This document shows, piece by piece, positions 1 through 64,000 of a DNA stretch of 64,000 bases. The notes beneath the pieces were generated by a model that was not told the DNA's origin, ran no database searches, and saw only the letters and a list, made by a program, of their open reading frames with translations. The stretch covers positions 16,275 through 80,274 of the forward strand of contig CAIYMY010000029.1 in assembly GCA_903927465.1 (NCBI GenBank), in the 5' to 3' direction. Within the stretch, counting starts at the first letter, position 1. Every line of letters begins with the position of its first letter. The position numbers were made by a program, and so were the translations under genes. Origin of the DNA: an uncultured Rhodospirillales bacterium. Lineage in GTDB: Bacteria; Pseudomonadota; Alphaproteobacteria; Acetobacterales; Acetobacteraceae.

Positions 1-566
1 AGCTGGTACGCACCCGGCAGGAGGAAATCGCCAAGGAATTGCGCGAATTGCAAGGCCGGATGTTGGAACTGCACGAACGTGAAATCAGCGCCAACGACCA
101 ATTGACCCGCCTCACGATAGACGCGCCCGAAGCCGGTATGGTGATGGATTTGCGCTATACCACACGCGGCGGCGTGATCGCGGCTGGTTCACAGGTTGCC
201 TCCATCGTGCCGCAGGAAGAAAGGCTGGTGGTGGAAGCGCAGATCACGCCGGTTGATGTTGATACGGTACGCCTCGGCATGCCGGCTTCCATCCGGCTTT
301 CCCATGCGGCAGCGCGCACCACGCCTGTTCTGGAAGGTTCAGTGGAACGGATTTCCCCGGACCGCATGACAGATCAACGCACCGGCATGCCGTATTTCGT
401 CGCGCGTATTGCCATTGCGCCTGAGGAATTGGCCAAGCATGAACATTTGCGCCTGCAACCTGGCATGCATGCGGAAGTTCTGATCCGGCGCGGCGAACGG
501 TCCTTTGCCTCCTACCTGGCGCGGCCGCTGTCGGATCGCTTCGCCAAATCCATCCGAGAGTTCTAG
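1..566 (+). CDS. HlyD-family type I secretion membrane fusion protein, 3' part (5' end outside window)
   Basis: Frame is open from nt 3 with no upstream stop. Motifs I.APEAGMV.DL...T.GGVI..G, D.V..G..A.IRL and L.PGM.AEV.I..GERS..SYL.PL are typical of HlyD/PrtE adaptors. Confidence 0.9.
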   Translation, partial: LVRTRQEEIAKELRELQGRMLELHEREISANDQLTRLTIDAPEAGMVMDLRYTTRGGVIAAGSQVASIVPQEERLVVEAQITPVDVDTVRLGMPASIRLSHAAARTTPVLEGSVERISPDRMTDQRTGMPYFVARIAIAPEELAKHEHLRLQPGMHAEVLIRRGERSFASYLARPLSDRFAKSIREF

Positions 567-612
567 AGCAGCAAGCGGCGCGGCAGCGCAGCACAAGTTC
601 AGTAGGAGTGTC

Positions 613-1293
613 ATGATGTTTCGTCGTTTTCTAGGTGCTTTGGCGCTCTGCCTTCTGGGTCTTTCCAGCGCGCCCGCGCTGGCGCAGCAGGGCGATCCCT
701 CTTTCAATGTGGTCAATCGTTCCGGACGGTTGATTTTTGAGGTTTATGCGTCGCTTTCCACGGATCAGGATTGGGGCAGGGATCGGCTTGGCGATAAAGC
801 GCTGCCCAATGAGCGGAGCTTCACGCTACGCCTGCCGCAAGGCCCCTGCATGTGGGATCTGCGCGTGGTTTATGAACGCGCGGGCGGCCCCGCCGAGGAT
901 AAGCGCAACATCAACCTATGTGCTGTGACGGAAGTGGTGTTTGATGGGCGGCAGACGGGCCAAACCCAGGGGCCACAGCAGCGCCCGCAGCCCCAGGCAC
1001 CCCAGCGCGGCGCGCCCGCCGGCCCCACCGGCAATCCTTCCTTCAACCTGGTCAATCAATCGCGCGTGACGGTGATGGAAGCCTATGTATCGCTTTCGAC
1101 CGAGCAGGAATGGGGGCCGGATCGGCTGGGCAATGATACGGTGCCGGCGGGGCGCAATTTCGCCATGCGCCTGCCGGAAGGCCCTTGCCTGCATGATGTG
1201 CGCTTTGTCTATGAGAATGGCCAAGCGGATGAACGCCGCGGCGTGAACCTTTGCGACGTCACTAATCTGGTCCTGCCCTTGCAGCGGCAGTAA
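613..1293 (+). CDS. Secreted hypothetical protein with two tandem ~85-aa Cys-pair domains
   Basis: AGGAG at 604-608 before ATG 613; Sec-type signal peptide ending in ALA-QQ; internal duplication (GDPSFNVVNRS.../GNPSFNLVNQS...) joined by a Q/P-rich linker. Confidence 0.85.
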   Translation: MMFRRFLGALALCLLGLSSAPALAQQGDPSFNVVNRSGRLIFEVYASLSTDQDWGRDRLGDKALPNERSFTLRLPQGPCMWDLRVVYERAGGPAEDKRNINLCAVTEVVFDGRQTGQTQGPQQRPQPQAPQRGAPAGPTGNPSFNLVNQSRVTVMEAYVSLSTEQEWGPDRLGNDTVPAGRNFAMRLPEGPCLHDVRFVYENGQADERRGVNLCDVTNLVLPLQRQ

Positions 1294-1304
1294 AACTGGC
1301 CTGC

Positions 1305-3386
1305 CTAGCTTGGCAGGCTCACATCCAGGTTAAGGGCGGCATCGCAGCGCGCGGTGGCGCCTGGTGGCAGCACCAGCGTGCATTCGCGTTCTTCAATGAG
1401 CGCCGGGCCGGCCACGCTTTCGCCCGGGCGAAGCGCCAAGCGGTTCAGCACTGGCGTTTCAACATAGGCCCCGCCAAACCAGGCACGGCGCGTGCCGCGC
1501 TGCAAAGCACCTTCTGCGGCTCCGCTTTGCTGCGTCAGGTCCACCACCGGGCGTGGGCCAGCTACAATCACCTGCCAGGATACGCATTCCACCGGCAAGC
1601 CGGGTTCGGTGCGTCCGTAAAGCGCCAGATAGGCGGCTTCAAATTTCGCGCGCAATTCTGCCGCATCGCCCTGCGTGATCGCCTCGGCCGGGATTTCCGC
1701 TTCCACCTGGAACCCCTGCCCGGCATAGCGCATGGCACCCAGGATGCGCGCTGATGCAGCTTCCGGCGCCACACCTGCCGCGGCCGCCATAGCTTTGCCT
1801 TGGGCCGTCATGGTGCTGGTGATCTCACGCAGCCGCGCAAAATCCAACCCGGCCAAGGGGGCTACCCAACCCTGCACGAAAGCGAAGGAAATCGGCGCCG
1901 CCAGAAAACCAAAAGCCGAAGCAACCCCCGCGCCCAAAGGCACGATGATGCGGCGAAGGCCAAGTTTCATGCCGATATGGCAGGCATGCACAGGGCCTGC
2001 ACCGCCGATTGGCACCATCGCATAAGCATCAATACGCTTGGCCTTTTCCAACGCGTGGATCGCCGCCGCCTGCGCCATATTGCCATTGACGGTTTCATGG
2101 ATGGCCCAGGCGGCTTCCGGCACAGAAAGACCAAGTGGCTTGCCGATGTGTTCGGCCAAAGCCGCTTCCGCCGCCGCGACATCCAGCTTCATCGCGCCAC
2201 CCAGGAAGCTTTCAGCGCCAAGATAACCCAGCACCAAATCCGCATCCGTGACTGTGGGGCGCGCGCCGCCAAGCCCGTAGCAGGCGGGGCCGGGATCGGA
2301 ACTCGCGCTTTCCGGGCCCACACGCACCAGGCCGAGGCGATCCACCCGCGCGATGGAACCGCCGCCCGCGCCGATTTCGATCATGTCAATGACCGGCACC
2401 TTGAGCGGCAATCCGCTGCCCTTGCGGAAGCGATCCACGCGCGCGACTTCGAAATCGAGGCTGCGCTGAGCTTCGCCATTATCAATCAACGCGGCTTTGG
2501 CGGTGGTACCGCCCATATCAAAGCAAAGGATATCGCGCGCCCCTGCCGCCGCACCATAAATACCAGTGGCTTCCACACCGCCCGCGGGGCCGGATTGCAC
2601 CAAGCGGATCGGGTGACGCGCCGCGGTTTCTTCCGCGACGGTCCCTCCATCAGACAGCATCAGGAAAAGCGGACCGGTTAGGCCGAAGCCGCGCAAGCCA
2701 TCGCTCAAGCGCCGTAGATAGCGTTCAAAGACAGGCTGCACATAGGCGTTGCATACAGTGGTGGAGGCGCGTTCATATTCACCGATTTCCGGCACGATTT
2801 CGGAAGAAAGGCACACGGTCAATTCGGGCGCTTCTTCCGTTAGAATCTCGCGCATGCGCAGTTCATGCGCGGGATTGCGGAAGGCATGCAGGAAACAGAC
2901 AGCAACCGCCTTTGCCCCGGCAGCGCGCAACGCCCGTACCGCTTCGCGCGCGCTGGCTTCATCAAGCGCTTCGCGCACCGTGCCATCAGGCAGCAGGCGT
3001 TCAGCCACCCCAAGCCGGCGATGGCGCGGCACAAGCGGTTCCGGCACACGCATGAACAGATCATAGGTATCGTGGCGGAGTTCGGTGCCGATTTCCAGAA
3101 TATCGCGAAAGCCTTTGGTGGTGATCAGGCCCGTGGGCACGCCGCGGCGTTCGATCAGTGCATTGGCGACCAGCGTGGTGCCGTGAATGACGTGGCGGAC
3201 TTCCTCTGCCCGCGCACCGGTGCGCGCCAGCAAATCGCGCACGCCTTCCAGCACCGCTTCTTCCGGGGCGTGGGGCGTGGTGAGCACCTTGCCATTGAAG
3301 ATGCGCCCGTCACGCGAATCGAGCATGACCAAATCGGTGAAGGTGCCGCCGATATCAACACCAATGCGCCAGGGTGCGGGGTTCAT
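1305..3386 (-). CDS. Hydantoinase A / 5-oxoprolinase family ATP-binding subunit
   Basis: GVDIGGTFTD, HGTTLVANA, SGPAGG, DMGGTTAKA, IGAGGGSIA and PTVTDADLVLG motifs; 693 aa; start overlaps the stop of subunit B (ATGA). Confidence 0.93.
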   Translation of the reverse strand: MNPAPWRIGVDIGGTFTDLVMLDSRDGRIFNGKVLTTPHAPEEAVLEGVRDLLARTGARAEEVRHVIHGTTLVANALIERRGVPTGLITTKGFRDILEIGTELRHDTYDLFMRVPEPLVPRHRRLGVAERLLPDGTVREALDEASAREAVRALRAAGAKAVAVCFLHAFRNPAHELRMREILTEEAPELTVCLSSEIVPEIGEYERASTTVCNAYVQPVFERYLRRLSDGLRGFGLTGPLFLMLSDGGTVAEETAARHPIRLVQSGPAGGVEATGIYGAAAGARDILCFDMGGTTAKAALIDNGEAQRSLDFEVARVDRFRKGSGLPLKVPVIDMIEIGAGGGSIARVDRLGLVRVGPESASSDPGPACYGLGGARPTVTDADLVLGYLGAESFLGGAMKLDVAAAEAALAEHIGKPLGLSVPEAAWAIHETVNGNMAQAAAIHALEKAKRIDAYAMVPIGGAGPVHACHIGMKLGLRRIIVPLGAGVASAFGFLAAPISFAFVQGWVAPLAGLDFARLREITSTMTAQGKAMAAAAGVAPEAASARILGAMRYAGQGFQVEAEIPAEAITQGDAAELRAKFEAAYLALYGRTEPGLPVECVSWQVIVAGPRPVVDLTQQSGAAEGALQRGTRRAWFGGAYVETPVLNRLALRPGESVAGPALIEERECTLVLPPGATARCDAALNLDVSLPS

Positions 3387-4981
3387 GGCGTCACATAGCC
3401 TTCCTTGATATCGCGGGCGATCGCGGCGGGATCACGTTCCGCCACCGGTCCCATGCCGCCGCCGCCTGGTGTTTCATAGGTAATGACATCACCTGGTTGC
3501 AAAACGATCCGCGCCTTGGCGGCGACAGGTTTGCCATTGACCAGATCACGCCCGCCGCGCCCCGCCGCGCCGCCCAAAATACCGCGCGGTGGGTGCTGCA
3601 CGCGTTCATGGCGATACGTAGCCGTCACAGGTTTTTCGCCGACGACTTCAAAGGAAAGCCGTTGAGACAGCCCGCCGCGCATGCGCCCCGCGCCGCCGGA
3701 ATTGGGGATGAGTTCCTTTTCCGTCATCAACATTGGGACAGCGTTTTCAAACTGCTCCACCGCTTGCGTTGCGACATTGGATGGGAAGGAAAGGCAGGCA
3801 GGACCATCATGCTGGGGTGCGGCGCCATGGCCACCATTCATGAAAAACATGCGCACATAACGACGGCCTTCGGCATTCTCGCCAGTGAAATACACATTCC
3901 ATAGCGGGCTGCCGCTTTCCGCGATCACGCGATCTGGAATGAGTTTCGCAAGCGCCGCCAGCACCAGCATGGGCAGATAATGGCCGGTTAGATGCCGCCC
4001 CCACACTGGCGCCGGGCGGCGCGGATTCACAATCGAACCTTCCGGTGCGATGAAGGTGATGGGCCGGAAGGATCCATCATTATTCGGTGTCGCGGGATCG
4101 AAAGCGCATTTCACCGCGTAATTGGAATAGGCGCGCGTGAAATTGAGCGGCGCATTCACCGGGCGCGCAATCTGCCCATCCGTACCGGTAAAATCCAGGA
4201 TCAGATCACTGCCCTTGATGGTCAGTTTCAGGCGAATGGTGACGGGGTGTTCAAAGCCATCGGCGGTGACTTCATCTTCCACCACGCCATCCGGTGCGGC
4301 GGCGATCGCATCGCGCATGGCGCGTTCGGAACGGGTGAAGATTTCGCCGGCCAGCGCATCCAAATCATCAATGCCTTCTTCGGTCATAATGCGCGCCAGG
4401 CGCTTTTCCGCCTGTTCGTAAGCCGCGAATTGCGCGCGGATATCGCCGAGCGTTTCATCCGGCTGGCGCAGATTGGCTTCCATGAAGGCAATCACATCCT
4501 CATTTTCCACGCCACCCTTCAGGATGCGGGTGATGGGAATGGTGAGGCCTTCTTCCCAGGAATCGCGCGCATCCACGGAAGGCGCGCCGCCGATATCGGT
4601 GGAATGGAAGGTGCTGCCTAGCCATGAAATCACGCGGCCCTTGGCGAAGACGGGCTTGATCATCGTGATGTCATTCAAATGGCCGGTGCCGTAATAGCCA
4701 TCATTCGAAATCAACACATCGCCAGGTGAAAGCCGTTCCACCGGGTAGCGTTGCAGCATGATTGCCAGCGTACGCGGCATGGTGCCCACAAAGGATGGGA
4801 CAGAACGTGATGATTGCGCGAATTGCCGCCCGCTGCTGTCCATCAGCCCAATCGCCATATCCCAATTGTCGCGCACAACAGATGAGAAGGAGGTGCGGAC
4901 AAAACTCTGCGCCGTTTCATCCATGAGCCCCGCAATGCGCTGCCAGGCAGTGCCAAGCCGAAGGGCAGAAAAGCTGGACAT
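3383..4981 (-). CDS. Hydantoinase B / oxoprolinase family subunit
   Basis: SFSSVVRDNWD, GHLNDIT, HSTDIGG, GGHGA, GRMRGGL and TPGGGGMG motifs; AGGAGA RBS supports ATG 4981. Confidence 0.92.
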   Translation of the reverse strand: MSSFSALRLGTAWQRIAGLMDETAQSFVRTSFSSVVRDNWDMAIGLMDSSGRQFAQSSRSVPSFVGTMPRTLAIMLQRYPVERLSPGDVLISNDGYYGTGHLNDITMIKPVFAKGRVISWLGSTFHSTDIGGAPSVDARDSWEEGLTIPITRILKGGVENEDVIAFMEANLRQPDETLGDIRAQFAAYEQAEKRLARIMTEEGIDDLDALAGEIFTRSERAMRDAIAAAPDGVVEDEVTADGFEHPVTIRLKLTIKGSDLILDFTGTDGQIARPVNAPLNFTRAYSNYAVKCAFDPATPNNDGSFRPITFIAPEGSIVNPRRPAPVWGRHLTGHYLPMLVLAALAKLIPDRVIAESGSPLWNVYFTGENAEGRRYVRMFFMNGGHGAAPQHDGPACLSFPSNVATQAVEQFENAVPMLMTEKELIPNSGGAGRMRGGLSQRLSFEVVGEKPVTATYRHERVQHPPRGILGGAAGRGGRDLVNGKPVAAKARIVLQPGDVITYETPGGGGMGPVAERDPAAIARDIKEGYVTP

Positions 4982-4994
4982 AGCGTATTCTCCT

Positions 4995-6593
4995 TTAGCC
5001 GCGCATGGCTTGTAGCTGCGCGGCATAGCCGGCGGGGTTCACCGTTACATCAATCAGGCTTGGGCCTTGCAGCGCAAAAGCGGCTTCAAGGGCGGTGATG
5101 TATTCGGCTTCGGTCGTGGCGCGGAAGCCCGTGGCGCCAAAGCCTTCTGCGATGGCGGCGAAATCCGGCCGTGCCCAGCGCACACCCTCGGGCGGCAACT
5201 GCCGCTGCTGCTGCTTGATATCAATCAGCGACAGCGCGCCATCATTAAAGACGATGGTGATGCAGGGCGCGCCGGCCTCCGCCGCCGTTGCGAGTTCTGC
5301 CACGCACATCATCAACCCGCCATCGCCGGTAAAAGCAATGGCGCCATCAGCAGGGTTTTCCAGTGCGGCAGCAAGCGCGGCTGGGAGCGCAAAGCCCATC
5401 GAGGCGAGGCCGTTGGAAATCAACACATCGCGCGGCGCCGCGCATTCCCAGAAAGCGGTGGCCGAGAACATATGCGCCCCCGCATCAACGCTGATGCGTG
5501 GGGTGCGCCCAGCGCGGCGCGCGGCTTCCTGCGCCAAACTCACAATAAGCGGCGGTGCGACACCGCCTGAGCCCTGCCAAGTCAAAGCCGCGCGCATGGT
5601 ATCCCGATGTGTCGCAATCACCGCGCCATCCCACGCACTGCGTTTGGCGCTGTGCGCCAGCGCGGTAAAGCACGGCGCCAACGCGCCATGCAGTGATGCG
5701 GTGGGCGTGACGTAATGCACGTGATGTGCGCGCAAGCCGATATCCAGGACTGGCGCCGTATAGCGCCAAGGTTGCAGGATGAGTTCCACCGGATCGAGGC
5801 CCGCCAGGATGATCAAATCCGCATCCTGCACGCAGGGTGCTTCCAAAGATCCGCCGGTGAAAATGCCGACGAAATGCGGATCAGCATCCGCGATCACGCC
5901 CTTGGCTTTATAGGTTACCAGCGCCGGGCAGCCGAGCGCCGCCACCAAAGCGCGCAGTGGTTCGGCTGCCGTTACGGCTTCCACACCCGCCAGGATCACG
6001 GGCTTGCGCGCCGCAGCCAATACTGCACGCGCTTTAGCCAAGGCTGCGTTATCAAGTGGCGTGGGTATGCTTGCCGGCAAAGGCGGTAATTCGCCCGCCG
6101 GGCGGCGCGCAGCTTCGCTGGTTAAATCCAGATGCACCGGGCCGATCGGCGCTTGCATGGCAAGGTCAAGCAGGGCTTCGATCTCGGCCGCCGGGTTTTC
6201 GCTGCGCGCTTGGGAATAACCCTTCACCAATTCGGCGCTCACGTTCCGCTGATCAAACACCTGATGGGTGATGTAGCTGATTTGCTTTTCGGTGAAGCCA
6301 TCGGTCAGCAGCAACACCGGCGCGCGTTCCAACGCGGCACAAGCAATCCCATTCAGCGCATTCATCAACCCCGGGCCCTTGGTGGTCAGCACCACACCGG
6401 GTGCGCCGGTCACTTCCGCATCCGCCACCGCCATCATCGCCGCATTGCCTTCATGACGCGCCAGGATGAAGCGAATGCCAAAACGCTCGGCTGCTGCGAT
6501 GATATCCAGCGAAGAACCACCCCCCGGCACGCCATAGATGCGCCTGGTGCCGCGCCGCGCGAGCGCTGCCAGCAAATACTCAGCGGTGTTCAT
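4995..6593 (-). CDS. Thiamine diphosphate-dependent enzyme (acetolactate synthase-like superfamily)
   Basis: YGVPGG, RHE catalytic Glu, GPGLMN, SNGLASMGFALPAA, and the GDG...ND ThDP/Mg motif; ATG 6593 overlaps the upstream stop (ATGA). Confidence 0.9.
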   Translation of the reverse strand: MNTAEYLLAALARRGTRRIYGVPGGGSSLDIIAAAERFGIRFILARHEGNAAMMAVADAEVTGAPGVVLTTKGPGLMNALNGIACAALERAPVLLLTDGFTEKQISYITHQVFDQRNVSAELVKGYSQARSENPAAEIEALLDLAMQAPIGPVHLDLTSEAARRPAGELPPLPASIPTPLDNAALAKARAVLAAARKPVILAGVEAVTAAEPLRALVAALGCPALVTYKAKGVIADADPHFVGIFTGGSLEAPCVQDADLIILAGLDPVELILQPWRYTAPVLDIGLRAHHVHYVTPTASLHGALAPCFTALAHSAKRSAWDGAVIATHRDTMRAALTWQGSGGVAPPLIVSLAQEAARRAGRTPRISVDAGAHMFSATAFWECAAPRDVLISNGLASMGFALPAALAAALENPADGAIAFTGDGGLMMCVAELATAAEAGAPCITIVFNDGALSLIDIKQQQRQLPPEGVRWARPDFAAIAEGFGATGFRATTEAEYITALEAAFALQGPSLIDVTVNPAGYAAQLQAMRG

Positions 6594-8278
6594 GCGCGTG
6601 CCCGATCCGGCCAGAAGCGCACACCGGCCCGCGCGAGCCCGCCGCCAAGGCCAATCGCCGTACCATCCGCGCGCCAGCACGCCGCCCCTTCCATGCTGCC
6701 ATCGGCCTGGAAGGTGATGGCATTCATGCCGCCGCCAACATGCGGCATGGGCGCAACCTGATGCCCGCGAGCCTTGAGCGCTTCAAGCACCGCGGCATCA
6801 AAGTCGGGTTCAACTTCCACCGCAGCGCCTTGAGTCCAAAGCCGCGGCGCTTCCACCGCTTCCTGCAGCGACATGCCGTGATCCACCAGATTGAGCAAAC
6901 CCTGCATGACCGAACCGAAAATCCGCAAACCGCCCGGCATGCCAAGCGCATAAGCGGGCTTGCCATCCTTCAGCGCAATCAGCGGCGCCTGGGATGTGGT
7001 GATGCGCTTGCCGGGCGCGACAGACAAAGCCTTGCCGGGGCGCGGATCGAACAGCGCCATATAGTTGTTCGGGATCAGCCCCGTGCCCGGCACCAGGAAG
7101 CGCGCGCCAAACAGTGAATTGATGGTCTGCGTTGAGCAAACAATATTGCCCTGATCATCCGCCACCGTGACATGGGTGGTATTGGCGCTCTCGCCGGGGC
7201 TGACCCCCGGCCCCCAGGTTTGCGCGCGCGCCATATCAACTGCGGCGCGGCGTTCATCGCCATAGGCGCGCGAAATCAGCCGCGCCACGGGTACATCCAC
7301 AAAGGTAGGATCAGCAGTGGCGGCGGCACGATCAGCGAAGGCAATCTTCAACGCCTCGGCCAGCAGATGCAGCGTATCGGCGCTGCCGAAACCCATCCCG
7401 TGCAGATCGAAGCCTTCCAATATGTTCAGCATTTGCAGCACATGCACGCCGGAAGACGCCGGGGGCGGTGGCAGCAAAACCTCATAACCACGATAGGGGC
7501 CACGCAAAGGCGCGCGTTCAATCGTCGTGAAATCTGCAATATCGGCGGCGGAGACAATGCCGCCCGCCTTCCTGATGCCATCAGCAATCGCGCTGCCCAA
7601 GGCGCCCTTCAGCACGCCAGGCCCTTCGCGCGCGATCAGCGCGAGGGTTTCAGCATATTCCGCCTGGATCAGCCGCGCACCTGGCTTGATCGGCGCGCCA
7701 CCTGGCAATAATAGCGCGGCAATGGCGGGGTCGCGCGCCAGATCATGCGCTGCTTCATTGATGCATTCGGCCAGATAGGGCGTGACGCCAAAACCGCGCG
7801 CCGCGTGGCGTATCGCCGGCGCCATCACATCAGAAAGCGGCATGCTGCCGAAGCGTTCCAGCGTTTCGCACCAGGCGCGCAAATTGCCCGGCACGGCGAC
7901 AGAAAGCGGGCCGACGATATTGGCGCGGCCCGTCGCTTCAAAATTCATCGCATTGGCGGGCGCAGCGGGCGTGAACATATCGGCGCGCGCCGCAGCCGGC
8001 GCGGTGGACAGCCCATCAATCACGGTGTGCCGCCCATCTGGCAAGCGCAGATGCGCCATGCCGCCACCCAGAATGCCCACCATCATGGGTTCCACCACGG
8101 TCAGCGTGAACAGCGCGGCGATGGCGCCATCCACCGCATTGCCACCGGCAGCGAGCATTTCCGCCCCAGCGGCGGAGGCGAGCGGATGGTTCGTCACCAC
8201 CATGCCGCGCGTGCCCGTGGCGGGGCGTTTTTCCGTGGTAAAATGCGTGCCAGCGCGCGACCGCCAATTATCTTGCAT
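6590..8278 (-). CDS. Gamma-glutamyltransferase-fold Ntn-hydrolase (cytoplasmic, atypical substrate pocket)
   Basis: GGNAVDGAIA, N-TTH autocleavage site and PGG oxyanion motif; no signal peptide; alternative start at 8293. Confidence 0.88.
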   Translation of the reverse strand: MQDNWRSRAGTHFTTEKRPATGTRGMVVTNHPLASAAGAEMLAAGGNAVDGAIAALFTLTVVEPMMVGILGGGMAHLRLPDGRHTVIDGLSTAPAAARADMFTPAAPANAMNFEATGRANIVGPLSVAVPGNLRAWCETLERFGSMPLSDVMAPAIRHAARGFGVTPYLAECINEAAHDLARDPAIAALLLPGGAPIKPGARLIQAEYAETLALIAREGPGVLKGALGSAIADGIRKAGGIVSAADIADFTTIERAPLRGPYRGYEVLLPPPPASSGVHVLQMLNILEGFDLHGMGFGSADTLHLLAEALKIAFADRAAATADPTFVDVPVARLISRAYGDERRAAVDMARAQTWGPGVSPGESANTTHVTVADDQGNIVCSTQTINSLFGARFLVPGTGLIPNNYMALFDPRPGKALSVAPGKRITTSQAPLIALKDGKPAYALGMPGGLRIFGSVMQGLLNLVDHGMSLQEAVEAPRLWTQGAAVEVEPDFDAAVLEALKARGHQVAPMPHVGGGMNAITFQADGSMEGAACWRADGTAIGLGGGLARAGVRFWPDRARA

Positions 8279-8289
8279 AGGTATTTCCT

Positions 8290-9498
8290 TCATTGCCGAA
8301 CACGCATCATGAAAAGTGCCGCAACTGCCGCAACGCCAAGCAGCGCGGTCAGCCATAGTGAAGCCGCGCCAAAATCATCCAGTAGCAGCCCAAACAACAA
8401 GGGCGCAAAAGCCTGCGAAGCCCGCGCCGGCGCGGTGATGAAGCCCTGGCGCTGCCCATAGCCAACCGGCCCGAATAGCGCGAGCGGCAACGTGCCGCGC
8501 GTGATGGTCAGCAACCCATTCCCCGCGCCATGGATAATCACAAAAAGCGCGGCAAAGGGCGCGCCCAGCGCCATCAGTACCACCACCGCCACCGGATGCG
8601 CACCAGCGGCAATGCGTGCGGAAAAAAGCGGATTCATCTTGCGCATGAGTGTAAATTCAACAACGCGCGCCGCCACCTGCGCCGGGCCCATCAACGCGCC
8701 AGCTGCAATCGCGACGGCGAGGGATGTGCCTGCGGATTGCAGTAGCCCCGGCAAATGCGCGGCAAGCGCGGTAGAACTAAAACTCGCGGTCGCCAGCACG
8801 AAAGCGAGCAGGATCATGTCGCGTTTGCAGTCCCGCGTTTCCTCGGCAGATAGCGGTGGCGCGGCTTCCTTGGGTGGTGGTGGGGGTGCCTTCGGGATCA
8901 GAATAAGATTGAGCGGCAGGCAGATGAAGAGATGCAAGGCCACCCAGCCGAGGCAGGCGCCGCGCCAGCCCCATTCGGCTTCCATCAGCGCGGAAAGCGG
9001 CCAGCCGACCGTGCTCGCAAAACCCGCAATCAGCGTAATGCCGGTGATGCTGTTGCGCGCATCCTTGCCGTAAAGCCCGGCAAGCGTCGCGAAGGCCGCA
9101 TCATAAAGCCCCATCGCCATGGCAATGCCAATGATGAACCAGCTTAGGATCAGCATCGGCAGACCATTGGCAAAGGCCATGATCAGCAGGCCAAGAATGA
9201 AAATCATGTTCGAAATGGCCAGCACATCGCGCCCACCGCGCTGGTCAATCGCGCGGCCCGCCGCTGGCCCCAGCAGCGCGGTCAGCAGCAGGGAGCCGGA
9301 AAACACGCCAAAGACCAGGGCGCGCGACAGGCCCAGATCCTCGGCGATTGGTGCAGCCAGGATAGCCGGCAGATAATAGGAAGACGCCCAGGCCAGGGTC
9401 TGGGTGGTGCCAAGCACTGTCACCACCCTGGCCTTGGAAGCGGTCGCGCTCACGGAAAAAAGCCGGGTTGCGATTTCAATCCGTGATGGCGCGGCCAC
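8290..9498 (-). CDS. MFS transporter
   Basis: About 12 hydrophobic segments; GRAIDQRGGR motif A; GTG start (exact start uncertain). Confidence 0.88.
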   Translation of the reverse strand: MAAPSRIEIATRLFSVSATASKARVVTVLGTTQTLAWASSYYLPAILAAPIAEDLGLSRALVFGVFSGSLLLTALLGPAAGRAIDQRGGRDVLAISNMIFILGLLIMAFANGLPMLILSWFIIGIAMAMGLYDAAFATLAGLYGKDARNSITGITLIAGFASTVGWPLSALMEAEWGWRGACLGWVALHLFICLPLNLILIPKAPPPPPKEAAPPLSAEETRDCKRDMILLAFVLATASFSSTALAAHLPGLLQSAGTSLAVAIAAGALMGPAQVAARVVEFTLMRKMNPLFSARIAAGAHPVAVVVLMALGAPFAALFVIIHGAGNGLLTITRGTLPLALFGPVGYGQRQGFITAPARASQAFAPLLFGLLLDDFGAASLWLTALLGVAAVAALFMMRVRQ

Positions 9499-10555
9499 GC
9501 GCTGCGGCGTAGCGTTCCGCGAAGCGGCCCTTCACTTCCGGGTTGATGATGCGTGGCGGCATTTTGGCGGCGGCACAGGCAGAAAAGGCTTCCGCCGCAA
9601 TGCGTGTGATCATGGACCGACTTTCATGCGTGACCCCCGCGGTGTGCTGCGTGCAGATCACGGCCGGGTGCCACAATAGCGGGTGTTCCTTGGGCGGCGG
9701 TTCCTGTTCCCAAACATCCAAACCGGCTGAGGCCAATTGTCCCGATTCCAGCGCCACCAGCACAGCGTTTTCATCATGGATGGAACCGCGCGCGGTGGTG
9801 ACCAGAATGGCGCCCTTTTTCATGCCGGCCAGCGCCTTGGCATCAATAATGGCGCGGCTTTGTGGCGTAAGCGGGCAATGCACGCTGACGATATCGGATT
9901 GCGCCAGCAATTCGGCCAATTCCACTTTTTCCGCCCCGCGCTTGGCCACCGTTTCGGCATCCACATAAGGGTCATAAGCCAGCACGCGGCAATTGAAGGC
10001 GGCCTTCACAATGGCGGTGGTGCGTGAACCCACATTGCCAATGCCAATCACGCCAACCGTCTTGTCGAGCAGATTATTGCCCATAAATACTTCGCGGCGC
10101 TTGGCTTCCCCGGCGCGCATGGCGGCATGGGTCTGCGGCATTTTCTTGATCAACGCCAGCATCATGCCAACGGCGTGTTCCGCCACGGCTTCGGCATTAC
10201 CGCCGGCCTGGTTCACCAAAAGCACGCCGGCCTTGGTGCAGGAATCCGGGTTGATCGTGTCATATCCCGCACCCTGGGATGCGACCATCAGCAGATTGGG
10301 CAGGCGCTGCAATAGCGCATCATTCACGTGAAACGCCTTGGGCAATTCATCGCGTGAGGCACGGACATAATAGCCATCACAGGTGGCCAGTTCCGCAAGT
10401 GCTGCTTCTTCCCCATTTTCCAGGGAAAGGCGGACCACTTCCAGGGCCGGATCGGCGGTGGCGGTTTCCAGAAAGCTTGGATGCGGCACGCGTTCCAGAT
10501 AGGCGACGCGGAATGGCTTATTGACTGCGGACAAGATTATTTCCCCCTTGCTCAA
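9476..10555 (-). CDS. D-isomer-specific 2-hydroxyacid dehydrogenase (SerA-like, no ACT domain)
   Basis: GAGYD, GIGNVG Rossmann motif, YDPY, TARG, DVWEQEP and QHTAG catalytic Arg/Glu/His; TTG start. Confidence 0.9.
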   Translation of the reverse strand: MSKGEIILSAVNKPFRVAYLERVPHPSFLETATADPALEVVRLSLENGEEAALAELATCDGYYVRASRDELPKAFHVNDALLQRLPNLLMVASQGAGYDTINPDSCTKAGVLLVNQAGGNAEAVAEHAVGMMLALIKKMPQTHAAMRAGEAKRREVFMGNNLLDKTVGVIGIGNVGSRTTAIVKAAFNCRVLAYDPYVDAETVAKRGAEKVELAELLAQSDIVSVHCPLTPQSRAIIDAKALAGMKKGAILVTTARGSIHDENAVLVALESGQLASAGLDVWEQEPPPKEHPLLWHPAVICTQHTAGVTHESRSMITRIAAEAFSACAAAKMPPRIINPEVKGRFAERYAAARGRAITD

Positions 10556-10601
10556 GGCCGGGGATGCTAGACTTGGTTTTGCCGGGGCGCCAGACCGGGG
10601 C

Positions 10602-10919
10602 CTAGCGCCTAACCGTCAACAGATGAGCCACAATATCATCCAGCTCCTCCCGGCTTAGCCGGTAATCCGGCATATTCGCATGCGGTGTGCGCAAATAGGC
10701 GCGCAGCGACATGGAAGTTGTGGAAGGCAGCGCGGCAATGGCGGCGAAGCTTGGCGCGATATCCGTGGCCGGTCCCGGGCCGCCAGGCGCGATGCGGTGG
10801 CAATTGGCGCACCAGGTGGCGGCCAGGCGCTGTCCGGCAATCGGGTCCCCGGGTTCCATCTGCGCCAGCGCCACGCCGGGCAGCGCTGCCAGCACGCATG
10901 TGATCAGCCAATGGCGCAT
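10602..10919 (-). CDS. Small class I c-type cytochrome
   Basis: Signal peptide, CANCH heme motif, distal MP (HANMPDY); AGGAGG RBS. Confidence 0.85.
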   Translation of the reverse strand: MRHWLITCVLAALPGVALAQMEPGDPIAGQRLAATWCANCHRIAPGGPGPATDIAPSFAAIAALPSTTSMSLRAYLRTPHANMPDYRLSREELDDIVAHLLTVRR

Positions 10920-10955
10920 TTTGATCCTCCTGCTTCGGGGGAGCCCGGCCTTGCC

Positions 10956-11705
10956 TCAGGCGAGGTAATTGCCCCCGTTGATGTGATAAACCTGACCCGT
11001 GATCCAGGCGGCTTGATCAGACGCAAGATAGGCCATCAATCCGGCGATTTCTTCGGGCCGCCCCATCCGCCCCAGCGGGATTTGCTGGGCCATGACCGCA
11101 AGCTCCGCTTCACTATTGCCGTAGCGCGGCTGCGCGGTATCGGTCAGGCCCGGTGCGATGGCGTTCACGCGAATGCCCTTGGAAGCAAGCGACAGGGCCA
11201 TGGACCGTGTCATGCCGATAATGCCGGCCTTGGTCGCCGTGTAATGCACCCCAAGCGGTGCCCCCCGGACGGAGGAGGAAGAAAGGTTGATGATCACCCC
11301 CTTGATCCCCGCCGCCACCATGGCGCGCGCCGCCGCCTGGGCGCAAAAGGCGCTGCCCTTCAGGTTCACGGCAATCACTCGGTCCCATTCCGCTTCGGTC
11401 ATTTCCAAAAATTCAACGCGGGGGAAGATGCCGGCATTATTGACCAGCACATCAATGCGCCCGAGTGCGGCGATGGTCTGTTCCACCAGGGCGGCAGCGC
11501 CGGCGGCAGTGCCGACATCGCCCCGGATCAGCGCGGCTTTGCGGCCTGAAGCGCGAATATCGGCTGCCAGGGCTTCGGCTTGGGCCTGGTTATCCAGCCA
11601 GTTGATCGCGACATCATGGCCCGCTGCCGCCAGGGCGCGCGCGGCCGCGGCCCCGATGCCCTGCTGCGCGCCGGTTACCAGCGCCACCCGTGTTTCGTCT
11701 GCCAT
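10956..11705 (-). CDS. Classical SDR oxidoreductase (FabG-like)
   Basis: TGAQQGIG, NNAG, YTATK and VNAIAPG motifs. Confidence 0.9.
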   Translation of the reverse strand: MADETRVALVTGAQQGIGAAAARALAAAGHDVAINWLDNQAQAEALAADIRASGRKAALIRGDVGTAAGAAALVEQTIAALGRIDVLVNNAGIFPRVEFLEMTEAEWDRVIAVNLKGSAFCAQAAARAMVAAGIKGVIINLSSSSVRGAPLGVHYTATKAGIIGMTRSMALSLASKGIRVNAIAPGLTDTAQPRYGNSEAELAVMAQQIPLGRMGRPEEIAGLMAYLASDQAAWITGQVYHINGGNYLA

Positions 11706-11818
11706 GGTCCGAACCCCCTGAAATCAGCGGAAGCCTAGTGCCAAATGCGCCCCCTGTCTTGAGGGCTTGCCCCGGCGCCCGCCCGGTGGCACCCCTTGTC
11801 AGAGAGGGAGGCGGCGCA

Positions 11819-12586
11819 GTGGATATTGCTGGAATGTTCTCGTTGCAGGGGCGCGTGGCGCTGGTGACTGGTGCGTCTGGCGTTTTGGGCGCGCATTTCG
11901 CGCGGGTTCTGCATGGCGCGGGTGCCTCAGTGGCCTTGGCCGCGCGGCGCGAAGCCGCGACAGCAGCGCTGGCCAGCGAATTGGGTGCGCGCGCGGTTTC
12001 TGTGCCTTTGGATGTGACCGCGCCGGAGACCATCCCATTGGCCTTTGCCGCCGCGGAAGCCGCCTTCGGCGCGCCATGCGATATTCTGGTCAATAATGCC
12101 GGCATCGCCGTGACCAAGCCCGCTTTGCAACAAAGCGCTGAGGATTGGGATTCGGTGCTGGATGTAAATTTGCGCGGCTGTTTTCTGGTGGCGCAGGAAG
12201 CCGCCAAGCGCCTGGTGGCGGCGAAGCGCCCGGGCGTGGTGGTGAATATCGCCTCCGTCCTTGGGGAGCGCATCATTCCGGGTGTGGTCGGCTATACCGC
12301 CGCCAAGGCCGGGCTTTTGCACATGACGCGCCATTTGGCGGTGGAATGGGCGCGGCATGGCATTCGGGTGAATGCGATTGCGCCGGGCTATATCGCCACT
12401 GATATCAACCGTGATTACTTCGCCTCCGATTCCGGGCAGGCGATGATCAAACGCATCCCGCAACGCCGGCTTGGCGCTGCCGAGGACCTTACCGGGCCGC
12501 TTTTGCTGCTCGCTTCCGATGCCGGGGCGCATATGACCGGCGCGGTGGTGACAGTGGATGGCGGCCATTCGATCAACCCGCTTTAG
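11819..12586 (+). CDS. SDR oxidoreductase, LvaD-like (putative 4-oxoacyl-CoA reductase)
   Basis: TGASGVLG, NNAG and YTAAK motifs; GAGGGAGG RBS before GTG 11819 (alternative ATG 11834). The LvaD assignment comes from operon context. Confidence 0.85.
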   Translation: MDIAGMFSLQGRVALVTGASGVLGAHFARVLHGAGASVALAARREAATAALASELGARAVSVPLDVTAPETIPLAFAAAEAAFGAPCDILVNNAGIAVTKPALQQSAEDWDSVLDVNLRGCFLVAQEAAKRLVAAKRPGVVVNIASVLGERIIPGVVGYTAAKAGLLHMTRHLAVEWARHGIRVNAIAPGYIATDINRDYFASDSGQAMIKRIPQRRLGAAEDLTGPLLLLASDAGAHMTGAVVTVDGGHSINPL

Positions 12587-12597
12587 GTTTTGCCGCC

Positions 12598-13809
12598 ATG
12601 GAATTCACGCTGCCCCCCGAAATTGATGATATGCGCCGGCGCATTCGTCGCTTTGTTGATGAAAAGCTGATTCCTCTGGAATCCAACCGCGCGAATTTCG
12701 ATGAGCATGAAAACATCGCGCCCCATGTGCTGGCGGAAATGCGCAAGGCCGCAAAGGCGGAAGGGCTTTGGGCTTTGCAAATGCCAAAGCGCCTGGGTGG
12801 CCAGGAATTGCCGCGCATTGGCATGGCCGCTTGTTATGAGGAAATGAATCGCTCCATCTTCGGGCCAGTGGTGTTCAATAGCGCAGCGCCGGATGACGGC
12901 AATATGATGATCCTGGATCGCGTTTTGCCGGAAGCGATGAAGCCGCGCTGGTTGCAGCCGATTGTGAATGGCGAAGTGCAATCCGCCTTCGCCATGACCG
13001 AACCGGATGGCTGCGGTTCTGACCCGAACCTGACCTATACCAAGGCGGAACGCGTCGGCAATGATCGCTGGCGCATCACCGGGCGCAAATGGTTCATCAC
13101 CGGCGCCGGCAATGCGAAGATTTTCATTATTCTGGCGCGTACATCGGATGATCCCCGCAAGGGGCTTTCCGCCTTCCTGTTCAGCGCCGATCAGCCGGGC
13201 TGGAAGATCGTACGCCGCATTCCGATCATGGGGCCGGAAGAACATGGCGGGCATTGCGAATTGGAATTCGACGGGCTGGAAGTCCCGAATGAACACCTTT
13301 TGATGAATGAAGGCGATGGGCTGAAGCTGACGCAAATGCGCCTGGGTGTGGCGCGGTTGACGCATTGCATGCGCTGGCTGGGATTGTCTCGACGTGCTTT
13401 GGAAATTGCCATGGAACGCATCGCGCAACGCGATTCCTTCGGCATGAAGCTGATTGACCGCGAAAGCGTGCAGGGCCTGGTGGGCCAGGCGGCGATGGAA
13501 ATCGAGATTGGCCGGCTGCTGACCATGAAGGCGGCCTGGATTCTGGACCAAGGCGGCTTCGCGCGGAAGGAAGTTTCCATGGCGAAGATTGTGGTCGCGG
13601 ATGCTTTGCAAAAATCCGTGGATACGGCGCTGCAATTGCTGGGCGCGCGCGGCTATTCCAAGGATACGGTGATTGAATGGATGTACCGCTATGCTCGCCA
13701 GGCACGCCTGGTGGATGGCGCATCCGAAGTACATCGCATGGTGTTGGCCAATACATTGCGGGCGGAGGGCTCTTCCTTCTTCGCCTGGGGTCCGCCCAAG
13801 CATGGATGA
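12598..13809 (+). CDS. Acyl-CoA dehydrogenase, LvaC/ACAD10-11-like
   Basis: FAMTEP..GSDP, GRKWFITGA, RLTHCMRWLG, and VDGASEVH with Asp at the position of the usual catalytic Glu. Confidence 0.9.
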   Translation: MEFTLPPEIDDMRRRIRRFVDEKLIPLESNRANFDEHENIAPHVLAEMRKAAKAEGLWALQMPKRLGGQELPRIGMAACYEEMNRSIFGPVVFNSAAPDDGNMMILDRVLPEAMKPRWLQPIVNGEVQSAFAMTEPDGCGSDPNLTYTKAERVGNDRWRITGRKWFITGAGNAKIFIILARTSDDPRKGLSAFLFSADQPGWKIVRRIPIMGPEEHGGHCELEFDGLEVPNEHLLMNEGDGLKLTQMRLGVARLTHCMRWLGLSRRALEIAMERIAQRDSFGMKLIDRESVQGLVGQAAMEIEIGRLLTMKAAWILDQGGFARKEVSMAKIVVADALQKSVDTALQLLGARGYSKDTVIEWMYRYARQARLVDGASEVHRMVLANTLRAEGSSFFAWGPPKHG

Positions 13810-14809
13810 GGCGCGGCGCGCAAAGCTGACGGATTGGCTGCACAGGGCCACCGGCGCGGCGGATGTGAAGCTGGGCGCGATGGCGCTGCTTTCTGGCGGC
13901 GCCATTCAGCAGAATTGGGCGCTTGATGTTGTGTTGGCAGGGCGCGACGAAGCTTGGGTACTGCGCACGGATAATGCCGCGACCTTGGCGGTTTCCTTGC
14001 CTCGATCAGCGGAGTTTGCGCTGTTGAAGGCGGCGTTTGCTGCCGGCGTGACGGTCCCGGCGCCGCTTTATTTGTGTGAGGATACCGGCGTGCTTGGCCC
14101 GCCGTTTTTCATCATGCGTCGCGTGCAGGGCATTGCCGCCGGGCATCGCGTGGTGAAAAGCGAAACGCTTTGCGGCGGACGTGATGCGGCGGTGGCGGCT
14201 TTGGGGCGCGAATTGGCGCGCATTCATCGCATCACGCCGCCGCGCGTGGATTTGGCGTTCTTGGGCACGCCGCCAGATGATGCCTGCCTTGCCTTTGTGG
14301 CCGAGCAGCGCCGTGCTTTGGATCGGCAGGTGCTGCCACGCCCTGTGCTGGAATGGGGGCTGCGGCATCTGGAACGCACCGCGCCGGCGCCTTTGCCGCC
14401 CGTGTTGAACCATAATGATTTTCGCACTGGCAATCTGATGTTGGCGGATAATGGCGTGACGGCGGTGCTGGATTGGGAATTCGCCGCCTGGGGCGATCCA
14501 CATGCGGATCTCGGTTGGTTCTGCGCCAAATGCTGGCGCTTTGGCAGCGCCCATGAGGCGGGCGGTATTGGTGCGCGTGATGCCTTCTATGCTGGCTATG
14601 CTGCGGAAGCGAGCCGCGCGGTGGATGCGGCGCGCGTCATGTGGTGGGAATTGGCCGCGCATATACGCTGGGCGGTGATTGCGATTGACCAGGGAGAACG
14701 GCATCTTTCGGGCAAGGAAACCAGCCTGGAATTGGCACTCACGGGCCATATCGTGCCGGAGCTTGAATGGGAAATCCTGAATATGACGGGGGTGCCCCAT
14801 GCAGCGTGA
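13802..14809 (+). CDS. APH-family phosphotransferase, LvaA/ACAD10-kinase-like
   Basis: LSGGAIQ P-loop-like segment, HNDFRTGNLM catalytic loop and VLDWE Mg-binding motif; ATG 13802 overlaps the ACAD 3' end. Confidence 0.88.
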   Translation: MDEARRAKLTDWLHRATGAADVKLGAMALLSGGAIQQNWALDVVLAGRDEAWVLRTDNAATLAVSLPRSAEFALLKAAFAAGVTVPAPLYLCEDTGVLGPPFFIMRRVQGIAAGHRVVKSETLCGGRDAAVAALGRELARIHRITPPRVDLAFLGTPPDDACLAFVAEQRRALDRQVLPRPVLEWGLRHLERTAPAPLPPVLNHNDFRTGNLMLADNGVTAVLDWEFAAWGDPHADLGWFCAKCWRFGSAHEAGGIGARDAFYAGYAAEASRAVDAARVMWWELAAHIRWAVIAIDQGERHLSGKETSLELALTGHIVPELEWEILNMTGVPHAA

Positions 14810-15158
14810 AGCCCCGGAAGGCCCAAGCCTACTGGCCACGGCGCGTGATGCGCTGTTGCAGGAGATTTTGCCCAAGCTTTCCGGCACGGATGCCTTCACC
14901 ACGCGCATGATCGCCAATGCCATGGCGATTGCAGCGCGAGAGGCCGTACAGAATGGCTCTTGGTTGGAAGAAACACGCGCCACGATGCAGCACCTGACTG
15001 GCGCGACCGAGGCGCCGGATACTGCCTTCGCCGCCGCTATTCGCGCGGGTGCTTTTGATCCGGGTAGCGCGCATTACGCCGAAGCAGCGGCGCTGCTGCG
15101 TGAGGCAGCGCGGATGCGTTGTGCCATCAGCGCGCCGCGGGTTTTGGGAAAGGGCTGA
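14799..15158 (+). CDS. Small helical partner protein (DUF6285/LvaB-like)
   Basis: 119 aa, overlaps the phosphotransferase 3' end; P...LL..AR..L..E.LP.L N-terminus resembles small proteins found beside APH genes. Confidence 0.7.
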   Translation: MQREAPEGPSLLATARDALLQEILPKLSGTDAFTTRMIANAMAIAAREAVQNGSWLEETRATMQHLTGATEAPDTAFAAAIRAGAFDPGSAHYAEAAALLREAARMRCAISAPRVLGKG

Positions 15159-15161
15159 CGC

Positions 15162-16772
15162 ATGCAGGATGATCTGCCGAAAACTGCCGCAAATCACGTA
15201 CCGCTTTCCCCAGTCTCCTTCCTGCCGCGCGCGGCGCATGTCTGGGGCAAGCGCGTGGCCATTATTCATGGCGCGCGGCGCATCACCTATGCGCAGTTTC
15301 TGGACCGCAGCCGGCGCTTGGCTTCTGCGCTAAGTCAGGCGGGTATTGCGCCAGGCGATGTGGTCGCAGCGCTTTTGCCGAATATTCCCGAAATGCTGGA
15401 AGCGCATAACGCCGTGCCCATGGCGCATGCGGTGCTCTGCCCCATTAATACGCGATTGGATGCGCCGACAGTGCGCTTCATCATGGACCATTCCGGCGCA
15501 AAACTTCTGCTGCTGGACCGCGAATTTGCCGCGCTGGTGAATGCCGCGCTGGAAGGCGCAGAAAACCCGCCCCGCATTATCATCATCGATGATCCAGAAG
15601 GCCCAGGTGGCGCCGCAATTGAAGCGACGGCTTATGAGGATTTCATCGCTGGCGGCGATCCTGCCTTTCCAGTGATACCGCCACCGGATGAATGGGCGGC
15701 GATTTCACTTTCCTATACTTCCGGCACCACAGGTGATCCCAAGGGCGTTGTGGTGCATCATCGCGGTGCTTATCTGAATGCTTGCGGTAATGCGCTGTCT
15801 TTTGGGTTGAATGCGCAAAGCGTCTATCTGTGGACGCTACCGATGTTTCATTGCAATGGCTGGACCTATACCTGGGCGGTCACGCTGCAAGGGGGCACAC
15901 ATATCTGCCTGCGCCGTGTGGAGCCCGCGCGGAATTTTGCGCTGATTGCTGAATATGCTGTGACGCATCTTTGCGCCGCGCCGGTGGTGCTGACCATGCT
16001 GATCCATGCACCGGAAGATCAGCGGCGCAGCTTCGCGCATCGTGTAGGGATTGCCACTGGTGGCGCGGCGCCGCCTTCGCCGGTGATTGCGGCCATGGAG
16101 AATCTCGGCTTCGATGTCACGCATCTTTATGGCCTGACGGAGTGCTATGGCCCATCATTGCTTTGCGCCTGGCAGCCGGGCTTGCATGACCTGCCTTTGG
16201 CTGAAAAAGCCGCCTTCATGGCGCGGCAAGGTGTGGCTTTACCGACACTGGAAGAAGCGACGGTGATCAATACTGAAACGGGTACGACTGTGCCGGCAGA
16301 TGGCGCGACAATTGGTGAGATTGCCATTCGCGGCAATACAGTGATGAAGGGTTATTTGCGTAACCCTAAGGCCAATGCAGCGGTTTTTGTAGATGGTTGG
16401 TTCCGCACTGGCGATTTGGGTGTGCTGCACCCCGATGGCTATATCGAAGTCAAGGACCGCGCCAAGGATATTGTGATCTCCGGCGGTGAGAATATTAGCA
16501 GCCTTGAAGTCGAAGAAGCGCTCTATCGCCATCCGGATGTGATGGAAGCAGCGGTGGTGGCACACCCAGATGAAAAATGGGGCGAAGTGCCGCATGCTTT
16601 CATTACGCTGAAGCCGGGTGCTGCCGAGAACCGCGATTCCATTATCGCTTTTTGCCGTGCAAACTTGGCAGGATTTAAAATGCCGCGCCACATCAGTTTC
16701 GGTCCACTGCCGAAAACCGCAACTGGCAAAATCCAGAAATTCGAATTGCGCGCCCGGGTGCGCGGTGGCTGA
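15162..16772 (+). CDS. AMP-forming acyl-CoA synthetase, LvaE-like
   Basis: YTSGTTGDPKG, YGLTE, GWFRTGDLG, KDIVISGGENISS and PKTATGKIQK motifs. Confidence 0.93.
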   Translation: MQDDLPKTAANHVPLSPVSFLPRAAHVWGKRVAIIHGARRITYAQFLDRSRRLASALSQAGIAPGDVVAALLPNIPEMLEAHNAVPMAHAVLCPINTRLDAPTVRFIMDHSGAKLLLLDREFAALVNAALEGAENPPRIIIIDDPEGPGGAAIEATAYEDFIAGGDPAFPVIPPPDEWAAISLSYTSGTTGDPKGVVVHHRGAYLNACGNALSFGLNAQSVYLWTLPMFHCNGWTYTWAVTLQGGTHICLRRVEPARNFALIAEYAVTHLCAAPVVLTMLIHAPEDQRRSFAHRVGIATGGAAPPSPVIAAMENLGFDVTHLYGLTECYGPSLLCAWQPGLHDLPLAEKAAFMARQGVALPTLEEATVINTETGTTVPADGATIGEIAIRGNTVMKGYLRNPKANAAVFVDGWFRTGDLGVLHPDGYIEVKDRAKDIVISGGENISSLEVEEALYRHPDVMEAAVVAHPDEKWGEVPHAFITLKPGAAENRDSIIAFCRANLAGFKMPRHISFGPLPKTATGKIQKFELRARVRGG

Positions 16773-16775
16773 GGC

Positions 16776-18002
16776 ATGATGACAGAAACTCCAAAGCCCG
16801 GTGCGCTGACCGGGCTTCGCGTGATTGACCTGACCCGCGTGGTGGCCGGCCCGCTTTGCGCACAAATGCTGGGCGATCTGGGCGCCGAAATCGTCAAGCT
16901 GGAACGCCAAGGCAATGGCGATGATCTGCGCGCTCTCGGCCCGCCCTTTGTGCCGGGGAGTGATGACAGCACCTATTTCACCTCGCTCAATCGGAACAAA
17001 CGCTCACTCAGTCTGGATTTCACGCAAGCGGAAGGGGCGGCTATCCTGAAGCGCATCGTGGCAAAGGCGGATGTGCTGATTGAGAATTTCCGCACCGGCA
17101 CGCTTGCGCGCTACGGCCTGGGTTATGAGGATTTGCGCGCCATCAATCCGCGGCTGATCTATTGTTCCGTCACGGGTTTCGGGCAGGATGGGCCTTACGC
17201 GCATCGCTCAGGGTATGATTTTGTGGCGCAAGCCATGGCTGGGCTGATGGAAGTGACTGGCGAAGCCGATGGCAAGCCAGGCGGTGGCCCGCAGCGTGTT
17301 GGCGTGCCGGTTGCGGATATGTTCACAGGCTTCGCTGCAACGGTTTCAATCCTGGCCGCGCTCAGGCATCGCGATCAGACCGGTGAGGGGCAATATTGCG
17401 AGGTCTCACTCTATGAGACCATGGTTTCGCTGATGCAGGCGCCAATGACTTCCTGGTTGAATGCCGGCAAGTTGATGCAGCGCACCGGCAATGACGCAGT
17501 GGTAGCGGTGCCTTATGGCGTGTTTCAGGGCTCGGACGCGAAATTCGTCATTGGCGTTTTGAATGATCGCGAATTTATCAGGCTTGCCGCCGCGCTGGGC
17601 CATGCTGACTGGGCGGAGGATGATCGCTTCTGCCGCGCCCGCGACCGTGCCGCCAATCGCGATTTGCTGCTTGGCATGATGCATGATGTGCTGCGCCACA
17701 GGCCACGGGCGGAATGGTTGGCGGTGCTTGAAGATGCCAAGATTACCTCTGGCCCTATCAATACCGCCGCTGATGTGGAAGTCGATCCGCACACCAAGGC
17801 ACGCCGCTTGATTGTGGAAGTGCCGCATCATGCGGGTGGGCGCGTGCGTGTGCCGGCTTCGCCCTTGCGACTGGCCGCGACACCCGTGTCCTATCGCTAC
17901 GGCATCCCCGCACCTGGTGAGCATACGGATGCGGTACTGCGCGAGTTTGCCGATATGACCGAAGAAGAAATCGCCGCGGCACGCGCCGCCGGTGTTTTGT
18001 GA
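16776..18002 (+). CDS. CaiB/BaiF class III CoA-transferase
   Basis: DLTRVVAGP, NRNKRS, ENFR and GYD (catalytic Asp) motifs. Confidence 0.92.
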   Translation: MMTETPKPGALTGLRVIDLTRVVAGPLCAQMLGDLGAEIVKLERQGNGDDLRALGPPFVPGSDDSTYFTSLNRNKRSLSLDFTQAEGAAILKRIVAKADVLIENFRTGTLARYGLGYEDLRAINPRLIYCSVTGFGQDGPYAHRSGYDFVAQAMAGLMEVTGEADGKPGGGPQRVGVPVADMFTGFAATVSILAALRHRDQTGEGQYCEVSLYETMVSLMQAPMTSWLNAGKLMQRTGNDAVVAVPYGVFQGSDAKFVIGVLNDREFIRLAAALGHADWAEDDRFCRARDRAANRDLLLGMMHDVLRHRPRAEWLAVLEDAKITSGPINTAADVEVDPHTKARRLIVEVPHHAGGRVRVPASPLRLAATPVSYRYGIPAPGEHTDAVLREFADMTEEEIAAARAAGVL

Positions 18003-18014
18003 GGGGGCTACACC

Positions 18015-19154
18015 ATGGCTGGTCTTCGTTTTGATTTGCGTGATGCACCCGATGGCGCGGCAGCGCTGCGTGCGGAAGTACGTGAATTTCTCGCTGAACA
18101 CGCACAAAATTTCACGCCGGAAATCCGCGCCCGATCCTGGATGGGGTTTGACCGTGATTTCACGCGCGCTGTCGGCGCCAAGGGTTGGATTGGCATGTGC
18201 TGGCCGCGCGAATTTGGCGGCGCAGAACGCAGCTTTCTGGAACGTAATATCGTGCTGGAAGAAATGCTCGCCGCCGGCGCGCCGGTGGGCGCGCATTGGA
18301 TTGGGGATCGGCAATCCGGCCCGCTAATCCTCAGGCTCGGCACGGAAGACCAAAAGCGCCATTTCCTGCCGCGGATTGCGAGCGGCGAATACGCGTTTTG
18401 TATCGGCTTGTCTGAACCTGATTCGGGGAGTGATCTGGCATCGCTCCGCACCAAGGCAGAAAAGGTGGATGGCGGCTGGAAGCTGAATGGCCGGAAGATT
18501 TGGACCACCTTTGGGCATCTTTGCGATTGGATGATTGCGCTGGTGCGTACCTCTCCCGCACCTGAAGGTGGCGCGCGGCATATTGGGCTTTCACAAGTAC
18601 TGGTGGATTTGCACGCGCCGGGGGTTTCCATTCGCCCGATCCGTGACCTAGTGGGCGAAAAGGGTTTTAACGAAATCACCTTCGATGATGTGATGCTGCC
18701 GGAAGATGCGCTGGTGGGGCAGGAAGGCGCAGGCTGGGCGCAGGCCACCAGCGAATTGGCATTTGAGCGCAGCGGGCCGGATCGGTATTTATCTTCGCAT
18801 CCTTTGCTGGAAGCAGCGATGACAACCCTGAAGCAGGATGGCGCCGCAGCGCCTGCGCTTGGCCGGCAAGTCGCGCGGCTTTGGGCGTTGCGCAACATGT
18901 CAGTGGCGGTGGCCGGCATGTTGGAAGATGGGCAGGACCCGGTGCGCCAAGCGGCTTTGGTCAAGGATTTGGGCAATGATTTCGAACAGGCTTTGCCCAA
19001 TGTAGTGCGTGATCTGATCGCGACGGAGGACATGCCAGAGGATATGCGCCGGATGCATGCCTATCTGACGCAGATTGTACCGACCTTTTCCTTGCGTGGC
19101 GGCACACGGGAAATTATGCGCGGCATTATCGCGCGCGAATTGGGGCTGCGCTGA
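18015..19154 (+). CDS. Acyl-CoA dehydrogenase family protein (larger subunit of a tandem pair)
   Basis: LSEPDSGSDLASLRT, NGRKIWTT, FNEITFDDV and RGGTREI motifs. Confidence 0.9.
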   Translation: MAGLRFDLRDAPDGAAALRAEVREFLAEHAQNFTPEIRARSWMGFDRDFTRAVGAKGWIGMCWPREFGGAERSFLERNIVLEEMLAAGAPVGAHWIGDRQSGPLILRLGTEDQKRHFLPRIASGEYAFCIGLSEPDSGSDLASLRTKAEKVDGGWKLNGRKIWTTFGHLCDWMIALVRTSPAPEGGARHIGLSQVLVDLHAPGVSIRPIRDLVGEKGFNEITFDDVMLPEDALVGQEGAGWAQATSELAFERSGPDRYLSSHPLLEAAMTTLKQDGAAAPALGRQVARLWALRNMSVAVAGMLEDGQDPVRQAALVKDLGNDFEQALPNVVRDLIATEDMPEDMRRMHAYLTQIVPTFSLRGGTREIMRGIIARELGLR

Positions 19155-19155
19155 C

Positions 19156-20166
19156 ATGGCAAGCGAAATCGCAACGGAACTCGCCGAACAGGCAGATCGC
19201 GCGCTGACGGATGCCGCGGATGTGGCGGTGCTGCGCAGCCTGGAAGCCGGCGCCTGGCCAGCTACCACTTGGGATGCCATGGCGGCACTCGGCCTGAATG
19301 GTGCGTTGGTTTCGGAAGATGCGGGCGGTGTTGGCCTGGGCTTCAGCGATGTGGCGCCGTTATTGGAAGTGTTGGGCCGCCACGCCGCGCCGGTGCCGCT
19401 AGCAGAAAGCATTTATGGCAATGCCTTGTTGGCGGCAGCGGGTATTTCACCGCCCGAAGGCACGCTGAGTTTTGGCGCGCGCAATGGCGCCATTCCCTGG
19501 GGGCGCCATGCCGGCCATGTTGCGCTACTGGATGGAGCGCGCATCGCGCTTTACCCGGCTGCCGCGCTCGCTTGGGAAGAAGCCAGCAATATCGGCCATG
19601 AGCCGCGGGATCGGGCGCGTATCATCGGCGCACCCATCGCGGAAGCGGTTTTGCCTAATAGCTGGGGCGCGGAAGCGGGCTTGCTTTGCACCGCACTGAT
19701 GCGCTCGGCCCAGATTGCCGGCGCCATGCAGGCGGCGCTGGCGCTGGCGGTGGATCACGCCAATACGCGCAAGCAATTCGGTCGTCCTATTGGGCGGTTT
19801 CAGGCGGTGCAGCAGCAATTGGCGGTCTTTGCCGCCGAAACCTCTGCCGCTTCTGTGGCTGCCGCTGCCGCAGCACGCGCGGTAGATCGGCGTGGTTTAG
19901 CAGCAGCAGCCTTTGAGATCGGTTGCGCCAAGATCACGGTGGGCGAAGCCGCCACGCGTGGTGCTGCCATTGCGCATCAGGTTTTTGCCGCCATGGGCAT
20001 TACGGAAGAACATCAGCTGCATCACTTCACGCGCCGGCTTTGGTCCTGGCGCGAAGAAGGCGGCAGCGAAGCCTTTTGGGCCAAACGTATCGGGCAGGAA
20101 GCGCAAGCCCTGTCTGGCGCGCTCTGGCCCTTCATCACCGCACGCGAGGAGGAAATCATCCCATGA
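19156..20166 (+). CDS. Acyl-CoA dehydrogenase family protein (short, degenerate partner subunit)
   Basis: RKQFGRPIGRFQAVQ and AHQVFAAMGIT.E motifs; lacks the N-terminal TEP..GSD flavin motif; 336 aa. Confidence 0.85.
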   Translation: MASEIATELAEQADRALTDAADVAVLRSLEAGAWPATTWDAMAALGLNGALVSEDAGGVGLGFSDVAPLLEVLGRHAAPVPLAESIYGNALLAAAGISPPEGTLSFGARNGAIPWGRHAGHVALLDGARIALYPAAALAWEEASNIGHEPRDRARIIGAPIAEAVLPNSWGAEAGLLCTALMRSAQIAGAMQAALALAVDHANTRKQFGRPIGRFQAVQQQLAVFAAETSAASVAAAAAARAVDRRGLAAAAFEIGCAKITVGEAATRGAAIAHQVFAAMGITEEHQLHHFTRRLWSWREEGGSEAFWAKRIGQEAQALSGALWPFITAREEEIIP

Positions 20167-20966
20167 GCCCATTCCTGAATATCGAACGTGATGGTGGTAT
20201 TGTTACCCTCACGCTCAATCGTCCCGAAAAACGCAATGCAATTTCCACGCGCGCGGAATGTGAGGAAGTGGAAGCCGCCTGCCGCACCTTGTCGCGCGAT
20301 GATAGCGTGCGCTGCGTGATTGTGACCGGTGCCGGTTCCGCCTTTTGCGCGGGTGGAGACCTTAAGGGCATGCGCGACAAAACCGGTATTACTGGTGGTG
20401 GTACGGGCGCAGAAATCCGCGAATCCTATCGCCGTGGCATCCAGCTTATTCCGCTGGCACTTTACGAATTGGATATCCCCACCATCGCGGCGGTGAATGG
20501 TCCGGCGATTGGTGCAGGGCTTGATCTGGCCTTGATGTGCGATATTCGCGTCGCCAGCGAAAAGGCGCTTTTTGCGGAAAGCTTTGTGAAGGTTGGCATC
20601 GTACCCGGTGATGGCGGCGCCTATTTGCTGCCGAAAGTGGTTGGCATGTCCAAGGCTTTGGAATTGTCCCTGACGGGCGACACCATTGGCCCGGCTGAGG
20701 CTTTGGCCTGCGGCATGGTTTCAAAAGTGGTGGCGCCGGAAGCGCTGCTGGATGCGGCGCGCGCCATTGCGGCGAAAATCGCCGCCAACCCGCCGCAAGC
20801 GGTGCGGCTCACCAAGCGCCTGCTGCGTGAAAGCCAGCACACGCGGCTGTCCACACTGTTGGAAATGTCTGCGGCCTATCAGGCGCTGGCGCATGGCACG
20901 CGGGACCATCGTGAAGCGGTGGATGCCATGCTGGAAAAACGCGCGCCAAGTTTTGAGGGAAGGTAA
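20163..20966 (+). CDS. Enoyl-CoA hydratase/isomerase (crotonase)
   Basis: LTLNRPEKRNA, FCAGGDL, AAVNGPAIGAG and ESFVKVGIVPGDGG motifs; ATGA overlap. Confidence 0.92.
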   Translation: MSPFLNIERDGGIVTLTLNRPEKRNAISTRAECEEVEAACRTLSRDDSVRCVIVTGAGSAFCAGGDLKGMRDKTGITGGGTGAEIRESYRRGIQLIPLALYELDIPTIAAVNGPAIGAGLDLALMCDIRVASEKALFAESFVKVGIVPGDGGAYLLPKVVGMSKALELSLTGDTIGPAEALACGMVSKVVAPEALLDAARAIAAKIAANPPQAVRLTKRLLRESQHTRLSTLLEMSAAYQALAHGTRDHREAVDAMLEKRAPSFEGR

Positions 20967-21161
20967 GGCGCTGCTGTAGATAAAGACCGCGTCCGAGTAG
21001 TTGGCACAGAAAAACGCCAACGCAAAAAGGACGCGATCAAGACCTTATTCGCGCGGAATCTCAGCGCTCAGGCCATCTGGAATTATGCTCATGGCAAGAA
21101 GTACTCCTATGATTTAACTGAACGCGAATTGGCGCCGCGCGGCGTTCAGATAAAGGCGTAA
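20967..21161 (+). pseudogene. Start-less 64-codon open frame, possible gene remnant
   Basis: Open frame directly after the crotonase TAA with no ATG/GTG/TTG near its 5' end; about 52% GC by hand count; protein-like translation. Confidence 0.3.
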
Positions 21162-21247
21162 ACCCTTGATGGGCCAGGCGGCATGCCTGGTGTGTCGGTT
21201 GGCTCATCACCTGGAAACGTCTTGGGACGGACTAATCCGCGCCGAAC

Positions 21248-21261
21248 TTGATATTGATCAA
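21248..21261. promoter_or_regulatory. FNR/FixK box (TTGAT-N4-ATCAA)
   Basis: Exact consensus TTGATATTGATCAA, 55 nt before the USP ATG. Confidence 0.85.
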
Positions 21262-21316
21262 TTCAGCCTCCAGCGCCCGGGCGTAACTAAGTGCCACCCC
21301 TTGGGAGGAGGCTTCG

Positions 21317-22153
21317 ATGAAACTCTACGATATTCTTGTACATATTGATCAATCGCCGCGTGCGCTGATGCGGCTTGATATCGCCGCTGAGCTGGCACGC
21401 CAGCATGGTGCGCATCTGACCGCGCTGCAGGTGATTGATGTCGCATTACCCGTGATGGCGATGGGCGATGGCGGCGGCGGTGCGGTGATTGCTGAATTGA
21501 TGGAACAGATGCGCCAATCGGCCTTGGCTGCCGGCGTGAAGCTGAAGGTGGCTTTTGAAGCCGCGCTGGCGCGTGAGGGCATTATGGGCGAATGGCGCCA
21601 GGTGGAAGGCACCACGCAGGAAATTCTGGCGCTCCATGGCCGTTACGCCGACCTACTGGTGCTTGGGCAGGATGATCCGGAAAGCGATAGTGCCGGGCTT
21701 TTGGAAGCGATGGTGTTTGATTGCGGCCGGCCTGTATTGGCCATTCCCTTCGCCGGCAGCTTCAAGACCATCGGCAAACGCGTGCTGGTTGGCTGGAATG
21801 CCAGTCGCGAAGCCTCTCGCGCGCTGCATGATGCCTTGCCGCTGATTGCCAAGGCAGAAACCGCGACTGTCTTCCTGGCCAATCCCAAGCGGGGCCTGGG
21901 TGGGCATGGCGAAGAACCGGGCGCTGATATTGCACGACATCTGGCGCGTCATGGGATGAAGGTGGAAGTCGCCATGGCGATTGCGGATGATGTGCCGGAT
22001 TCAGCGCTGCTGCTTAATCACGCGAGCGATATGGGTGCGGATTTGTTGGTGATGGGCGCTTATGGTCATTCGCGCTTGCGTGAATTCATCCTGGGCGGGA
22101 TGACGCGCAGCCTTCTCCGCGAAATGACGGTGCCGGTGCTGCTTTCGCACTAA
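21317..22153 (+). CDS. Tandem-domain universal stress protein (UspA family)
   Basis: DILVHID N-terminus, ADLLVLG, VLVGWNASREA, and DLLVMGAYGHSRLREFILGGMTRSLL signature; GGAGGAGG RBS. Confidence 0.93.
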   Translation: MKLYDILVHIDQSPRALMRLDIAAELARQHGAHLTALQVIDVALPVMAMGDGGGGAVIAELMEQMRQSALAAGVKLKVAFEAALAREGIMGEWRQVEGTTQEILALHGRYADLLVLGQDDPESDSAGLLEAMVFDCGRPVLAIPFAGSFKTIGKRVLVGWNASREASRALHDALPLIAKAETATVFLANPKRGLGGHGEEPGADIARHLARHGMKVEVAMAIADDVPDSALLLNHASDMGADLLVMGAYGHSRLREFILGGMTRSLLREMTVPVLLSH

Positions 22154-22156
22154 AGC

Positions 22157-22765
22157 TCAAGCCAGCCGGCGAAGAATCACGGAAAGATTATTCGCCGGCA
22201 TCGCTTCCACTACCGGCGCGGCGAAACCTGCCGCGCTGGCGAGCTCAGCAACGGCTTCAAGGTCACGCACACCCCATCGCACATCCTGGGCGCGCAGGCT
22301 GCTATCGAATTCCGCATTGCTGGGTGCGGTGTGCTGCCCGCCCTGCTTGAAGGGGCCGTAGAGAAACAGGATCCCATCGCGCGGCAAAACCCGCGCCGCA
22401 CCGCGCATAAGCGCTGCTGTCGCCTCCCACGGCGCGATATGGATCATGTTGATGCACAACACAGCATCGGCCTTCGGCACGGGCCAGGCATCTGCCATCA
22501 CGTCAAGCATCAAGGGCAGCAGAAGATTGGGAAGCGGCACTTCAGCCTGCCACGCCACGATGCTGGCAAGGGCAGCCGCGTCTGGGTCGGTCGGCTGGAA
22601 GCTAAGCGCCGGGAAATGTGTGGCGAAATGCAACGCATGTTCGCCGGAACCGCTCGCGATTTCCAGTACCAGACCTGAAGCAGGCAAATGGCGCGCCAGG
22701 GCTTCCGTGATGGCGGCCTTATTGCGGGCGACTGCTGGCGCAAAGCGCCGCGCATCTTCTGACAT
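22157..22765 (-). CDS. DUF938-family SAM-dependent methyltransferase
   Basis: APAVARNK, VLEIASGSGEH, NMIHIAPW, YGPF, WGVRDL and MPANNL motifs. Confidence 0.88.
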   Translation of the reverse strand: MSEDARRFAPAVARNKAAITEALARHLPASGLVLEIASGSGEHALHFATHFPALSFQPTDPDAAALASIVAWQAEVPLPNLLLPLMLDVMADAWPVPKADAVLCINMIHIAPWEATAALMRGAARVLPRDGILFLYGPFKQGGQHTAPSNAEFDSSLRAQDVRWGVRDLEAVAELASAAGFAAPVVEAMPANNLSVILRRLA

Positions 22766-22769
22766 CGAC

Positions 22770-23729
22770 TCAGGCCGCCTGGGCGCGAAATCGCGCGAGC
22801 GTGCCCCCGCGCAACACAGCACTTGGCAGGCGCCGATCCAGGATGCGTTCCGCAAGCCTGCCTGCTTCCACCAGCGCTTCCAGATCAATGCCGGTCGCAA
22901 TGCCCAGTTCAGCGCAGAGCAGCGCCAATTCCTCGGTCGCGATATTGCCGGGCGCGCCTGGCTGGCCGGCAAAGGGGCAACCGCCAAGGCCGCCTACCGC
23001 GGCATCGAAGCGCGCCACGCCCATACCAAGCCCCGCCATGGCATTGGCAATGCCAAGCCCGCGCGTATCGTGCAAATGGAGCGCCAGACGCAATTCGGGC
23101 CAGCGGTTCCGCACTTCCCCCACCACGGTTTCAATCTGGCGCGGATTAGCCCAGCCCATGGTATCGGCCAGCGTCAAATCCTGAATGGTGACGCCGGCTT
23201 CCGCCGCTATCGTCAGCCCATCCGCCACGGCCGCCATCACCTGCGCGGGAGAAACATCGCCCGCGTAATTGCAGCCAAAGGCCGCTTGCAGCCCAATGCG
23301 CGTTACCGGCACGCCGGCTGCGATATGCGCCGCCGTTTGCTTGCGCATGGCTTCAATCTGCCCGGCGCGATCGCGGTTCAGGTTCTTCAGCGAAAACGCC
23401 TCAGATGCGGCAAGGCTGATGGACCCAAAAAGATGCAAGCGATCCTTGAAGGCCAGCGCGCGATCCAACCCCGCCGCATTGAACCACAGCGCGGTGTAGT
23501 GAATATCGGGTTTGGGCGTGAAGCCCGCGACAACCGCTTCCGCATCGGCCCAGCCAGGCACAAGTTTCGGTGAGACAAAAGACGCCACCTGAATGTGCCG
23601 CAACCCGGTTGCCGAAAGCGCATCAATCAGCGCGATCTTGTCCGCACTTGGGATTGGGTTTTTTTCGATCTGAAAGCCTTCGCGTGGGCCTTCTTCGGCG
23701 ATATCCACTTGGCGCGGCAAATCGGACAT
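22770..23729 (-). CDS. HMG-CoA lyase-like DRE-TIM protein
   Basis: EEGPREGFQ, SFVSPK.VP, LADTMG, HLHDTRG and GLGGCPF motifs; start taken at ATG 23729. Confidence 0.88.
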   Translation of the reverse strand: MSDLPRQVDIAEEGPREGFQIEKNPIPSADKIALIDALSATGLRHIQVASFVSPKLVPGWADAEAVVAGFTPKPDIHYTALWFNAAGLDRALAFKDRLHLFGSISLAASEAFSLKNLNRDRAGQIEAMRKQTAAHIAAGVPVTRIGLQAAFGCNYAGDVSPAQVMAAVADGLTIAAEAGVTIQDLTLADTMGWANPRQIETVVGEVRNRWPELRLALHLHDTRGLGIANAMAGLGMGVARFDAAVGGLGGCPFAGQPGAPGNIATEELALLCAELGIATGIDLEALVEAGRLAERILDRRLPSAVLRGGTLARFRAQAA

Positions 23730-23755
23730 GGGCAGCTTCCTTCTTCTCCCATAGC

Positions 23756-23862
23756 CTAGAGCGTTTTCAAGCCAAGTGGAATCACTTGGGCTGCCGGAAA
23801 ACGCGACCAAACAGGGGTCTGGAGCGGTTTCCATGAACGCATATGCGCGAAAACAGCGCTAG
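23756..23862. repeat. CIR/RIME/Bru-RS-type alphaproteobacterial palindromic intergenic element
   Basis: 107 bp, CTAGAGCG...CGCTAG ends; GCGTTTTC/GAAAACGC arms; CCAAGTG-gaat-CACTTGG hairpin containing GAATC; CGCATATGCG palindrome. Confidence 0.75.
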
Positions 23863-23895
23863 CGCAGCATCAAACGGCCGTGAATGCTTGGGTTC

Positions 23896-24651
23896 TCAGG
23901 TCGCGTCCTTCCCCTCTCCAGTGCCAAGGGCGGTCAGTTCGCCTTCATTCAGAATTTCAATGCCGGTTTGGCCATGTAGGAAAATCAGATTACGCCGCCG
24001 GAAGACGGAAATGGCGCGGCTCACGGTTTCCAACGTCAGGCCCAGGAATTCGCCGATATCGGCGCGGGTTGCGGGTAGGTCGAAGACCGGTCCCTTATGC
24101 CCACGACGGCGCTGCGCATCCACAAGTGAGAGCAGAAAGGCTGCCACGCGTTCTTCCGCCGTGAAACGGCCAAGCGCCATGATGTGTTCCTGGCTTTGTT
24201 CCAATTCGCGCGAACAGAGATCAAGAAAGCGCCGTTCCAACAATGGATAGCGGCGGAACAACTGTTCCAGCCGACGCACTTCCATGCGGCAGACCTTGCC
24301 ATCGGTCAGCATTTCGGCGCCGAAGGCGTGTTCTTCCAAAGGTGTGAAGCCCAGAATATCGCCAGAGAAGCGAAAGCCAATCGCGGCCTGCCGGCCATCC
24401 GGCAGCACGCGCATCAACCGCGCCGTGCCATCCGTCAGCGTATAGACATAGCGCGCTACATCACCTTGGTGGAAAATCGGCGCACGCGCTTCCAGCGACA
24501 CTCTTTCGCTATCTGTGGCCATGTCGTCCAGCGCTGAGGCGTCAAGTGGCGCGCAAAGCCCAAGGGAGCGTGATCCGCATTTCACGCAGGTATCGCCGTC
24601 AGCCCCAAGGCCATCCATCATCGAACGCGTAACATCAAGCGGGTTCATCAT
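23896..24651 (-). CDS. fnrL: Crp/Fnr regulator with N-terminal Cys cluster (FnrL/FnrN-type, putative [4Fe-4S] O2 sensor)
   Basis: C-X2-C-X7-C (CVKCGSRSLGLC) plus an internal Cys (KVCR); HTH ATRADIGEFLGLTLETVSR with the ExxSR recognition helix. Confidence 0.85.
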   Translation of the reverse strand: MMNPLDVTRSMMDGLGADGDTCVKCGSRSLGLCAPLDASALDDMATDSERVSLEARAPIFHQGDVARYVYTLTDGTARLMRVLPDGRQAAIGFRFSGDILGFTPLEEHAFGAEMLTDGKVCRMEVRRLEQLFRRYPLLERRFLDLCSRELEQSQEHIMALGRFTAEERVAAFLLSLVDAQRRRGHKGPVFDLPATRADIGEFLGLTLETVSRAISVFRRRNLIFLHGQTGIEILNEGELTALGTGEGKDAT

Positions 24652-24729
24652 TGTTTGCTTCCTTGCTTTGCCTTCAGGGGGCAGACTTTTTTTGTGAGTC
24701 ACAGCATTTTGATTAGTCTCCGCCTATTT

Positions 24730-24743
24730 TTACTTATTATCAA
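24730..24743. promoter_or_regulatory. Imperfect FNR-like site in the fnrL / MBL divergent region
   Basis: TTACT-TATT-ATCAA (8/10 match, one perfect half-site) in an AT-rich intergenic stretch. Confidence 0.35.
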
Positions 24744-24839
24744 TAAAAATCTGTACTACCTGATTGGTGCTGGACAAAGCCCCAGCAAGGGACAAGGCTT
24801 CCTTTTGCACAGCCCAGAACAGATGCTGGGGAGGAAGAA

Positions 24840-26432
24840 ATGGCCTTGTCAGTCAGGGTTTGCGGCGCGGCGCGCACCGTTACCGGCTATTGCCTGGTTT
24901 TCGACACTGGGCGGAGCCGTTTTCTGGTGGATTGCGGCATGTTCCAGGGGCCGAAGACGCTGAAATCCCTGAATTGGGAGGAATTTCCTTTCAACCCGCG
25001 CGAAATTGATGCGGTGCTGCTGACGCATGCGCATATTGACCATTCCGGTCTGTTGCCAAAACTGAAAGCGGCTGGCTTTCGCGGCGTGATCCACGCCACG
25101 GCGGCGACGGCGGATCTATGCGCTGTCATGCTGCCCGATTCCGGCCATGTGCAGCAAATGGAGGTCTCGCAGCTCAATCGTCGCAACCGCCACCGGGGGC
25201 GCGCGCCAGTACAGCCCATCTATACGGTGGAAGACGCGACAGCAGTGCTTTCGGACTTCCGCGCGGTGCCTTTTGGGCGCTGGGTGGAACCCGTGCAGGG
25301 GGTGCGGGCACGCTGGTGGAATGCGGGGCATATGTTGGGCTCGGCCTCGATCGAAATTGAATGCGCTGATGGCAAGGATGCGCCGGTGCGTGTGCTTGTC
25401 TCGGGTGATTTGGGGCCGGATTGTTCGGTATTTCATCATGAAAGCGAAGCACCCGCGGCGCTGGATCATGTGTTCATGGAAAGCACCTATGGCGATGAGG
25501 AAAAGCCCTGCGTCGACCATGTGGTACGGCGCGAAAAGCTTGCAGCCATTGTGCAGGAAGCGGCAAAGCCGGATGGCGTGCTGCTGATCCCTGCCTTTGC
25601 GGTGGAACGTACACAGGAAATCTGCTGGGATTTAGTGACATTGATGCAGGCAGGCACCATTCCGCAAGTGCCGATTTTCATGGATAGCCCGCTTGCGATC
25701 CGCGCGACGGAAGTATTTCTGGAACATGCGGAAGCTCTGGAAAACGGCCAAGCCATTAGCCGGGCCTTGCGTTCCCACCTGATCCGCCCAACGGAAAGTG
25801 GGGAAGCGAGCCGCCGCATCGCGGAAGCCGAAGGCTTTCACATCGTCATTGCCGGTTCGGGCATGTGCGATGCCGGGCGCATTCGGCATCATTTGAAGCG
25901 CTGGCTCTGGAGTCCCGCCGCCACAGTCATGCTGACTGGTTATCAGGCGGAAGGCACGCTCGGCCGGCTATTGCAGGAAGGCAAGCCGGAGGTTCGCATT
26001 CAGGGCGAGACCATACGTGTCGAAGCGAAAATCACCGAGGTTCGCGATTTCTCCGGCCACGCCGATGCAACCGAATTGGCGCGCTGGCTTGCGGCGCGTG
26101 GCAAGGTGTTGGGTGGCGTCTTCCTGGTGCATGGCGAAGCGCCGGCGATGGAAGCGCTTGCCAAGCGCCTGACCGAAGGCGGGATTGCCGCCGCGGACCA
26201 GGTGATCCAGCCGGTGCTGGATGAGAGCTGGGCGCTGCCTAAGGGCGCGCTACCAAAGCGCCTGGAAAGCGAAGGCCGCCGCGCTGATCCGGTGCGCAGC
26301 ATGCGCCCCGATTGGCATAATCAGCGCGCAGCACTGATGCTTGCGATTGAAAGTGCAACGGAAAACGCGCGGGATGACGCGGCCCGCGAAGCCATGATGC
26401 ACAAGCTGCGCGCGGTGCTGGAAGCGCGTTGA
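24840..26432 (+). CDS. MBL-fold beta-CASP hydrolase, RNA-specificity type (Ysh1-like)
   Basis: DCGMFQG, THAHIDHSG, NAGHMLGS, SGDLG, MESTYG and FSGHAD motifs; C-terminal helical extension. Confidence 0.9.
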   Translation: MALSVRVCGAARTVTGYCLVFDTGRSRFLVDCGMFQGPKTLKSLNWEEFPFNPREIDAVLLTHAHIDHSGLLPKLKAAGFRGVIHATAATADLCAVMLPDSGHVQQMEVSQLNRRNRHRGRAPVQPIYTVEDATAVLSDFRAVPFGRWVEPVQGVRARWWNAGHMLGSASIEIECADGKDAPVRVLVSGDLGPDCSVFHHESEAPAALDHVFMESTYGDEEKPCVDHVVRREKLAAIVQEAAKPDGVLLIPAFAVERTQEICWDLVTLMQAGTIPQVPIFMDSPLAIRATEVFLEHAEALENGQAISRALRSHLIRPTESGEASRRIAEAEGFHIVIAGSGMCDAGRIRHHLKRWLWSPAATVMLTGYQAEGTLGRLLQEGKPEVRIQGETIRVEAKITEVRDFSGHADATELARWLAARGKVLGGVFLVHGEAPAMEALAKRLTEGGIAAADQVIQPVLDESWALPKGALPKRLESEGRRADPVRSMRPDWHNQRAALMLAIESATENARDDAAREAMMHKLRAVLEAR

Positions 26433-26452
26433 ATTTTCACCAGCGGCGTATC

Positions 26453-28483
26453 CTAGGTCACTGCCACCATTCGGGTAGATTTGCGCCAGTTCCACAGAAT
26501 GACTGGCAGCGCCAAGGTAGCGCCCGCCAAGGTCATCTGGATATTGGGCGAAATCATCAGCAGTGCAGACACAACAAGCAACGCCTTGGCGCCAAGGCCC
26601 ATATGGGTGAAGGCATAGCCGGTGGTACCAATCCCCAACAGCAGAACACCAAGCGCACAGGTGCCGGTGGTGATGAAGAAATCGGCCCAGGTGAAACCAT
26701 CCACCATAATCAGCATGGCCGGAGAATAGGCGAAAACAAAAGGCACTGTCGCCTTCGCTAGGCCAAGACGGAAGGCTGTATTGCCGGTCTTGAAAGGATC
26801 AGCGCCCGCAATGCCGGCGGCGGCATAGGCCGCGATACAAACTGGCGGCGTGAGATCCGCCAGCACACCGTAATAGAGAATGAACAAATGTGCAGCCAGC
26901 GGCGGAACACCAAGCTGAATCACCGCCGGCGCGGCAATGGCGGCCAGCACGATATAAAGCGCGGTTGTCGGAATACCCGTTCCCATCGCGATGCAAACCA
27001 GCGCCACGAAAAGCAGCGTCAGAAATAGCGTCAGGGATTTCATATCCACCACGCTCTCTGGCAGAATGTATAGAATCGGCGACAGCCAGGCGGCCAATGA
27101 TGCTGCGGCTTGCGTGACCATGAAGCTTACGCGAAAGCCGGCACCAGTCAGCGTGATCACGCCCACCACAACACCAACCGCGGCGGCAGCGGCGCCAACC
27201 GCAATCGCATAACGCGCGCCGATATCGAATGAATCCCACAAATCGCGCGGCGTCAGCCGATGGCGTGGGTTGAGAAAGCCAACGACGATGCAGGCCGTAA
27301 TACCGTAGAACGCTGCGAGATATGGCGTATTGCCCTGAATGATGGCCCAAAGCAGCAGCACCAGCGGAATCATGGTGGGCCAGCCTTCGCGGAGCGTCTT
27401 GCCGAAGCGTGGAATTTCTTCGGGCGGCAACCCCTTCAGGCCGAATTTCTTGGCCTCAAAATGCACCTGAACAAAGACACCCCAGAAATGCATGAAGGCC
27501 GGCACGGCAGCAGCGATCAGCAGCGTTGTCAGCGGGATATTCAAGAATTCAATCATCACAAAGGCCGCGGCCCCCATGATGGGCGGCGTGATCTGCCCGC
27601 CAGCACTGGCAGCGGCTTCCACCGCAGCGGCGAATTGCGGGCGATAGCCAACGCGTTTCATCGCGGGAATGGTCAGCGTGCCGACCGTGACAGTATTGGC
27701 AATGGCCGAACCGCTGATCATGCCAAATAGCGCAGACCCGAAAACCGAAACCTTGGCAGGCCCGCCCGCGAAACGCCCCGCGGCGATGGAGGCCATGTCA
27801 ATGAAAAACTGCCCGAGCCCCATGCGGGTGGCGAGTACGCCAAACAGCACGAAGTGAAAGACGTAAGTCGCAACAACCATCACTGGAATGCCAAATATGC
27901 CTTCCTGCGTCAGGTAGATATGGCTGATGAAGCCAGCCCAATCGGCACCAGGATGCGCCAGCACGCCCGAAAGGTGATTGCCCCAAAGCCCATAGGCGAC
28001 ACAGATCAGAACAATAATCGGTAAGGCCCAACCCATGCTGCGCCGCGCCGTTTCCAGCGTCAGCACCAGCATCAGCGTGCCCATGATCACATCATTGGTA
28101 TTCGGGCTGCCGATACGGAAAGTCAGATCATCAAAAACCAGCGGCAGATAAAGACAGGCCGCAACCATCACGGCGGCGAGTATCCAATCATACCAGGGCA
28201 CGCCGCCAAAGGCTGGCCCTGGTATGCTTGGACCAGCAGGAAACATCAGAAAAATCAGCCCGAGCACAGCGGAAAGATGGATTGCCTTGTGCCAATGCTC
28301 GGTCAGGATACCGAAGCCAGCCGTGTAATAATGAAAAACGGAAAGCGCCACGAGCAGCGCCGGCACCAGCCAGGCCGCAAAGCCCGACAGCGTGCGAAAG
28401 CGCATTTCCGCATCATAGGTACGTTCAAGCTCCGCCGCGCGGGCCAGATCAACCTGGCGGGCGGCTTCGGTCTTTTCGGTCAC
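26453..28483 (-). CDS. TRAP transporter fused 4TM/12TM permease (TAXI type)
   Basis: Highly hydrophobic 676 aa; GGPAKVSV.GS..FG.ISGS, ASAGGQITPPIMGAAAF, GIPTT and DLTPPVC motifs. Confidence 0.92.
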   Translation of the reverse strand: MTEKTEAARQVDLARAAELERTYDAEMRFRTLSGFAAWLVPALLVALSVFHYYTAGFGILTEHWHKAIHLSAVLGLIFLMFPAGPSIPGPAFGGVPWYDWILAAVMVAACLYLPLVFDDLTFRIGSPNTNDVIMGTLMLVLTLETARRSMGWALPIIVLICVAYGLWGNHLSGVLAHPGADWAGFISHIYLTQEGIFGIPVMVVATYVFHFVLFGVLATRMGLGQFFIDMASIAAGRFAGGPAKVSVFGSALFGMISGSAIANTVTVGTLTIPAMKRVGYRPQFAAAVEAAASAGGQITPPIMGAAAFVMIEFLNIPLTTLLIAAAVPAFMHFWGVFVQVHFEAKKFGLKGLPPEEIPRFGKTLREGWPTMIPLVLLLWAIIQGNTPYLAAFYGITACIVVGFLNPRHRLTPRDLWDSFDIGARYAIAVGAAAAAVGVVVGVITLTGAGFRVSFMVTQAAASLAAWLSPILYILPESVVDMKSLTLFLTLLFVALVCIAMGTGIPTTALYIVLAAIAAPAVIQLGVPPLAAHLFILYYGVLADLTPPVCIAAYAAAGIAGADPFKTGNTAFRLGLAKATVPFVFAYSPAMLIMVDGFTWADFFITTGTCALGVLLLGIGTTGYAFTHMGLGAKALLVVSALLMISPNIQMTLAGATLALPVILWNWRKSTRMVAVT

Positions 28484-28493
28484 TGGATAGGGC

Positions 28494-29507
28494 TCAGCGA
28501 ATCAGGCCGGCTTCGCGATAAAAGCGCTCGGCCCCAGGATGAAAGGGCACCACGCCGCGTCCACTAATCGCCTCTCGCAGCACAATTTCCTTACCCTTGG
28601 CATGGCCGCGATCCATCAGCCCACGGCTGACATCGGACCAAAGCGATTTGGTGATGGCATAAATAAGCTGTTCAGGCACGCTATCGCGCACCAGCCATAG
28701 CGCGCCGACCGTGAGTGTGGGTGTGTCGCCTTCCAGCCCTTCATAGGCACTCGCTGGGATAACGCCAAAGCTATAGAAAGGTGCGCGTTCGATCACGCGT
28801 TGGCCTTGCTCACGCGGGATAGGCAGCATGCGGCAGCCGGTGCGGCTACAGAATTCAGTGATGGAGGAAGCCGGGTAGCCGGTGACCGTCAGCGCCGCAT
28901 CCATATTGCGGTCCTGCATGCGTTCCACGCCTTGCTGTTGGCTTAGATATTCTGCGGTATATTCACGGCCCGCACGCAACCCATGCGCTTCCAGAATCAA
29001 TTCCGAACCGATGCGCGCGCCGGAAGCCTGCAAGCCGATGGCAATGCGCTTGCCGCGCAAATCCTCAAAACTGCGGATATTGCTATCCTTGCGCACAGTG
29101 GCGTGGATGTGTTCCGGGAAAAGATGCGCCATAAAGCGCACACGATCCGTCTTGGCGCGGCCTTCAAACAGCCCCGTGCCGGTAAAGCCCCAATGCGAAA
29201 TATCGGATTGCACAAAGCCGCTTTCCGCATTGCCCGATTGGATCAGATTGATGTTTTGCAGACTGCCCTGGGTTGCCTGAGCCACCGCGACCAGCCCTGA
29301 CACGCCGGCCGTGCCACCACCTTCGCCACATGGCGCGCCAGGGGGGCAGGAAATCGCATTCGCCAGCACACCACCCACCGGATAATAGGTGCCGCCGGCG
29401 CTACCCGTACCGATGCGGAAGAATTGCGGCGCCTGGGCCTGTGCAAAGCCAGGCAAGGCCAGGCCAAAAACAGCCGCGGCGGCAAGAAGATGTTTGCGTT
29501 TCAGCAT
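28494..29507 (-). CDS. TAXI-family TRAP substrate-binding protein
   Basis: Signal peptide; IGTGSAGGTYYPVG, ATQGS.QNI and PFHPGAERFYREAG motifs. Confidence 0.92.
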   Translation of the reverse strand: MLKRKHLLAAAAVFGLALPGFAQAQAPQFFRIGTGSAGGTYYPVGGVLANAISCPPGAPCGEGGGTAGVSGLVAVAQATQGSLQNINLIQSGNAESGFVQSDISHWGFTGTGLFEGRAKTDRVRFMAHLFPEHIHATVRKDSNIRSFEDLRGKRIAIGLQASGARIGSELILEAHGLRAGREYTAEYLSQQQGVERMQDRNMDAALTVTGYPASSITEFCSRTGCRMLPIPREQGQRVIERAPFYSFGVIPASAYEGLEGDTPTLTVGALWLVRDSVPEQLIYAITKSLWSDVSRGLMDRGHAKGKEIVLREAISGRGVVPFHPGAERFYREAGLIR

Positions 29508-29579
29508 GGAAGCCTCCCGTTGCGTATCAAAACCTTGGGGATGCTAGGCGCGTCAGCAGCGTGCGTAAACCAACCGCGA

Positions 29580-30803
29580 TCAGGCCAGCGCTACCCCACG
29601 CCGCCAGCGTTGCAGCAGAAACAGGATCAGCGCGAATTGTAGCAGGTTGAAGCCAATGCCGGCCCACCAGGCAGCGGCGTAGAAGCCGAGCCAGTCATAG
29701 ATATAGCCCGCAAGCCAGGCGCCTGCCGCCATGCCTGATAGGCTCAGGAACAACAGTGTCGGCACGCGCCAATGCGCCTCAGACGCCGGGAATAGCGCGC
29801 GGAGCGTCAGCACATAAGCGGGAATGATGCCGCTAAAGCCAAGCCCGTAAGCGGCGGCTACGAAGAACAACCCAGCCTCATTTTGTGTTGCCAGAAAGCC
29901 GAGCATTCCCAGGATTTGCGCGAGCGATCCAAAGACAATCGCCCATAACCCGCCGATCTTATCCGATAGCCACCCCCAGAATTGCCGCGCCATGAAGGCG
30001 GCAAAGGTCAGCACCGAAAGCATGAGCGCACCGCGCGACGCGGTAATGCCAAGATCACCACAAAACGCGACAAGATGCGACGCCGGCATGGCCATCGGGA
30101 TGCAGCACAAAAAGGAACAGAGCGCGAGCAGGAAGAAGGCCAGATTGCCATTCATGCCAAGCACGCGGGCACCTGCCTGCATTTTCTCGGCGAAATTGCC
30201 GGTGGTGGGTTGCGCCGGTGGCGGGCGCAGCACCATCGCGGCCAGCGGCACCGCAATGGCCGCCACCAAAATCCCATAGCCGAACATGGTGCGTTGCCAG
30301 CCATAAATGGCGATGGCGCGTTCAAATATCGGCGGCCACAAAAACCCCGCGACATATTGTCCGGAAGCAACCAGCGCGAGTGCTGTGCCTCGGCGCCTAT
30401 CGAACCAAAGCGAAACATAAGCGAGCATCGGCGGGAACAACGCGCCATTGCCAAACAGGCCAACGCCAATCCCAAGCCCCACCAGCAGCGACCAGCTTTC
30501 CCCGAAGGACGCCAGCATCAACCCAAGCGCCACGGAGACGCCGCCAATCATCGCGACAAGCCTTTGGCCAAAGCGCGCCACCATCACGCCGCAGACCATG
30601 CCGCCAATGGCGGTCCCGAAATAGGCAAGTGAATTGGCGAGCGATGGCAGGGACCGGCCGGAACCAAAATCCTCGGCGATTTGCACCAGGCCAACGACCA
30701 CGGTGATGGGGCCGCCGGCAGCGAGCGAGAGCATGGTCACCGCTGTCATGGCGACAATCCAGGAATAGCGCGTCTCAATACTGCCTTGATGCGTTTCGGA
30801 CAC
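29580..30803 (-). CDS. MFS transporter
   Basis: About 12 TM segments; WFDRRRGTA and GWLSDKIG motifs; GTG 30803 with GGGGA RBS. Confidence 0.88.
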   Translation of the reverse strand: MSETHQGSIETRYSWIVAMTAVTMLSLAAGGPITVVVGLVQIAEDFGSGRSLPSLANSLAYFGTAIGGMVCGVMVARFGQRLVAMIGGVSVALGLMLASFGESWSLLVGLGIGVGLFGNGALFPPMLAYVSLWFDRRRGTALALVASGQYVAGFLWPPIFERAIAIYGWQRTMFGYGILVAAIAVPLAAMVLRPPPAQPTTGNFAEKMQAGARVLGMNGNLAFFLLALCSFLCCIPMAMPASHLVAFCGDLGITASRGALMLSVLTFAAFMARQFWGWLSDKIGGLWAIVFGSLAQILGMLGFLATQNEAGLFFVAAAYGLGFSGIIPAYVLTLRALFPASEAHWRVPTLLFLSLSGMAAGAWLAGYIYDWLGFYAAAWWAGIGFNLLQFALILFLLQRWRRGVALA

Positions 30804-30914
30804 GCGCTGTTTCCCCGCTATTATGGGAATACACTCCCTGAGGCAGCGCCGCACCGCAAGCCCCGCATTGCGGTAGCCCCCTTGTTTATGCTGATCTTGT
30901 TGCAGGAGGCCGCC

Positions 30915-31073
30915 ATGCTGATGATGCTTGCCCTGCTCGCCCTTGGACCCTGCCTTGATGCGCCTGCCATTCCGGCACCGCAGCAAAGCGAAAACCCAGC
31001 GCCGCCGCGACCGGACCAACCCTTTCCGCGCCCGCCGCGTAGCTGCACCCCGCCGGCGCCGCCCACAAGCTGA
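30915..31073 (+). CDS. Small Pro-rich protein (52 aa) with hydrophobic N-terminus
   Basis: AGGAGG at 30904-30909 before ATG 30915; stop TGA overlaps the sirtuin ATG (TGATG). Confidence 0.65.
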   Translation: MLMMLALLALGPCLDAPAIPAPQQSENPAPPRPDQPFPRPPRSCTPPAPPTS

Positions 31074-31780
31074 TGGCGCGACCCATTGTGATCCTGACCG
31101 GCGCGGGAATTTCCCGCGAATCCGGCCTCGCTACCTTTCGCGACGCCGATGGCATTTGGGCGCGCCACAGGATTGAGGATGTGGCAACGCCGCAAGCCTT
31201 CGCGCGCAATCCGGATTTGGTACAGGGCTTCTACAATGCGCGCCGCGCGCAGTTGCGCGATCCCACCATTCTGCCAAACGCAGCACATCTTGCCTTGGCG
31301 CGGCTGGAAGCCGCCTGGCCCGCGCCAGTCACGCTGGTGACGCAGAACATAGATGGCCTGCATCGGCGCGCGGGATCGCGCAATGTGATTGCCATGCATG
31401 GCGAATTGCTGAAGGCGCGCTGCCTTGCTTGTGGCAACGTCAGCGAATGGGCGCAGGATATCACGTCGCACTCCACCTGCCCGGCTTGTGATGCAACGGG
31501 GCGGCTCCGCCCACATGTTGTCTGGTTTGGCGAGATTCCGCTGGAGATGGACCGCATCGAAGCCGCTTTGGATGAATGCGGCATGTTTGTTTCCATCGGC
31601 ACCTCCGGCCAGGTCTATCCCGCTGCCGGCTTTGTGCGGGCGGTGCGCGCGCGGGCGCGCTGCGTTGAATTGAACCTGGAAGAAACCGAAGGCACGGCGT
31701 TGTTCCATGAGGCGTATCACGGCCCGGCAACTGATATTGTGCCGGCATTCGTGGAACGCATGCTCGCTTCATGCGACTGA
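31073..31780 (+). CDS. cobB: NAD-dependent protein deacylase (class III sirtuin)
   Basis: GAGISRESG, FYNARR, TQNIDGLH, HG catalytic His, CxxC...CxxC, RPHVVWFGE and GTSG.VYPA motifs. Confidence 0.93.
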   Translation: MARPIVILTGAGISRESGLATFRDADGIWARHRIEDVATPQAFARNPDLVQGFYNARRAQLRDPTILPNAAHLALARLEAAWPAPVTLVTQNIDGLHRRAGSRNVIAMHGELLKARCLACGNVSEWAQDITSHSTCPACDATGRLRPHVVWFGEIPLEMDRIEAALDECGMFVSIGTSGQVYPAAGFVRAVRARARCVELNLEETEGTALFHEAYHGPATDIVPAFVERMLASCD

Positions 31781-32460
31781 TCCTGGCGGTCTTGCTGTGT
31801 TTGGCCTCGCCAGCTTTGGCGCAGGTGGCGGGGCTGAACCCTGGGCCTGATCCGCGCCTGCCAGTGCCGGCGGCGCATCCGCCCTGGAATGCAGTGGCCT
31901 CGATTGAAGCAGGGGGCGCTGGGCTTTGCACGGGTGCCATGGTGGCGCCCGCCTTGCTGCTGACCGCGGCGCATTGCCTGAAGGATGAAGCGGGTACGGC
32001 GCTGCTGCCGCCCGCGCGGCTTCGCGTTTCAGTCGGTGGCGCAGAGGCGCGCGGCGTGGCGCTGCGCGTGGGCGCGGGCTTTGACCCGGCGCGGGAAGCG
32101 CCCTGGGCTTCGGATTGGGCGTTGGTTTCGCTGAATGCGCCGATTGGCGCTGGCCGTGTGCTGCCTCTGCTACGCGAAACGCCGCCCGCGGGCAGTATCC
32201 TGGCCCTGCCCGGCTTTCAGCGTGATGCGCCCGGCGCGCTGCTGGTGGACCCAGCCTGTCGCTATTTGGGCCTGCGGCGCATTGAAGGGGAAGGCGTGAT
32301 GCTGGCCCATGATTGCGCTGGCACCACGGGGTCTTCCGGCGGGCCATTATTACTGCGCGGCGCCGATGGCAACTTCGCGATCATTGGCTTGCAGAGCAAG
32401 GGTATTTTGGGCCGCGCTGGTGGGTTTGCGGTGCCGGCCTTGGTGGTTCCTACGCCTTAA
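31771..32460 (+). CDS. Secreted trypsin-like (V8-type) serine protease
   Basis: Signal peptide; LTAAHC, DWAL and GSSGGP catalytic triad. Confidence 0.9.
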   Translation: MRLILAVLLCLASPALAQVAGLNPGPDPRLPVPAAHPPWNAVASIEAGGAGLCTGAMVAPALLLTAAHCLKDEAGTALLPPARLRVSVGGAEARGVALRVGAGFDPAREAPWASDWALVSLNAPIGAGRVLPLLRETPPAGSILALPGFQRDAPGALLVDPACRYLGLRRIEGEGVMLAHDCAGTTGSSGGPLLLRGADGNFAIIGLQSKGILGRAGGFAVPALVVPTP

Positions 32461-32633
32461 CGCAAAGCCCCCGCGGGCTTGGGCGATGCGCCAGCGGCAT
32501 TGCTGGCCAGGCCGGTGATGCAAACATCATGCACCGGGATATCCACTTGCCACCAAAGCCTGACTGCTTCCGCCATGGCCGCCGCGCGATCATCGGCTTT
32601 TGAGGCATCCGCCTTAGCCAAGGCGCAAACCAT
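32457..32633 (-). CDS. Putative 58-aa small protein
   Basis: ATG 32633 preceded by AGGA and an in-frame stop; its TAA shares the TTAA at 32457-32460 with the convergent protease stop. Confidence 0.35.
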   Translation of the reverse strand: MVCALAKADASKADDRAAAMAEAVRLWWQVDIPVHDVCITGLASNAAGASPKPAGALR

Positions 32634-32726
32634 GCCTTATCCTATCCGGATACGGTAACTATCTGACAGAGGCAGATCGAGCGATTTGCAGGGTTCGCAA
32701 ATAATGTGGGCTAGTGGGCCGATTCA

Positions 32727-32753
32727 CGCTGCTGCCACGCAATGGCAGCAGCG
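32727..32753. terminator. Perfect 11-bp stem hairpin just downstream of the dihydropyrimidinase
   Basis: CGCTGCTGCCA-cgcaa-TGGCAGCAGCG, 9 nt past the stop; no U-tract, so terminator function is uncertain. Confidence 0.4.
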
Positions 32754-32762
32754 CTCGAACCA

Positions 32763-34250
32763 CTAGAATGCCGGCGGCGGCGCGGGATCGAACCCATCAG
32801 GCGTCACGCCTCGCGGCCTGATCATGGCGTAGGGCCCGCGCGGCAGGAAGCGCCCGGTGCCAGGTTCCGCCTGCACCTTGCCATCACGCATCACCACTTC
32901 GCCGCGACGGATGGTCATGACTGGCCATCCCGTGACCTCCATCCCCTCATAAGGGGTGTAATCAATCGCGTGCTGCATCAGCGCATTGGTGATGGTGACT
33001 TTCTTCTTCGGATCCCAAAGCGCCAAATCCGCATCCGCGCCCACGGCAATGCTGCCCTTGCGCGGCGCCAACCCCATCAACCGCGCAGGGTTGGTGCTGG
33101 TCAGGCGCACGAATTCATCCAGGCTGATGCGCCCCTTGGAAACACCCTCGCTGAAAATGATCGGCAGACGTGCGGTGAAGCCTGGAATGCCGTTCGGGAT
33201 ATCGCGGAACACCGCGTCCGTCCCATTCTGGCGCTTGCCGTGATCACCTTCATAGGAAAAGGCGCAGTGATCAGATGAAATCACATCCAAGGTGCCGCGC
33301 CGGATCATCTCCCACACGCGTTCATGTTCTTCGCGGCTGCGCGGCGCCGGGCTGCACATGAATTTCGCACCCTCAAAACCAGGGCGATCCATATCGGCGG
33401 CGGTCAGGCTGACATATTGCGGGCAGGTTTCGCCCCATACCTTCACACCACGCGCCTGGGCGCGGGCAATTTCTTCCGCCGCTTCTGCGCAAGAAACGTG
33501 GAAGATCTGGATTGGCTGATCCACCAATTCGGCAAGTGCGATGGCGCGGTGCGTCGCTTCGCGCTCCACCACCGGCGGGCGCGCCCAGGCGTGGTATTTC
33601 GGCGCGGTCATGCCGTGCTTCAGCAATTCATGGGTGCGCCAATTGATCGCCTCATAATTTTCGCAATGCACCGTCACCAGGCACCCAAGCGTGCGCGCCT
33701 TGGTCAATACACGCAGATACTGCGCATCATTCAAATGCAAGGGTTCGTAGGTCAGAAACACCTTCAGGCTGCGCACACCTTCCGCGACCAGGCGCGGCAC
33801 TTCCTCATCCATCACCGCATCGGTCGGGTCGCTGATGATCTGGTGGAAGGAATGATCAATCATGCCGCGGGCGGCGCGGGCGCGGTAATCCGTATAACGA
33901 TCCCAAACGCCATAGCCCTTCCATTGCGGAATGAAGCACACGACAGAGGTTGTGCCGCCCGCGAAAGCCGCGGTGGAGGCGGTGGCGAAGCTTTCCTCAT
34001 TCACCGTAATGGGCGGTTCCGTGAGGCCCGTGCTGGCATAGCCACCGCGAGAGGGTTCTTCGATATGGCAATGGCTATCCACGCCACCAGGCAGCACCAG
34101 CGTACCGGCGGCATCCACGACGCGCGCACCATCGGAAAGTTTTTCGCCGAGGGCGACAATGCGCCCATCCTTCACGCCAATATCGCACCGCGTTGTGCCG
34201 AAGCCGGTCGCAACCTCTCCGCCACGCACCACAAGGTCAAATTCCGCCAT
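32763..34250 (-). CDS. hydA: Dihydropyrimidinase / D-hydantoinase
   Basis: PGGVDSHCH, K in SLKVF, VHCEN, IFHVS, SDHC and GIPG amidohydrolase motifs; alternative start 34256. Confidence 0.9.
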   Translation of the reverse strand: MAEFDLVVRGGEVATGFGTTRCDIGVKDGRIVALGEKLSDGARVVDAAGTLVLPGGVDSHCHIEEPSRGGYASTGLTEPPITVNEESFATASTAAFAGGTTSVVCFIPQWKGYGVWDRYTDYRARAARGMIDHSFHQIISDPTDAVMDEEVPRLVAEGVRSLKVFLTYEPLHLNDAQYLRVLTKARTLGCLVTVHCENYEAINWRTHELLKHGMTAPKYHAWARPPVVEREATHRAIALAELVDQPIQIFHVSCAEAAEEIARAQARGVKVWGETCPQYVSLTAADMDRPGFEGAKFMCSPAPRSREEHERVWEMIRRGTLDVISSDHCAFSYEGDHGKRQNGTDAVFRDIPNGIPGFTARLPIIFSEGVSKGRISLDEFVRLTSTNPARLMGLAPRKGSIAVGADADLALWDPKKKVTITNALMQHAIDYTPYEGMEVTGWPVMTIRRGEVVMRDGKVQAEPGTGRFLPRGPYAMIRPRGVTPDGFDPAPPPAF

Positions 34251-34305
34251 GGTCATCCCCTGTTGTTGAAACGCATCCAACAAAAAGCAAGTTCTAGTCT
34301 GCCGT

Positions 34306-35499
34306 TTACATCAATCCTTTGCGCCGCACCGCCGCCAAGCCCGCCGCGCGACCCGTACTGAAACAGGCTTGCAGCAAGTAGCCACCCGTCGGTGCTTCCC
34401 AATCCAGCATTTCGCCACAGGCGAAAACGCCAGGCAAGCGGCGGAGCATCAGGTTCTCATCTACCTCAGACCAGGAAAGCCCGCCGGCCGAGGAAATGGC
34501 GCGCGCAATCGGGAAACAACCAGTCAACTGCAGCGGTAAAGCCTTGATCAAGCCGGCAAGGTCGCTTTGTTGCGCCCCGGCCTTCAGCGCTTCCTGCACC
34601 AGGGCAATCCCAACCGGCGCAAGCCCTGCATTGCGCCGCAAATGATTGGCGAGCGAAAGGCTGCCCTGCCGGCCCGAAAGCCGCGCGGCTAGATCGGTCA
34701 GGCTGAGATCGGGCCTGAGATCAAGATGCAACGTGACGCCATTTTGCTGCGCGAGTGCATCGCGCAGAGTGGCACTCAGTGCATAAACCGCACCGCCTTC
34801 AATGCCTACCTCGGTGATCATCGCCTCACCTCGCTGCGTGACGCCCCCAAAAGATAGCGCAATGCGCTTCAACGGCATGCCGGCGAAACGCTGCCGCAGA
34901 TATTCCGACCAGGGAATGGCAAAGCCCATATTGGATGGCGCAAAAGGGCGCGTTTCGATGCCCGGCAAAAGCGCAGGCCAGGTACCATCCGACCCAAGCC
35001 GCGGCCAGGAAGCGCCACCGAGTGCCAGAATGGTGGCCGACGTTTTGATCTGCTGCTCCCCATCCGGTGTCGCAAAACGCGCCGCGCCATCTGGCGTAAA
35101 GCCAAGCCAGCGATGCCGCGCCAGCAGGCGCACGCCAAGCGCGCCAAGCCGCGCCAGCCAAGCGCGCAGCAGCGGCGATGCCTTCATGGCGCGCGGAAAA
35201 ACCCGGCCGGAGGAGCCGATGAAGCAGGGCTGGCCCAACCCCTCAGCCCAGGCAATCAACGCTTCGGGCGGGAAGTCGCCGATATGCGGCGCGAGATGTG
35301 GTTCAGCCGAACCATAACGCGTCAGGAATGTCGGCAGCGCTTCGGAATGCGTCAGATTCAGCCCACCGCGCCCGGCGATCAGCAGCTTGCGCGCGGGTGA
35401 TGGCATGTGGTCGGCCAGCAACACCGCGGCACCGGACTGCGCCGCGGCTTCCGCCGCCATCAAGCCGGCGGGGCCGGCGCCAATGATAAGAATACTCAG
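34306..35499 (-). CDS. BaiN/HI0933-family FAD-dependent oxidoreductase, apparent CTG start
   Basis: GAGPAGLMAAE, RKLLIAGRGGLNLT, GSSGRVFP, ALGGASWPRLGSDG and DWEAPTGGYLLQ motifs. The only plausible start upstream of the GxGxxG motif is CTG 35499. Confidence 0.88.
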   Translation of the reverse strand: MSILIIGAGPAGLMAAEAAAQSGAAVLLADHMPSPARKLLIAGRGGLNLTHSEALPTFLTRYGSAEPHLAPHIGDFPPEALIAWAEGLGQPCFIGSSGRVFPRAMKASPLLRAWLARLGALGVRLLARHRWLGFTPDGAARFATPDGEQQIKTSATILALGGASWPRLGSDGTWPALLPGIETRPFAPSNMGFAIPWSEYLRQRFAGMPLKRIALSFGGVTQRGEAMITEVGIEGGAVYALSATLRDALAQQNGVTLHLDLRPDLSLTDLAARLSGRQGSLSLANHLRRNAGLAPVGIALVQEALKAGAQQSDLAGLIKALPLQLTGCFPIARAISSAGGLSWSEVDENLMLRRLPGVFACGEMLDWEAPTGGYLLQACFSTGRAAGLAAVRRKGLM

Positions 35500-35879
35500 G
35501 CGCTGCGTTCCAGCAATTCAATCGCCACATTCTCCGGCCCGCGCACGAAGCAGATGCGAATGCCGGGGCGGATCGCAGTGGGCTCCATGGTGAATTCAGC
35601 GCCCTTGGCCTTCAATTCGGCCACCACCTGGTCAATCCCGGTGACCGCAAGGCCAATATGTTCAAGGCCGCGATAGGGCATGCTGGGGGGCGGCGCCGTG
35701 TTATCGCCCTTGATCGGCGCGATGAAGATAATCTGCCCGCCAAGCTTGATATCCACGCGCGGTTCACCCTGCTGCGTGGAACGCAGAACCTCGGCCCCTA
35801 ACATACGTTCGTAGAAAACAGCGGTCGCTTCCGGATCAGGGCTGCGCAGATGAATATGGTCGAAGGTGAATTGGGTCAT
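35496..35879 (-). CDS. VOC/glyoxalase-family protein
   Basis: Metal ligands in DHIHL, EHIGL and IELLE; 127 aa. Confidence 0.88.
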   Translation of the reverse strand: MTQFTFDHIHLRSPDPEATAVFYERMLGAEVLRSTQQGEPRVDIKLGGQIIFIAPIKGDNTAPPPSMPYRGLEHIGLAVTGIDQVVAELKAKGAEFTMEPTAIRPGIRICFVRGPENVAIELLERSA

Positions 35880-35894
35880 GGTTTGTTCCTTTTT

Positions 35895-37082
35895 TCAAAT
35901 CGTGCCACTGGCGCGCAGTTTGTCGCGTGCGGCATCATCATAACCAAGCTCGGCCAGGATGGCATCATTGTCGCGGCCAAGCTGCGGTGGCGGCGTATCC
36001 ACGCGCGGCCCGCCATGCGCAAAGCCGAAAGCGGCGACGGGGACAGAAAATGGCCCTGTCACGCCAGGTGCCGCTTCAAAGTGATGCACCACGCCGCGCC
36101 CCTTGATCTGCGGATCTGCCAGCGATTCCGCCAAATTGCGTACCCGTGCCGCCGGCACATGACGCGCCTGCAAATAGCTTTCCCATTCATCCGCTGTCTT
36201 GGCCTTCAACAGTTCCGCCAGCGTTGCCGCTTCATGTGCGCGATCAGCATGGCGCGCTTCATTGCTGTCCTTCGCCATATCGGGCCGGCCCAGCGCCTGC
36301 CAAAGCCGACGCTGCTGGCGAAGATTGCTCGCACCAATCATCACCAAACCATCGGCGGTCTGGTAGCAGCTATTGGTCGAATATTCATGGTCATTGCCGC
36401 GCGGGCGCGCGGGCTTGCCGCTGCGCCCATAGGAAGTGACATGGCTTGCCATCATCATCATCGCAACATCCATCATGGCGAGATCAATATGTTGGCCTCG
36501 CCCGGTTTTTTCGCGCTGGAACAGGGCAGCCGAAAGCGCAAAGGCGCCCATGGTGCCAGTGGCGTAATCAATCGCCGGTGCGCCGAATTTGATGGGGTTT
36601 ACTTCCGGCGTGCCGGTGCAGGCCATGATGCCCGATGTCGCTTGAATAACGTGATCATACGCGGTCTGTTCACCGCGCGGCCCGCCATGACCGAAGGCGG
36701 AGATGGAGCAATAGATCAGCCGCGGATTGATCTTCAGCAAATCCTCATAGCCCAGGCCCAAAGCCGCGAAGGCACCGGGGCGGAAATTTTCCACCAGCAC
36801 ATCGGCGCCCGCAATCAACTTGCGGAAAATCTCGCGCGCTTCTGTCTGTTTCAGATCAAGCGTCATGCTGCGCTTGTTTGAACCTTGCGTCAGGTAATAG
36901 CTGCCCATCCCGGCGCGATTGAGATCCCAATCACCACCGCTGACGCGGCTTTGGTCTGGGTCCTGCGGGTGTTCAATCTTGATCACATCCGCACCCAGCA
37001 AGCCCAATTGATAGGCCGCGAAGGGGCCGGCCAGAACATGGGTCGCGTCAATAATGCGAATGCCTTCGAAGGGACGAGTCAT
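35895..37082 (-). CDS. CaiB/BaiF class III CoA-transferase
   Basis: THVLAGPFA, NKRSM.LDLK, ENFRPG and AYD catalytic Asp. Confidence 0.92.
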   Translation of the reverse strand: MTRPFEGIRIIDATHVLAGPFAAYQLGLLGADVIKIEHPQDPDQSRVSGGDWDLNRAGMGSYYLTQGSNKRSMTLDLKQTEAREIFRKLIAGADVLVENFRPGAFAALGLGYEDLLKINPRLIYCSISAFGHGGPRGEQTAYDHVIQATSGIMACTGTPEVNPIKFGAPAIDYATGTMGAFALSAALFQREKTGRGQHIDLAMMDVAMMMMASHVTSYGRSGKPARPRGNDHEYSTNSCYQTADGLVMIGASNLRQQRRLWQALGRPDMAKDSNEARHADRAHEAATLAELLKAKTADEWESYLQARHVPAARVRNLAESLADPQIKGRGVVHHFEAAPGVTGPFSVPVAAFGFAHGGPRVDTPPPQLGRDNDAILAELGYDDAARDKLRASGTI

Positions 37083-37100
37083 GGGTGTTTCCTCATTGTG

Positions 37101-38303
37101 TTATTGCGGTGCTTCAAGCAGCACGCCATCGCGTTTGAGTGCGGTGATCTCAGCTTCGGTCATGCCAGCCGCGGCCAGCAGCGCCGCGCCATCCTGCCCG
37201 AGGCGCGGCGCCGGCCGACCAGGCGCTGCATTGCCGCCGGAAAAGCGATTGGGCTGGCCGATGGCGTAAGTGGCACCTTCGGTCGGGTGTTCTTCTTCTT
37301 GCACCATCCCGACATCGCGCAGATGCGGATCATCAAGCAAGCCCGCGATGGTATTGTAGGGTGAAGCCGGCACATCGAGCCGATCGAAAATCTCCAACCA
37401 CTCAGCGGAGGTCTTGCCCTTCAGCCCACCCGCGCGAATGGCGAAATAATCGCGTGTATTGGAAGTGCGCCCGGCAATGGTGGCGAAACGCGGATCGGTT
37501 TTCAATTCAGACCGGCCAATCGCATCAAAAAACGCATGCGCCTGCGCATCCGTATTGGCAGAAATGCAGATATGGCCATCTGCGGTTGGCAAAGGCCGAG
37601 CATCAGGGCTGAGGACGCGGTGATCACCAGGCGGGCCAAGCGCGGGACGGAAGGACATTGCGCCGAGGTGTTCCATCATCACATAGGCTGCCATGTTTTC
37701 GAACATCGGGACTTCAATCGCCTCACCAACGCCGGTTTTTTCGCGGCGGTAAAGTGCGAAGCCAATCATCTGCGCAGCGATCAACCCGACCGTGTGATCC
37801 GCGACCAGCATCGGCACATAGCGTGGCTCCCCGGTGGAGGCTTCAAAACAGCCGGCCACACCAGCGGCACCTTGGATCACCGTGTCATAGGCTGGCCTGC
37901 CGGCATAAGGGCCGCCTGAGCCAAAACCCGTGATGGCACAATGGATCAAGCGGGGTGCGATGGCGTGCAGGCTTGCGGCATCCACACCAAGCCGCGCTTG
38001 CGCATCGGGGCGAATATTGCTGACAAAGACATCCACCGTCGCGGCCAGGCGATGCAGCGCTGCAAGCCCCGCCGGTGCCTTCAAATCAAGTGCGATGGAT
38101 TTCTTGCCGCGATTAAAATTGAGGAATTTGCCATTCATGCCAGGCGAACGCCCCTTGCCGGCAAGTTGGCGCAGCAAATCACCGCCTGGGCTTTCAAGCT
38201 TGATCACCTCCGCACCGTGTTCCGCCAGAACGCCGGTGCAAACCGGCCCGACAACAACCGAGGAAAGATCAAGCACCCGAATGCCCGCAAGTGGTCCGCT
38301 CAT
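37101..38303 (-). CDS. CaiB/BaiF class III CoA-transferase
   Basis: DLSSVVVGP, NRGKKSIALDLK and PAYD motifs; ATG 38303. Confidence 0.92.
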   Translation of the reverse strand: MSGPLAGIRVLDLSSVVVGPVCTGVLAEHGAEVIKLESPGGDLLRQLAGKGRSPGMNGKFLNFNRGKKSIALDLKAPAGLAALHRLAATVDVFVSNIRPDAQARLGVDAASLHAIAPRLIHCAITGFGSGGPYAGRPAYDTVIQGAAGVAGCFEASTGEPRYVPMLVADHTVGLIAAQMIGFALYRREKTGVGEAIEVPMFENMAAYVMMEHLGAMSFRPALGPPGDHRVLSPDARPLPTADGHICISANTDAQAHAFFDAIGRSELKTDPRFATIAGRTSNTRDYFAIRAGGLKGKTSAEWLEIFDRLDVPASPYNTIAGLLDDPHLRDVGMVQEEEHPTEGATYAIGQPNRFSGGNAAPGRPAPRLGQDGAALLAAAGMTEAEITALKRDGVLLEAPQ

Positions 38304-38354
38304 GGTGCTTCCTTCAAAATTCACCGCGGCAGCTTCGCATGGCGGCGCGGCAGG

Positions 38355-39497
38355 TCAAACCAGGCCCGCCGGCACGGCGACCGCGCCCAGCATCAGACGC
38401 CGCGCACTGCGATAAACCACGGCGCTTTCCGCGTGCCAGCCAGCAGGCGTCTCCCGCACCTCGGCGCCCACGGAAAGAACGCCGGAAGGATTGGCAACGC
38501 GGGTTTCATCCGCGCGCGCCGGCGGCCCGGCCAGGCGGTGCGGCAGACTGCCAGGAATGCGGCTGGCGACACCAAGGCACATGGCACCGGTCAGCGGCAC
38601 GGCGCGATGCGCGCGTTCCATGGAAATCATGCGCACGGCGATGTCGTGGCTATCGGCGGTGAAGGCCGCACCATCAAGCGCATGATAAGCCGCAGGCGGC
38701 GCCACCACGGCGATTTTCGGCAAGGCCAGGCCCACAGCTTCGGGAAAGGCCGCCAAGCCCATCATCACGCCGGCCTTGCGCCGCAGCGCATCAAACAGCG
38801 CCATACGCGCAGGGTCGGCTTCAATCGCATCAGGGCTTTCCGTGCCGGTCATTCCCAAATCGCGCGCATCCAGAAAAACGCAGGCATTGGCGGCATCTAT
38901 CAAGCTCACGGCATAAGCGCGCCCTTCGTGATGCAGCGTGTCTTGCGCATTTCCGGTCGGCATCAGGCGCCCGGTCGCACCGCCACCGGGGGCCAGAAAA
39001 TCAAGCCTGATGCGCGCGCCGCTACCAGCGACACCGGCCATCGTAAAATCCCCGGCAGTGACCGCCTTGCCGCCGCGCACCGGAAAGCGCGCATGGATGA
39101 TGCGCTTCGTGTTCACCTGATGGATGCGCACCAGCGCTTCACCATCCGCCACACGCACCAGCCCCTCATCCACCGCAAAGGGACCAACAGCCGAGGAAAG
39201 ATTGCCGCAATTGCTCGACCAATCCACGATTGGCTTATCTACCGCGACTTGCGCGAAAAGATAATCCACATCCGCATCCGGATGCGTCGGCGGGCCGATG
39301 ATCACGGCTTTCGAGAGCGAAGAAATACCACCCCCCATGCCGTCCAATTGCCTGCCATAGGGATCGGGGCTGCCTAATACGCTCAGGAAAATCGCATCCC
39401 GAGTGGCACGATCCGCTGGCAGATCGCGCGCGTGGAAAAACACACCCTTGCTGGAACCGCCACGCATGAAAATGGCGGGAATGAAGGCTTGATCCAT
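38355..39497 (-). CDS. prpF: PrpF-family isomerase
   Basis: MRGGSSKG, QLDGMGGG.SSLSK, NCGNLSSAVGPFA and HRA.PLTGAMC motifs. Confidence 0.9.
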   Translation of the reverse strand: MDQAFIPAIFMRGGSSKGVFFHARDLPADRATRDAIFLSVLGSPDPYGRQLDGMGGGISSLSKAVIIGPPTHPDADVDYLFAQVAVDKPIVDWSSNCGNLSSAVGPFAVDEGLVRVADGEALVRIHQVNTKRIIHARFPVRGGKAVTAGDFTMAGVAGSGARIRLDFLAPGGGATGRLMPTGNAQDTLHHEGRAYAVSLIDAANACVFLDARDLGMTGTESPDAIEADPARMALFDALRRKAGVMMGLAAFPEAVGLALPKIAVVAPPAAYHALDGAAFTADSHDIAVRMISMERAHRAVPLTGAMCLGVASRIPGSLPHRLAGPPARADETRVANPSGVLSVGAEVRETPAGWHAESAVVYRSARRLMLGAVAVPAGLV

Positions 39498-39524
39498 GGG
39501 CTTTGCTCCGTGCTTCCAGCGACG

Positions 39525-40298
39525 CTAATCGGCAATCGCAATCGCCGAAAGCTGATGCCCGATGGGCCCACCACCGACCAGCGTATTGCGCCGATGGCTG
39601 AAGAAGCGCGCCTCATCCGCAAGTGTGTCATGCGCCAGTATGCTGACCGCGACACCAAGGGTCGAAAGCCGCGCCGCGCAATAGCCGGGCAGGTCAAACT
39701 GCCAACGCCCTTCGCGCCTGCCATCAGCAAAAAATCGCGCATCGGCAGGGCTGCGCGCCAGCACCGCATCACGCAAATCCGCAGCCACTTCATAGGAAGG
39801 CTGGTGAATGCAAGGCCCCACCACCGCGATGATATCACGCCGCGCGGCGCCCAGCCCTTCCATCGCGAAAACCGTTTCTTCCAAAACACCCAGCACCGCG
39901 CCGCGCCAGCCGGCATGGGCGCCGCCAATCACGCCAGCAGTGCGATCCGCGAAAAGCACCGGCGCGCAATCACCCGTGATGATGCCAAGGACAAGACCCG
40001 CGCGGCGTGTCACCACTCCATCGGCTTCAGGGCGTTGGTCTTCAGGCCAGGCATCTTCCGCCACCACTACGCGCTTGCCATGCACCTGCGTCAGTCCGCA
40101 CAGCGCTTGATGAGGCAAGCCAAGCGCCGCCGCCGCGCGCGTGCGATTCTCCCGCACCGCCGCAGCATTATCCTTGCCGGAAAGCGAGCAATTCAGTGAC
40201 GCGAAAGCCCCCGTGGAAACGCCGCCATTGCGCGTAAAAAACCCGTGCTTCAAGCCCGGTAGCTGCAAGGGATCGGCGGTCAGGAATTCAGCGCTCAT
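39525..40298 (-). CDS. pgeF: YfiH/PgeF purine nucleoside phosphorylase-like protein
   Basis: HGFFTR.GG, QVHG, TGDC, HAGWRG and FFSHRR motifs; ATGA overlap. Confidence 0.92.
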   Translation of the reverse strand: MSAEFLTADPLQLPGLKHGFFTRNGGVSTGAFASLNCSLSGKDNAAAVRENRTRAAAALGLPHQALCGLTQVHGKRVVVAEDAWPEDQRPEADGVVTRRAGLVLGIITGDCAPVLFADRTAGVIGGAHAGWRGAVLGVLEETVFAMEGLGAARRDIIAVVGPCIHQPSYEVAADLRDAVLARSPADARFFADGRREGRWQFDLPGYCAARLSTLGVAVSILAHDTLADEARFFSHRRNTLVGGGPIGHQLSAIAIAD

Positions 40299-41317
40299 GC
40301 GGTTTCGAATCCAGCGGGTATTGGCAGGCTTGAATCGCATAGCGCCAGTGCCTTGAATAGCCTTCCCATGGCTTCCGGCGCTGTCAGCCGATGCGCCGCC
40401 GCAAGCTGCGCCTGGGCGCGCCCAGGATCAAGCAGTGCCAGCATCGCCGCCCGCGTCATGAAGCCCAGGCGTTGCAGGAAAACGCCCTGCGGCAAAGGGC
40501 CATGCGCCACCGCGCCCGCGCCGCGCGCGGCGGCAGCGAAGGCCGCGAAATCCACATGCGCGGTGATATCCACCTCACCGGCTGCGCTGAGCGGATCAAC
40601 CGGCTGGCCCGCGCGCATGGCTTGTAGGCTATCGCCAAAACCGCTTTCCGCTGGGCCGTAATCAATCAACAAAGCCGCACCGCCATGGCGGGCAAGCCGC
40701 GCGCCGAGCCAGGCCGCGAAGCCAAGTACTGCTTCATTCACTTCGCGCACGGCGCCTTCGGGTGCGTCTTCCGGCAAGGTGATATCGCTTGGCACTTCCA
40801 GAAAGGCACCATCAGCGACGAAGCGTTCATGCCAAGCGGTACCTCGGCGTATGAATTGGCGAATGGGTAGCGCATCCAGAAATTCATTGGCCAGCAGGAT
40901 CATGGGTGCTTCCGGCAATGCACCCACATCCTCATGCCAGGTGACACCGGCAGCACCAAGCGTCGCCGCCTGCGCCTTGCGCAAGCGCGGCGATGTCTCC
41001 ACCAGATGCACGTGCAAGGCCACGCGAAAATCCGGCATCATTTCGGCAATGGCACGTAGCGCATCCGCCATCAGGCTGCCGCGCCCAGGCCCGCATTCCA
41101 CTAATAGCACCGGATCAGGACGGCCCATGGCCTGCCAGGTGACTGCCGCCCAAAGCCCCAGACACTCACCAAAAGCTTGAGATATCTCTGGCGATGTCAC
41201 GAAATCCTGAAATGGATCACGCGCGGCGTAATAGGCCGCCGCAGCGCGCGCCATGAAATGGTCAAGCCGCTCCGCACCCTTGGGTGCATGAGCAATTTCA
41301 GGCGGGGCGTTGGTCAT
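40295..41317 (-). CDS. MidA/NDUFAF7-family SAM-dependent methyltransferase
   Basis: DFVTSPEISQ.FGE, E.GPGRG.L, ANEFLDALP and DITAHVDF motifs. Confidence 0.9.
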   Translation of the reverse strand: MTNAPPEIAHAPKGAERLDHFMARAAAAYYAARDPFQDFVTSPEISQAFGECLGLWAAVTWQAMGRPDPVLLVECGPGRGSLMADALRAIAEMMPDFRVALHVHLVETSPRLRKAQAATLGAAGVTWHEDVGALPEAPMILLANEFLDALPIRQFIRRGTAWHERFVADGAFLEVPSDITLPEDAPEGAVREVNEAVLGFAAWLGARLARHGGAALLIDYGPAESGFGDSLQAMRAGQPVDPLSAAGEVDITAHVDFAAFAAAARGAGAVAHGPLPQGVFLQRLGFMTRAAMLALLDPGRAQAQLAAAHRLTAPEAMGRLFKALALCDSSLPIPAGFETA

Positions 41318-41388
41318 TTGGCTTCTGACAAGGGGAACTCTCGCCCCCTTTGTCGCAGATCAGCCGCGCCGGCGGCAAGGGTCGCGCT

Positions 41389-42372
41389 TCAATCCACCTT
41401 GGCGCCTGAAGCACGGATCAGGGGTGCCAACTTCGCCTGCTGCGCCGCACGGAAGGCAGTGATTTCTGCCATGCTGGTGTACCAGGCCATCGCACCTTGG
41501 TCGCGGAAGGATTTCACCAGATCGGGATGTTCCAAAGCCTGTTTGCTGAAATGGGACATCCTATCCGTGACATCCTTGGGCAGCCCAGCGGGGGCACACA
41601 CACATGTCCAAGAAATCACATCAAAGCCCGGCAGGTATTCCGCAATGGCCGGCAATTCAGGTTCAATCGGGCTCCGCTTTTCGCTTGTCACCGCCAAGGC
41701 GCGCACCTTGCCCTGACGCGACAACGCAAGGATTGAGGGCATATTGTCGAACATCATATGAATGCGTCCGCCCATCAGATCCACAAGCCCAGGTGCCGCG
41801 CCGCGATAGGGCACGTGTTCCATATCCACACCCGCCAATAGCTTGAACATCTCACCTGAAAGATGGAGCGTGGTGCCCGAACCGGCCGAACCGAAGGAGT
41901 ATTTGCCCGGATTGGCTTTCAGCAGCGCAATCAGCTCTGGCACATTTCGTACCGGCAGATCGAGATTGACGCCAAGCAGATTGGGCAATTGCCAAATCCC
42001 GGTGATGAAGGTGAAATCCTTCTCGGGATCGAAGTTCAAATTATTGTAAAGCGTCGGCGCAATAGCGTGGGAGGCGATGCCGCCAAGCCCAATCGTATAG
42101 CCATCCGGCGCCGATTTCGCGACCGTATCCACGCCAACATTGCCGCCCGCACCACCGCGATTTTCGACAACGAAACTCTGCCCCGTCAGTTCAGACATGC
42201 GCGCGCAATAGATGCGAGACAGCACATCCGTGGAACCGCCGGCGGGAAAGGGATTAATGTAGCGCACCGGCCGGCGCGGCCAATCACCCGCTTGCGCGCG
42301 GGCAATGCCTGGCATTGCCAAAAGGCTGGTGCCGGCCAGCATGGCTCGGCGTGAAAGGCGCTGTTTGAACAT
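41389..42372 (-). CDS. Bug/TctC tripartite tricarboxylate transporter substrate-binding protein
   Basis: Twin-Arg leader; PFPAGGSTD, VENRGGAGG and HVPYRG motifs. Confidence 0.92.
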   Translation of the reverse strand: MFKQRLSRRAMLAGTSLLAMPGIARAQAGDWPRRPVRYINPFPAGGSTDVLSRIYCARMSELTGQSFVVENRGGAGGNVGVDTVAKSAPDGYTIGLGGIASHAIAPTLYNNLNFDPEKDFTFITGIWQLPNLLGVNLDLPVRNVPELIALLKANPGKYSFGSAGSGTTLHLSGEMFKLLAGVDMEHVPYRGAAPGLVDLMGGRIHMMFDNMPSILALSRQGKVRALAVTSEKRSPIEPELPAIAEYLPGFDVISWTCVCAPAGLPKDVTDRMSHFSKQALEHPDLVKSFRDQGAMAWYTSMAEITAFRAAQQAKLAPLIRASGAKVD

Positions 42373-42380
42373 TGGCTTAC

Positions 42381-42421
42381 TCCCCTGAAAAAAGCGGTCT
42401 TACTGCCGCCACTTCAGGGGA
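42381..42421 (-). promoter_or_regulatory. Leader hairpin sequestering the Shine-Dalgarno of the Bug gene
   Basis: 9-bp inverted repeat TCCCCTGAA/TTCAGGGGA whose 3' arm on the minus strand contains the GGGGA SD; inner GCGG/CCGC hairpin followed by U6. Confidence 0.45.
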
Positions 42422-42469
42422 AGGCTGCCCGAATCCGGGCCAAGGTCAAGAAAAAAAGCGAAGGCGCCC

Positions 42470-44782
42470 CTATCCGCGCGGCACGGCGGCATGCGCGGCA
42501 AGACACGCCACATCCACAATCTGGTTAACGCCCGCCTGCATGGGTACAATCTGCGCGGAATGCGAAAGCCCGGTCAGCAGCGGCCCGATCACCGTGCTGC
42601 TGGTCAATTGCGGCACGGCGCGCGTCAGGATATGCGCCGCGTGAATGCCAGGCATGATCAGCACATTGGCCGGCCCTGTCAGGCGGCAGAAGGGATAAAG
42701 CGTGGCCCGCAGCGCGGGGTCCAGCGCAACATCGGCGGCCATTTCGCCATCAAATTCAAAATCAGCACCACGTTCAGTCAGCAGCTTCACCGCTTCACGA
42801 ATGCTGCCCGGGATGGTGCCGCGCGGATCGCCAAAGGTGGAAAAGGAAAGAAACGCCACGCGCGGTTCCATCCCCAAGCGCCGCGCGGCGGCTGCCGAAC
42901 CGCGCGCAATGCCGGCTAGCGTCGCCGCATCTGGCCTTTCATGAATGGCGGTATCGGCCACCAGCACCGTGCCTGCCTGGCGAGAGATAATGATGGAAAC
43001 CCCGAAAGCGACACGCCCCGGCACCGGGTCTATCGCCATGCTGATGCCCTCAAGCGCGGCGGAATAGGAACGCGTGGTACCCGTTACCACCGCATCCGCA
43101 TCGCCGGTTGCCACCATGCAGGCGGCGAAGACATTGCGGTCCTGATTGACCAGGCGCTGGCAATCGCGTTGCAAAAAGCCATCGCGCTGACGCTTCTCAT
43201 ATAGAAACTCGGCATAGCGGCGCGTGGAATCGGAAAGCCGCGCATTCTGGATTTCAATGCCATCGGGCAGGGGAATACCAATGGCATTGGCCACTGCGGC
43301 GATACGATCTTCCCGGCCTACCAATACCGGTGTGCCATAGCCCGCATTGCGGAAGGCAATCGCGGCGCGAATCACTTTTTCTTCTTCGCCTTCGGCAAAA
43401 ACGACGCGCTTCGGGTTCTGCCGCACGCTTTCGGCAATGGCTTCCAAGGCCCCCATTGTCGCATCCAGCCTATTCGCCAAATCGCGTGAATAGCGCTGCA
43501 AATCCGCCAAGGGCTTGCGCGCCACGCCGCTATCCATTGCGGCCTTGGCAACCGCGGGCGAAACCCGCGAAATCAGCCGAGGATCGAAGGCATTGGGGAT
43601 GATGTATTCCGCCCCAAAACGCAAAGATTTTCCCGCCCCCGCGCCCGAGACTTCTTCCGGCACATCTTCCCGCGCCAACATCGCCAGCGCTTCAGCAGCC
43701 GCAATCTTCATCGCGTCATTTATGGTGGAAGCGCGCACATCAAGCGCACCACGGAAGATAAAGGGAAAGCCCAGAACATTATTGACCTGGTTCGGGTAAT
43801 CCGAACGTCCCGTCGCGATGATGCAATCGGGCCGCGCGGCGCGCGCCTCATCCGGCGTGATTTCCGGATCGGGATTGGCCATGGCGAAAATGATCGGCTT
43901 CGGCGCCATGGCCCTGATCATCTCGGGCGTCAGCGCGCCCTTCACCGAAAGTCCGAAGAACACATCCGCACCATCGAGTGCTTGCGTCAGCGTGCGTGCA
44001 GAAGTGGTCACCGCATGCGCGGATTTCCACTGATTCATGCCTTCCTGACGGCCACGCCAGATCACGCCCTTGGTGTCACACAGAATGACATTTTCGGGCC
44101 GGATGCCCATGGCCTTCACCAACTCAGCGCAGGCAATGGAAGCCGCACCCGCGCCATTGATGACAAGCTTCGTCGTCTTCAAATCGCGCCCGGTCAAATG
44201 GCAGGCATTGATTAAGCCGGCGACGGCGACAATGGCGGTGCCATGTTGGTCATCATGGAAGACAGGAATATCCATCAATTCGCGCAAGCGCTGTTCAATC
44301 ACAAAGCATTCTGGCGCCTTGATGTCTTCCAGATTGATCCCGCCGAAAGTCGGGCCCAGATAGCGCACAGCATTGATGAAAGCGTCCGGGTCTTCTGTAT
44401 CCACACAAAGATCCATGGCATCGACATCAGCAAAGCGCTTGAACAAAGCAGCCTTGCCTTCCATCACGGGCTTCGATGCAAGTGCGCCCAGATTGCCAAG
44501 CCCCAGCACCGCCGTGCCATTGGAAATCACGGCCACGAAATTGCCCTTGGCCGTGTAATCATAAGCAAGGCTCGGGTCGCGATGGATTTGCAGGCAGGGC
44601 TCCGCCACGCCGGGCGAATAGGCCAAACTCAAATCCCGCGCCGTGATCAAGGGCTTGGTCAGGCGGATCTCAAGCTTACCTGGCCGCCCTTCCCGGTGCA
44701 TTGCCAACGCTTCTTCGGCGGTGACGCGCGCCGTGCGCGTATCCTCAACCGGCGTTTTCTTCGCGTTATCCATTATAGCCAC
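42470..44782 (-). CDS. maeB: NADP-dependent malic enzyme with PTA-like domain
   Basis: [41 protein letters not shown] and PTA domain FEFDGEM; start is GTG 44782 or ATG 44773. Confidence 0.96.
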
Positions 44783-44864
44783 TACTCCTCAAATCAGGCC
44801 CATCATGCCGCTTTGTGGCCGGCACCGCGAGGCCCCAGCTTCGCAGGCGCAGCAATTCGCGCCC

Positions 44865-46454
44865 TCAGACCCGCCGGACATTCCAGGGATAGGGCGATGA
44901 TCCCTGCAAAATCCCGGTGATATTGCGCCGGAAGGCGGTTCTGATCGTGAATTGGCCAAGCGGGATGAAGGCCGCATCTTCCAGCGCGTGGCGGCCAAGC
45001 CGGGCTGCGATCTGCTTCTGCTCCGCCTCATTGGGGGCGAAAAGCCAGGATTCGGCCATTGCCTCCGCCTCATCGCTTTTCCACCAGCCGAACCAGCCGC
45101 CCGTCCCCTGGCCGCGCACCAGGAAGGATACGGCGGGATTGGCCCAGGCGGTGGCGCCCCCGGTGGTATGCAGGATGGACCACCCACCGCGATCCACGGA
45201 TTCGCGGTTGCTCCGCCGCTGCACCACCGTGCCCCAATCGCTCTCGGCCAAGTCAATATTCATGCCGATCCGCTTCAGCCGATCCGCCGTCACCTGCCCA
45301 AGCGGCCCAATATCCGGGAAATCCGTGGGGTTGATCACAACAACGCGCTGATTGGCATAGCCCGCTTCACGCAAAGCGGCGCGGGCGCGGTCCAGATCGC
45401 CCGGCATCATCGCCTCACCCAAATCCTCATAATACGGGGTATGGCGCGGCCATAGGCTGCGGCAGTGCGCCCAATCCGTGCGATCATCCCCACGCGATGC
45501 CCGCATATAATCTTCCTGCAAAACCGAAAGACGAACAGCGCGGCGGATTCGCACATCATCAAAAGGTGGGTGCAGGTTATTCATGCGCAGCACGGCAAGG
45601 CGCCCGGCGGTATCAGACACCTCGCGCCGCACATCACGCGCACGCGCCAGCAGCGGCTGCAAATCCGGATGCGGCCTTTCCCACCAATCAACCTCGCCAT
45701 TCTGCAAGGCGGCGGCGGCGGTCGCGGGGTCTGGCAGGATATGCCATTCAATGCGCCGGAAATGCGCAACCTTGCCGCCCGATGTCCAGGAAGGCGCTTC
45801 CTGGCGCGGCTGGTACCCATCAAATTTTTCATAAACCACGCGGCTGCCGGAATTATATTCGCCAGCAATGAAGCGATAAGGGCCAGAGCCGATCATCTCC
45901 GTGATACCGCGATTGGGATCGGTCTCGGCCAGGCGTTCGGGCATGATGAAAGGCACGGCGGCATCCGGCTTGGCCAGCGCATCCAGCAAAAGCGGGAAGG
46001 GGCGCTTCAGGCGGATTTCGATGGTGCGGTCATCCACCGCGCGCCATTCATCCACCTGGCGCAAAAGCAATTGGCCAAAGGGCTCACGCGCGCACCAGCG
46101 CTTCAGGCTGGCGATGCAATCGCGGGCGCGCACGGGCTCCCCATCATGGAAACGCAAACCGACGCGCAGCGTAATGCGCCAGCGCTTGCCATCATCCAGG
46201 GCCTCAGCGCCTTCGGCCATTTGCGGCCTTGGCTTCAATTCCGCATCCACGCCAAAAAGCGTGTCAAAGACATGCCAGCCGTGATTGGCGGTCACGGTTG
46301 CCGTGGTGAAGACCGGGTCCAGCACGCTCAGATTGGCCTGCGGCACGAAGCGGAGCGTCTGCGCACGCATATCCTGCGCGAGTGACGGCGCGGGTAGTGC
46401 CGCCGCCGCCCCCATCGCCAGGATTGATCTGCGGCCAATACCGGAAGCTGTCAT
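44865..46454 (-). CDS. ABC transporter family 5 (peptide/opine/nickel) substrate-binding protein, orphan
   Basis: Twin-Arg leader; LDPV.TT, LRVGLRFHDG and GSGPYRF motifs; no permease or ATPase adjacent. Confidence 0.9.
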   Translation of the reverse strand: MTASGIGRRSILAMGAAAALPAPSLAQDMRAQTLRFVPQANLSVLDPVFTTATVTANHGWHVFDTLFGVDAELKPRPQMAEGAEALDDGKRWRITLRVGLRFHDGEPVRARDCIASLKRWCAREPFGQLLLRQVDEWRAVDDRTIEIRLKRPFPLLLDALAKPDAAVPFIMPERLAETDPNRGITEMIGSGPYRFIAGEYNSGSRVVYEKFDGYQPRQEAPSWTSGGKVAHFRRIEWHILPDPATAAAALQNGEVDWWERPHPDLQPLLARARDVRREVSDTAGRLAVLRMNNLHPPFDDVRIRRAVRLSVLQEDYMRASRGDDRTDWAHCRSLWPRHTPYYEDLGEAMMPGDLDRARAALREAGYANQRVVVINPTDFPDIGPLGQVTADRLKRIGMNIDLAESDWGTVVQRRSNRESVDRGGWSILHTTGGATAWANPAVSFLVRGQGTGGWFGWWKSDEAEAMAESWLFAPNEAEQKQIAARLGRHALEDAAFIPLGQFTIRTAFRRNITGILQGSSPYPWNVRRV

Positions 46455-46564
46455 GGGAACCTCCTCCCTGGTTGGTTCTTATTGCGGGGAGTTTGGAACC
46501 TTCAGCGCCAATGCGCCAGCCCAAGGTTTGGCTTGGGCGCGCCCCGCCTGTATCCTGCGCAGGC

Positions 46565-49222
46565 ATGCCCCCCGCCCAAGCCCCCTTAGGCCCGATTCCC
46601 GATGCCAGCGGCGCCACGCCGGCCATGGCCCAATGGTTCACCGCCAAGGCCACCCATCCGGATGCGCTGGTGTTTTTCCGCATGGGCGATTTCTATGAGC
46701 TGTTCTTCGCCGATGCCGAAGCCGCCGCCGCTGCCTTGAATATCGCGCTCTCTTTCAGGGGTGAGCATCGCGGCCAGAAAATCGCCATGTGTGGCGTGCC
46801 GGCCCATGCGCATGAAAGCTATCTGGCGCGGCTAATCCGCCAGGGTTTTCGCGTTGCCATTTGCGATCAGATGGAAACGCCCGAACAGGCCAAGGCGCGC
46901 AAAGCGCCGACCATCCGGCGCGACATCACGCGGCTGGTGACGGCTGGCACCGTCACGGAAGAAACCCTGCTGGAAGCCGCGCGCCCAGCCTGGCTTTTGG
47001 CCCTCGCCCCCCTGGAAGACCGGATCGGCGCCGCCTGGCTTGATGTCTCGACCGGCGCCTTTGGCACGGAAACCCTGCCACGCGGCGAAGTCCAGGCCCT
47101 GCTTGCGCGGCTGGAACCGGCCGAAATCCTGGCCCCAGAAGGGGTTTTTGAAGGCGAAGTGGCCGCGCGCATCACGCCGGCTGACCCACCGCGCGATGCC
47201 GCGCGACGCCTCGCCGAGGCTTTCGATGTCTCAACCCTGGATGGGTTTGGCAGTTTCAGCGCCGAAGAACTCGCCGCCGCAGCCATGGCGGTTGATTATG
47301 TACGGGCAACCCAAGCGGGCGCCCTGCCGCGCCTCGCCCCCCCCAGCCCCATGGGCGGGCGCGGCTTGTTGCAGATGGATGCCGCCACACGCCGATCCTT
47401 GGAAATCTTGAAAAGCGAAAGGGGGGAGGCGCGGCATTCGCTTCTCGCCGCCGTGGACCGCACCGTGACCGCTGCCGGAGCGCGGGAATTGGCCGCGCGC
47501 CTTGCCTCTCCGCTTGCGGAAGCCGCACCCATTCTTGCGCGGCATGAGGCAGTGGGCTGGATGCTCGCAGCACCTTCCGAACGTGCGGCATTAAGGGCAG
47601 CGTTGAAGGGCTCACCCGATATGGCGCGGGCCTTGGCGCGGCTCTCGCTCGATCGGTTTGCGCCGCGTGATCTGGCCGCCATTCGCGATGGGCTGGCCCG
47701 GGCCGATTCCATGGCAGCGGCGCTTGATGCCACCGGCGGCTTGCAGCCCGCGTTGATTGAAGCAGCGCGCGGCGCGCTGGTGCCGGAAGCCTCGCCGCAA
47801 GCGGAATTGCATCGCGCCTTGGCCGAAACCCTGCCGGCACGCCTGGAAGATGGTGGGCTGATTGCCGCGGGCTATGACGGCGAATTGGATGCGCTGAGGC
47901 GGCTGCGTGATGGTGGGCGCGAAGCCATTGCTGCGCTGCAATTGGATTTGGCGCAGGCCTGGGGCGTGGCGGCGCTGCGTATTCGCCATCATCAGCAATT
48001 CGGCTTTCTCGCGGAGATGCCCTTGGCAGCCGGCGAGAAATTGCTGCGCGGCGCCATCCCTGAAGGCCCCATGTGCCCCATTCATCGCCAAACCATGTCG
48101 AATGCTATGCGCTTCACCTGCGCCGCATTGGCCGAATTGGACCGCAAGGTGGCGGAAGCCGGCGATCAGGCAGCGCGGCGGGAACGTATGGTCGCGCAGC
48201 ATTTGCGCCGGCTTTGCCTGAATGCCGCGCCCGGCACCGCCGCGGCAGCAGCGGCCATGGCGGAATTGGATGTGCATGCGGCAGGCGCGGAATTGGCCGC
48301 GGGTGGTGGCTGGTGCCGGCCAGAAATGACCGAAAAGCCCGATTTCGCCATCAAGGCCGGGCGGCATCCGGTTGTGGAAGCGGCCCTCGCCCGTGCCCGT
48401 GGCCCCGCCTTTGTGCCCAATGATTGCGATCTATCGGCGGGCCAGCGGCTATGTTTGCTCACCGGGCCGAATATGGCCGGTAAATCCACGTATTTGCGGC
48501 AAAACGCGCTATTTGTGATCCTGGCCCAGGCCGGGCTTTTCCTACCCGCCGAAGCCGCGCGGCTTGGCCTGGTGGATCGGCTTTTCTCCCGCGTTGGCGC
48601 GGCGGATGACATTGCCGGCGGGCGTTCCACCTTCATGGTGGAGATGGCCGAAACGGCGGCGATATTGAACCTGGCCAGCGCGCAATCCTTGGTGGTCTTG
48701 GATGAGGTCGGGCGCGGCACCGCCACCTGGGATGGGCTCGCGATTGCCTGGTCGGTGCTGGAAGCTTTGCATGACCGCATCCGCTGCCGCACCATCTTCG
48801 CCACGCATTTCCATGAATTGACCTCCCTTGCCGCCAAATTGCCGGAACTGGCACTGGCCACCATGCAGGTGCGCGAATGGCGCGGACAGGTGATTTTCCG
48901 CCACAGCGTGGGCCCCGGTGCCGCCGAGAAATCCTGGGGCCTGCATGTTGCGAAGCTTGCCGGCGTGCCGCGTGAAGTGCTGCGGCGCGCTGAGGCTGTG
49001 CTCGGCTCCCTTGAAGCCCGCGCCAAGGGGCTTGACCCCATGTCTGAGGATTTGCCGCTTTTCGCGCGCCCAGGCCCCGCCGCGCCGCCATCCCATCCGG
49101 CGCTGGAAGCGCTTGCACAGATGGACCCTGATGCACTCAGTCCGCGAGAAGCGCAGGAGTTTCTCTACCGCGTTAAATCGCTTTTGGAGACTGTCGCAGA
49201 GCCGCCGGACAAGTTATTGTGA
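46565..49222 (+). CDS. mutS: DNA mismatch repair protein MutS
   Basis: FFRMGDFYELFF, GPNMAGKST, STFMVEM, DEVGRGT and ATHFHEL motifs; start taken at ATG 46565. Confidence 0.96.
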   Translation: MPPAQAPLGPIPDASGATPAMAQWFTAKATHPDALVFFRMGDFYELFFADAEAAAAALNIALSFRGEHRGQKIAMCGVPAHAHESYLARLIRQGFRVAICDQMETPEQAKARKAPTIRRDITRLVTAGTVTEETLLEAARPAWLLALAPLEDRIGAAWLDVSTGAFGTETLPRGEVQALLARLEPAEILAPEGVFEGEVAARITPADPPRDAARRLAEAFDVSTLDGFGSFSAEELAAAAMAVDYVRATQAGALPRLAPPSPMGGRGLLQMDAATRRSLEILKSERGEARHSLLAAVDRTVTAAGARELAARLASPLAEAAPILARHEAVGWMLAAPSERAALRAALKGSPDMARALARLSLDRFAPRDLAAIRDGLARADSMAAALDATGGLQPALIEAARGALVPEASPQAELHRALAETLPARLEDGGLIAAGYDGELDALRRLRDGGREAIAALQLDLAQAWGVAALRIRHHQQFGFLAEMPLAAGEKLLRGAIPEGPMCPIHRQTMSNAMRFTCAALAELDRKVAEAGDQAARRERMVAQHLRRLCLNAAPGTAAAAAAMAELDVHAAGAELAAGGGWCRPEMTEKPDFAIKAGRHPVVEAALARARGPAFVPNDCDLSAGQRLCLLTGPNMAGKSTYLRQNALFVILAQAGLFLPAEAARLGLVDRLFSRVGAADDIAGGRSTFMVEMAETAAILNLASAQSLVVLDEVGRGTATWDGLAIAWSVLEALHDRIRCRTIFATHFHELTSLAAKLPELALATMQVREWRGQVIFRHSVGPGAAEKSWGLHVAKLAGVPREVLRRAEAVLGSLEARAKGLDPMSEDLPLFARPGPAAPPSHPALEALAQMDPDALSPREAQEFLYRVKSLLETVAEPPDKLL

Positions 49223-52023
49223 CAGTGATGAGTCTATCGGAAAACGCGTCTGCCCTTACTGAGCCTCCGCCACGTCGCGGGCCGAATGGCCATGTCCCGG
49301 CGGCGGAACAGCCTTTGCTGCTGGCCGATCTGCTGGCCGAATTGCTGCCGGCGGGTGAGCCGATACCGCGCGATGTGGCCTTGGCGCTGCTGCGCCGGCA
49401 TTTGGGGCGCATCCAGGGCCGTGTGCAGCAAGCTTTTGAGGCGCGTGAATTATCCGGCCTTGCCGCCGCGCGCTGGCTGGCCGCGCTGACCGATACGCTG
49501 ATGTTCGGCATTCACCGCTATACCGAAGCGATGCACCCGCCTGATAGCGGCGAGAAGTCCCATGCCCTTGTCGCGACCGGTGGTTATGGCCGAGGTGTGC
49601 TGGCGCCATTTTCCGATATTGATCTGCTTTTCCTGAGCGATAGCAGCATGGGCGCGCGGGGCAGGAAGGCAGTTGAATTCATGCTCTATCTGCTCTGGGA
49701 TATGGGGCTGAAGGTTGGGCATGCCACCAGATCGCGCAGTGAATGCCTGCAGGAAGCCAAGAACGACGCAACAGTGATGACCGCGCTTTTGGATGCGCGG
49801 CTGATCGCGGGCGATCCTTCCATTTTTACGCGCTTTGATGAAGCATTTCGCACCGCGCGCACGCGCATCGGGCTGAAACCCTTTCTTGAAGCAAAGCTCG
49901 CCGAAAAGCATAAGCGCCATCGGCGCTATGGCGACAGCCCTTACATGGTGGAACCCCATGTCAAGGAAGGGCGTGGCGCGCTGCGCGATCTACAAACGCT
50001 TTATTGGCTGGCGCGCTATGCCTTCAATGTGGAACGCATGCCGGAATTGGTCGGCCCCAATAGCCCAGGCGGCGGGCTGCTGACAGCAAGTGAGGCGCGC
50101 GCCATTCGCCGCGCCTGGGATTTCCTGTGGACCGTGCGCTTTCACTTGCACATCGTCACGGGCCGCGCGGAAGAACGCCTGACGTTTGACTTGCAGCCGG
50201 TGGTTGGTGCCCGCATGGGCTATACGCGGCGCGGCCTTCAGGATGGCGTTGAACGCTTCATGAAGCATTTCTTCCTGACAGTGCGTGATGTGGCGCGTTT
50301 CACGCGCATTCTGGAACCCGCCATTATTCGCGCCGCACTTGGCCGCCCTGCCGTGCTGCCGGCACCCGATAAGGCGCTCACCGAAGCGGGCTTTGGCCTT
50401 GCCGATGGCAAGATCATCGCCGCACCAGGCTTTGATTTCACGGTTGAACCCGTATTGATGCTGCGCATCTTTCGGCTGGCACGTGATCGGGGCTTGGATA
50501 TCCACCCGCTCGCCTTCCGCGCCATTATTCGCCATGCGCGGCAACTGGCACGCTTGCGCGGGGACCCGGCGGCGAGCGCGGAATTCCTTGATATCCTGTC
50601 CGGCAGAGACCCGCACATCTGGATGCGCATGTTGAATGAGGCCGGGCTGATCGCGGCACTTTTGCCCGATTGGCAACGCGTGGTCGGGCTGATGCAATTC
50701 GACACCTATCACGTGTTTACGGTGGATGAGCATACCATCGAAGCAATCGGCGTTCTGGGCGCGATGGAACGCGGCGAGCTCACTGAAATCGCGCCCGTGG
50801 CCAGTGAATTGATTGGCCAGGTGCAATCCCGCCGTGCGCTTTATGTGGCGATGCTGCTGCATGATGCTGCCAAGGGGCGTGGTGGCGATCATTCGGAATT
50901 GGGTGCGGAATTGGCGCTGCATGTCTGCCCCGCCCTTGGCCTGACGCCGGAAGAAACCGAGACAGTTTCCTGGCTGGTGCTGCATCATTTGCTGATCAGC
51001 GAAACCGCCTTCCGTCGGGACATTGAAGACCCGAAAACCATCCTGGACATTGCCGAGATTGTGCAAAGCCCGGAACGGCTCCGGCTGCTGCTGGTGCTGA
51101 CGGTGGCCGATATGCGCGCGGTCAGCGGCAAGGTCTGGAATGGCTGGAAAGCGACGCTGCTGCGCGAACTTTATTGGCGTGTGGCGGAAGTGCTGGCGGG
51201 CGGGCTTTCCGTGCCCGAACGGGATGTGCGCGTGGCGCGCGCCAAGGATGCGGCGGCGAAATTGCTCGCCGGGCATCCGCGTGCGGCGGTGGATCATTAC
51301 CTCGGCCTTGGTTACCCGGGCTATTGGCTTTCCTTCGATCCCGAAACCCATGCGCGCCATGCGGCGATGATCCAGGAAGCGCGCGCAAACAAGGCGCCGC
51401 TGACGGTACATACGCGCGTTTTGGAAAATCGCGCGGTGACGGAAGTGACGGTCTATTGCACCGACCATCCCGGGCTATTCAGCAAAATCGCGGGCGCCTT
51501 GGCAGTGGCGGGGGCGAGCATTGTGGATGCGCGCATCCATACCATGACCGATGGCATGGCCTTGGATACTTTCTGGGTTCAGGATTATCAGGGCGGGCCT
51601 TTGGATGCGCCGCATCGTCTGGCGCGGCTTTCGGTTCTGGTGGAACAGTCGCTTTCTGGGCGGCTTCGCCTCAAGGATGAAATCCGCAAGCTGAAGCGCG
51701 AACCAGCCAGGCTCCGCGCCGTGACGGTGCCGCCGCGTGTGGTGATAGATAATCACGCTTCCAATACGCACACGGTGATCGAAGTGAATGGCCGCGACCG
51801 GCCTGGGCTTTTGCATGACGTAACCGCAGCAATGAGCGACCAGGCCATGCAAATCGCCTCAGCCCATATCACCACCTATGGGGTGCGCGCGATTGACGTG
51901 TTTTACGTGAAGGATGTGTTCGGGCTGAAGGTTGAAAATGAACGCAAGCTCGGTTCATTGCGCCACGCCCTGGAAGCGGCCCTTGTGCCGCCCGAGCTTG
52001 AGGCGAAGGCAGCGGCGCGGTGA
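49219..52023 (+). CDS. glnD: [Protein-PII] uridylyltransferase/uridylyl-removing enzyme
   Basis: GGYGRG..APFSDIDL NT domain, HVFTVDEH and LLHD HD domain, two ACT domains (DHPGLF, DRPGLL). Confidence 0.96.
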   Translation: MTVMSLSENASALTEPPPRRGPNGHVPAAEQPLLLADLLAELLPAGEPIPRDVALALLRRHLGRIQGRVQQAFEARELSGLAAARWLAALTDTLMFGIHRYTEAMHPPDSGEKSHALVATGGYGRGVLAPFSDIDLLFLSDSSMGARGRKAVEFMLYLLWDMGLKVGHATRSRSECLQEAKNDATVMTALLDARLIAGDPSIFTRFDEAFRTARTRIGLKPFLEAKLAEKHKRHRRYGDSPYMVEPHVKEGRGALRDLQTLYWLARYAFNVERMPELVGPNSPGGGLLTASEARAIRRAWDFLWTVRFHLHIVTGRAEERLTFDLQPVVGARMGYTRRGLQDGVERFMKHFFLTVRDVARFTRILEPAIIRAALGRPAVLPAPDKALTEAGFGLADGKIIAAPGFDFTVEPVLMLRIFRLARDRGLDIHPLAFRAIIRHARQLARLRGDPAASAEFLDILSGRDPHIWMRMLNEAGLIAALLPDWQRVVGLMQFDTYHVFTVDEHTIEAIGVLGAMERGELTEIAPVASELIGQVQSRRALYVAMLLHDAAKGRGGDHSELGAELALHVCPALGLTPEETETVSWLVLHHLLISETAFRRDIEDPKTILDIAEIVQSPERLRLLLVLTVADMRAVSGKVWNGWKATLLRELYWRVAEVLAGGLSVPERDVRVARAKDAAAKLLAGHPRAAVDHYLGLGYPGYWLSFDPETHARHAAMIQEARANKAPLTVHTRVLENRAVTEVTVYCTDHPGLFSKIAGALAVAGASIVDARIHTMTDGMALDTFWVQDYQGGPLDAPHRLARLSVLVEQSLSGRLRLKDEIRKLKREPARLRAVTVPPRVVIDNHASNTHTVIEVNGRDRPGLLHDVTAAMSDQAMQIASAHITTYGVRAIDVFYVKDVFGLKVENERKLGSLRHALEAALVPPELEAKAAAR

Positions 52024-52349
52024 GCGAGGGTTTCAAAACTTTCGCTGATTTCTGGATTTATTACCTGAACGAACACGCCAAACCCATGACACGCGCCTTG
52101 CATTTTGCCGGCACGGGTGCCGGGCTTTTGCTGTTTTTGCTCGGGCTGATTTCAGGCAATTCCTGGCTGTTACTCGTGGCGTTGGTCTGTGGCTATGGCC
52201 CCGCCTGGGTCGGGCATTTCTTCATTGAAAAGAACCGCCCCGCCACCTTTCGCCACCCGTTATGGTCGCTGATCGCGGATTTCCGCATGTTCCTTTTCTT
52301 CATCACCGGGCGACTTGGCGCGGAGCTTCGCCGCCACGGGATTGGTTAA
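52020..52349 (+). CDS. DUF962/Mpo1-like small membrane protein
   Basis: FW.YYL.EH, AW.GHFF.EKNRPATF.HP.WSL motifs; GTGA overlap with glnD. Confidence 0.88.
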   Translation: MSEGFKTFADFWIYYLNEHAKPMTRALHFAGTGAGLLLFLLGLISGNSWLLLVALVCGYGPAWVGHFFIEKNRPATFRHPLWSLIADFRMFLFFITGRLGAELRRHGIG

Positions 52350-52445
52350 AGGCAAGACCGCACCATTGTCTTAGTCTCTTGACCGCATTCCTCTACAGGA
52401 ACGGCATCATCGCCGCTGCGGCGTTCCGCGTGGTCAAGGCTCGCG

Positions 52446-52649
52446 CTACAAAACCCTCAAATTGATCGCCGCAGGCTTGCCGCGTTCGCTCGCGACATCA
52501 AAGGCGACTTTCTGGTTTTCCTTGAGCCCTTGCAGGCCAACTTTCTGTACGGCGGTGATATGCACAAAGACATCCTTGCCGCCATCATCGGGCAGGATGA
52601 AGCCAAAGCCTTTGGTTGCATTGAACCATTTCACAGTGCCATTCGGCAT
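52446..52649 (-). CDS. cspA: Cold-shock protein
   Basis: GTVKWFN, KGFGFI (RNP1) and DVFVH (RNP2); 67 aa from ATG 52649. Confidence 0.95.
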   Translation of the reverse strand: MPNGTVKWFNATKGFGFILPDDGGKDVFVHITAVQKVGLQGLKENQKVAFDVASERGKPAAINLRVL

Positions 52650-52798
52650 TATGCGAGCCCCTTTTGTTGTGGCGGCGTAAGCCCCGCCGCGTTTTCCGGG
52701 CTTCCCGGACGGGCCCGATGGCGGTCGAAATGCCGACCACTCGGCAAGGCACGGCACGAAAAACCCGCCCAAATCAGACAATTTTCACCCGGGCAGCG

Positions 52799-53947
52799 TC
52801 AAGCTTTTTGCGCCAACCATGCCCGGATTTCCGCATTATGCTCGCCCAAATCCGGCGTGCGGCGGGTGATGCGTGCCGGCGTGCCTTCAAGCCTGAGTGG
52901 TGATGCCAAATGCTGGATCGGTCCGCGTTCGGGGTCTTCGAAAACCTGCGCAAGGCCGCGGGCCTGCCCCTGCGGATGCGCCAAGGCCTCATCATAAGAA
53001 AGCACGGGCTCCGATGGGATGCCGGCCTTGCCAAGTGCCGCCAGCCATTCGGCACTGCCGCGCGTTGCCAGAATATCCTGCAGAATCGTGATCAGCGCTG
53101 CGTTATTCGCCACACGATCCGCATTGGTCTTGAAGCGCGGATCGGTGGCCAGTTCCGACCGGCCGATAATGCCGCATAGCGCCTGCCAGAACTTCTCCTT
53201 CGATGCGCCCAGCGTGATGTAGCCATCGGCGGTCTGAAACACGCGATAGGGCGCCGATCCGCGATGCAATTGCCCAAGCCGCGAAGGGCGCGTGCCATGG
53301 GCGAAAACATGCGCCGCTTCATAAACGCCAAGCGCCACACCTGCTTCGAACAGGGATTGATCAATGCGCTGGCCCTGCCCTGTCTTCTCACGCGCCTGCA
53401 AGGCGGCCATGACCGACAGCGCCGAGAACATTCCCGCCGTGACATCGGTAATCGCGATTGGCAGCCGGTACGGCTCGCCATCCGGCGGGCCATTGCCGGC
53501 CATGAGGCCCGACATGCCCTGCGCCATCATATCAAGGCCCCCATGATCTGCCCAAGGCCCCGTCTGGCCAAAACCTGAAATCGCGCACCAGATCAGGCGC
53601 GGATTGGCGGCACTCAGCGCCTCCCACCCCAAACCCAGCCTGGCCAAAGTGCCGGGGCGGAAATTTTCGACCAGCACATCGGCGCGGAGCGCCAATTGGC
53701 GGACAAGCTCAACATCCTCGGGCTGTTTCAAATCCGCGGTGATACTGCGCTTGTTGCGGTTCCAGACGGCGAAGGGCTGGCTGCGGCCATCCACGAAGGG
53801 CGGCATGCGGCGCGCATCATCCCCGCCATCGGGGCGTTCCACCTTGATGACATCGGCGCCCAGATCACCCAGCAGCATGGTGCAATAGGGGCCAGAGAGA
53901 AAATTCGTGAGATCCAAAACAATCAGCCCATCCAGCGCAGCGGTCAC
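52799..53947 (-). CDS. CaiB/BaiF class III CoA-transferase
   Basis: LSGPYCTMLLGDLGADVIKVE, NRNKRS and GLD catalytic Asp; GTG start. Confidence 0.92.
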   Translation of the reverse strand: MTAALDGLIVLDLTNFLSGPYCTMLLGDLGADVIKVERPDGGDDARRMPPFVDGRSQPFAVWNRNKRSITADLKQPEDVELVRQLALRADVLVENFRPGTLARLGLGWEALSAANPRLIWCAISGFGQTGPWADHGGLDMMAQGMSGLMAGNGPPDGEPYRLPIAITDVTAGMFSALSVMAALQAREKTGQGQRIDQSLFEAGVALGVYEAAHVFAHGTRPSRLGQLHRGSAPYRVFQTADGYITLGASKEKFWQALCGIIGRSELATDPRFKTNADRVANNAALITILQDILATRGSAEWLAALGKAGIPSEPVLSYDEALAHPQGQARGLAQVFEDPERGPIQHLASPLRLEGTPARITRRTPDLGEHNAEIRAWLAQKA

Positions 53948-54098
53948 GATGTTTCATCCTTGCTTATCGGGCAAAAGCCTCGGCATGCGGCGAAACCCTG
54001 TCAAGCAGCGCAAAGGGGCTGGACCTGGGCCGCGCATCGGCACAGGGTATCTTCACATGACCAAAGCGCGGACCAACCGCGCAGAACAGGAGAGGAAG

Positions 54099-55055
54099 AT
54101 GCGCCTTTTTGGCTGGATCATTGGCGCCGTCATGGCGCTCACTACACACCCAACCCTTGCCGCCTGGCCCGAGCGGCCCATCACCGCCATCGTCCCCTTT
54201 GCTGCCGGCGGCGGCACAGATGGCGTGGCGCGCATCATGGCCGATCACCTTGGGCGCAGCCTGGGCCAGGCGGTGGTGATCGAAAATCGCGGTGGTGCCA
54301 ATGGCAATATCGGCGCGATCGCGGCGGCGCGCGCCAGGCCCGATGGCTACAGCTTCTTCTTCACCACCGGCACCACCCAAGCGATCAACCCGGCGCTTTA
54401 TCGCAGCCTGCCCTATGATCCGGTGCGCGATTTCGCCCCGGTTGGGCGCATTGGCATCTTCCCGCTCATGCTTGCGGTACATCCGTCCGTGAAAGCGCAG
54501 AATATCGCGGAGCTGATCAGCCTGCTGCGCGCGGAACCGGGCAAGTTCACCTTCGGTCATTGGTCGGCGGTCTATCTCGCCGCCGGCAAAAATTTTGTGC
54601 GCCAGATCGGGGCCGAGGTGCTGGACGTGCCCTATCGTTCCTCCGCCAATACCATGACCGATTTGGTGGCGGGGCGGATTTCCTTCGCCATTGTGGACCT
54701 CACCATCGGCATTCCGCTGGCGCGCGGCAATGAGTTGCGACCCTTGGCAGTGACGGGCGCGCAGCGTAGCGCCCTGCTGCCAAACCTGCCGACGCTTCAG
54801 GAAGCCGGGCTGGCCGGGTTTGATGTCGCTGCCTGGATGGGGGTTTACGCCCCCGCCAATACCCCGGCCGAGGCTGTTCGCGGCATGGAAGCCGCCCTTG
54901 CGCGGGCATTGAGTGACCGCGCGGTGGTGGAACGCCTCTCCACCCTTGGTTTTGAGCCCATGCCTGGGGATGCGGCGGAATTGGCCCGCTTCAACGCGAC
55001 CGAGATCACCCGCTGGCAGGCGTTGATCACAGCCGCCGAGATCAAGGTGGAGTAG
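54099..55055 (+). CDS. Bug/TctC substrate-binding protein
   Basis: Signal peptide; PFAAGGGTD, IENRGGANG and VPYRS motifs; AGGAGAGG RBS. Confidence 0.92.
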   Translation: MRLFGWIIGAVMALTTHPTLAAWPERPITAIVPFAAGGGTDGVARIMADHLGRSLGQAVVIENRGGANGNIGAIAAARARPDGYSFFFTTGTTQAINPALYRSLPYDPVRDFAPVGRIGIFPLMLAVHPSVKAQNIAELISLLRAEPGKFTFGHWSAVYLAAGKNFVRQIGAEVLDVPYRSSANTMTDLVAGRISFAIVDLTIGIPLARGNELRPLAVTGAQRSALLPNLPTLQEAGLAGFDVAAWMGVYAPANTPAEAVRGMEAALARALSDRAVVERLSTLGFEPMPGDAAELARFNATEITRWQALITAAEIKVE

Positions 55056-55154
55056 CTTGTGTTTGGTCGCATTTTCCGAGTCGCCAAGCGGGGCGCTTGG
55101 CTTGAAAATGCTCCGGGTCCTTGACCGCGCTTCGCTTGGGGGTTTCAACAGCCC

Positions 55155-56573
55155 ATGGCCGAATCTTCCTCCCTTCCCCCCGCACTTGCCAGTCTGCTTG
55201 GCCCCACAGGTCTGCTGACTGAACCGTCTGATCTGGCCCCCGCGCTGGCCGATTGGCGGAGCCTGTATCAGGGCCGGGCTTTGGCGCTGCTTCGCCCCGC
55301 CAATACCGCCGAATTGGCCGAAGCGGTCAGGCTGTGCAGCGCCACTGGCATCGCCATTGTGCCGCAGGGGGGCAATACCTCCATGGTCGGTGGCGCCACG
55401 CCAGATGCTTCCGGGCGCAACGTGATTGTCTCGCTGGCCCGCATGAACCGCATCCGCGATCTTGACCCGGTGGATATGACCATGACGGCTGAGGCCGGCG
55501 TGGTGGTGAAAACCGCGCAGGAAGCCGCTGCCGCCGCGGGCTGCCTTTTCCCTCTCAGCTTCGGTGGTGAGGGCACGGCCATGATCGGCGGTGTGCTGTC
55601 CACCAATGCTGGCGGTAACAACACCGTGCGCTACGGCAATGCGCGGGAATTGATGCTGGGGCTTGAAGTGGTGCTGCCCGATGGCAGCATCTGGCATGGC
55701 CTGAGGCGCTTGCGCAAAGACAATACCGGCTATGCGCTGCGCCATGTTTTTGTCGGCGCCGAAGGCACGCTTGGCATCATCACCGCCGCCGTCTTGAAGC
55801 TTTTCGCCCGCCCCCGCGCCAATGAGGTGATTTTCGCCGCCGTGCGTGATGCCGAAGCAGCGCTGGGCCTGTTTCGCCGCTTTCGCGACAATGACGAAAG
55901 CGCGATCCGCGCCTTTGAATATATGTCGGGCGATGGGGTTGATCTTACCGTGCAGCTCATCCCCGGCGTGACCCTGCCGCTTGCTGAACGCGCCCAGCAT
56001 TACGCGCTGATTGATTTGGCCTCCACCAGGCCAGATGCGGATTTGCGCGGGCTCGCGGAACAAGTCCTGGCACCGGCGATGGAATCAGGCGAAGTGCTGG
56101 ATGCCGTGCTGGCGGAAAGCGAAGCGCAGCGCGCAGCACTTTGGCGCATTCGCGAAGAACATACCGAAGCGCAGCGCAAGGCCGGTGCCTCGGTGAAGAA
56201 TGATGTCTCCGTCCCCGTCTCCCGCGTGCCAGAATTGATCGAACGTGCCTCGGAAGCCTGCCGCAAGCTGATGCCGGGCATCCGCCCCATGCCCTTCGGC
56301 CATATGGGCGATGGCAATATCCATGTGAATCTGGTGCAGCCGGAAGGCGCTGACCCGGCGGCTTTCCTCGCGCGCAGCCATGACATCATGGATTGCGTGA
56401 ATGAGGTGGTGCGGGATCTGGACGGGTCTTTCAGCGCGGAACACGGCATCGGCCAGCTCAAGACCGATATGATGGAAGAATGGCGCGGGGGCGCGGAGCT
56501 TGCGGTAATGCGCCAAATCAAGGCCGCGCTGGACCCCAAGGGCCTGATGAATCCGGGCAAGGTGCTGCCCTGA
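55155..56573 (+). CDS. FAD-linked oxidase (D-2-hydroxyglutarate/D-lactate dehydrogenase type)
   Basis: PQGGNT.MVGG, GGVLSTNAGG, RKDNTGY, FGHMGDGNIH, SAEHGIG and MNPGK motifs. Confidence 0.92.
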   Translation: MAESSSLPPALASLLGPTGLLTEPSDLAPALADWRSLYQGRALALLRPANTAELAEAVRLCSATGIAIVPQGGNTSMVGGATPDASGRNVIVSLARMNRIRDLDPVDMTMTAEAGVVVKTAQEAAAAAGCLFPLSFGGEGTAMIGGVLSTNAGGNNTVRYGNARELMLGLEVVLPDGSIWHGLRRLRKDNTGYALRHVFVGAEGTLGIITAAVLKLFARPRANEVIFAAVRDAEAALGLFRRFRDNDESAIRAFEYMSGDGVDLTVQLIPGVTLPLAERAQHYALIDLASTRPDADLRGLAEQVLAPAMESGEVLDAVLAESEAQRAALWRIREEHTEAQRKAGASVKNDVSVPVSRVPELIERASEACRKLMPGIRPMPFGHMGDGNIHVNLVQPEGADPAAFLARSHDIMDCVNEVVRDLDGSFSAEHGIGQLKTDMMEEWRGGAELAVMRQIKAALDPKGLMNPGKVLP

Positions 56574-56624
56574 AGCCTTTGCCGCTTTCGGCATTGGCGC
56601 CAAGCGGTTAGGCTTACCAAGCCG

Positions 56625-57758
56625 ATGACCCTGCTCGACCGCTATTTGTTCCGTCAGCTTGCGCTGGCCCTGCTTGCCGTAACGGTGGGACTGGCGGCGC
56701 TTGTCTGGCTGACGCAATCCTTGCGCTTCATCGAATTGGTGCTGGATCGCGGGCTGTCGCTCGCGGTGTTTTTCGAATTGACCAGCTTGCTTTTGCCATC
56801 CTTCTTCTCGGTCATCCTGCCGATCACGACCTTCATCGTGATGCTGTTCGTGCATTTGCGCCTGGCCGGGGACCGTGAATTGGTGGTGATGCGCGCAGCC
56901 GGGCTTTCCAATTGGCAAATTGCGCGCCCCGCCTTGGCGCTTGGGCTGCTGGTCGTGGCCGTGATGGCCTTCTTGAATTTCTGGCTGGTGCCGCTCAGCC
57001 ACACCGCCTTTCGGCAATGGCAGTTTGAAATCCGCAATCAATTGGTGGGCGTGCTATTGCAGGAAGGCGTTTTCTCCACCGTCGGCAATGATCTGACCGT
57101 CTATGCCCGCAAGCGCGAAGCCGATGGCACGCTGCGCGGCATTCTGGTGCATGACCAGCGTGAGGCCGGCGGCGCGGTAACCATCCTGGCGCAATCCGGG
57201 CGCATCGGTCAGGGGACGGATGGGCCGCGCGTGACGCTTTATGATGGTGTGCGTCAGCAAGTGGAAAAAGGCGCATCAGGCGCGCCGCCGCGCCTGACCG
57301 TGCTGAGCTTTTCCGAAAACAGCGTTGATCTGGCTCGCGTCGCGCGTAACGATGAAACGCGCAGCCGCGACAGCCGGGAACGCTCCATCTCTGAATTACT
57401 GTACCCCGATCCGTCGGAGGAACTGCGCCCGCGCGATGTCAGGCGCTTTCGCTCCGAAGCGCATCAGCGCATGGCAAGCCCGCTGACCGCGCTTTCCTTC
57501 GCATTGGTCGGGCTGGCGGTGGCGCTGACGGGGCAATTCCGCCGCCATGGCGGGGGTGTAGGCGTGGTACTTGGCATCGGCATCATGGTGGCACTGCTGG
57601 CGCTTGGTCTCACCCTCGGCAATGCTGCAGCCCGGCGCGATGGGCTGATCTGGTTGATCTGGCTGCATGCGATCCTGCCCGGCGTGATTTCCGCCTGGTG
57701 GCTGGGCGGCGCCCCCGGCCTGCCGCGCAGGGCCCCGCCGCGTGAGGCACTGCCATGA
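56625..57758 (+). CDS. lptF: LPS export permease LptF
   Basis: LDRYLFRQ, ELVVMRAAGLS and HQRMASPL YjgP/YjgQ motifs; first gene of the lptFGD-surA operon. Confidence 0.92.
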   Translation: MTLLDRYLFRQLALALLAVTVGLAALVWLTQSLRFIELVLDRGLSLAVFFELTSLLLPSFFSVILPITTFIVMLFVHLRLAGDRELVVMRAAGLSNWQIARPALALGLLVVAVMAFLNFWLVPLSHTAFRQWQFEIRNQLVGVLLQEGVFSTVGNDLTVYARKREADGTLRGILVHDQREAGGAVTILAQSGRIGQGTDGPRVTLYDGVRQQVEKGASGAPPRLTVLSFSENSVDLARVARNDETRSRDSRERSISELLYPDPSEELRPRDVRRFRSEAHQRMASPLTALSFALVGLAVALTGQFRRHGGGVGVVLGIGIMVALLALGLTLGNAAARRDGLIWLIWLHAILPGVISAWWLGGAPGLPRRAPPREALP

Positions 57759-58878
57759 CGCTGCCCATCACGCTGATGACCTATGTGGCGCGGCGCTTTG
57801 CCGCCATGGCGCTGCTGATGTTGCTGGCGCTGTCGGCGCTGGTCGCTTTGTTTGACCTGATCGAATTGCTGCGCCGCGCCGCAACGCGGCCTGAGGCGAA
57901 TTTCGCCCTGGTGGCGCAGATCGCGGCACTCCGCGTGCCCTATGTGGCCATGCAGATCCTGCCCTTTGCGGTGCTGCTTGGTGGCATCATCGCCTTCTGG
58001 CGGCTGACGCGGTTTTCTGAATTGGTGGTGGCGCGCGCAGCCGGGATTTCGGCTTGGGGTTTTCTGGCCGGCCCCGTGCTGGTTGCGTTGCTGCTCGGGC
58101 TTGGGCCAGCACGGCACTTTCGCCGCTATCTTCCGCCATGCTGGCGCGTGCCGAGCGGCTTGATCAGCTTTACCTTCGCAATGTGGGCGGCATCACGGCA
58201 CTGGCTGGCGGCAGGCTGTGGCTGCGCCAAGCCGATGAGGGGCTGCAACCCCAGGGTGTTGCCATTATTTCCGGCCGGCCCATGGCCACGCGGGAATTAC
58301 GCCCCGGCGAGGCGCTGCGCCTTGCCGAGGTGACGATCTGGCGGCTTTCTGCTGATGATCGGCCCTTGGCGCGGATCGAAGCGGCGTCGGCCCTGCTGCA
58401 GCCCGGCCGCTGGCGCTTCGAAGGCGCCGTGGTGTTCGGGGCAGAACGGGTGGCCGGCGCGCCACAAAGCCTTGATTTTCCAACCGAGTTAACGCCGGAG
58501 CGCATTGAAAATTCCTTCGCCACCCCGGATACGCTCAGCCTTTGGGCGCTGCCGGAATTCATCAAAATCCTGGAAGATGCGGGGTTTTCCGCCATCCGCC
58601 ACCGGCTGCATTTCCAATCCCTGCTGGCGCTGCCCCTGCTCGCCATTGCCATGGCACTGCTCGCTGCGGGATTTTCCATGCGCTCTGCCCGGCGTGGCGG
58701 TGTGGCGCGCATGATCGCGGGGGGGATCAGCGCCGGCTTTGCGCTTTTCGTACTGGACAAGATCACTGGCGAATTCGGTGAAGCCGGGACACTGCCCGTG
58801 GTATTGGCTGCTTGGGCGCCGGCTGGCGCTGGTTTCCTGCTTGCAGCGGCGCTACTGCTGCATCTTGAGGATGGTTAG
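57755..58878 (+). CDS. lptG: LPS export permease LptG, split by a 1-nt frameshift at about 58102
   Basis: Frame from 57755 encodes the N-terminus (ELVVARAAGISAW); the -1 frame from TGG 58102 encodes the rest. One extra T gives a 374-aa protein. Confidence 0.88.
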
Positions 58879-58879
58879 G

Positions 58880-61147
58880 ATGTTGCGCCGGGCAATTCAG
58901 TATCTGCCGATCGTCGTGCTGGCGCTTTCGCCAGCATTAGCGCTGGCGCAGGCGCCCCTTCAGCCAATGATTTCGGCGCCCACTTCCATATCGCCAATCT
59001 TGCCTACGGAAGCCCCTGCGCCTGCGCCTGCGCCAACCGCAGTTCAACCCGCATCGCAAAATGCGCCTGTCACCTTCACCGCCGATGAAGTGCAATATGA
59101 CCAAAATGCCGCCTTGGTCATGGCGCGCGGAAGGGTGGAAGCCTTCCAAGGTGGCCGCATCCTGCGCGCTGATGAGCTGACCTATAATCGCAATACCGGC
59201 GTTGCCACAGCGCGCGGTAATGTGCAGCTTATTGAGGCCGATGGCCAAGTAATGTTCGCGGAAAGCGCTGAGCTATCCAATCAGATGCGCGATGGCGTGC
59301 TGGAAGGGCTGCGCGGTTATCTGCTGCAAAATGGCCGGATCGCCGCTGCTGGCGCACGGCGAACCGATGGCTCGATTTTCGATCTTTCCCGCGTTGTCTA
59401 TTCGGTCTGTGACCCCTGCAAGGATGACCCGCTCGCACCGCCCCTTTGGCAATTGCGCGCGCGCACGGCAACCCTGGATCGAAACGAACAGCAAGTGCGC
59501 TATCGTGGCGCCTCCCTGGATATGGCGGGTGTCCCGGTGATATGGATGCCCTATTTCCAGCATCCTGATGGGTCTGCTTCTAGGCAATCCGGCTTCCTAA
59601 GCCCCAGCTTCGGCGTCACCAAATATCTCGGTGGTTTCACTGAAACGCCCTATTACTGGGCGATTGATGAAAGTCAGGAATTGGTCCTGCGCCCCACCAT
59701 CGCCACGAGCGTGGCGCCCAATCTGGGTGTGGATTACCGCCGCCGCTTCAATAGTGGCGAGATGGAGGTTCTAAGTTCCATCGGCTATCTTAATGGCAAG
59801 GACGGCACAGAAGAAGGCTTCGCTGGGCATATCTTCGCCAAAGGCCGCTTTTCGTTGGATGAGACTTGGCGCGCTGGCTTTGACGCAAACCGCGCGAGTT
59901 CAGAACAATATCTGCGCATCTACCGCTATGGCTCGCCGCGCGTTCTGCCGACAACGGTCTTCACTGAAGGCTTTTGGGGGCCTGAAGGCTTCGCGCGCGT
60001 CGATGCCCGTGCCTATCAGGGCTTACGCTCGACGGATGATATCAGCGAAATTCCACTGGTGCTGCCCAATATCTATGCCGATTGGGAATCGCCCGAAGAT
60101 TCACTCGGCGGGCGCTTTACCGTGGATACCTCAAATTTCGCCATATTTCGCAACAGCGGCACCAGCACAAGGCGGGCATCGTCGCGCATCGGCTATGCGC
60201 TACCGCGCATGGATGATCTGGGTGGTATCTGGACATTGCGGGTGCGGAGCGATTTGTCTGCCTATGATTTCGACGATATCAACCTTGCTCCCAATTACGC
60301 GACAGGAAGTCCCGATGGCCAAAGCATCTCGGCCAATATTCGCACCGGCCTCGATTGGCGCATGCCCTTCCTGCGCGATGGCGGCGATTGGGGCAGCCAG
60401 GTGGTGGAACCGCGCATCCAATTGGTGACCGGCCCCTTGACCGGCAGCCAGTATCGTATCCCGAATGAAGACAGCATTGTCTTTGACTTCACAGACGCCA
60501 ATCTGTTTTCGCTCAATCGCTTCACCGGTCGAGATCGGCAGGAAGGTGGCACGCGCGCGGATATGGCGCTGCGCAGCGCCTGGTTCCTGCCGGAGAATCG
60601 GCAGCTTGAAGCCCTCGTTGGACGGTCCTTCCGCGTTCAGGAAGATGGCGGCCCCTTCTATCCCAATAGCGGCCTTGTAAATCGCGCCTCAGACTGGGTC
60701 AGCCGGCTCACCTTCCGCCCAACCTCCTGGATGGACCTTACCGGGCGCGCCCGACGTGACGGCGAAAGCTTCGCCTCCCGCGCCTATGATATCAGCACGA
60801 CCGTTCGGCCTTTGAGCGATACCTCCTTCACCCTTGGCTACCTGCAAGCCCCGCCCATGCCCTATCTTAATCCCTTCGCGCAGCGTGAGGAAATCTACCT
60901 TGGTGCCTCTCAACGCATCGGGATGTGGCGCTTCACCGCCTTTGGGCGGCAGAATATCGAGCTTAATCGCCCTGTGGCCGCGGCGCTTTCGGCGCTGTAT
61001 GAGGATGAGTGCTTTATTTTTGAAACGCGCTTCGTCAAAAACTATGCGGAAGACCAGACGACCAATAATCTTTACCCAGGGGCCACCATGCTGCTGTTCC
61101 GCTTTGGCTTCAAAACCATCGGTGATTTCGGATTGAGGGCTTTATGA
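58880..61147 (+). CDS. lptD: LPS assembly outer-membrane protein LptD (OstA)
   Basis: Signal peptide; OstA N-domain (TFTADEVQYD); C..C..P.W motif; PNEDS; C-terminal beta-barrel; alternative start 58871. Confidence 0.93.
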   Translation: MLRRAIQYLPIVVLALSPALALAQAPLQPMISAPTSISPILPTEAPAPAPAPTAVQPASQNAPVTFTADEVQYDQNAALVMARGRVEAFQGGRILRADELTYNRNTGVATARGNVQLIEADGQVMFAESAELSNQMRDGVLEGLRGYLLQNGRIAAAGARRTDGSIFDLSRVVYSVCDPCKDDPLAPPLWQLRARTATLDRNEQQVRYRGASLDMAGVPVIWMPYFQHPDGSASRQSGFLSPSFGVTKYLGGFTETPYYWAIDESQELVLRPTIATSVAPNLGVDYRRRFNSGEMEVLSSIGYLNGKDGTEEGFAGHIFAKGRFSLDETWRAGFDANRASSEQYLRIYRYGSPRVLPTTVFTEGFWGPEGFARVDARAYQGLRSTDDISEIPLVLPNIYADWESPEDSLGGRFTVDTSNFAIFRNSGTSTRRASSRIGYALPRMDDLGGIWTLRVRSDLSAYDFDDINLAPNYATGSPDGQSISANIRTGLDWRMPFLRDGGDWGSQVVEPRIQLVTGPLTGSQYRIPNEDSIVFDFTDANLFSLNRFTGRDRQEGGTRADMALRSAWFLPENRQLEALVGRSFRVQEDGGPFYPNSGLVNRASDWVSRLTFRPTSWMDLTGRARRDGESFASRAYDISTTVRPLSDTSFTLGYLQAPPMPYLNPFAQREEIYLGASQRIGMWRFTAFGRQNIELNRPVAAALSALYEDECFIFETRFVKNYAEDQTTNNLYPGATMLLFRFGFKTIGDFGLRAL

Positions 61148-61197
61148 GCTATTGGGCCAACCTGCCCACAATGGGCGACAAGCTGCAGGAGGCGTTG

Positions 61198-62517
61198 ATG
61201 CGCGCCGTGATGTTGTCGCGAAAGCCATATCTTATGCTGATGCTGCTGGCGGCTTTGCTGATGCCAGCCGCCCCAATGCCCGCCGCCAAGGCGCAATCCG
61301 CAGGCGGCAACGTGAACGGCATTGTCGCCGTGGTGAATGGCGATGTCGTCACACGAAGCGAGATCGAAAGCCGCCGGCGTTTGCTGGCGCTCTCCGCTGG
61401 TGTCGCGGGCGATGCCGGCGCGCAGGGAGGTGATCAGATCCTTCGATTGCTCATTGATGAGCGGCTGCGCATCCAGGAACTCAGCCGCCGACGCATTCTG
61501 GTTACAGATCAGGATATCGCAAGCTCCGTCGCCAATATCGAAAGCCGCAATGGCCTGCCCCAGGGCGGCGTCGTGCAGAATCTACGCCGCTCAGGGATCG
61601 AGCCGCGCGTGCTTTATGATCAGATCCGCGCGCAAATTGGTTGGGCGCGGCTATTGCGCGGCATGCTTGGCGAACAGGCCACCATTTCAGACACTGAGGT
61701 GAATGAATTCCTGAACGCCCAGCGTGCCCGCCATGGCGAACCGGAATTCCTGATCTCCGAAATCTTCATCCCGGTGGAAAATCCAGGCCAGGAAGCGCAG
61801 GTGCGTCGCTTCGTGACTGATGTCATTCAGCGCCTGCGCCAGGGTGTGCCCTTTGCCATGGCGGCCGCGCAATTCAGCCAATCACAGACCGCAATCCAAG
61901 GTGGCGCGATGGATTGGATGACAGCGGATCGCTTTGATACGGAAGTCGCCAAGATCCTGCGCCAAATGCCCGAAGGGGCCATCAGCAATCCCATCCGCGT
62001 CCCTGGCGGCTTTGAAATTGTGATGCTGCGGGACAAACGCATCTCAGGCCGCGAAATGGCAACCATCCTGACAATGCGTCAGGTATTCTTGCCCTTTGAA
62101 GGGCAGGTAAATCCGCAAGCCCCGACAGCGCAGCAATTGGCGCAATTGCAGCGTGCTCAGACGCTTTCCGATCAGGCCCGCAGCTGTGAGGCGATGGATG
62201 CCGCCGCACGCGGCAGCCCGCGCCCCGCCGACCCCGGCCCGGTACGGCTGGACAATATCAACCCGCCCGAATTGCGCGATCTGCTGGGCAGTCTGCCCAT
62301 CGGGCGTGCGTCGCAGCCGATCATTTCCATGGATGGGTCCATGATTTTCATGATTTGCGCGCGCGAGACCCGCAATCTGGCGGAAGCCAATCCGCAGCAG
62401 GCGCGCGACATCCTGCTGCGCGATCGGATTGAATTGCTGTCCCGCCAATTGCAGCGCGATTTGCGCCGCCGCGCGCAAATTGAAATTCGTACGAATAGCG
62501 CTGCGCGTCCGGGCTGA
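61198..62517 (+). CDS. surA: SurA peptidyl-prolyl isomerase/chaperone
   Basis: IVAVVNGDVVT.SEI, LIDERL and parvulin domain (FSQS..A.QGG.M.W); CAGGAGG RBS before ATG 61198. Confidence 0.9.
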   Translation: MRAVMLSRKPYLMLMLLAALLMPAAPMPAAKAQSAGGNVNGIVAVVNGDVVTRSEIESRRRLLALSAGVAGDAGAQGGDQILRLLIDERLRIQELSRRRILVTDQDIASSVANIESRNGLPQGGVVQNLRRSGIEPRVLYDQIRAQIGWARLLRGMLGEQATISDTEVNEFLNAQRARHGEPEFLISEIFIPVENPGQEAQVRRFVTDVIQRLRQGVPFAMAAAQFSQSQTAIQGGAMDWMTADRFDTEVAKILRQMPEGAISNPIRVPGGFEIVMLRDKRISGREMATILTMRQVFLPFEGQVNPQAPTAQQLAQLQRAQTLSDQARSCEAMDAAARGSPRPADPGPVRLDNINPPELRDLLGSLPIGRASQPIISMDGSMIFMICARETRNLAEANPQQARDILLRDRIELLSRQLQRDLRRRAQIEIRTNSAARPG

Positions 62518-62521
62518 AGGC

Positions 62522-63352
62522 GTGACCAAACCTGAACTACCAAGCCTCAGCGATACTATCGCGCGGCATGGGCTTAATGCGCGCAAGGCGCTCGGCCAGC
62601 ATTTCCTGCTTGATCCGGCCATATGTGCGCGCATCGCGGCATTGGCCGGCGATCTTGCGGGCCGGCATGTGCTGGAAGTGGGGCCAGGGCCGGGTGGGCT
62701 GACGCGCGCTTTGCTGGAAACCGCTGCCGCATCAGTGCTGGCAGTGGAATTGGATGCGCGCGCCGTGATTGCCTTGCAGGAATTGGTCGCCGCCTATCCC
62801 GCGCGGCTAGGCGTGCTGGAAGCCGATGCGCTTGGTGTGGACCCGGCCACAGCCCTGCCCGCGCCAAGGCGCATCATCGCCAACCTGCCGTATAATGTCG
62901 CGAGTCCCTTGCTGGTGCGCTGGCTGCGCGGCGCCGCGGCGCTGGAAGGCATGACGCTGATGTTCCAGCTTGAAGTGGCGGAACGCATCACGGCGGCCCC
63001 CGCCACATCCGCTTATGGGCGGCTGGCCGTACTCGCCCAATGGCGCTGCCGCTGCGATTTGCTGCTGCGCCTGCCACCCGGCGCCTTCAGCCCACCGCCC
63101 AAGGTCTGGTCTGCCGTTGTAGGCTTCACGCCACATGCGGAAGACCCGCCACCAGCGCTATTCGCCACTATGGAAAAACTCACCGCCGCCGCTTTCGGGC
63201 AAAGGCGCAAAATGCTGCGTGGCGCGTTGAAGACACTTGGCAATGCTGAAGCGTTGTTGGACGAGGCCGGCATTGCCGGGGATCGGCGCGGGGAAACCCT
63301 GACCGTCGCGGAATTCGACAGGCTGGCGCGCGGCTTGGCCAGCCGGGGTTAA
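62522..63352 (+). CDS. rsmA: 16S rRNA m6,2A dimethyltransferase
   Basis: LGQHFL, VLEVGPGPG.LT, ANLPYNV, MFQLEVAERI and PPPKV motifs; GTG 62522. Confidence 0.95.
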   Translation: MTKPELPSLSDTIARHGLNARKALGQHFLLDPAICARIAALAGDLAGRHVLEVGPGPGGLTRALLETAAASVLAVELDARAVIALQELVAAYPARLGVLEADALGVDPATALPAPRRIIANLPYNVASPLLVRWLRGAAALEGMTLMFQLEVAERITAAPATSAYGRLAVLAQWRCRCDLLLRLPPGAFSPPPKVWSAVVGFTPHAEDPPPALFATMEKLTAAAFGQRRKMLRGALKTLGNAEALLDEAGIAGDRRGETLTVAEFDRLARGLASRG

Positions 63353-63810
63353 ACCCAGCGCCGCACGCGGGTGCGATAAGCCTCATAAGCCGCGCCGAAA
63401 CGGGTGCTGAGGTAGGCTTCCTCCTTCGTCACCACCAGCCGATCCAGCGCCAAATGGCAGGTGATCAGCGCAAGCCAGCCCCATAAATCGCCCCAGCGCA
63501 GCGCAAAGCCCAGCACCACCACCAGAAAGCCGAGGTAGATCGGGTTGCGGCTGAAGCGAAACGGCCCCGCCGTGACCAGGGCGGCATCGGGCTTGTCCGG
63601 CCTTGGGTCATTGCCCGCCTGCACCAGCGTCAGCAGTGACCAACCGATCAGGCCAATCCCCAGAAACAGCACCAGCACGCCGTAATTCGGCAAGGGCGGG
63701 CCGAGCAGGACCGGAAAGAAAAGATGCGCGAACCAGGCCACCGCCAGCACACCCCCCACCAATACGGGCGGCGGCAGGCGGACACCGGGGCCGTGATCGG
63801 GCGTGGTCAT
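63349..63810 (-). CDS. Isoprenylcysteine carboxyl methyltransferase / PEMT-family membrane protein
   Basis: LVTAGPFRFSRNPIYLG and EEAYL..RFG.AYEAY...VRRW motifs; stop shares TTAA with rsmA. Confidence 0.9.
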   Translation of the reverse strand: MTTPDHGPGVRLPPPVLVGGVLAVAWFAHLFFPVLLGPPLPNYGVLVLFLGIGLIGWSLLTLVQAGNDPRPDKPDAALVTAGPFRFSRNPIYLGFLVVVLGFALRWGDLWGWLALITCHLALDRLVVTKEEAYLSTRFGAAYEAYRTRVRRWV

Positions 63811-64000
63811 GCTTTTTCCTCCGGCAGCTTCATCCAGGGGGGCGGTTGCGGCGTGAGGCGCGCCCCGCCTGCCGATAGCGCCCCCTTGTCCAGCCATTCC
63901 AGCCGCAGCAGGGCAAGCCCTTGCGCGCCCTGGCTGGAGCGCATCTCCCCCGCCTCAGCCCCCTCAGGCGTCAGGATGGCCGTCCCACGTTCAGGTGCCG
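63807..64000 (-). CDS. ygfZ: Folate-binding protein YgfZ, C-terminal end (rest outside window)
   Basis: My translation APERGTAILTPEGAEAGEMRSSQGAQGLALLRLEWLDKG...PPPWMKLPEEKA* resembles alphaproteobacterial YgfZ C-termini; ATGA overlap with the next gene. Confidence 0.75.
   Translation of the reverse strand, partial: APERGTAILTPEGAEAGEMRSSQGAQGLALLRLEWLDKGALSAGGARLTPQPPPWMKLPEEKA

What the first reader, a model, noticed from the sequence alone, without database searches (positions are those of the whole stretch)
1305..10555. Six-gene operon that looks like an undescribed amide/lactam catabolic pathway
Seen: tightly coupled minus-strand genes (two ATGA overlaps, one 23-nt overlap, other gaps under 15 nt) in the order 2-hydroxyacid dehydrogenase, MFS, GGT-fold hydrolase, ThDP enzyme, hydantoinase B, hydantoinase A. 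Established: HyuA/HyuB-type pairs open cyclic amides using ATP, Ntn-hydrolases cleave amides, and ThDP enzymes and D-2-hydroxyacid dehydrogenases act on 2-oxo acids. Inference: import of an N-heterocycle or acyl-amide, ring opening, amide cleavage and 2-oxo-acid processing. I do not recognise this combination as a named pathway.
Basis: partly seen in the sequence, partly recalled or inferred. Interest (0 to 1): 0.72.

Follow-up and report, generated by a model that had tools for sequence, protein, structure and literature searches.

The report
Composite operon around a lactamase–ThDP trio
The six tightly packed genes are real, but they are a genus-specific joining of three separately inherited gene blocks; only the ThDP enzyme plus the two-subunit ATP-dependent ring-opening amidase travel together in many other bacteria, as an uncharacterised catabolic module.

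Summary
Six minus-strand genes (2-hydroxyacid DH, MFS, GGT-like, ThDP enzyme, HyuB, HyuA) lie at 1305-10555. There are two ATGA overlaps, all junctions are 23 nt or less, and a terminator-like hairpin sits at the HyuA stop. A cytochrome c and an SDR gene lie just upstream on the same strand.

The single-pathway reading is only partly supported. All six genes are syntenic only in about 25 species-level freshwater Roseomonas-like MAGs. In 27 of 28 other Acetobacteraceae the ThDP-HyuB-HyuA trio is kept without DH, MFS or GGT. In most of the Burkholderiales-type loci the trio is kept too, rearranged. Its recurrent partners there are a BCAT-like aminotransferase, an aldehyde dehydrogenase, an RraA-like protein and TctC binding proteins.

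SDR-cyt c-DH-MFS…GGT is an older Acetobacteraceae backbone. In sister genera a five-gene cassette separates MFS from GGT, and the trio lies megabases away. GGT orthologues in 76 other metagenome loci never neighbour ThDP or HyuAB.

The GGT-like protein keeps its catalytic Thr and oxyanion glycines. It has lost three γ-glutamyl-binding residues (EcGGT R114→L, Q430→Y, D433→L) and has no signal peptide, so simple glutathione recycling is unlikely.

Best reading: a composite operon whose core is an undescribed ATP-dependent lactamase plus ThDP module. The substrate is unknown.

The parts
10956..11705 (-). SDR oxidoreductase; probable first gene of the co-directional array and part of the ancestral backbone
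   Evidence: Pfam adh_short and adh_short_C2. 77% identical and syntenic in Roseomonas sp. JC162, locus L087. A 36-nt gap with AGGAGG precedes the next gene.
10602..10919 (-). Small secreted cytochrome c (105 aa, CANCH haem motif); part of the backbone
   Evidence: Pfam Cytochrom_C. 72% identical and in the same position in L087. Also present in the clade member L099.
9476..10555 (-). D-isomer-specific 2-hydroxyacid dehydrogenase, PGDH/glyoxylate-reductase-like. The likely true start is the TTG at 10534, giving 352 aa.
   Evidence: Pfam 2-Hacid_dh and 2-Hacid_dh_C. Best NCBIfam match is PGDH at 240 bits, below the 454 cutoff. Orthologues of 74-76% identity lie directly upstream of the MFS in L084 and L087. 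A GGGGGA motif lies 7 nt before the TTG at 10534.
8290..9498 (-). MFS transporter of undetermined direction. The start is either the GTG at 9498 or the GTG at 9453.
   Evidence: Pfam MFS_1. Nearest curated family is the ArsK efflux transporter at 246 bits, below the 400 cutoff. Orthologues of 69-72% identity follow the DH in L084 and L087 and are also present in L081.
6590..8278 (-). Cytoplasmic GGT-fold Ntn amidohydrolase with a non-canonical acyl pocket (562 aa)
   Evidence: PF01019, and TIGR00066 at 406.7 against a 357.85 cutoff. It keeps N366|T367 (nucleophile), T385, N387 and G449-G450. L90, Y406 and L409 replace EcGGT R114, Q430 and D433, and there is no signal peptide. Y406 is invariant in nine orthologues of 69-76% identity; in their consensus the R114-equivalent position is Met (Leu in the window) and the D433-equivalent is Leu.
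4995..6593 (-). ThDP-dependent enzyme related to acetolactate synthase (532 aa), with no assigned function; conserved partner of HyuB/HyuA
   Evidence: Pfam TPP_enzyme_N, M and C. Best NCBIfam match is PRK08322 at 280 bits, below the 509 cutoff. Best PDB matches are catabolic acetolactate synthases at about 1e-52. E48 and the G423DG…N450D motif are present. It is adjacent to HyuB/HyuA in 27 of 28 other Acetobacteraceae loci and in about 17 of 27 mostly Burkholderiales loci.
3383..4981 (-). HyuB: hydrolytic, metal-binding subunit of an ATP-dependent lactamase/hydantoinase-family enzyme
   Evidence: PF02538. PDB matches: N-methylhydantoinase at 204 bits and CapB at 144 bits. [quoted passage not shown] AAGGAG lies before the ATG at 4981.
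1305..3386 (-). HyuA: ATP-binding (actin-like ATPase) subunit
   Evidence: Pfam Hydant_A_N, Hydantoinase_A and Hydant_A_C. PDB matches: N-methylhydantoinase at 404 bits and CapA at 349 bits. ATP motifs D11IGGTFTD, D290MGGT and D364PGP are present.
1299..1318 (-). Terminator-like hairpin plus T-run at the 3' end of the array
   Evidence: Seven-pair stem with 6 G-C pairs, followed by CAGTTTTAC, overlapping the HyuA stop codon.

Best explanation
The array is a lineage-specific composite transcription unit built from three blocks with separate evolutionary histories.

(1) An ancestral Acetobacteraceae backbone, SDR-cytochrome c-DH-MFS.

(2) The backbone's GGT-like gene. It encodes a cytoplasmic Ntn amidohydrolase that keeps its catalytic machinery but has lost the residues that recognise the γ-glutamyl α-amino and α-carboxyl groups. 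It is therefore an acylase or amidase for some other acyl group.

(3) A ThDP-HyuB-HyuA trio that was moved directly behind GGT in the ancestor of this freshwater clade.

Only block (3) is a widely conserved functional unit. Its inferred mechanism is as follows. HyuA uses ATP to activate a cyclic amide (lactam or hydantoin type), probably as the phosphorylated iminol. HyuB hydrolyses the activated ring at its metal site. The ThDP enzyme then decarboxylates or cleaves a 2-oxo acid that is the ring-opened product or is derived from it.

In Burkholderiales the same module sits with a BCAT-like aminotransferase, an aldehyde dehydrogenase, an RraA-like protein and TctC binding proteins. That set suggests the route: carboxylated lactam → amino acid → 2-oxo acid → aldehyde → acid.

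Shown here: the gene families, motif integrity, synteny and co-occurrence. Inferred: the reaction order and the substrate class. The substrate is unknown. Whether GGT, DH and MFS feed the trio in this clade is not shown.
For: Synteny of the six-gene set:
- tblastn of the six proteins against 80 species-representative loci finds all six genes in order only in the clade with 87-95% ThDP identity (L001-L025).
- In 27 of 28 other Acetobacteraceae loci ThDP-HyuB-HyuA is kept in the same order with gaps of about 10-30 nt. DH, MFS and GGT are present in 0 of 28.
- In the third group of loci (ThDP 50-57% identical, mostly Burkholderiales) HyuB/HyuA lie within 4 kb of ThDP in about 17 of 27. The order and sometimes the strand differ, which argues for functional linkage rather than inherited order.

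Recurrent partners of the trio:
- BCAT-like class IV aminotransferase in 16 of 28 Acetobacteraceae loci and 15 of 27 loci in the third group.
- Also aldehyde dehydrogenase, RraA-like protein, TctC, and in some loci an AS amidase.

Backbone:
- Roseomonas sp. JC162 (L087) has SDR, SDR, cyt c, DH (74%), MFS (72%), then five genes, most of them on the opposite strand (Aspzincin twice, Crp, TPR-S, TIR_2), then GGT (75%).
- The same layout is seen in GCA_036704275 (L084). Its trio lies about 4.1 Mb away on the same contig (L085).
- Of 80 metagenome loci with GGT orthologues, only the 4 from the focal clade have ThDP or HyuAB.

Enzyme integrity:
- HyuA has its ATP motifs and HyuB its Asp-His-Asp-His site.
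- The ThDP enzyme has its catalytic Glu and the GDG…ND motif.
- HyuA and HyuB resemble N-methylhydantoinase and caprolactamase far more than they resemble carboxylases.

GGT pocket: R114→L, Q430→Y, D433→L. The EcGGT R114L mutant is inactive and D433N confers glutaryl-7-ACA acylase activity (PMC8062742).
Against: - Within the clade the GGT/ThDP junction is an ATGA overlap, and the arrangement is stable across about 25 species-level genomes. That pattern would also fit a selected functional fusion.
- A GGT orthologue and a ThDP orthologue (54% identity) lie 1.3 kb apart in Stella humosa.
- GGT orthologues sit next to a 2-Hacid_dh paralogue in another lineage. Some functional links between the blocks therefore cannot be excluded.
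- There is no direct biochemical or genetic evidence for any step.
- RNA evidence is thin.
- Gene calling in the comparison loci was home-made, using a codon-usage model.
Confidence: 0.6

Rival explanations
1. All six gene products (or eight, counting SDR and cyt c) form one dedicated pathway in this clade. A transporter takes up an N-heterocycle or acyl-amide, HyuAB opens the ring, the GGT-like enzyme cleaves an amide, and the ThDP enzyme and the DH process the resulting 2-oxo or 2-hydroxy acid.
For: - Tight translational coupling, including the ATGA overlap at the GGT/ThDP junction.
- The arrangement is conserved in every sufficiently long locus of the clade.
- The GGT-like pocket is not γ-glutamyl-specific, so another amide substrate is plausible.
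- GGT lies near a ThDP orthologue in Stella humosa and next to a DH paralogue in another lineage.
- In this clade the trio lacks its usual aminotransferase partner, and the DH could supply the 2-oxo acid instead.
Against: - There is no co-occurrence outside one genus-level clade.
- In sister genera DH-MFS and GGT are separated by an opposite-strand cassette, and the trio is unlinked.
- Within a single genus, synteny is expected from common descent alone.
- The nearest curated relative of the MFS is an exporter.
Confidence: 0.2
2. The trio, with its partners elsewhere, is a 5-oxoproline-type route. HyuAB acts as a 5-oxoprolinase (L- or D-). The resulting glutamate is transaminated to 2-oxoglutarate. 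The ALS-like ThDP enzyme acts as a 2-oxoglutarate decarboxylase, and the aldehyde dehydrogenase oxidises succinate semialdehyde. This would be analogous to the cyanobacterial OGDC/SSADH bypass (from my own knowledge: Zhang & Bryant 2011).
For: - HyuA and HyuB belong to the oxoprolinase/hydantoinase/lactamase family.
- An aldehyde dehydrogenase lies 27-48 nt from ThDP in Variovorax and Limnohabitans, together with a BCAT-like aminotransferase that would use the Glu/2-oxoglutarate pair.
- A D-Glu_cyclase (PF07286) gene lies beside the cluster in Variovorax (L054, L055) and in L052.
- TctC binding proteins suggest uptake of a carboxylate.
Against: - No equivalog-level match supports an oxoprolinase, a 2-oxoglutarate decarboxylase or an SSADH. 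The best match of the aldehyde dehydrogenase is betaine-aldehyde-DH-like, and SSADH models score lower.
- Glutamate and 2-oxoglutarate already enter central metabolism, so a dedicated bypass has no obvious need.
- The aminotransferase is BCAT-like rather than a D-amino-acid aminotransferase.
Confidence: 0.12
3. Ordinary γ-glutamyl cycle housekeeping. GGT degrades glutathione or γ-glutamyl peptides, and HyuAB, acting as a 5-oxoprolinase, recycles 5-oxoproline. The other genes are incidental.
For: - The GGT-like protein passes the TIGR00066 cutoff.
- The HyuAB family includes 5-oxoprolinases.
Against: - The GGT-like protein lacks R114, Q430 and D433 and has no signal peptide. The EcGGT R114L mutant is inactive.
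- GGT and HyuAB are unlinked in all other lineages sampled.
- HyuAB is linked to the ThDP enzyme, which has no role in this cycle.
Confidence: 0.05
4. HyuAB is a ketone carboxylase of the acetone/acetophenone-carboxylase type that acts on a ketone or acyloin made by the ThDP enzyme.
For: Carboxylases belong to the same superfamily. ALS-like ThDP enzymes make acyloins.
Against: - HyuB is 532 aa and matches the acetone carboxylase α subunit (776 aa) only over residues 17-212, at 44 bits.
- No gene for a small γ subunit is present in the array.
- NCBIfam carboxylase models score far below their cutoffs.
- The best matches are hydrolases.
Confidence: 0.03

Closest known systems
Caprolactamase CapAB of Pseudomonas jessenii (PDB 6YRA) and the ATP-dependent lactamase/hydantoinase/5-oxoprolinase family, including N-methylhydantoinase (PDB 7HK5)
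   Same: Two-subunit architecture. ATP motifs are conserved in the A subunit and the Asp-His-Asp-His metal site in the B subunit. Full-length similarity: HyuA scores 404 bits to N-methylhydantoinase and 349 bits to CapA; HyuB scores 204 and 144 bits (motifs from PMC8453981).
   Different: Scores are far below the CapA/CapB equivalog cutoffs (491 and 178 against 1000). The substrate is unknown. Here the pair is consistently linked to a ThDP enzyme. From my own knowledge and what I read of the caprolactam papers (PMC6061476 abstract; PMC8453981), the caprolactam and creatinine pathways use a class III aminotransferase and a carbamoylsarcosine amidase respectively, not a ThDP enzyme.
Catabolic acetolactate synthase (AlsS) and related ALS-like ThDP enzymes; functional analogues are 5-guanidino-2-oxopentanoate decarboxylase AruI and cyanobacterial 2-oxoglutarate decarboxylase (the last two from my own knowledge)
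   Same: Three-domain ThDP fold, catalytic Glu and GDG…ND motif. The best PDB and NCBIfam matches are ALS-type enzymes. In Burkholderiales its neighbours are an aminotransferase and an aldehyde dehydrogenase, as in the arginine transaminase route.
   Different: It falls below every curated cutoff (280 against 509 for PRK08322, 198 against 500 for AruI-like PRK07524). There is no small regulatory subunit and no budA or ilv context. Its partner is HyuAB.
Bacterial γ-glutamyltranspeptidase (E. coli Ggt, Bacillus GGT) and GGT-derived or class IV glutaryl-7-ACA acylases
   Same: Full-length GGT fold (about 320 bits to the E. coli and B. licheniformis enzymes). The autoprocessing and nucleophile Thr, T409, N411, S463 and the oxyanion Gly-Gly are conserved.
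   Different: R114→L, Q430→Y, D433→L and S462→T. It has no lid loop and no signal peptide. Engineered changes at these positions shift GGT towards acylase activity on acyl groups lacking the α-amino group (PMC8062742). It is much less similar to the oxamate amidohydrolase entry 5HFT (86 bits). That 5HFT is HpxW is from my memory.

Membership tests
Canonical γ-glutamyltranspeptidase / glutathione hydrolase | GGT (PF01019) fold, scoring above the TIGR00066 cutoff | tested here: met
   PF01019 at 439.8 bits. TIGR00066 at 406.7 bits against a 357.85 cutoff.
Canonical γ-glutamyltranspeptidase / glutathione hydrolase | Catalytic and autoprocessing Thr (EcGGT T391), T409, and the oxyanion-hole residues G483-G484 | tested here: met
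   T367 (in NTTH), T385 and G449-G450 align with these residues.
Canonical γ-glutamyltranspeptidase / glutathione hydrolase | Residues that bind the γ-glutamyl α-carboxylate and α-amino groups (EcGGT R114, Q430, D433) | tested here: not met
   The window protein has L90, Y406 and L409 at these positions. Y406 is invariant in nine orthologues. In their consensus the R114-equivalent position is Met (Leu in the window) and the D433-equivalent is Leu. The EcGGT R114L mutant has no detectable activity (PMC8062742).
Canonical γ-glutamyltranspeptidase / glutathione hydrolase | Secretion signal, giving periplasmic or extracellular location | tested here: not met
   The N-terminus is MQDNWRSRAGTHFTTEKRPATGTRGMVV…, with no hydrophobic signal segment. 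This was judged by eye; no predictor was run.
ATP-dependent lactamase/hydantoinase/oxoprolinase family (HyuA/HyuB) | A subunit with the Hydantoinase_A domains and the ATP motifs DxGGTxTD, DxGGT and PGP | tested here: met
   Pfam match. Motifs D11IGGTFTD18, D290MGGT294 and D364PGP367 are present.
ATP-dependent lactamase/hydantoinase/oxoprolinase family (HyuA/HyuB) | B subunit with the Hydantoinase_B domain and the Asp-His-Asp-His metal site | tested here: met
   PF02538 at 467.8 bits. D41, H101, D104 and H126 align with the CapB residues.
ATP-dependent lactamase/hydantoinase/oxoprolinase family (HyuA/HyuB) | ATP-dependent hydrolysis of a cyclic amide | not testable with these tools
   This needs an enzyme assay.
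Caprolactamase CapA/CapB (NCBIfam equivalogs NF050156 and NF050157) | Score above the equivalog cutoff | tested here: not met
   491 and 178 bits against cutoffs of 1000.
Acetone/acetophenone carboxylase | Long α subunit (about 700-780 aa), an additional small γ subunit, and equivalog-level similarity | tested here: not met
   HyuB is 532 aa and matches the acetone carboxylase α subunit only partially, at 44 bits. No gene for a small third subunit is present. Apc models score 98-308 bits against cutoffs of 1250-1500.
Acetolactate synthase (AlsS or IlvB types) | Three ThDP domains with the catalytic Glu and the GDG…N(D/N) motif | tested here: met
   Pfam match. E48 and G423DG…N450D451 are present.
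Acetolactate synthase (AlsS or IlvB types) | Equivalog-level score and an als or ilv gene context | tested here: not met
   PRK08322 at 280 against 509, AlsS at 247 against 510, TIGR00118 at 195 against 538. Its neighbours are HyuB/HyuA, not budA, ilvN or ilvC.
   0 of 55 ThDP-anchored loci outside the clade and 0 of 76 GGT-anchored loci outside the clade have the full set.
   Short metatranscriptome contigs hit DH, MFS, GGT and ThDP (run X21). Junction-spanning contigs come only from a run that may contain DNA (X23).

The most novel reading that the evidence does not exclude
In this freshwater Roseomonas-like genus, placing the ThDP-HyuB-HyuA trio behind the backbone GGT-like gene (and, relative to the sister genera, loss or absence of the five-gene cassette) created a genuinely new 6-8-gene pathway. 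In it, a GGT-fold acylase with a hydrophobic, non-γ-glutamyl pocket, an ATP-dependent lactamase, a ThDP enzyme and a D-2-hydroxyacid dehydrogenase act together on one as yet unidentified N-containing lake-water compound.
Probability: 0.15. Interest if true: 0.65.

Novelty: new variant of a known kind. Interest (0 to 1): 0.4.

Why it matters
The ThDP-HyuB-HyuA trio is conserved in Acetobacteraceae and Burkholderiales, including abundant freshwater genera such as Limnohabitans and the Roseomonas-like lake clade. The motif scan found 498 ThDP relatives among species-representative genomes, of which I examined the neighbourhoods of the best 80. I found no published function for the module.

ATP-dependent lactamases are few, and they are of biotechnological interest for hydrolysing nylon monomers and lactams. 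A member with an obligate ThDP partner points to an unrecognised route for a cyclic amide, possibly a common compound of dissolved organic nitrogen.

The GGT-like family found here shows that automatic 'gamma-glutamyltransferase' annotations cover enzymes that probably cannot bind γ-glutamyl substrates.

The case is also a caution on method. Tight operon packing within one genus does not show that the genes form one pathway.

Tried and rejected
- Naive longest-ORF calling and GC3-based gene calling in the comparison loci picked antisense ORFs. GC3 is only about 0.68 in this organism. I replaced them with a codon-usage log-odds caller trained on the tblastn-located genes.
- Three full-text literature searches for a HyuAB plus ThDP or acetolactate-synthase cluster found nothing relevant.
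- The sigma-70 promoter scan found no sites. This says little for an alphaproteobacterium.
- RNA evidence was weak. Only three candidate RNA runs hold 5-7% of the sampled words. One true metatranscriptome gives short contigs inside DH, MFS, GGT and ThDP. The junction-spanning contigs come from runs labelled 'METAGENOMIC RNA-Seq', and one such contig also spans the divergent promoter region, so they may be DNA.
- I tried to use the 'Lys40' criterion of the caprolactamase paper to separate oxoprolinases from lactamases. I could not map the residue numbering with confidence, so I dropped it.
- I considered HpxW-type oxamate amidohydrolase for the GGT-like gene. The protein is far closer to canonical GGTs (320 against 86 bits), and the ThDP enzyme is closer to ALS than to oxalyl-CoA decarboxylase (182 against 106 bits). 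I rejected the oxamate/oxalate idea as the leading model.
- I did not use structure prediction, the representative-protein search or the third homologue search, because they would not identify the substrate.

Full report
**Observation.** ORF listing and translation show six co-directional minus-strand genes between 1305 and 10555. Pfam and NCBIfam assign them as follows:
- HyuA, 1305-3386.
- HyuB, 3383-4981.
- A three-domain ThDP enzyme, 4995-6593.
- A GGT-fold protein, 6590-8278.
- An MFS_1 transporter, 8290-9453 or 9498.
- A D-2-hydroxyacid dehydrogenase, 9476-10534 or 10555.

Among the five enzymes only the GGT-like protein reaches a curated equivalog cutoff (TIGR00066, 406.7 against 357.85). 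The others score well below every named model:
- CapA 491 and CapB 178, against cutoffs of 1000.
- The best ALS-type model 280, against 509.
- PGDH 240, against 454.

**Junctions.** I read the junctions directly. GGT/ThDP and HyuB/HyuA are ATGA overlaps. ThDP/HyuB has a 13-nt gap with AAGGAG, and MFS/GGT an 11-nt gap with AAGGAA. DH/MFS is either a 23-nt overlap or a 22-nt gap, depending on which GTG is the start. A terminator-like hairpin followed by a T-run overlaps the HyuA stop codon. Upstream on the same strand lie a cytochrome c gene (10602-10919) and an SDR gene (10956-11705), with gaps of 46-67 nt and 36 nt. The transcription unit may therefore hold eight genes.

**Source organism.** The closest ThDP and GGT homologues (87-96% identity) come from lake-water Roseomonas-like Acetobacteraceae MAGs. 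The DNA itself is found in lake metagenomes.

**Is the six-gene set conserved?** I scanned one genome per species with an alignment of ThDP orthologues. The scan found 498 relatives, and I kept the best 80 loci with 10-kb flanks. tblastn with the six proteins separates three groups.
- In the 25 loci of the close clade (ThDP 87-95%), all six genes are present in the same order wherever the contig reaches. Three clade-derived metagenome contigs repeat this. L099 also shows the SDR and cyt c genes upstream, and a fourth, shorter contig carries the GGT-ThDP junction.
- In 28 other Acetobacteraceae loci (ThDP 62-71%; Falsiroseomonas, Neoroseomonas, Roseomonas, Humitalea), 27 keep ThDP-HyuB-HyuA in that order. 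None has DH, MFS or GGT within 10 kb.
- In the other 27 loci (ThDP 50-57%; mostly Burkholderiales such as Variovorax, Limnohabitans, Zwartia and Alcaligenaceae), HyuB/HyuA lie within 4 kb of ThDP in about 17. The order is different (HyuB-HyuA-[ALDH]-ThDP) or the genes are divergent.

Linkage that survives rearrangement across two proteobacterial classes is the usual signature of a functional unit. Linkage confined to one genus is not.

**Partners of the trio elsewhere.** I called genes in these loci with a codon-usage model, clustered them and annotated the clusters. The recurrent neighbours are:
- A class IV, BCAT-like aminotransferase, present in 16 of 28 and 15 of 27 loci. It scores just under the IlvE cutoffs.
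- An aldehyde dehydrogenase 27-48 nt from ThDP in Variovorax and Limnohabitans.
- An RraA-like aldolase/decarboxylase-family protein.
- TctC binding proteins.
- In a subset of Acetobacteraceae, an AS-family amidase with a peptide/opine-type ABC system.
- In Variovorax (L054, L055) and L052, a D-Glu_cyclase-family gene.

Variovorax carries a co-directional run: HyuB-HyuA-ALDH-ThDP-TctC-BCAT-like.

**Origin of DH, MFS and GGT.** GGT orthologues of 70-77% identity are widespread in Acetobacteraceae and also occur in Stella and Ferrovibrio. Their contexts show the following.
- In Roseomonas sp. JC162 the order is SDR, SDR, cyt c, DH (74%), MFS (72%), then a five-gene cassette with most genes on the opposite strand (two Aspzincin, Crp, TPR-S, TIR_2), then GGT (75%).
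- The layout is the same in GCA_036704275. There the trio lies about 4.1 Mb away on the same contig.
- Neoroseomonas lacus is similar.

The window's right-hand genes therefore belong to an ancestral backbone, and the trio was placed behind GGT in the ancestor of the lake clade. All six proteins differ from their sister-genus orthologues by similar amounts (62-83% identity). That fits an internal rearrangement better than recent import.

A metagenome scan anchored on a Stella-first GGT alignment gave 80 loci. Only the four clade-derived loci carry ThDP or HyuAB. In a large soil lineage the GGT neighbours are housekeeping-type genes such as mutM and thiF.

Two observations keep a partial link open. 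In Stella humosa a GGT orthologue and a 54%-identical ThDP orthologue lie 1.3 kb apart. In another lineage the order is LysR-GGT-2-Hacid_dh (37-41% identical)-GGT paralogue.

**The enzymes.**
- HyuA has the ATP motifs defined for the caprolactamase family, and HyuB has the Asp-His-Asp-His metal tetrad (PMC8453981). Both resemble N-methylhydantoinase and caprolactamase far more than they resemble the carboxylases. There is no third subunit gene. The pair is therefore best read as an ATP-dependent cyclic-amide hydrolase.
- The ThDP enzyme has its catalytic Glu and the GDG…ND motif, and is nearest to catabolic acetolactate synthases.
- The GGT-like protein aligns full-length with E. coli and B. 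licheniformis GGT. It retains the nucleophile Thr, T409, N411, S463 and the oxyanion Gly-Gly. It has Leu, Tyr and Leu in place of EcGGT R114, Q430 and D433, and lacks the lid loop and a signal peptide. Tyr at the Q430 position is invariant in the orthologues. The R114-equivalent position is Leu or Met and the D433-equivalent is Leu in their consensus. According to a review of GGT mutagenesis (PMC8062742), the R114L mutant of EcGGT has no detectable activity, and changes at D433 and its neighbours create glutaryl-7-ACA acylase activity. The protein is therefore probably an intracellular amidase or acylase for a substrate other than a γ-glutamyl compound.
- The nearest curated relative of the MFS is the ArsK exporter, and it scores below that cutoff. 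The direction of transport is open.

**Expression.** One lake metatranscriptome has short contigs within DH, MFS, GGT and ThDP. Contigs that span the HyuA/HyuB, HyuB/ThDP and MFS/DH junctions come only from runs of uncertain RNA status. Co-transcription is plausible from the sequence but is not demonstrated.

**Conclusion.** The most likely reading (about 0.6) is a composite, clade-specific operon. Its conserved functional core is an uncharacterised ThDP plus ATP-dependent lactamase module. By inference, that module opens a cyclic amide and then decarboxylates or cleaves a derived 2-oxo acid. In other bacteria an aminotransferase and an aldehyde dehydrogenase complete the route.

A specific 5-oxoproline → 2-oxoglutarate → succinate-semialdehyde version of the trio pathway is an attractive sub-hypothesis without direct support (about 0.12). 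Plain γ-glutamyl-cycle recycling and a carboxylase role are unlikely.

I found no paper describing the HyuAB-ThDP module. I rate it a new variant of a known kind, of moderate interest.

Noticed in passing
window 11690-20166 (+ strand): The unit transcribed divergently from the array encodes an SDR, an acyl-CoA dehydrogenase, an APH-family phosphotransferase, a small DUF6285 protein, an AMP-binding ligase, a family III CoA-transferase and two more acyl-CoA dehydrogenases. From memory, the first five match the lvaD/C/A/B/E gene set for levulinate and 4-hydroxyacid catabolism via a 4-phosphoacyl-CoA. The SDR and the first acyl-CoA dehydrogenase are syntenic in Roseomonas sp. JC162.
   Followed up: partly
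L081 3011-7984, L084 2283-7987, L087 4384-9983: In sister genera a five- or six-gene cassette sits between the MFS and GGT genes: one or two Aspzincin_M35 peptidases, a Crp-family regulator, a TPR-S protein, a TIR_2-domain protein and an 82-97-aa ORF. The TIR_2 gene and the small ORF are co-directional with GGT and tightly spaced. The cassette is absent from the window's clade.
   Followed up: no
L083 (Stella humosa) 6581-15648: The order is ALDH-GGT orthologue (70%), then DUF3297, a ParE toxin-antitoxin pair and a cupin, then a ThDP orthologue (54%), GNAT, an AMP-binding ligase and a PEP-mutase/ICL-family gene. A Gly_transporter-family gene follows. PEP_mutase-family and Gly_transporter-family genes also recur near ThDP orthologues in Burkholderiales loci.
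   Followed up: partly
L133 and L152, about 8965-14372: A separate lineage has a LysR regulator followed by a GGT orthologue, a 2-Hacid_dh paralogue (37% identical to the window's DH) and a second, more divergent GGT paralogue, all co-directional.
   Followed up: partly
L085 11598-17341 (GCA_036704275): In this assembly the HyuB, HyuA and neighbouring amidase genes are each called as two or three fragments. This could be frameshift errors in a long-read assembly or pseudogenisation.
   Followed up: no
window 505-1293 (+) and 3-566 (+): Convergent with the array are a gene for a clade-specific protein with no Pfam match (226-262 aa; the orthologue inspected has a hydrophobic N-terminus and an internal duplication, by eye) and the end of an HlyD-family membrane-fusion gene.
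   Followed up: no
window 16776-18002, 35895-38324, 52799-53947: Several ORFs elsewhere in the window have N-termini resembling family III CoA-transferases. Only 16776-18002 was checked with Pfam; the others were judged by eye from the translations. This suggests a region rich in CoA-dependent organic-acid catabolism.
   Followed up: no

Follow-up and report, generated by a model that had tools for sequence, protein, structure and literature searches.

The gene under study lies on the minus strand of the 64,000-nucleotide stretch of DNA that we analysed (the window) and encodes a 562-residue GGT-fold Ntn-hydrolase (6590..8278). Its open reading frame runs from an ATG at 8278-8276 to a TGA stop codon at 6592-6590, which agrees exactly with the coordinates of the original prediction. 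A Shine-Dalgarno sequence, AGGAAA, was read at 8284..8289 on the minus strand, 5 nt upstream of the ATG and directly after the stop codon of a transporter gene (8292-8290). The start call is supported by this sequence and by the conservation of the N-terminus among homologues. The GGT fold was borne out in several ways: the protein matched PF01019 in a profile search (E 1.7e-131), scored 407 bits against TIGR00066 (cut-off 357.85), and matched PDB entries 2e0w and 4y23 with E about 1e-94. An AF2 model (pTM 0.81), in which low confidence falls on the pocket loops, was matched by Foldseek to the E. coli GGT precursor with TM 0.80/0.89.

The GGT-like gene stands in a row of minus-strand genes whose order is (cytochrome c), D-2-hydroxyacid dehydrogenase, MFS transporter, GGT-like protein, ThDP-dependent enzyme, hydantoinase B and hydantoinase A. 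An 11-nt spacer separates the GGT-like start from the end of the MFS transporter gene (8290..9498; Pfam), whose product most resembles transporters of the organic-anion type (ArsK, lactate and oxalate-formate families), with scores below the cut-offs. The start of the transporter gene is overlapped by 23 nt by the gene for a D-isomer-specific 2-hydroxyacid dehydrogenase family enzyme (9476..10555; Pfam 2-Hacid_dh and 2-Hacid_dh_C), which among NCBIfam models is PGDH- and glyoxylate-reductase-like, again below the cut-offs. At the other end of the GGT-like gene, the stop codon overlaps (ATGA) the ATG of a gene for a ThDP-dependent enzyme of about 532 residues (4995..6593; Pfam TPP_enzyme_N/M/C). 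This protein is distantly acetolactate-synthase/2-oxoacid-decarboxylase-like; it falls below all NCBIfam cut-offs, and its best PDB match, a catabolic ALS, reaches about 180 bits. Next come a hydantoinase B/oxoprolinase subunit (3383..5026; PF02538, E 5e-140), for which an internal Met at about 4981 is an alternative start, and, overlapping it by ATGA, a hydantoinase A/oxoprolinase subunit (1305..3386; PF01968, PF05378 and PF19278) of the ATP-dependent lactam or hydantoin hydrolases. The best PDB matches of hydantoinase A were N-methylhydantoinase 7hk5 (404 bits) and caprolactamase 6yra (349 bits), and hydantoinase B scored only 178 bits against a caprolactamase beta model with a cut-off of 1000. 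Judged by these junctions, the GGT-like gene is translationally coupled within a tightly overlapping operon.

A gene for a small c-type cytochrome of 105 residues (10602..10919, minus strand; PF00034 and PF13442) precedes the 2-hydroxyacid dehydrogenase gene at a distance of 46 nt and is possibly the first of the transcription unit. An equivalent cytochrome gene is also found upstream of the dehydrogenase gene in Neoroseomonas, where a counterpart of the co-directional SDR oxidoreductase gene (10956..11705, minus strand; Pfam and NCBIfam searches) is syntenic with the dehydrogenase and MFS genes too. No further copies of the operon's families were found in the rest of the window. Lake metatranscriptomes indicated that the operon is transcribed. 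The 2-hydroxyacid dehydrogenase gene has the strongest RNA coverage of the cluster (contigs at depth 8-17), RNA contigs span 10575-10947 in the cytochrome region, and coverage of the GGT-like gene itself is sparse.

Residues were mapped by aligning the protein with E. coli GGT (2e0w) in HMMER, and the E. coli numbering was verified on a fragment rebuilt from this alignment. Thr367 (codon 7178..7180, minus strand), in the motif S-A-N-T-T-H, corresponds to Thr391, the autoprocessing and catalytic nucleophile of the E. coli enzyme. The equivalents of Thr409 (Thr385 in the window protein), Asn411, Ser463 and Arg513 (Arg479) are retained, and the Gly449-Gly450 oxyanion hole is intact. The N-TTH, TQTIN and PGG motifs that had been read by eye as conserved were thus seen in the alignment, and the catalytic apparatus and autoprocessing residues are complete. 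The precursor is predicted to cleave itself before Thr367, giving a large subunit of residues 1-366 and a small subunit of residues 367-562.

The residues that bind glutamate present a different picture. In E. coli GGT, Arg114 anchors the alpha-carboxylate, and Gln430 and Asp433 anchor the alpha-amino group. Alignment with E. coli GGT, one of the checks proposed in the original prediction, showed that these charged or polar anchors are missing from the window protein. DFREMAP has become DGLSTAP, with Leu90 (codon 8009..8011, minus strand) at the position of Arg114, and NNQMDDF has become NNYMALF (codons for Tyr406-Met-Ala-Leu409 at 7052..7063, minus strand), with Tyr406 and Leu409 at the positions of Gln430 and Asp433. 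Both replacements had been noticed by eye. The third, PLSSMSP to ITTSQAP, is also real, but its reading as the loss of a motif was overstated: Ser463 is kept as Ser429, and Ser462 is replaced conservatively by Thr428. The site for the alpha-carboxylate and alpha-amino groups is therefore dismantled only in part, since Arg114, Gln430 and Asp433 are gone and the Ser/Thr pair and Asn411 remain.

To place these changes, 59 non-redundant alphaproteobacterial members of the clade were compared with 61 canonical GGTs. Position 114 is Leu in 28 members, Met in 17 and Gln in 14, and is never Arg; position 430 is Tyr in 57 of the 59; and position 433 is Leu, Val, Thr, Asn or Ile, never Asp, with one sub-clade carrying Asn. 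All 61 canonical GGTs have both Arg114 and Asp433, so a pattern fixed in 59 clade members goes beyond chance. The members share at least 30 clade-specific invariant positions, among them H76, H84, W136, C172, W481, C534 and W535; Arg393 is likewise invariant, and a C-terminal extension is conserved. Residues such as His76, His84 or Arg393 might rebuild a site for a carboxylate or an ammonium group. Mean column identity is 79-81%, with pairwise identity down to 68%. The invariant residues, together with the extension, point to selection acting on a distinct pocket. Relaxed selection on a catalytically dead or decaying paralogue could in principle also explain the lost anchors. However, the nucleophile is invariant in 59/59 members, as is every catalytic residue, the clade has its own invariant positions and the high column identity given above, and the gene has an intact frame, translational coupling and transcription, all of which make a protein with no enzymatic role next to negligible as an explanation. 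The loss of the anchors is thus a clade signature rather than decay, in a pocket under clade-wide purifying selection.

The region of the lid (E. coli 434-460) is 16 residues long in the window protein and 26 in E. coli. The lid loop is therefore short, as had been observed, but not unusual, because Bacillus GGT lids have the same length. The protein lacks an N-terminal extension and begins with a hydrophilic stretch of 30 residues, and a Sec/Tat signal was not found by a hydropathy heuristic (maximum Kyte-Doolittle 11-residue mean 1.25 within the first 45 residues), in line with the predicted absence of a signal peptide. The enzyme is thus predicted to be cytoplasmic, in contrast to the periplasmic or secreted canonical GGTs.

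We surveyed the neighbourhoods of the clade in 41 lineages, with the caveat that the partner families are common catabolic ones and the counts are raw. A 2-hydroxyacid dehydrogenase gene lies within 3.5 kb of the GGT-like gene in 8 of the 41 and is directly adjacent in 4; ThDP enzymes are encoded nearby in 5 lineages and RraA-family proteins in 4. HydAB adjoins the GGT-like gene in L041 (co-directional) and in L078 and Roseivivax (divergent), and is nearby in L021 and Thioclava. Creatininase-family hydrolases take the place of HydAB in Terrarubrum, Sagittula and L076, and about half of the lineages have no partner family within 9 kb. Between lineages, most of the partner HydAB and ThDP proteins are not orthologous (26-49% identity), so the clade may serve several pathways rather than one. 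In A. vitis, Tistrella, Bosea, Terrarubrum and Pseudosulfitobacter, the orthologous genes adjoin those for ABC transporters of the peptide/opine type (SBP family 5) and for LysR regulators. These five loci would suit an acylase or a deamidase whose enlarged hydrophobic pocket houses the substituent of a bulky or N-substituted substrate; examples are N-alkylated glutamines, opine-like or Amadori compounds (with HydAB opening their lactams in parallel) and, as with class IV cephalosporin acylases, acyl donors of the glutaryl/adipyl type. On Ti plasmids, HydAB-type enzymes have been proposed to hydrolyse lactam opines (PMC6733357). The class IV acylases have D433N as their signature, matched by the Asn sub-clade, and among known structures the B. 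halodurans 'cephalosporin acylase' 2nlz matches strongly. The window protein, however, has Leu rather than Asn at 433 and lacks an Arg for a glutaryl carboxylate. Its operon encodes an MFS transporter instead of an opine ABC system, no opine oxidase or dehydrogenase gene was found in it with Pfam and NCBIfam, and the host, a Roseomonas-like bacterium, comes from fresh water. We consider such an acylase unlikely.

Published mutagenesis of the anchors bears on whether glutamate could still be bound. EcGGT R114L is inactive, and BlGGT R109L and R109M retain 4-5% of hydrolysis and no transpeptidation (PMC8062742). Engineered acylases show that a neutral residue at 433 and a Tyr in the alpha-amino triad remove the requirement for the alpha-amino group: EcGGT D433N shifts towards glutaryl substrates, and both it and BsGGT E423Y/E442Q/D445N gain glutaryl-7-ACA acylase activity and so accept an acyl group that has no alpha-amino group (PMC8062742). 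On the other hand, BlGGT R109S keeps 85% of its activity, natural GGTs in which Ser takes the place of Arg114 hydrolyse gamma-glutamyl compounds, and the Arg-less Geobacillus thermodenitrificans GtGGT and Picrophilus torridus PtGGT are reported as gamma-glutamyl hydrolases. The window protein could accordingly still be a cytoplasmic hydrolase of glutathione, glutamine or gamma-glutamyl-amines that does not transpeptidate and binds glutamate differently. HydAB would then act as a 5-oxoprolinase in a gamma-glutamyl-cycle-like module that converts a gamma-glutamyl compound to 5-oxoproline or glutamate. The TIGR00066 equivalog score, the retained Asn411, Ser463 and Thr462, and the 5-oxoprolinases among HydAB homologues fit this reading. 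We nevertheless judge it rather unlikely, as the three anchors (Arg114, Gln/Glu430 and Asp433) give way jointly to hydrophobic or aromatic residues throughout the clade, the Leu and Met mutants hydrolyse so little, hydantoinase A resembles N-methylhydantoinase and caprolactamase more than it does any defined oxoprolinase model, and the recurrent neighbours are 2-hydroxy/2-oxo-acid enzymes, not those of glutathione or cysteine-glycine metabolism.

We thus regard the window protein as most likely neither a glutathione nor a gamma-glutamyl transpeptidase. With a confidence a little better than even, we propose that it is a cytoplasmic, self-processing, non-glutamyl GGT-fold amidohydrolase that helps to break down a cyclic-amide organic acid. 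A cytoplasmic amidase of new acyl specificity had been predicted; the location and anchor loss agree with that prediction, and the specificity, still deduced from sequence, is strengthened by the purifying selection on the pocket, the mutagenesis and the recurrent catabolic neighbours. The operon would import and then degrade a cyclic amide, imide or hydantoin carboxylate. HydAB would open the ring at the expense of ATP, and the GGT-like enzyme would hydrolyse the remaining linear amide via an acyl-Thr intermediate, releasing ammonia or an amine. The resulting 2-hydroxy/2-oxo acid could be oxidized by the 2-hydroxyacid dehydrogenase and the product decarboxylated or cleaved by the ThDP enzyme, a role that RraA-type enzymes may fill in other lineages. 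The enzyme would accept an acyl group that has no free alpha-amino group and probably not the geometry of glutamate's distal charged carboxylate, perhaps that of a small neutral, 2-hydroxy or 2-oxo (di)carboxylate mono-amide or ureido compound. Candidate substrates are malamate, 2-oxosuccinamate, 2-oxo- or 2-hydroxy-glutaramate (with 2-hydroxy-5-oxoproline as the lactam), N-carbamoyl amino acids and N-substituted glutamine/pyroglutamate pairs. As had been anticipated, automated pipelines label such proteins ggt: the TIGR00066 cut-off is exceeded, and homologues in RefSeq, JGI and UniRef are named gamma-glutamyltransferase or glutathione hydrolase. For this widespread, uncharacterised clade the label probably names the wrong substrate.

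Two characterised GGT homologues with non-glutamyl substrates offer precedents. HpxW, the oxamate amidohydrolase of Klebsiella (5hft), is a GGT-fold Ntn hydrolase acting on a small amide, and the analogy drawn with it in the original prediction holds only as a concept. It is a distant relative and not an orthologue: its bit scores are 85 and 42, compared with 320 for E. coli GGT, its rank in Foldseek is 50 (TM 0.40/0.73), and the hpx purine-catabolism context is absent from the locus. LmbA/Ant6, GGT homologues of 4-alkylproline biosynthesis, self-process at the conserved Thr and have no gamma-glutamyl activity (PMC5519988). LmbA2991 (6j3a; TM 0.77) is among the best structural matches. LmbA/Ant6 cleave a C-C bond, an example of the fold put to use in 2-oxo-acid (oxalyl) chemistry, and since HpxW and LmbA both act on oxalyl/2-oxo-acid groups and the neighbours are 2-oxo/2-hydroxy-acid enzymes, the window protein might cleave a C-C bond in a 2-oxo-acid side chain, or form an oxalyl-Thr intermediate, instead of hydrolysing an amide. 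This is very unlikely, because LmbA, an enzyme of actinobacterial secondary metabolism with a different residue signature, is only 28% identical, the alkylproline biosynthetic context is absent, and the association with cyclic-amide hydrolases favours amide chemistry. Class IV cephalosporin (glutaryl-7-ACA) acylases resemble the sub-clade with natural Asn433, but these and the engineered variants keep Arg114 for the glutaryl carboxylate, whereas in the window protein positions 114 and 433 are both Leu. Identity to 2nlz is just 31%, and its motif set differs. GtGGT, PtGGT and B. subtilis YwrD are intracellular or lid-less, have replaced Arg114 and the Ser462/Ser463 pair, and hydrolyse without transpeptidation, yet they form a separate branch in the 22-27% identity class (approximately; e.g. 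2i3o). Canonical GGTs (E. coli Ggt, 2dbu/2e0w; B. licheniformis; B. subtilis) share PF01019 and MEROPS T03 with the window protein, 33-38% identity over the full length, the Thr nucleophile and autoprocessing site, Thr409, Asn411, Ser463, the Gly-Gly oxyanion hole and Arg513, and the Bacillus enzymes also share its short lid. In contrast to them, the window protein has Leu for Arg114, Tyr for Gln/Glu430, Leu for Asp433 and Thr for Ser462, carries the extra conserved C-terminal tail along with His76, His84, Trp136, Cys172, Trp481, Cys534 and Trp535, and is encoded in a catabolic operon, whereas canonical GGT genes stand alone.

The open reading frame of the GGT-like gene, on the minus strand, runs from an ATG at 8278-8276 to a TGA stop codon at 6592-6590 and encodes 562 amino acids, exactly the interval (6590-8278) delimited in the original prediction. 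An AGGAAA Shine-Dalgarno sequence at 8289-8284, immediately past the stop codon of the MFS transporter gene, favours the start at 8278, and the N-terminus beginning there is conserved among homologues. A longer frame from an ATG at 8356 was rejected: 66 nt of it would lie within the MFS gene, no homologue supports it, and the added extension is not signal-peptide-like. A profile search returned PF01019 over residues 40-536 of 562 (E 1.7e-131), and HMMER gave full-length matches to the E. coli GGT precursor (2e0w) and to B. licheniformis GGT (4y23), with E values of about 1e-94. When an AlphaFold2 model of the protein (pTM 0.81, mean pLDDT 73) was searched with Foldseek, it matched 2e0w (TM 0.80/0.89, E 6e-44), the alpha-beta-beta-alpha Ntn fold being superimposable on solved GGTs. 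The low-confidence parts of the model are the pocket loops (386-392, 404-414, 419-428 and 449-452); the model confirms the fold but cannot decide the substrate question. Because profile, catalytic residues and fold all agree, the protein is a member of the GGT/MEROPS T03 Ntn-hydrolase superfamily.

To compare individual residues, the E. coli GGT fragment was rebuilt from the HMMER alignment with R114, T391(A), T409, N411, Q430, D433, Y444, S462, S463, G483, G484 and R513 correctly numbered. At these 12 positions the window protein has L, T, T, N, Y, L, (lid Tyr absent), T, S, G, G and R. The nucleophile Thr367, Thr385 and Gly449-Gly450 align with T391, T409 and G483-G484; they occur without exception in 59/59 members of the clade, that is, the relatives with Leu, Met or Gln at position 114, Tyr at 430 and a residue other than Asp at 433 (E. 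coli numbering). The Arg513 equivalent is kept together with the partner Thr and the Gly-Gly oxyanion hole. The alpha-carboxylate anchor Arg114 corresponds to Leu90, and the alpha-ammonium anchors Gln430 and Asp433 to Tyr406 and Leu409; Asn411 is retained as Asn387. All motif changes on which the original prediction was built reappeared in this alignment against E. coli GGT, and the claimed loss of glutamate-binding residues (Arg114 to Leu, Gln430 to Tyr, Asp433 to Leu) holds. The replacement of PLSSMSP by ITTSQAP is also real, but it hardly amounts to loss of the Ser pair: Ser462-Ser463 becomes Thr428-Ser429, a conservative change, and the clade keeps Ser463 throughout while varying between Thr, Ser and Ala at 462. 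The lid region is indeed short, with 16 residues versus 26 in E. coli GGT, and equals that of Bacillus GGTs in length. By heuristic inspection only, the N-terminus has no extension beyond the mature domain and no hydrophobic stretch, whereas most canonical relatives have 30-80 extra residues. The absence of a signal peptide was thus borne out, and a cytoplasmic location of the enzyme is likely.

An exhaustive HMMER search of 1.84 billion representatives was followed by a column read-out of the key positions. Typical exported GGTs have the pattern R-T-T-N-[EQ]-D-S-S-M-G-G-R; in the query, and in every relative down to about 55-62% identity, it is [LMQ]-T-T-N-Y-x-[TSA]-S-[MQ]-G-G-R. Position 114 is Leu in 28, Met in 17, Gln in 14 and Arg in none of 59 non-redundant clade members, and position 430 is Tyr in 57 of the 59. 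At position 433 the same members have Leu (40), Val (7), Thr (5), Asn (5) or Ile (2) and never Asp; R114 and D433 were present in 61/61 canonical sequences. More than 30 positions, including His76, His84, Trp136, Cys172, Trp481-Thr482 and Cys534-Trp535, are invariant inside the clade and rare or absent in canonical GGTs. Cys534 sits where canonical GGTs have Asp569 (97% conserved), and a C-terminal tail conserved in the clade is missing from canonical GGTs. The clade-invariant residues and the tail indicate purifying selection on what is probably a different pocket and not a decaying paralogue; that the protein is a dead enzyme seems scarcely credible. The invariant His76, His84, Cys172 and Cys534, absent from canonical GGTs, could bind a metal, form a disulfide or make up a new substrate-binding site. 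The nearest other groups, at 44-50% identity, are also without R114 and D433, and no functional names were found among these sister clades; the GGT family holds many further non-canonical cytoplasmic sub-groups. The clade is not described in the GGT subfamily papers searched, and literature searches yielded no characterised member and no cluster combining HydAB (hydantoinase A and B) or creatininase, a GGT-like gene, RraA and 2HADH (D-2-hydroxyacid dehydrogenase). The clade is a genuine sub-family, conserved and uncharacterised.

In GGT, Arg114, Ser462 and Ser463 bind the gamma-glutamyl group by its alpha-carboxylate, and Asn411, Gln430 and Asp433 bind the alpha-ammonium group (PMC8062742). 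The R114L mutation inactivates EcGGT, and BlGGT R109L and R109M lose transpeptidation and retain 4-5% of hydrolysis (PMC8062742). Activity on glutaryl-7-ACA, the acyl group of which has no alpha-amino group, was gained by EcGGT D433N and by BsGGT E423Y/E442Q/D445N (PMC8062742). In the clade, Leu, Met or Gln at 114 occurs naturally together with Tyr at 430 and a residue at 433 that is not acidic, substitutions that echo the laboratory mutations turning GGT away from alpha-amino-bearing substrates. From the residues of the pocket we infer that the accepted acyl group would be one without a free alpha-amino group and would not be held by a GGT-style distal salt bridge. Loss of Arg alone leaves gamma-glutamyl hydrolysis possible, since the Geobacillus and Picrophilus GGTs, with Ser in place of Arg114 and His/Thr at 462/463, are described as gamma-glutamyl hydrolases, and since BlGGT R109S retains 85% activity (PMC8062742). 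In the window protein, however, all three anchors are lost together and the replacements are hydrophobic, and a residual gamma-glutamyl hydrolase is rather unlikely. We give little credence to a role as acylase or deamidase of substrates that are N-substituted or bulky. Identity with the class IV cephalosporin acylases was considered separately and rejected; these have Asn at 433 and keep Arg114 for the glutaryl carboxylate, and the window protein has Leu at both positions. Asn at 433 occurs only in a sub-clade (A. vitis, Roseivivax, Terrarubrum and others), likewise without Arg114. The new acyl specificity originally proposed is strengthened by conservation, the mutagenesis literature and gene context, although it is unproven; the observation behind the proposal was confirmed and its interpretation only partly supported.

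Automated pipelines name the gene ggt, as had been anticipated, because its score against the TIGR00066 "gamma-glutamyltransferase" equivalog (407 bits) exceeds the cut-off of 357.85. The stricter NF007187 model is not reached (350 bits vs 990). Compared with a functional gamma-glutamyltranspeptidase (EC 2.3.2.2 / 3.4.19.13), the protein thus passes the TIGR00066 score but fails on substrate-anchor and export features. Every named homologue is called gamma-glutamyltransferase or glutathione hydrolase, and the plasmid and chromid RefSeq orthologues are annotated "ggt" with glutathione GO terms. The nearest relatives (92-96% identity) are freshwater Roseomonas MAGs, and carriers of the clade include Roseomonas, Bradyrhizobium, Stella, Ferrovibrio, Agrobacterium vitis and roseobacters, with at least 31 lineages in one scan of representative genomes and 13 plasmid or chromid records in addition. 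If the non-glutamyl specificity is true, a large alphaproteobacterial gene set is systematically mis-annotated and reconstructions of glutathione turnover are distorted. Some record titles disagree with their content. Across the operon, loci L001 ('Bosea thiooxidans') and L005 ('Asaia bogorensis') share 96% identity with Roseomonas MAGs, and the records of L055 ('Bordetella parapertussis') and L076 ('Mycobacterium sp. KBS0706') hold alphaproteobacterial loci; these titles are probably taxonomic mislabels or contamination.

The GGT-like gene lies in a series of minus-strand genes that comprises an SDR (10956-11705), a small c-type cytochrome of 105 amino acids (10602-10919, between the SDR and 2HADH), 2HADH (9476-10555), the MFS transporter (8290-9498), the GGT-like gene itself, a thiamine-diphosphate-dependent (ThDP) enzyme (4995-6593), HydB (3383-5026) and HydA (1305-3386). 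The ThDP enzyme is only distantly acetolactate-synthase-like (about 180 bits), and the closest matches of HydA are N-methylhydantoinase (7hk5, 404 bits) and caprolactamase (6yra, 349 bits); none of the operon partners of the GGT-like gene reaches an NCBIfam equivalog cut-off. From 2HADH to HydA the successive junctions measure -23, +11, -4 (ATGA), -32 at most and -4 nt, and these genes form one translationally coupled unit. Coverage by lake metatranscriptome contigs is good for 2HADH and sparse for the genes downstream; it shows in situ expression of the cluster but is weak evidence for the GGT-like gene itself. The cytochrome gene, kept at the same place in Neoroseomonas and covered by metatranscriptome contigs, is a puzzling member of an operon for cytoplasmic amide catabolism.

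The window also carries mutS, glnD, lptD, surA and maeB and is therefore chromosomal. No tRNA genes and no Rfam families at the gathering threshold were found across 1-64000, the other 53 kb contain no further copies of the operon partner families, and no carbamoyltransferase or allantoin genes are among the annotated neighbours of the GGT-like gene. Divergent from the operon, a plus-strand set at 11690-18002 (SDR, acyl-CoA dehydrogenase, APH-type phosphotransferase, AMP-binding ligase and CoA-transferase III) resembles a catabolic cluster based on acyl-CoA chemistry. On the minus strand at 37101-39497 a CoA-transferase family III gene adjoins a PrpF-family gene; PrpF-family '4-oxalomesaconate tautomerase' genes likewise flank the GGT-like locus on a Roseivivax plasmid. 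The segments 26453-29507 and 32763-34283 (both minus strand) encode a fused large DctM-type permease (676 aa) and an NMT1_3/TAXI-type binding protein, which make up a TAXI-TRAP transporter, and a nearby metal-dependent amidohydrolase (PF01979); these are further signs that organic-acid and amide catabolism is abundant in the region. A 699-amino acid ORF at 53964-56063 (minus strand) has no Pfam match, overlaps two plus-strand ORFs (382 and 472 aa), and is probably a spurious antisense ORF in high-GC DNA.

Gene context in other genomes was examined at 80 loci from a one-genome-per-species scan and 13 more orthologues from PLSDB (56-61% identity), which clustered at 80% identity into 41 lineages. 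A single operon conserved across the clade was rejected: the complete HydAB-ThDP-MFS-2HADH arrangement is kept only in this lineage and relatives above 92% identity, and when the ORFs of 68 divergent loci were clustered without bias, no neighbour family was shared by every locus, the sole widespread cluster being generic SDRs. Individual partners recur. HydAB is co-directional with the GGT-like gene at locus L041, nearby at L021 and in Thioclava, and divergent in Roseivivax and at L078, where a class IV aminotransferase, the GGT-like gene and an AtuA-like gene follow. Creatininase-family cyclic amidohydrolases replace HydAB in Terrarubrum, Sagittula and L076, and in Terrarubrum the order ABC transporter, creatininase, RraA, GGT-like gene and 2HADH is tightly co-directional. 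2HADH directly adjoins the GGT-like gene in A. vitis, Terrarubrum, Roseinatronobacter and L061/L076 and lies within 3.5 kb in 8 and within 9 kb in 14 of the 41 lineages. RraA-family aldolase/decarboxylases were found in 4 lineages and ThDP enzymes in 5, the ThDP gene of L020 beginning 36 nt past the GGT-like stop codon. At least one partner family occurs within 9 kb in 20 of the 41 lineages, a raw count of families that are common in catabolism. Orthology of the partner enzymes between lineages was mostly rejected, as most are 26-40% identical to those of the window; closer are the Stella ThDP enzyme (55-56%) and the HydA proteins of L041 and L021 (48-49%). The mostly non-orthologous partners and the variable position 433 (L, T, N or V) suggest that the clade serves several related specificities and not one pathway. 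At L082 (Neoroseomonas marina JC162) about 5.6 kb (2384-7983) separate the MFS and GGT-like genes, which in the window are adjacent (spacer 8279-8289). In this block lie genes for two Aspzincin_M35 peptidases, a cNMP-binding Crp-type regulator, a TPR-S protein and a TIR_2-domain protein, as well as a 97-aa ORF; it has the look of a defence-type island that entered the ancestral operon.

The gene neighbours suggest a route in which a cyclic amide, imide or hydantoin carboxylate would be imported and its ring opened by HydAB using ATP or, elsewhere, by metal-dependent creatininase-type enzymes. The GGT-like enzyme would then hydrolyse the remaining linear amide or ureido bond, after which a 2-hydroxy acid would be oxidised and the resulting 2-oxo acid decarboxylated or aldol-cleaved. 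Like all Ntn hydrolases, the enzyme would cleave itself before Thr367, and its acyl-Thr intermediate would be stabilised by Gly449-Gly450 and then hydrolysed. We tentatively propose, as a possibility that we hold with limited confidence, that the clade represents a new activity, a GGT-fold 'omega-amidase' or ureido-acid amidohydrolase acting on 2-hydroxy or 2-oxo dicarboxylate mono-amides (for example malamate, 2-oxosuccinamate or 2-oxo/2-hydroxyglutaramate), with invariant His76, His84, Tyr406 and Trp481 as the new acyl site. It may work with interchangeable HydAB (ATP-dependent) or creatininase-family (metal-dependent) hydrolases as part of an undescribed pathway, widespread among alphaproteobacteria, for carboxylates of the cyclic imide, lactam or hydantoin type. 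We infer these candidate substrates, none of which is favoured by direct evidence. If the proposal is true, hundreds of 'ggt' annotations with glutathione GO terms are wrong. If the clade has a non-glutamyl specificity at all, it points to an uncharacterised catabolic module for a nitrogen-containing organic acid in freshwater, soil and marine bacteria, made up of a cyclic-amide hydrolase, a GGT-like amidase, 2HADH and an RraA or ThDP enzyme. As a target the clade is well suited to enzyme discovery and to the correction of annotations; it is not a new biological principle, functional divergence inside the GGT family being already known in principle.

Two re-specialised members of the family invite comparison. 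The window protein is not an HpxW orthologue: the K. pneumoniae enzyme (5hft) scores 85.6 bits with its large and 42.4 with its small subunit, versus 320 for E. coli GGT, and ranks 50 in Foldseek. HpxW belongs to an hpx purine/oxalurate/oxamate context, whereas the neighbours of the GGT-like gene are HydAB, the ThDP enzyme, the MFS transporter, 2HADH, the SDR and cytochrome c. An LmbA/Ant6-type C-C hydrolase was also rejected, at 28% identity and TM 0.77 and with a catabolic, not an alkylproline biosynthetic, context, and C-C hydrolysis of the LmbA kind is very improbable for the clade. If the non-glutamyl specificity is true, the clade would be the third natural retuning of the GGT scaffold after HpxW and LmbA. 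In both of these the GGT fold was re-specialised towards oxalyl or 2-oxo-acid chemistry, which fits the 2-oxo-acid character of the neighbourhoods of the GGT-like gene.

Follow-up and report, generated by a model that had tools for sequence, protein, structure and literature searches.

Gene content and extent of the operon

The window, by which we mean the whole 64-kb stretch of DNA analysed, comes from a Roseomonas-like freshwater member of the Acetobacteraceae that is recorded from metagenomes only. On the basis of domain content and packing, we identified a co-directional, tightly packed string of nine genes on the forward strand (positions 11819-20966), here called D-C-A-B-E-F-G-H-I (Table 1), in which the gaps between consecutive genes range from -11 to +12 nt; a 350-nt gap follows the stop codon of I. 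An earlier note on this DNA had described five genes, encoding an SDR, an acyl-CoA dehydrogenase (ACAD), an APH kinase, a 119-aa protein and an acyl-CoA synthetase, between positions 11819 and 16772. All five were found there on the forward strand, but the operon does not end at 16772, as F-I follow on from E at spacings between -4 and +12 nt.

Table 1. Features of the operon and its upstream region
Feature	Position	Strand	Basis and remarks
Divergent FabG-like SDR	10956-11705	-	Pfam and NCBIfam; best matches are FabG models, unlike D
Conserved intergenic element, GGGCTTGCC...GGTGGCAC	11763-11792	+	Upstream of D, in the 113-nt divergent intergenic region
D, LvaD-like SDR	11819-12586	+	Pfam adh_short_C2; GTG start, GGGAGG 8 nt upstream
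C, LvaC/ACAD10-11-type acyl-CoA dehydrogenase-fold protein	12598-13809	+	Motifs MRLGVARLTHCMRWLG and LVDGASEVH
A, LvaA-like APH-fold kinase	13802-14809	+	Pfam APH; start overlaps C stop by 8 nt
B, LvaB-like small partner, 119 aa	14799-15158	+	Pfam DUF6285 (PF19802), E 4e-17; start overlaps A stop by 11 nt
E, LvaE-like acyl-CoA synthetase	15162-16772	+	NCBIfam NF006020, 823 bits vs cutoff 677
F, family-III (CaiB/BaiF-type) CoA-transferase	16776-18002	+	Pfam CoA_transf_3, E 2e-126; 3 nt after E
G, two-subunit acyl-CoA dehydrogenase, large subunit	18015-19154	+	Pfam ACAD N and M domains, weak C domain
H, two-subunit acyl-CoA dehydrogenase, small subunit	19156-20166	+	Pfam ACAD N and C domains only, middle domain lacking; starts 1 nt after G
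I, enoyl-CoA hydratase, last gene of the operon	20163-20966	+	Pfam ECH_1; PRK09245, 417 bits vs cutoff 354; 4-nt ATGA overlap with H

Comparison with Pseudomonadaceae lva operons

As references, we used two uncharacterised Pseudomonadaceae loci that serve as proxies for the P. putida KT2440 genes (PP_2791-2795). On the S. stutzeri S116 plasmid NZ_CP078510, a prpR-like regulator is divergent from genes for an APH kinase, a DUF6285 protein, a histidine phosphatase, an ACAD, an SDR, an ACS, a DUF485 protein and an acetate symporter, which is the lvaR-lvaABCDEFG layout. In P. putida GCA_977014055.1, a sigma-54 regulator is divergent from APH, DUF6285, ACAD and SDR genes. The window proteins align nearly full length with those of the S. 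stutzeri operon, at identities of 47% (D), 42% (C), 45% (A), 39% (B) and 62% (E, over 536 aa), and identities to the P. putida locus are 48% (A), 39% (B), 39% (C) and 46% (D); in both comparisons D aligns over 256 aa and A over ~330 aa. All five forward searches gave the predicted counterparts as best matches in the proxy operon sets, and in reverse tblastn LvaA, LvaC, LvaD and LvaE each had the predicted window gene as best hit. Reciprocity was incomplete for LvaB: the S. stutzeri protein returned to the window with only a weak hit (E 5e-4) and the P. putida protein with none, although blastp still aligns 111-115 residues of the LvaB pairs.

According to the accounts of the KT2440 lva operon (lvaR, lvaABCDEFG; Rand et al. 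2017) given in PMC6692424, PMC12440821 and PMC11342911, that system has the same five enzyme types, a DUF6285-type partner directly after the kinase, and an ACAD with HCMR and a catalytic Asp; identities to it are taken here from the proxies. The two systems differ in gene order (A-B-C-D-E in KT2440, D-C-A-B-E in the window) and in LvaR (sigma-54/PrpR-type), LvaF and LvaG, which are features of KT2440. Using both proxy LvaR proteins as tblastn queries, we found no LvaR homologue in the whole 64-kb window, which extends the earlier observation that no such activator is adjacent; the upstream neighbour of D is instead an SDR gene. Since a sigma-54 LvaR is missing, regulation differs from that in Pseudomonas. 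The window likewise contains no homologues of the LvaF/LvaG pair (a DUF485 protein and an acetate/cation symporter), in whose place the divergent block carries an MFS gene. Conversely, only the window has the CoA-transferase, two-subunit ACAD and hydratase within the operon, and the divergent SDR-cytochrome c-dehydrogenase-MFS block beside it. The lva clusters of P. citronellolis LA18T (PMC6692424) and S. stutzeri S116 share the kinase, ACAD, SDR and synthetase with the window and illustrate that lva content and order vary between species; they have a histidine phosphatase between kinase/LvaB and ACAD, LvaR and an acetate-symporter pair, all of which the window lacks.

Gene C retains the phosphate-pocket and catalytic residues of ACAD11

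The best PDB matches of C are the ACAD11 entries 2wbi and 8v3u (E 1e-70), with 4hr3 another strong match. C is 38% identical to the ACAD domain of ACAD11, and the phosphate-pocket and catalytic residues are all kept: in the alignment to 8v3u and 2wbi, the R/R/H/R of its HCMR helix correspond to R626/R631/H634/R637 of mouse ACAD11. The RLTHCMRWLG motif and the Asp of DGASEVH, both pointed out in the earlier note, are present, and this Asp aligns with the catalytic D753. In ACAD11, R626, R631, H634, R637 and D753 are needed for the turnover of 4-phosphoacyl-CoA by elimination (PMC12440821). Identity to the Pseudomonadaceae LvaC proteins is 39-42%, with the ARLTHCMRWLG motif identical, and the HCMR motif is absent from G, the second ACAD of the operon. 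We predict that C is an FAD-dependent 4-phosphoacyl-CoA phosphate eliminase.

The ACAD domain of ACAD10/ACAD11 (PMC12440821, PMC11342911) is thus the best solved relative of C, whereas the kinase domain is distant from A. Of the features that mark the ACAD10/11 family, C has the counterparts of R626, H634, R637 and D753, but the kinase-ACAD fusion is not found here, as C and then A are separate genes, the stop codon of C overlapping the start of A in another frame. Mammalian ACAD10/11 combine kinase and ACAD in one polypeptide and have no LvaB-like partner; the window has three separate genes. Unfused kinase and ACAD are also known from Burkholderia pseudomallei (Q63VL0/Q63VL1; related PDB entries 3dxp and 4hr3), where the pair carries out the two-step conversion of 4-hydroxyacyl-CoA in vitro (PMC11342911) and belongs to the lineage nearest ACAD10/11. 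PMC11342911 quotes FNC.APDTGNME and QGRLGPG as motifs; these differ from those of C and the pseudomonad operon ACADs, which have NSAAPDDGNMM or NVHAPDEGNIH and QMRLGVAR or QVRLAPAR.

Predicted kinase, small partner, reductase and synthetase

Gene A carries the kinase catalytic motifs HNDFRTGN (HxDxxxxN) and LDWEF (DWE), and the blocks conserved with the LvaA-position kinases extend over its full length. Its best match among solved structures is 3dxp. The ACAD11 kinase domain is a distant relative (E 4e-11) in which the catalytic Asp and Asn align with those of A; R86 and R176, the CoA contacts proposed for the ACAD11 kinase, have no evident counterparts in this alignment. We predict that A is a 4-hydroxyacyl-CoA 4-kinase. 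As A falls in the generic Pfam APH family and has only weak NCBIfam matches, to thiamine and aminoglycoside kinases (APH(3'), E 7e-5), we also considered that A is an antibiotic or small-molecule kinase and C an ordinary oxidising ACAD, with their adjacency incidental. We regard this as very improbable: A is far closer to the operon LvaA proteins than to APH(3'), C combines an HCMR phosphate pocket with a non-canonical Asp, and linkage of the five genes persists across dozens of genera in several gene orders. Conserved linkage and motifs effectively refute the proposal that these genes are functionally unrelated.

The counterparts of B in both reference operons are DUF6285 proteins at the LvaB position. 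The AF2 model of B is a confident 5-helix fold, for which no match was found in the PDB. D is a predicted NAD(P)H-dependent 4-oxoacyl-CoA reductase, although SDR specificity is unreadable from sequence; PRK06949 is the best NCBIfam match of D and of both Pseudomonadaceae operon SDRs. E and the S. stutzeri LvaE-position synthetase both exceed the NF006020/PRK08162 cutoff.

Conservation across the Acetobacteraceae

We found the complete D-C-A-B-E set, in this order, in 41 independent genome loci, which makes it the standard arrangement among Acetobacteraceae. The order had been called rearranged in the earlier note; D-C-A-B-E itself is correct, but it is rearranged only relative to Pseudomonas and is a conserved alphaproteobacterial layout rather than a local rearrangement. 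The kinase gene lies just upstream of the DUF6285 gene in 70/70 loci having upstream sequence (68/70 by the script criterion, with the remaining two flagged loci confirmed by inspection). Given this coupling and the 41 loci with shared order, the adjacency of the five genes is not due to chance. The constant coupling of A and B is also consistent with the reported LvaA-LvaB pull-down that PMC6692424 cites from Rand et al. 2017. That 2017 work, as cited there, already stated that lvaABCD homologues occur in Alphaproteobacteria, so the locus extends a known pathway and does not define a new one.

The activation enzyme is more variable, and several genera have a family-III CoA-transferase in place of E. 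Another family-III CoA-transferase occupies the position of E in Roseococcus/Sediminicoccus loci, and in L055 and L057 F directly follows B, with no E. The kinase-DUF6285 pair is the part that stays constant, whereas regulator, transporter and activation enzyme (a synthetase or a CoA-transferase) can be exchanged.

Proposed pathway

Together, homology of the five proteins, the ACAD11 residues in C and conserved linkage support the earlier reading of this gene set as lva-type. We consider it highly probable that the nine-gene operon contains a module of lva type that acts on carboxylic acids with a gamma-oxo or gamma-hydroxy group, and homology gives good support to the corresponding reaction mechanism, with the individual catalytic steps, the role of B, those of F-I and the substrate inferred from homology and gene context. 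Synthetase E or CoA-transferase F would convert the acid to its CoA thioester, after which SDR D would reduce 4-oxoacyl-CoA to 4-hydroxyacyl-CoA. Kinase A, with its small partner B, would then use ATP to phosphorylate the 4-hydroxyl, and C, using FAD, its Asp as the base and the phosphate pocket that Arg/His/Arg of the HCMR helix provide, would eliminate phosphate to give 2-enoyl-CoA and in part 3-hydroxyacyl-CoA. The product would proceed via hydratase I and ordinary beta-oxidation.

Understanding of the pathway itself is not changed by this locus, which is an ordinary addition to it. Its significance is that the route by which 4-hydroxyacyl-CoA is isomerised via a 4-phospho intermediate, a recently defined catabolic route common to mammalian ACAD10/11, is extended to abundant freshwater Acetobacteraceae. 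The comparison also aids annotation of DUF6285 and of the many genes labelled 'phosphotransferase family' or 'acyl-CoA dehydrogenase family' in genomic and metagenomic data, and cultured strains carrying the cluster, among them Roseomonas nitratireducens PWR1 and Neoroseomonas lacus CGMCC 1.3617, offer a route to the substrate range and the role of LvaB.

Accessory genes, divergent block and natural substrate

Levulinate and 4-hydroxyvalerate are plausible substrates, one possibility among others, because E is so similar to the pseudomonad LvaE-position synthetase; the 39-48% identity of A-D to the pseudomonad proteins means that the substrate range may differ. F is predicted to be an alternative, ATP-independent activation enzyme. 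Its closest NCBIfam model, succinate-glutarate CoA-transferase, scores far below cutoff, as do those closest to G (pimC_large) and H (IpdE2, pimD_small).

The divergent minus-strand block (8290-11705) comprises the SDR as first gene, a cytochrome c, a member of the D-2-hydroxyacid dehydrogenase family and the MFS gene. It lies beside D-C-A-B-E in Roseomonas, Neoroseomonas and Plastoroseomonas (56-98% identity) and is absent next to the core in more distant Acetobacteraceae; it is possibly linked functionally to the operon. In the intergenic region, comparison of 16 Roseomonas/Neoroseomonas loci shows the blocks GGGCTTGCC and GGTGGCAC to be kept, whereas L055 and L057 have degenerate versions. 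We propose this element as a candidate promoter or operator; its spacing does not match the sigma-54 pattern GG-N10-GC.

The presence of F-I, together with conservation of the divergent block, points to a natural substrate broader than or different from levulinate. It is quite possible, if somewhat short of an even chance, that the same chemistry serves gamma-oxidised acids of other kinds, for instance 4-hydroxy or 4-oxo fatty acids of greater chain length, acids derived from lactones, or gamma-oxo dicarboxylic acids, with D-C-A-B clearing the gamma-oxygen 'roadblock' within a dedicated beta-oxidation set made up of F, G/H and I, perhaps with the divergent SDR. The core is directly joined to four genes of beta-oxidation type, and F-G-H-I recur near D-C-A-B, differently arranged, in other genera (L055, L057, L046 and L051); F is nearest a dicarboxylate CoA-transferase and G/H are nearest pimeloyl-CoA dehydrogenase subunits, although these similarities are weak. 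An MFS gene is conserved nearby in a window without LvaR or acetate-permease-type LvaFG, and much longer chains fit the ACAD11 pocket (PMC12440821). The similarity of E to the pseudomonad synthetase argues against this reading, however, as KT2440 LvaE prefers C4-C6 acids (PMC6692424), and F-I are accessory, since beyond the clade of the window most Acetobacteraceae lack them in the neighbourhood of the core. We tentatively raise, as a rather unlikely extension, that the Roseomonas group recruited D-C-A-B into a larger, differently regulated pathway that degrades a naturally occurring gamma-oxidised acid distinct from levulinate. Such a pathway would include F (which can replace the synthetase), G/H, I and perhaps the divergent SDR/cytochrome c/2-hydroxyacid-dehydrogenase/MFS block, and would be controlled by GGGCTTGCC...GGTGGCAC rather than by a sigma-54 activator.

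A nine-gene string encodes homologs of the lva proteins

Using Pfam and NCBIfam, we assigned families to nine genes that lie on the forward strand at 11819-20966 with intergenic distances of -11 to +12 nt and are followed by a 350-nt gap. The earlier note had placed a complete set of genes of the lva type, named for the levulinate and 4-hydroxyacid operon of Pseudomonas putida KT2440, at 11819-16772, and our inventory confirmed the five genes D, C, A, B and E together with their coordinates. However, position 16772 falls in the middle of the operon and not at its end, as genes F to I are packed on (gaps of -4 to +12 nt) up to 20966. We found no signature of a foreign island in the composition of the window and no RNA families in it with Rfam, and scans for promoter and terminator consensus sequences gave counts at or below shuffle expectation.

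Features of the nine-gene string and its divergent neighbors; identities to the reference operons are for nearly full-length alignments
Feature	Position	Strand	Assignment	Identity, S. stutzeri	Identity, P. putida
Divergent block	8290-11705	-	FabG-like SDR, then cytochrome c, D-2-hydroxyacid-dehydrogenase-family protein, MFS transporter		
Divergent SDR	10956-11705	-	FabG-like SDR, upstream neighbor of D		
D	11819-12586	+	SDR; GTG start, GGGAGG 8 nt upstream	47%	46%
C	12598-13809	+	Acyl-CoA dehydrogenase (ACAD) fold; three ACAD Pfam domains	42%	39%
A	13802-14809	+	Pfam APH phosphotransferase, E 1e-36	45%	48%
B	14799-15158	+	119 aa; Pfam DUF6285, E 4e-17	39%	39%
E	15162-16772	+	AMP-binding acyl-CoA synthetase; NCBIfam NF006020, 823 bits vs cutoff 677	62%	locus without E
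F	16776-18002	+	Family-III CoA-transferase; Pfam CoA_transf_3		
G	18015-19154	+	Two-subunit ACAD, large subunit; ACAD N and M domains		
H	19156-20166	+	Two-subunit ACAD, small subunit; middle domain missing		
I	20163-20966	+	Enoyl-CoA hydratase; PRK09245 above cutoff		

As references we used two Pseudomonadaceae operons that serve as proxies for P. putida KT2440. On the Stutzerimonas stutzeri S116 plasmid NZ_CP078510, a prpR-type sigma-54 regulator is divergent from a phosphotransferase-led operon (phosphotransferase, DUF6285, histidine phosphatase, ACAD, SDR, acyl-CoA synthetase, DUF485 and cation/acetate symporter), which is the lvaR-lvaABCDEFG layout known from KT2440. In P. putida GCA_977014055.1, a PrpR_N/sigma-54 activator is divergent from APH, DUF6285 (122 aa), ACAD and SDR genes. 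The proxies are 57% (A), 45% (B), 81% (C) and 66% (D) identical to each other, resembling the values reported between LA18T and KT2440 (A 59%, C 78%, D 67%; PMC6692424), so the two reference sets are consistent. In the S. stutzeri plasmid operon, the histidine-phosphatase gene (9702-10463 of locus L086) follows DUF6285 and precedes the ACAD, and such a gene is also reported for the P. citronellolis LA18T cluster (PMC6692424). The plasmid operon has a DUF6285 (LvaB-type) gene, whereas none was found in the LA18T cluster by its authors (PMC6692424).

The products of D, C, A, B and E align over nearly their full length to their proxy-operon counterparts, bearing out the claim that an lva-type five-protein set is present. 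The reciprocal BLAST that the earlier note had proposed as a check was run with the proxies: in reverse tblastn, the reference LvaA, LvaC, LvaD and LvaE proteins each best-match their predicted window gene, but the return of LvaB was weak for S. stutzeri (E 5e-4 over 63 residues) and absent for P. putida, with blastp alignments of LvaB and B spanning 111-115 residues. PRK06949 is the best NCBIfam model of D and also of both pseudomonad LvaD proteins; the divergent neighboring SDR matches FabG-type models instead. Against plasmids, blastn of A plus B gave matches and tblastn of B gave none, and no match named as Pseudomonas came from a profile search that used distant DUF6285 proteins. Homologs of LvaR, LvaF, LvaG and the histidine phosphatase were found nowhere in the 64-kb window, so the reported lack of an adjacent LvaR-like sigma54 activator extends to the entire window, which differs from the Pseudomonas lva operon in being without LvaR, LvaF and LvaG.

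D-C-A-B-E is the standard alphaproteobacterial layout

A scan of a genome collection with a 13-sequence DUF6285 alignment returned 80 loci, mostly from Acetobacteraceae and none from Pseudomonas. The complete D-C-A-B-E order is found in 41 loci, and where a contig end cuts the cluster the remaining part fits this order; the genera include Roseomonas, Neoroseomonas, Siccirubricoccus, Craurococcus and Roseicella. A Paroceanicella (Paracoccaceae) plasmid and MAGs of Rhodobacteraceae and Moraxellaceae have D-C-A-B as well. Other orders are A-B-D-C (Burkholderiales and Usitatibacter loci), A-B-E-C (one Burkholderiales MAG) and A-B-(x)-C-D (Pseudomonadaceae). D-C-A-B-E in the window is thus the standard alphaproteobacterial layout, and because it recurs so widely, its earlier description as a rearranged order is valid relative to Pseudomonas and not as a local rearrangement. 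Rand et al., as quoted in PMC6692424, had already noted lvaABCD homologs in Alpha-, Beta- and Gammaproteobacteria.

Wherever a locus extends upstream of the DUF6285 gene (70 loci), the gene immediately before it encodes the kinase. This invariant position of B, together with the 11-nt overlap of its gene with A, is consistent with the reported LvaA-LvaB complex. The DUF6285 family is small: clustering at 50% identity gives 392 clusters (E up to 0.001), almost all of stand-alone proteins of 100-160 aa. AlphaFold2 confidently models B as five helices (pLDDT 92), and for this model Foldseek found no PDB match with E below 1, ACAD11 included; judging from this model, we reject the idea that B is a copy of part of ACAD11.

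Exact copies of B were found in metagenome contigs only, and the closest relatives with a name are MAGs of 'Roseomonas sp.' from freshwater (80-90% identity for B, 90-99% for the other proteins). The host is an uncultured Roseomonas-like member of the Acetobacteraceae, and its designation as an alphaproteobacterium therefore holds. The cluster also turns up on contigs of MAGs that bear the labels Asaia bogorensis, Bosea thiooxidans and Microthrixaceae (loci L006, L015, L018 and L076), with 76-100% protein identity to the window except for B (44-90%); such high identity to a Roseomonas-like sequence points to mislabelling or misbinning.

Catalytic residues of C and A

Among solved structures, C is closest to ACAD11 of human and mouse (E 1e-70 and 2e-68, 38% identity). 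Turnover of 4-phosphoacyl-CoA by ACAD11 depends on R626, H634 and R637 in the 'HCMR' helix and on D753, the base; R631 is a general ACAD residue (PMC12440821). The C segment MRLGVARLTHCMRWLG has R, R, H and R at the positions aligned to ACAD11, and the Asp of LVDGASEVH aligns to D753; the HCMR motif and the Asp in DGASEVH, both pointed out from the sequence earlier, are thus present and aligned to ACAD11 catalytic positions. ARLTHCMRWLG of C is identical in the ACADs of the P. putida and S. stutzeri operons. G, the other ACAD of the operon, has neither an HCMR-type motif nor the Asp feature.

The HxDxxxxN loop of A reads HNDFRTGN, with Asp and Asn aligned to ACAD11 D220 and N225, and A carries a DWE motif; the proposed CoA-contacting residues R86 and R176 of ACAD11 are not evidently conserved in A. 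Taken as a whole, A resembles ACAD10/11-type kinases weakly (E about 1e-11), and on this basis A is assigned by homology to the LvaA subfamily that is accompanied by a DUF6285 partner.

The ACADs inside the P. putida (11453-12622 of locus L088) and S. stutzeri (L086 10460-11632) operons are 34-37% identical to human ACAD11 and read LNVHAPDEGNIHLM and RYAQVRLAPAR. A 'Pseudomonas LvaC' (UniProt Q88K54), described in PMC11342911 (Fig. S7) as 56-62% identical to ACAD10/11, carries FNCSAPDTGNMET and EIAQGRLGPG. Bacterial HCMR-type ACADs seem to fall into two lineages, and the Q88K54 protein used in that study may lie outside the lva operon.

Genes F-I and the predicted pathway

F-I are immediately 3' of E in all members of the window's clade. 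Plastoroseomonas hellenica has the order D-C-A-B-F-G-H-I-SDR, with the synthetase missing between B and F, and in another compared locus (L057) B is followed by F. Other genera have F or G-H-I at a distance of 2-4 kb, and most have none of them within 10 kb. In Roseococcus and Sediminicoccus loci (L060, L064, L066, L072 and L077; about 10690-13000 in 20-kb loci), the E position holds another family-III CoA-transferase, with 31% identity to F, and next to it an ACAD 27% identical to C. This repeated swap suggests that a CoA-transferase can replace the synthetase as the activating enzyme, and F-I would then be accessory beta-oxidation genes that became attached to the core in the window's lineage.

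From homology, catalytic residues and linkage, we consider lva-type 4-hydroxyacyl-CoA chemistry probable for this operon. In the predicted pathway, E, or alternatively F, would convert the acid to its CoA thioester, D would reduce 4-oxoacyl-CoA to 4-hydroxyacyl-CoA, and A with B would phosphorylate the 4-hydroxyl in an ATP-dependent step. C with FAD would then eliminate phosphate to yield a 2-enoyl-CoA, which the hydratase I would hydrate for entry into beta-oxidation. The natural substrate may be something other than levulinate, a reading to which we give somewhat less than an even chance. The closest curated families, succinate-glutarate CoA-transferase for F and pimeloyl-CoA dehydrogenase subunits for G/H, match far below cutoff and are a weak hint of dicarboxylic or bulkier substrates; Pfam assignments of genes between E and F/G-I in three compared loci (L041, L051 and L055) gave no substrate clue. 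Our literature search found no report of levulinate use in Roseomonas or Acetobacteraceae. The lva-type gene set as such is already known and the window is another instance of it, of modest interest for the conserved alternative layout D-C-A-B-E, the missing LvaR and LvaFG, the interchange of synthetase and CoA-transferase, and the joining of the core to F-I.

Divergent neighbors and upstream region

The divergent block is conserved (56-98% identity) beside the D-C-A-B-E genes of Roseomonas, Neoroseomonas and Plastoroseomonas and is missing in more distant Acetobacteraceae; for its genes, all NCBIfam matches were below cutoff. The 113-nt divergent intergenic region contains two conserved blocks, GGGCTTGCC (11763-11771) and GGTGGCAC (11785-11792), about 13 nt apart, which are kept across the Roseomonas and Neoroseomonas loci compared and make 11763-11792 a candidate promoter or operator. 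We also considered a sigma-54 promoter at a conserved TGGCAC within this element upstream of D, which has TTG 3 nt on in the window's clade and nothing similar in other genera; the motif lacks GG-N10-GC spacing, and we therefore rejected this reading.

The transcription factor closest to the operon is a Crp/Fnr-family regulator that adjoins an HMG-CoA-lyase-family gene (NF004283, above cutoff) at 22770-24702 on the reverse strand. Also on the reverse strand, a run at 1305-8356 encoding hydantoinase/oxoprolinase A and B subunits, a thiamine-diphosphate enzyme (acetolactate-synthase family) and gamma-glutamyltranspeptidase looks like a separate nitrogen-compound catabolic cluster.
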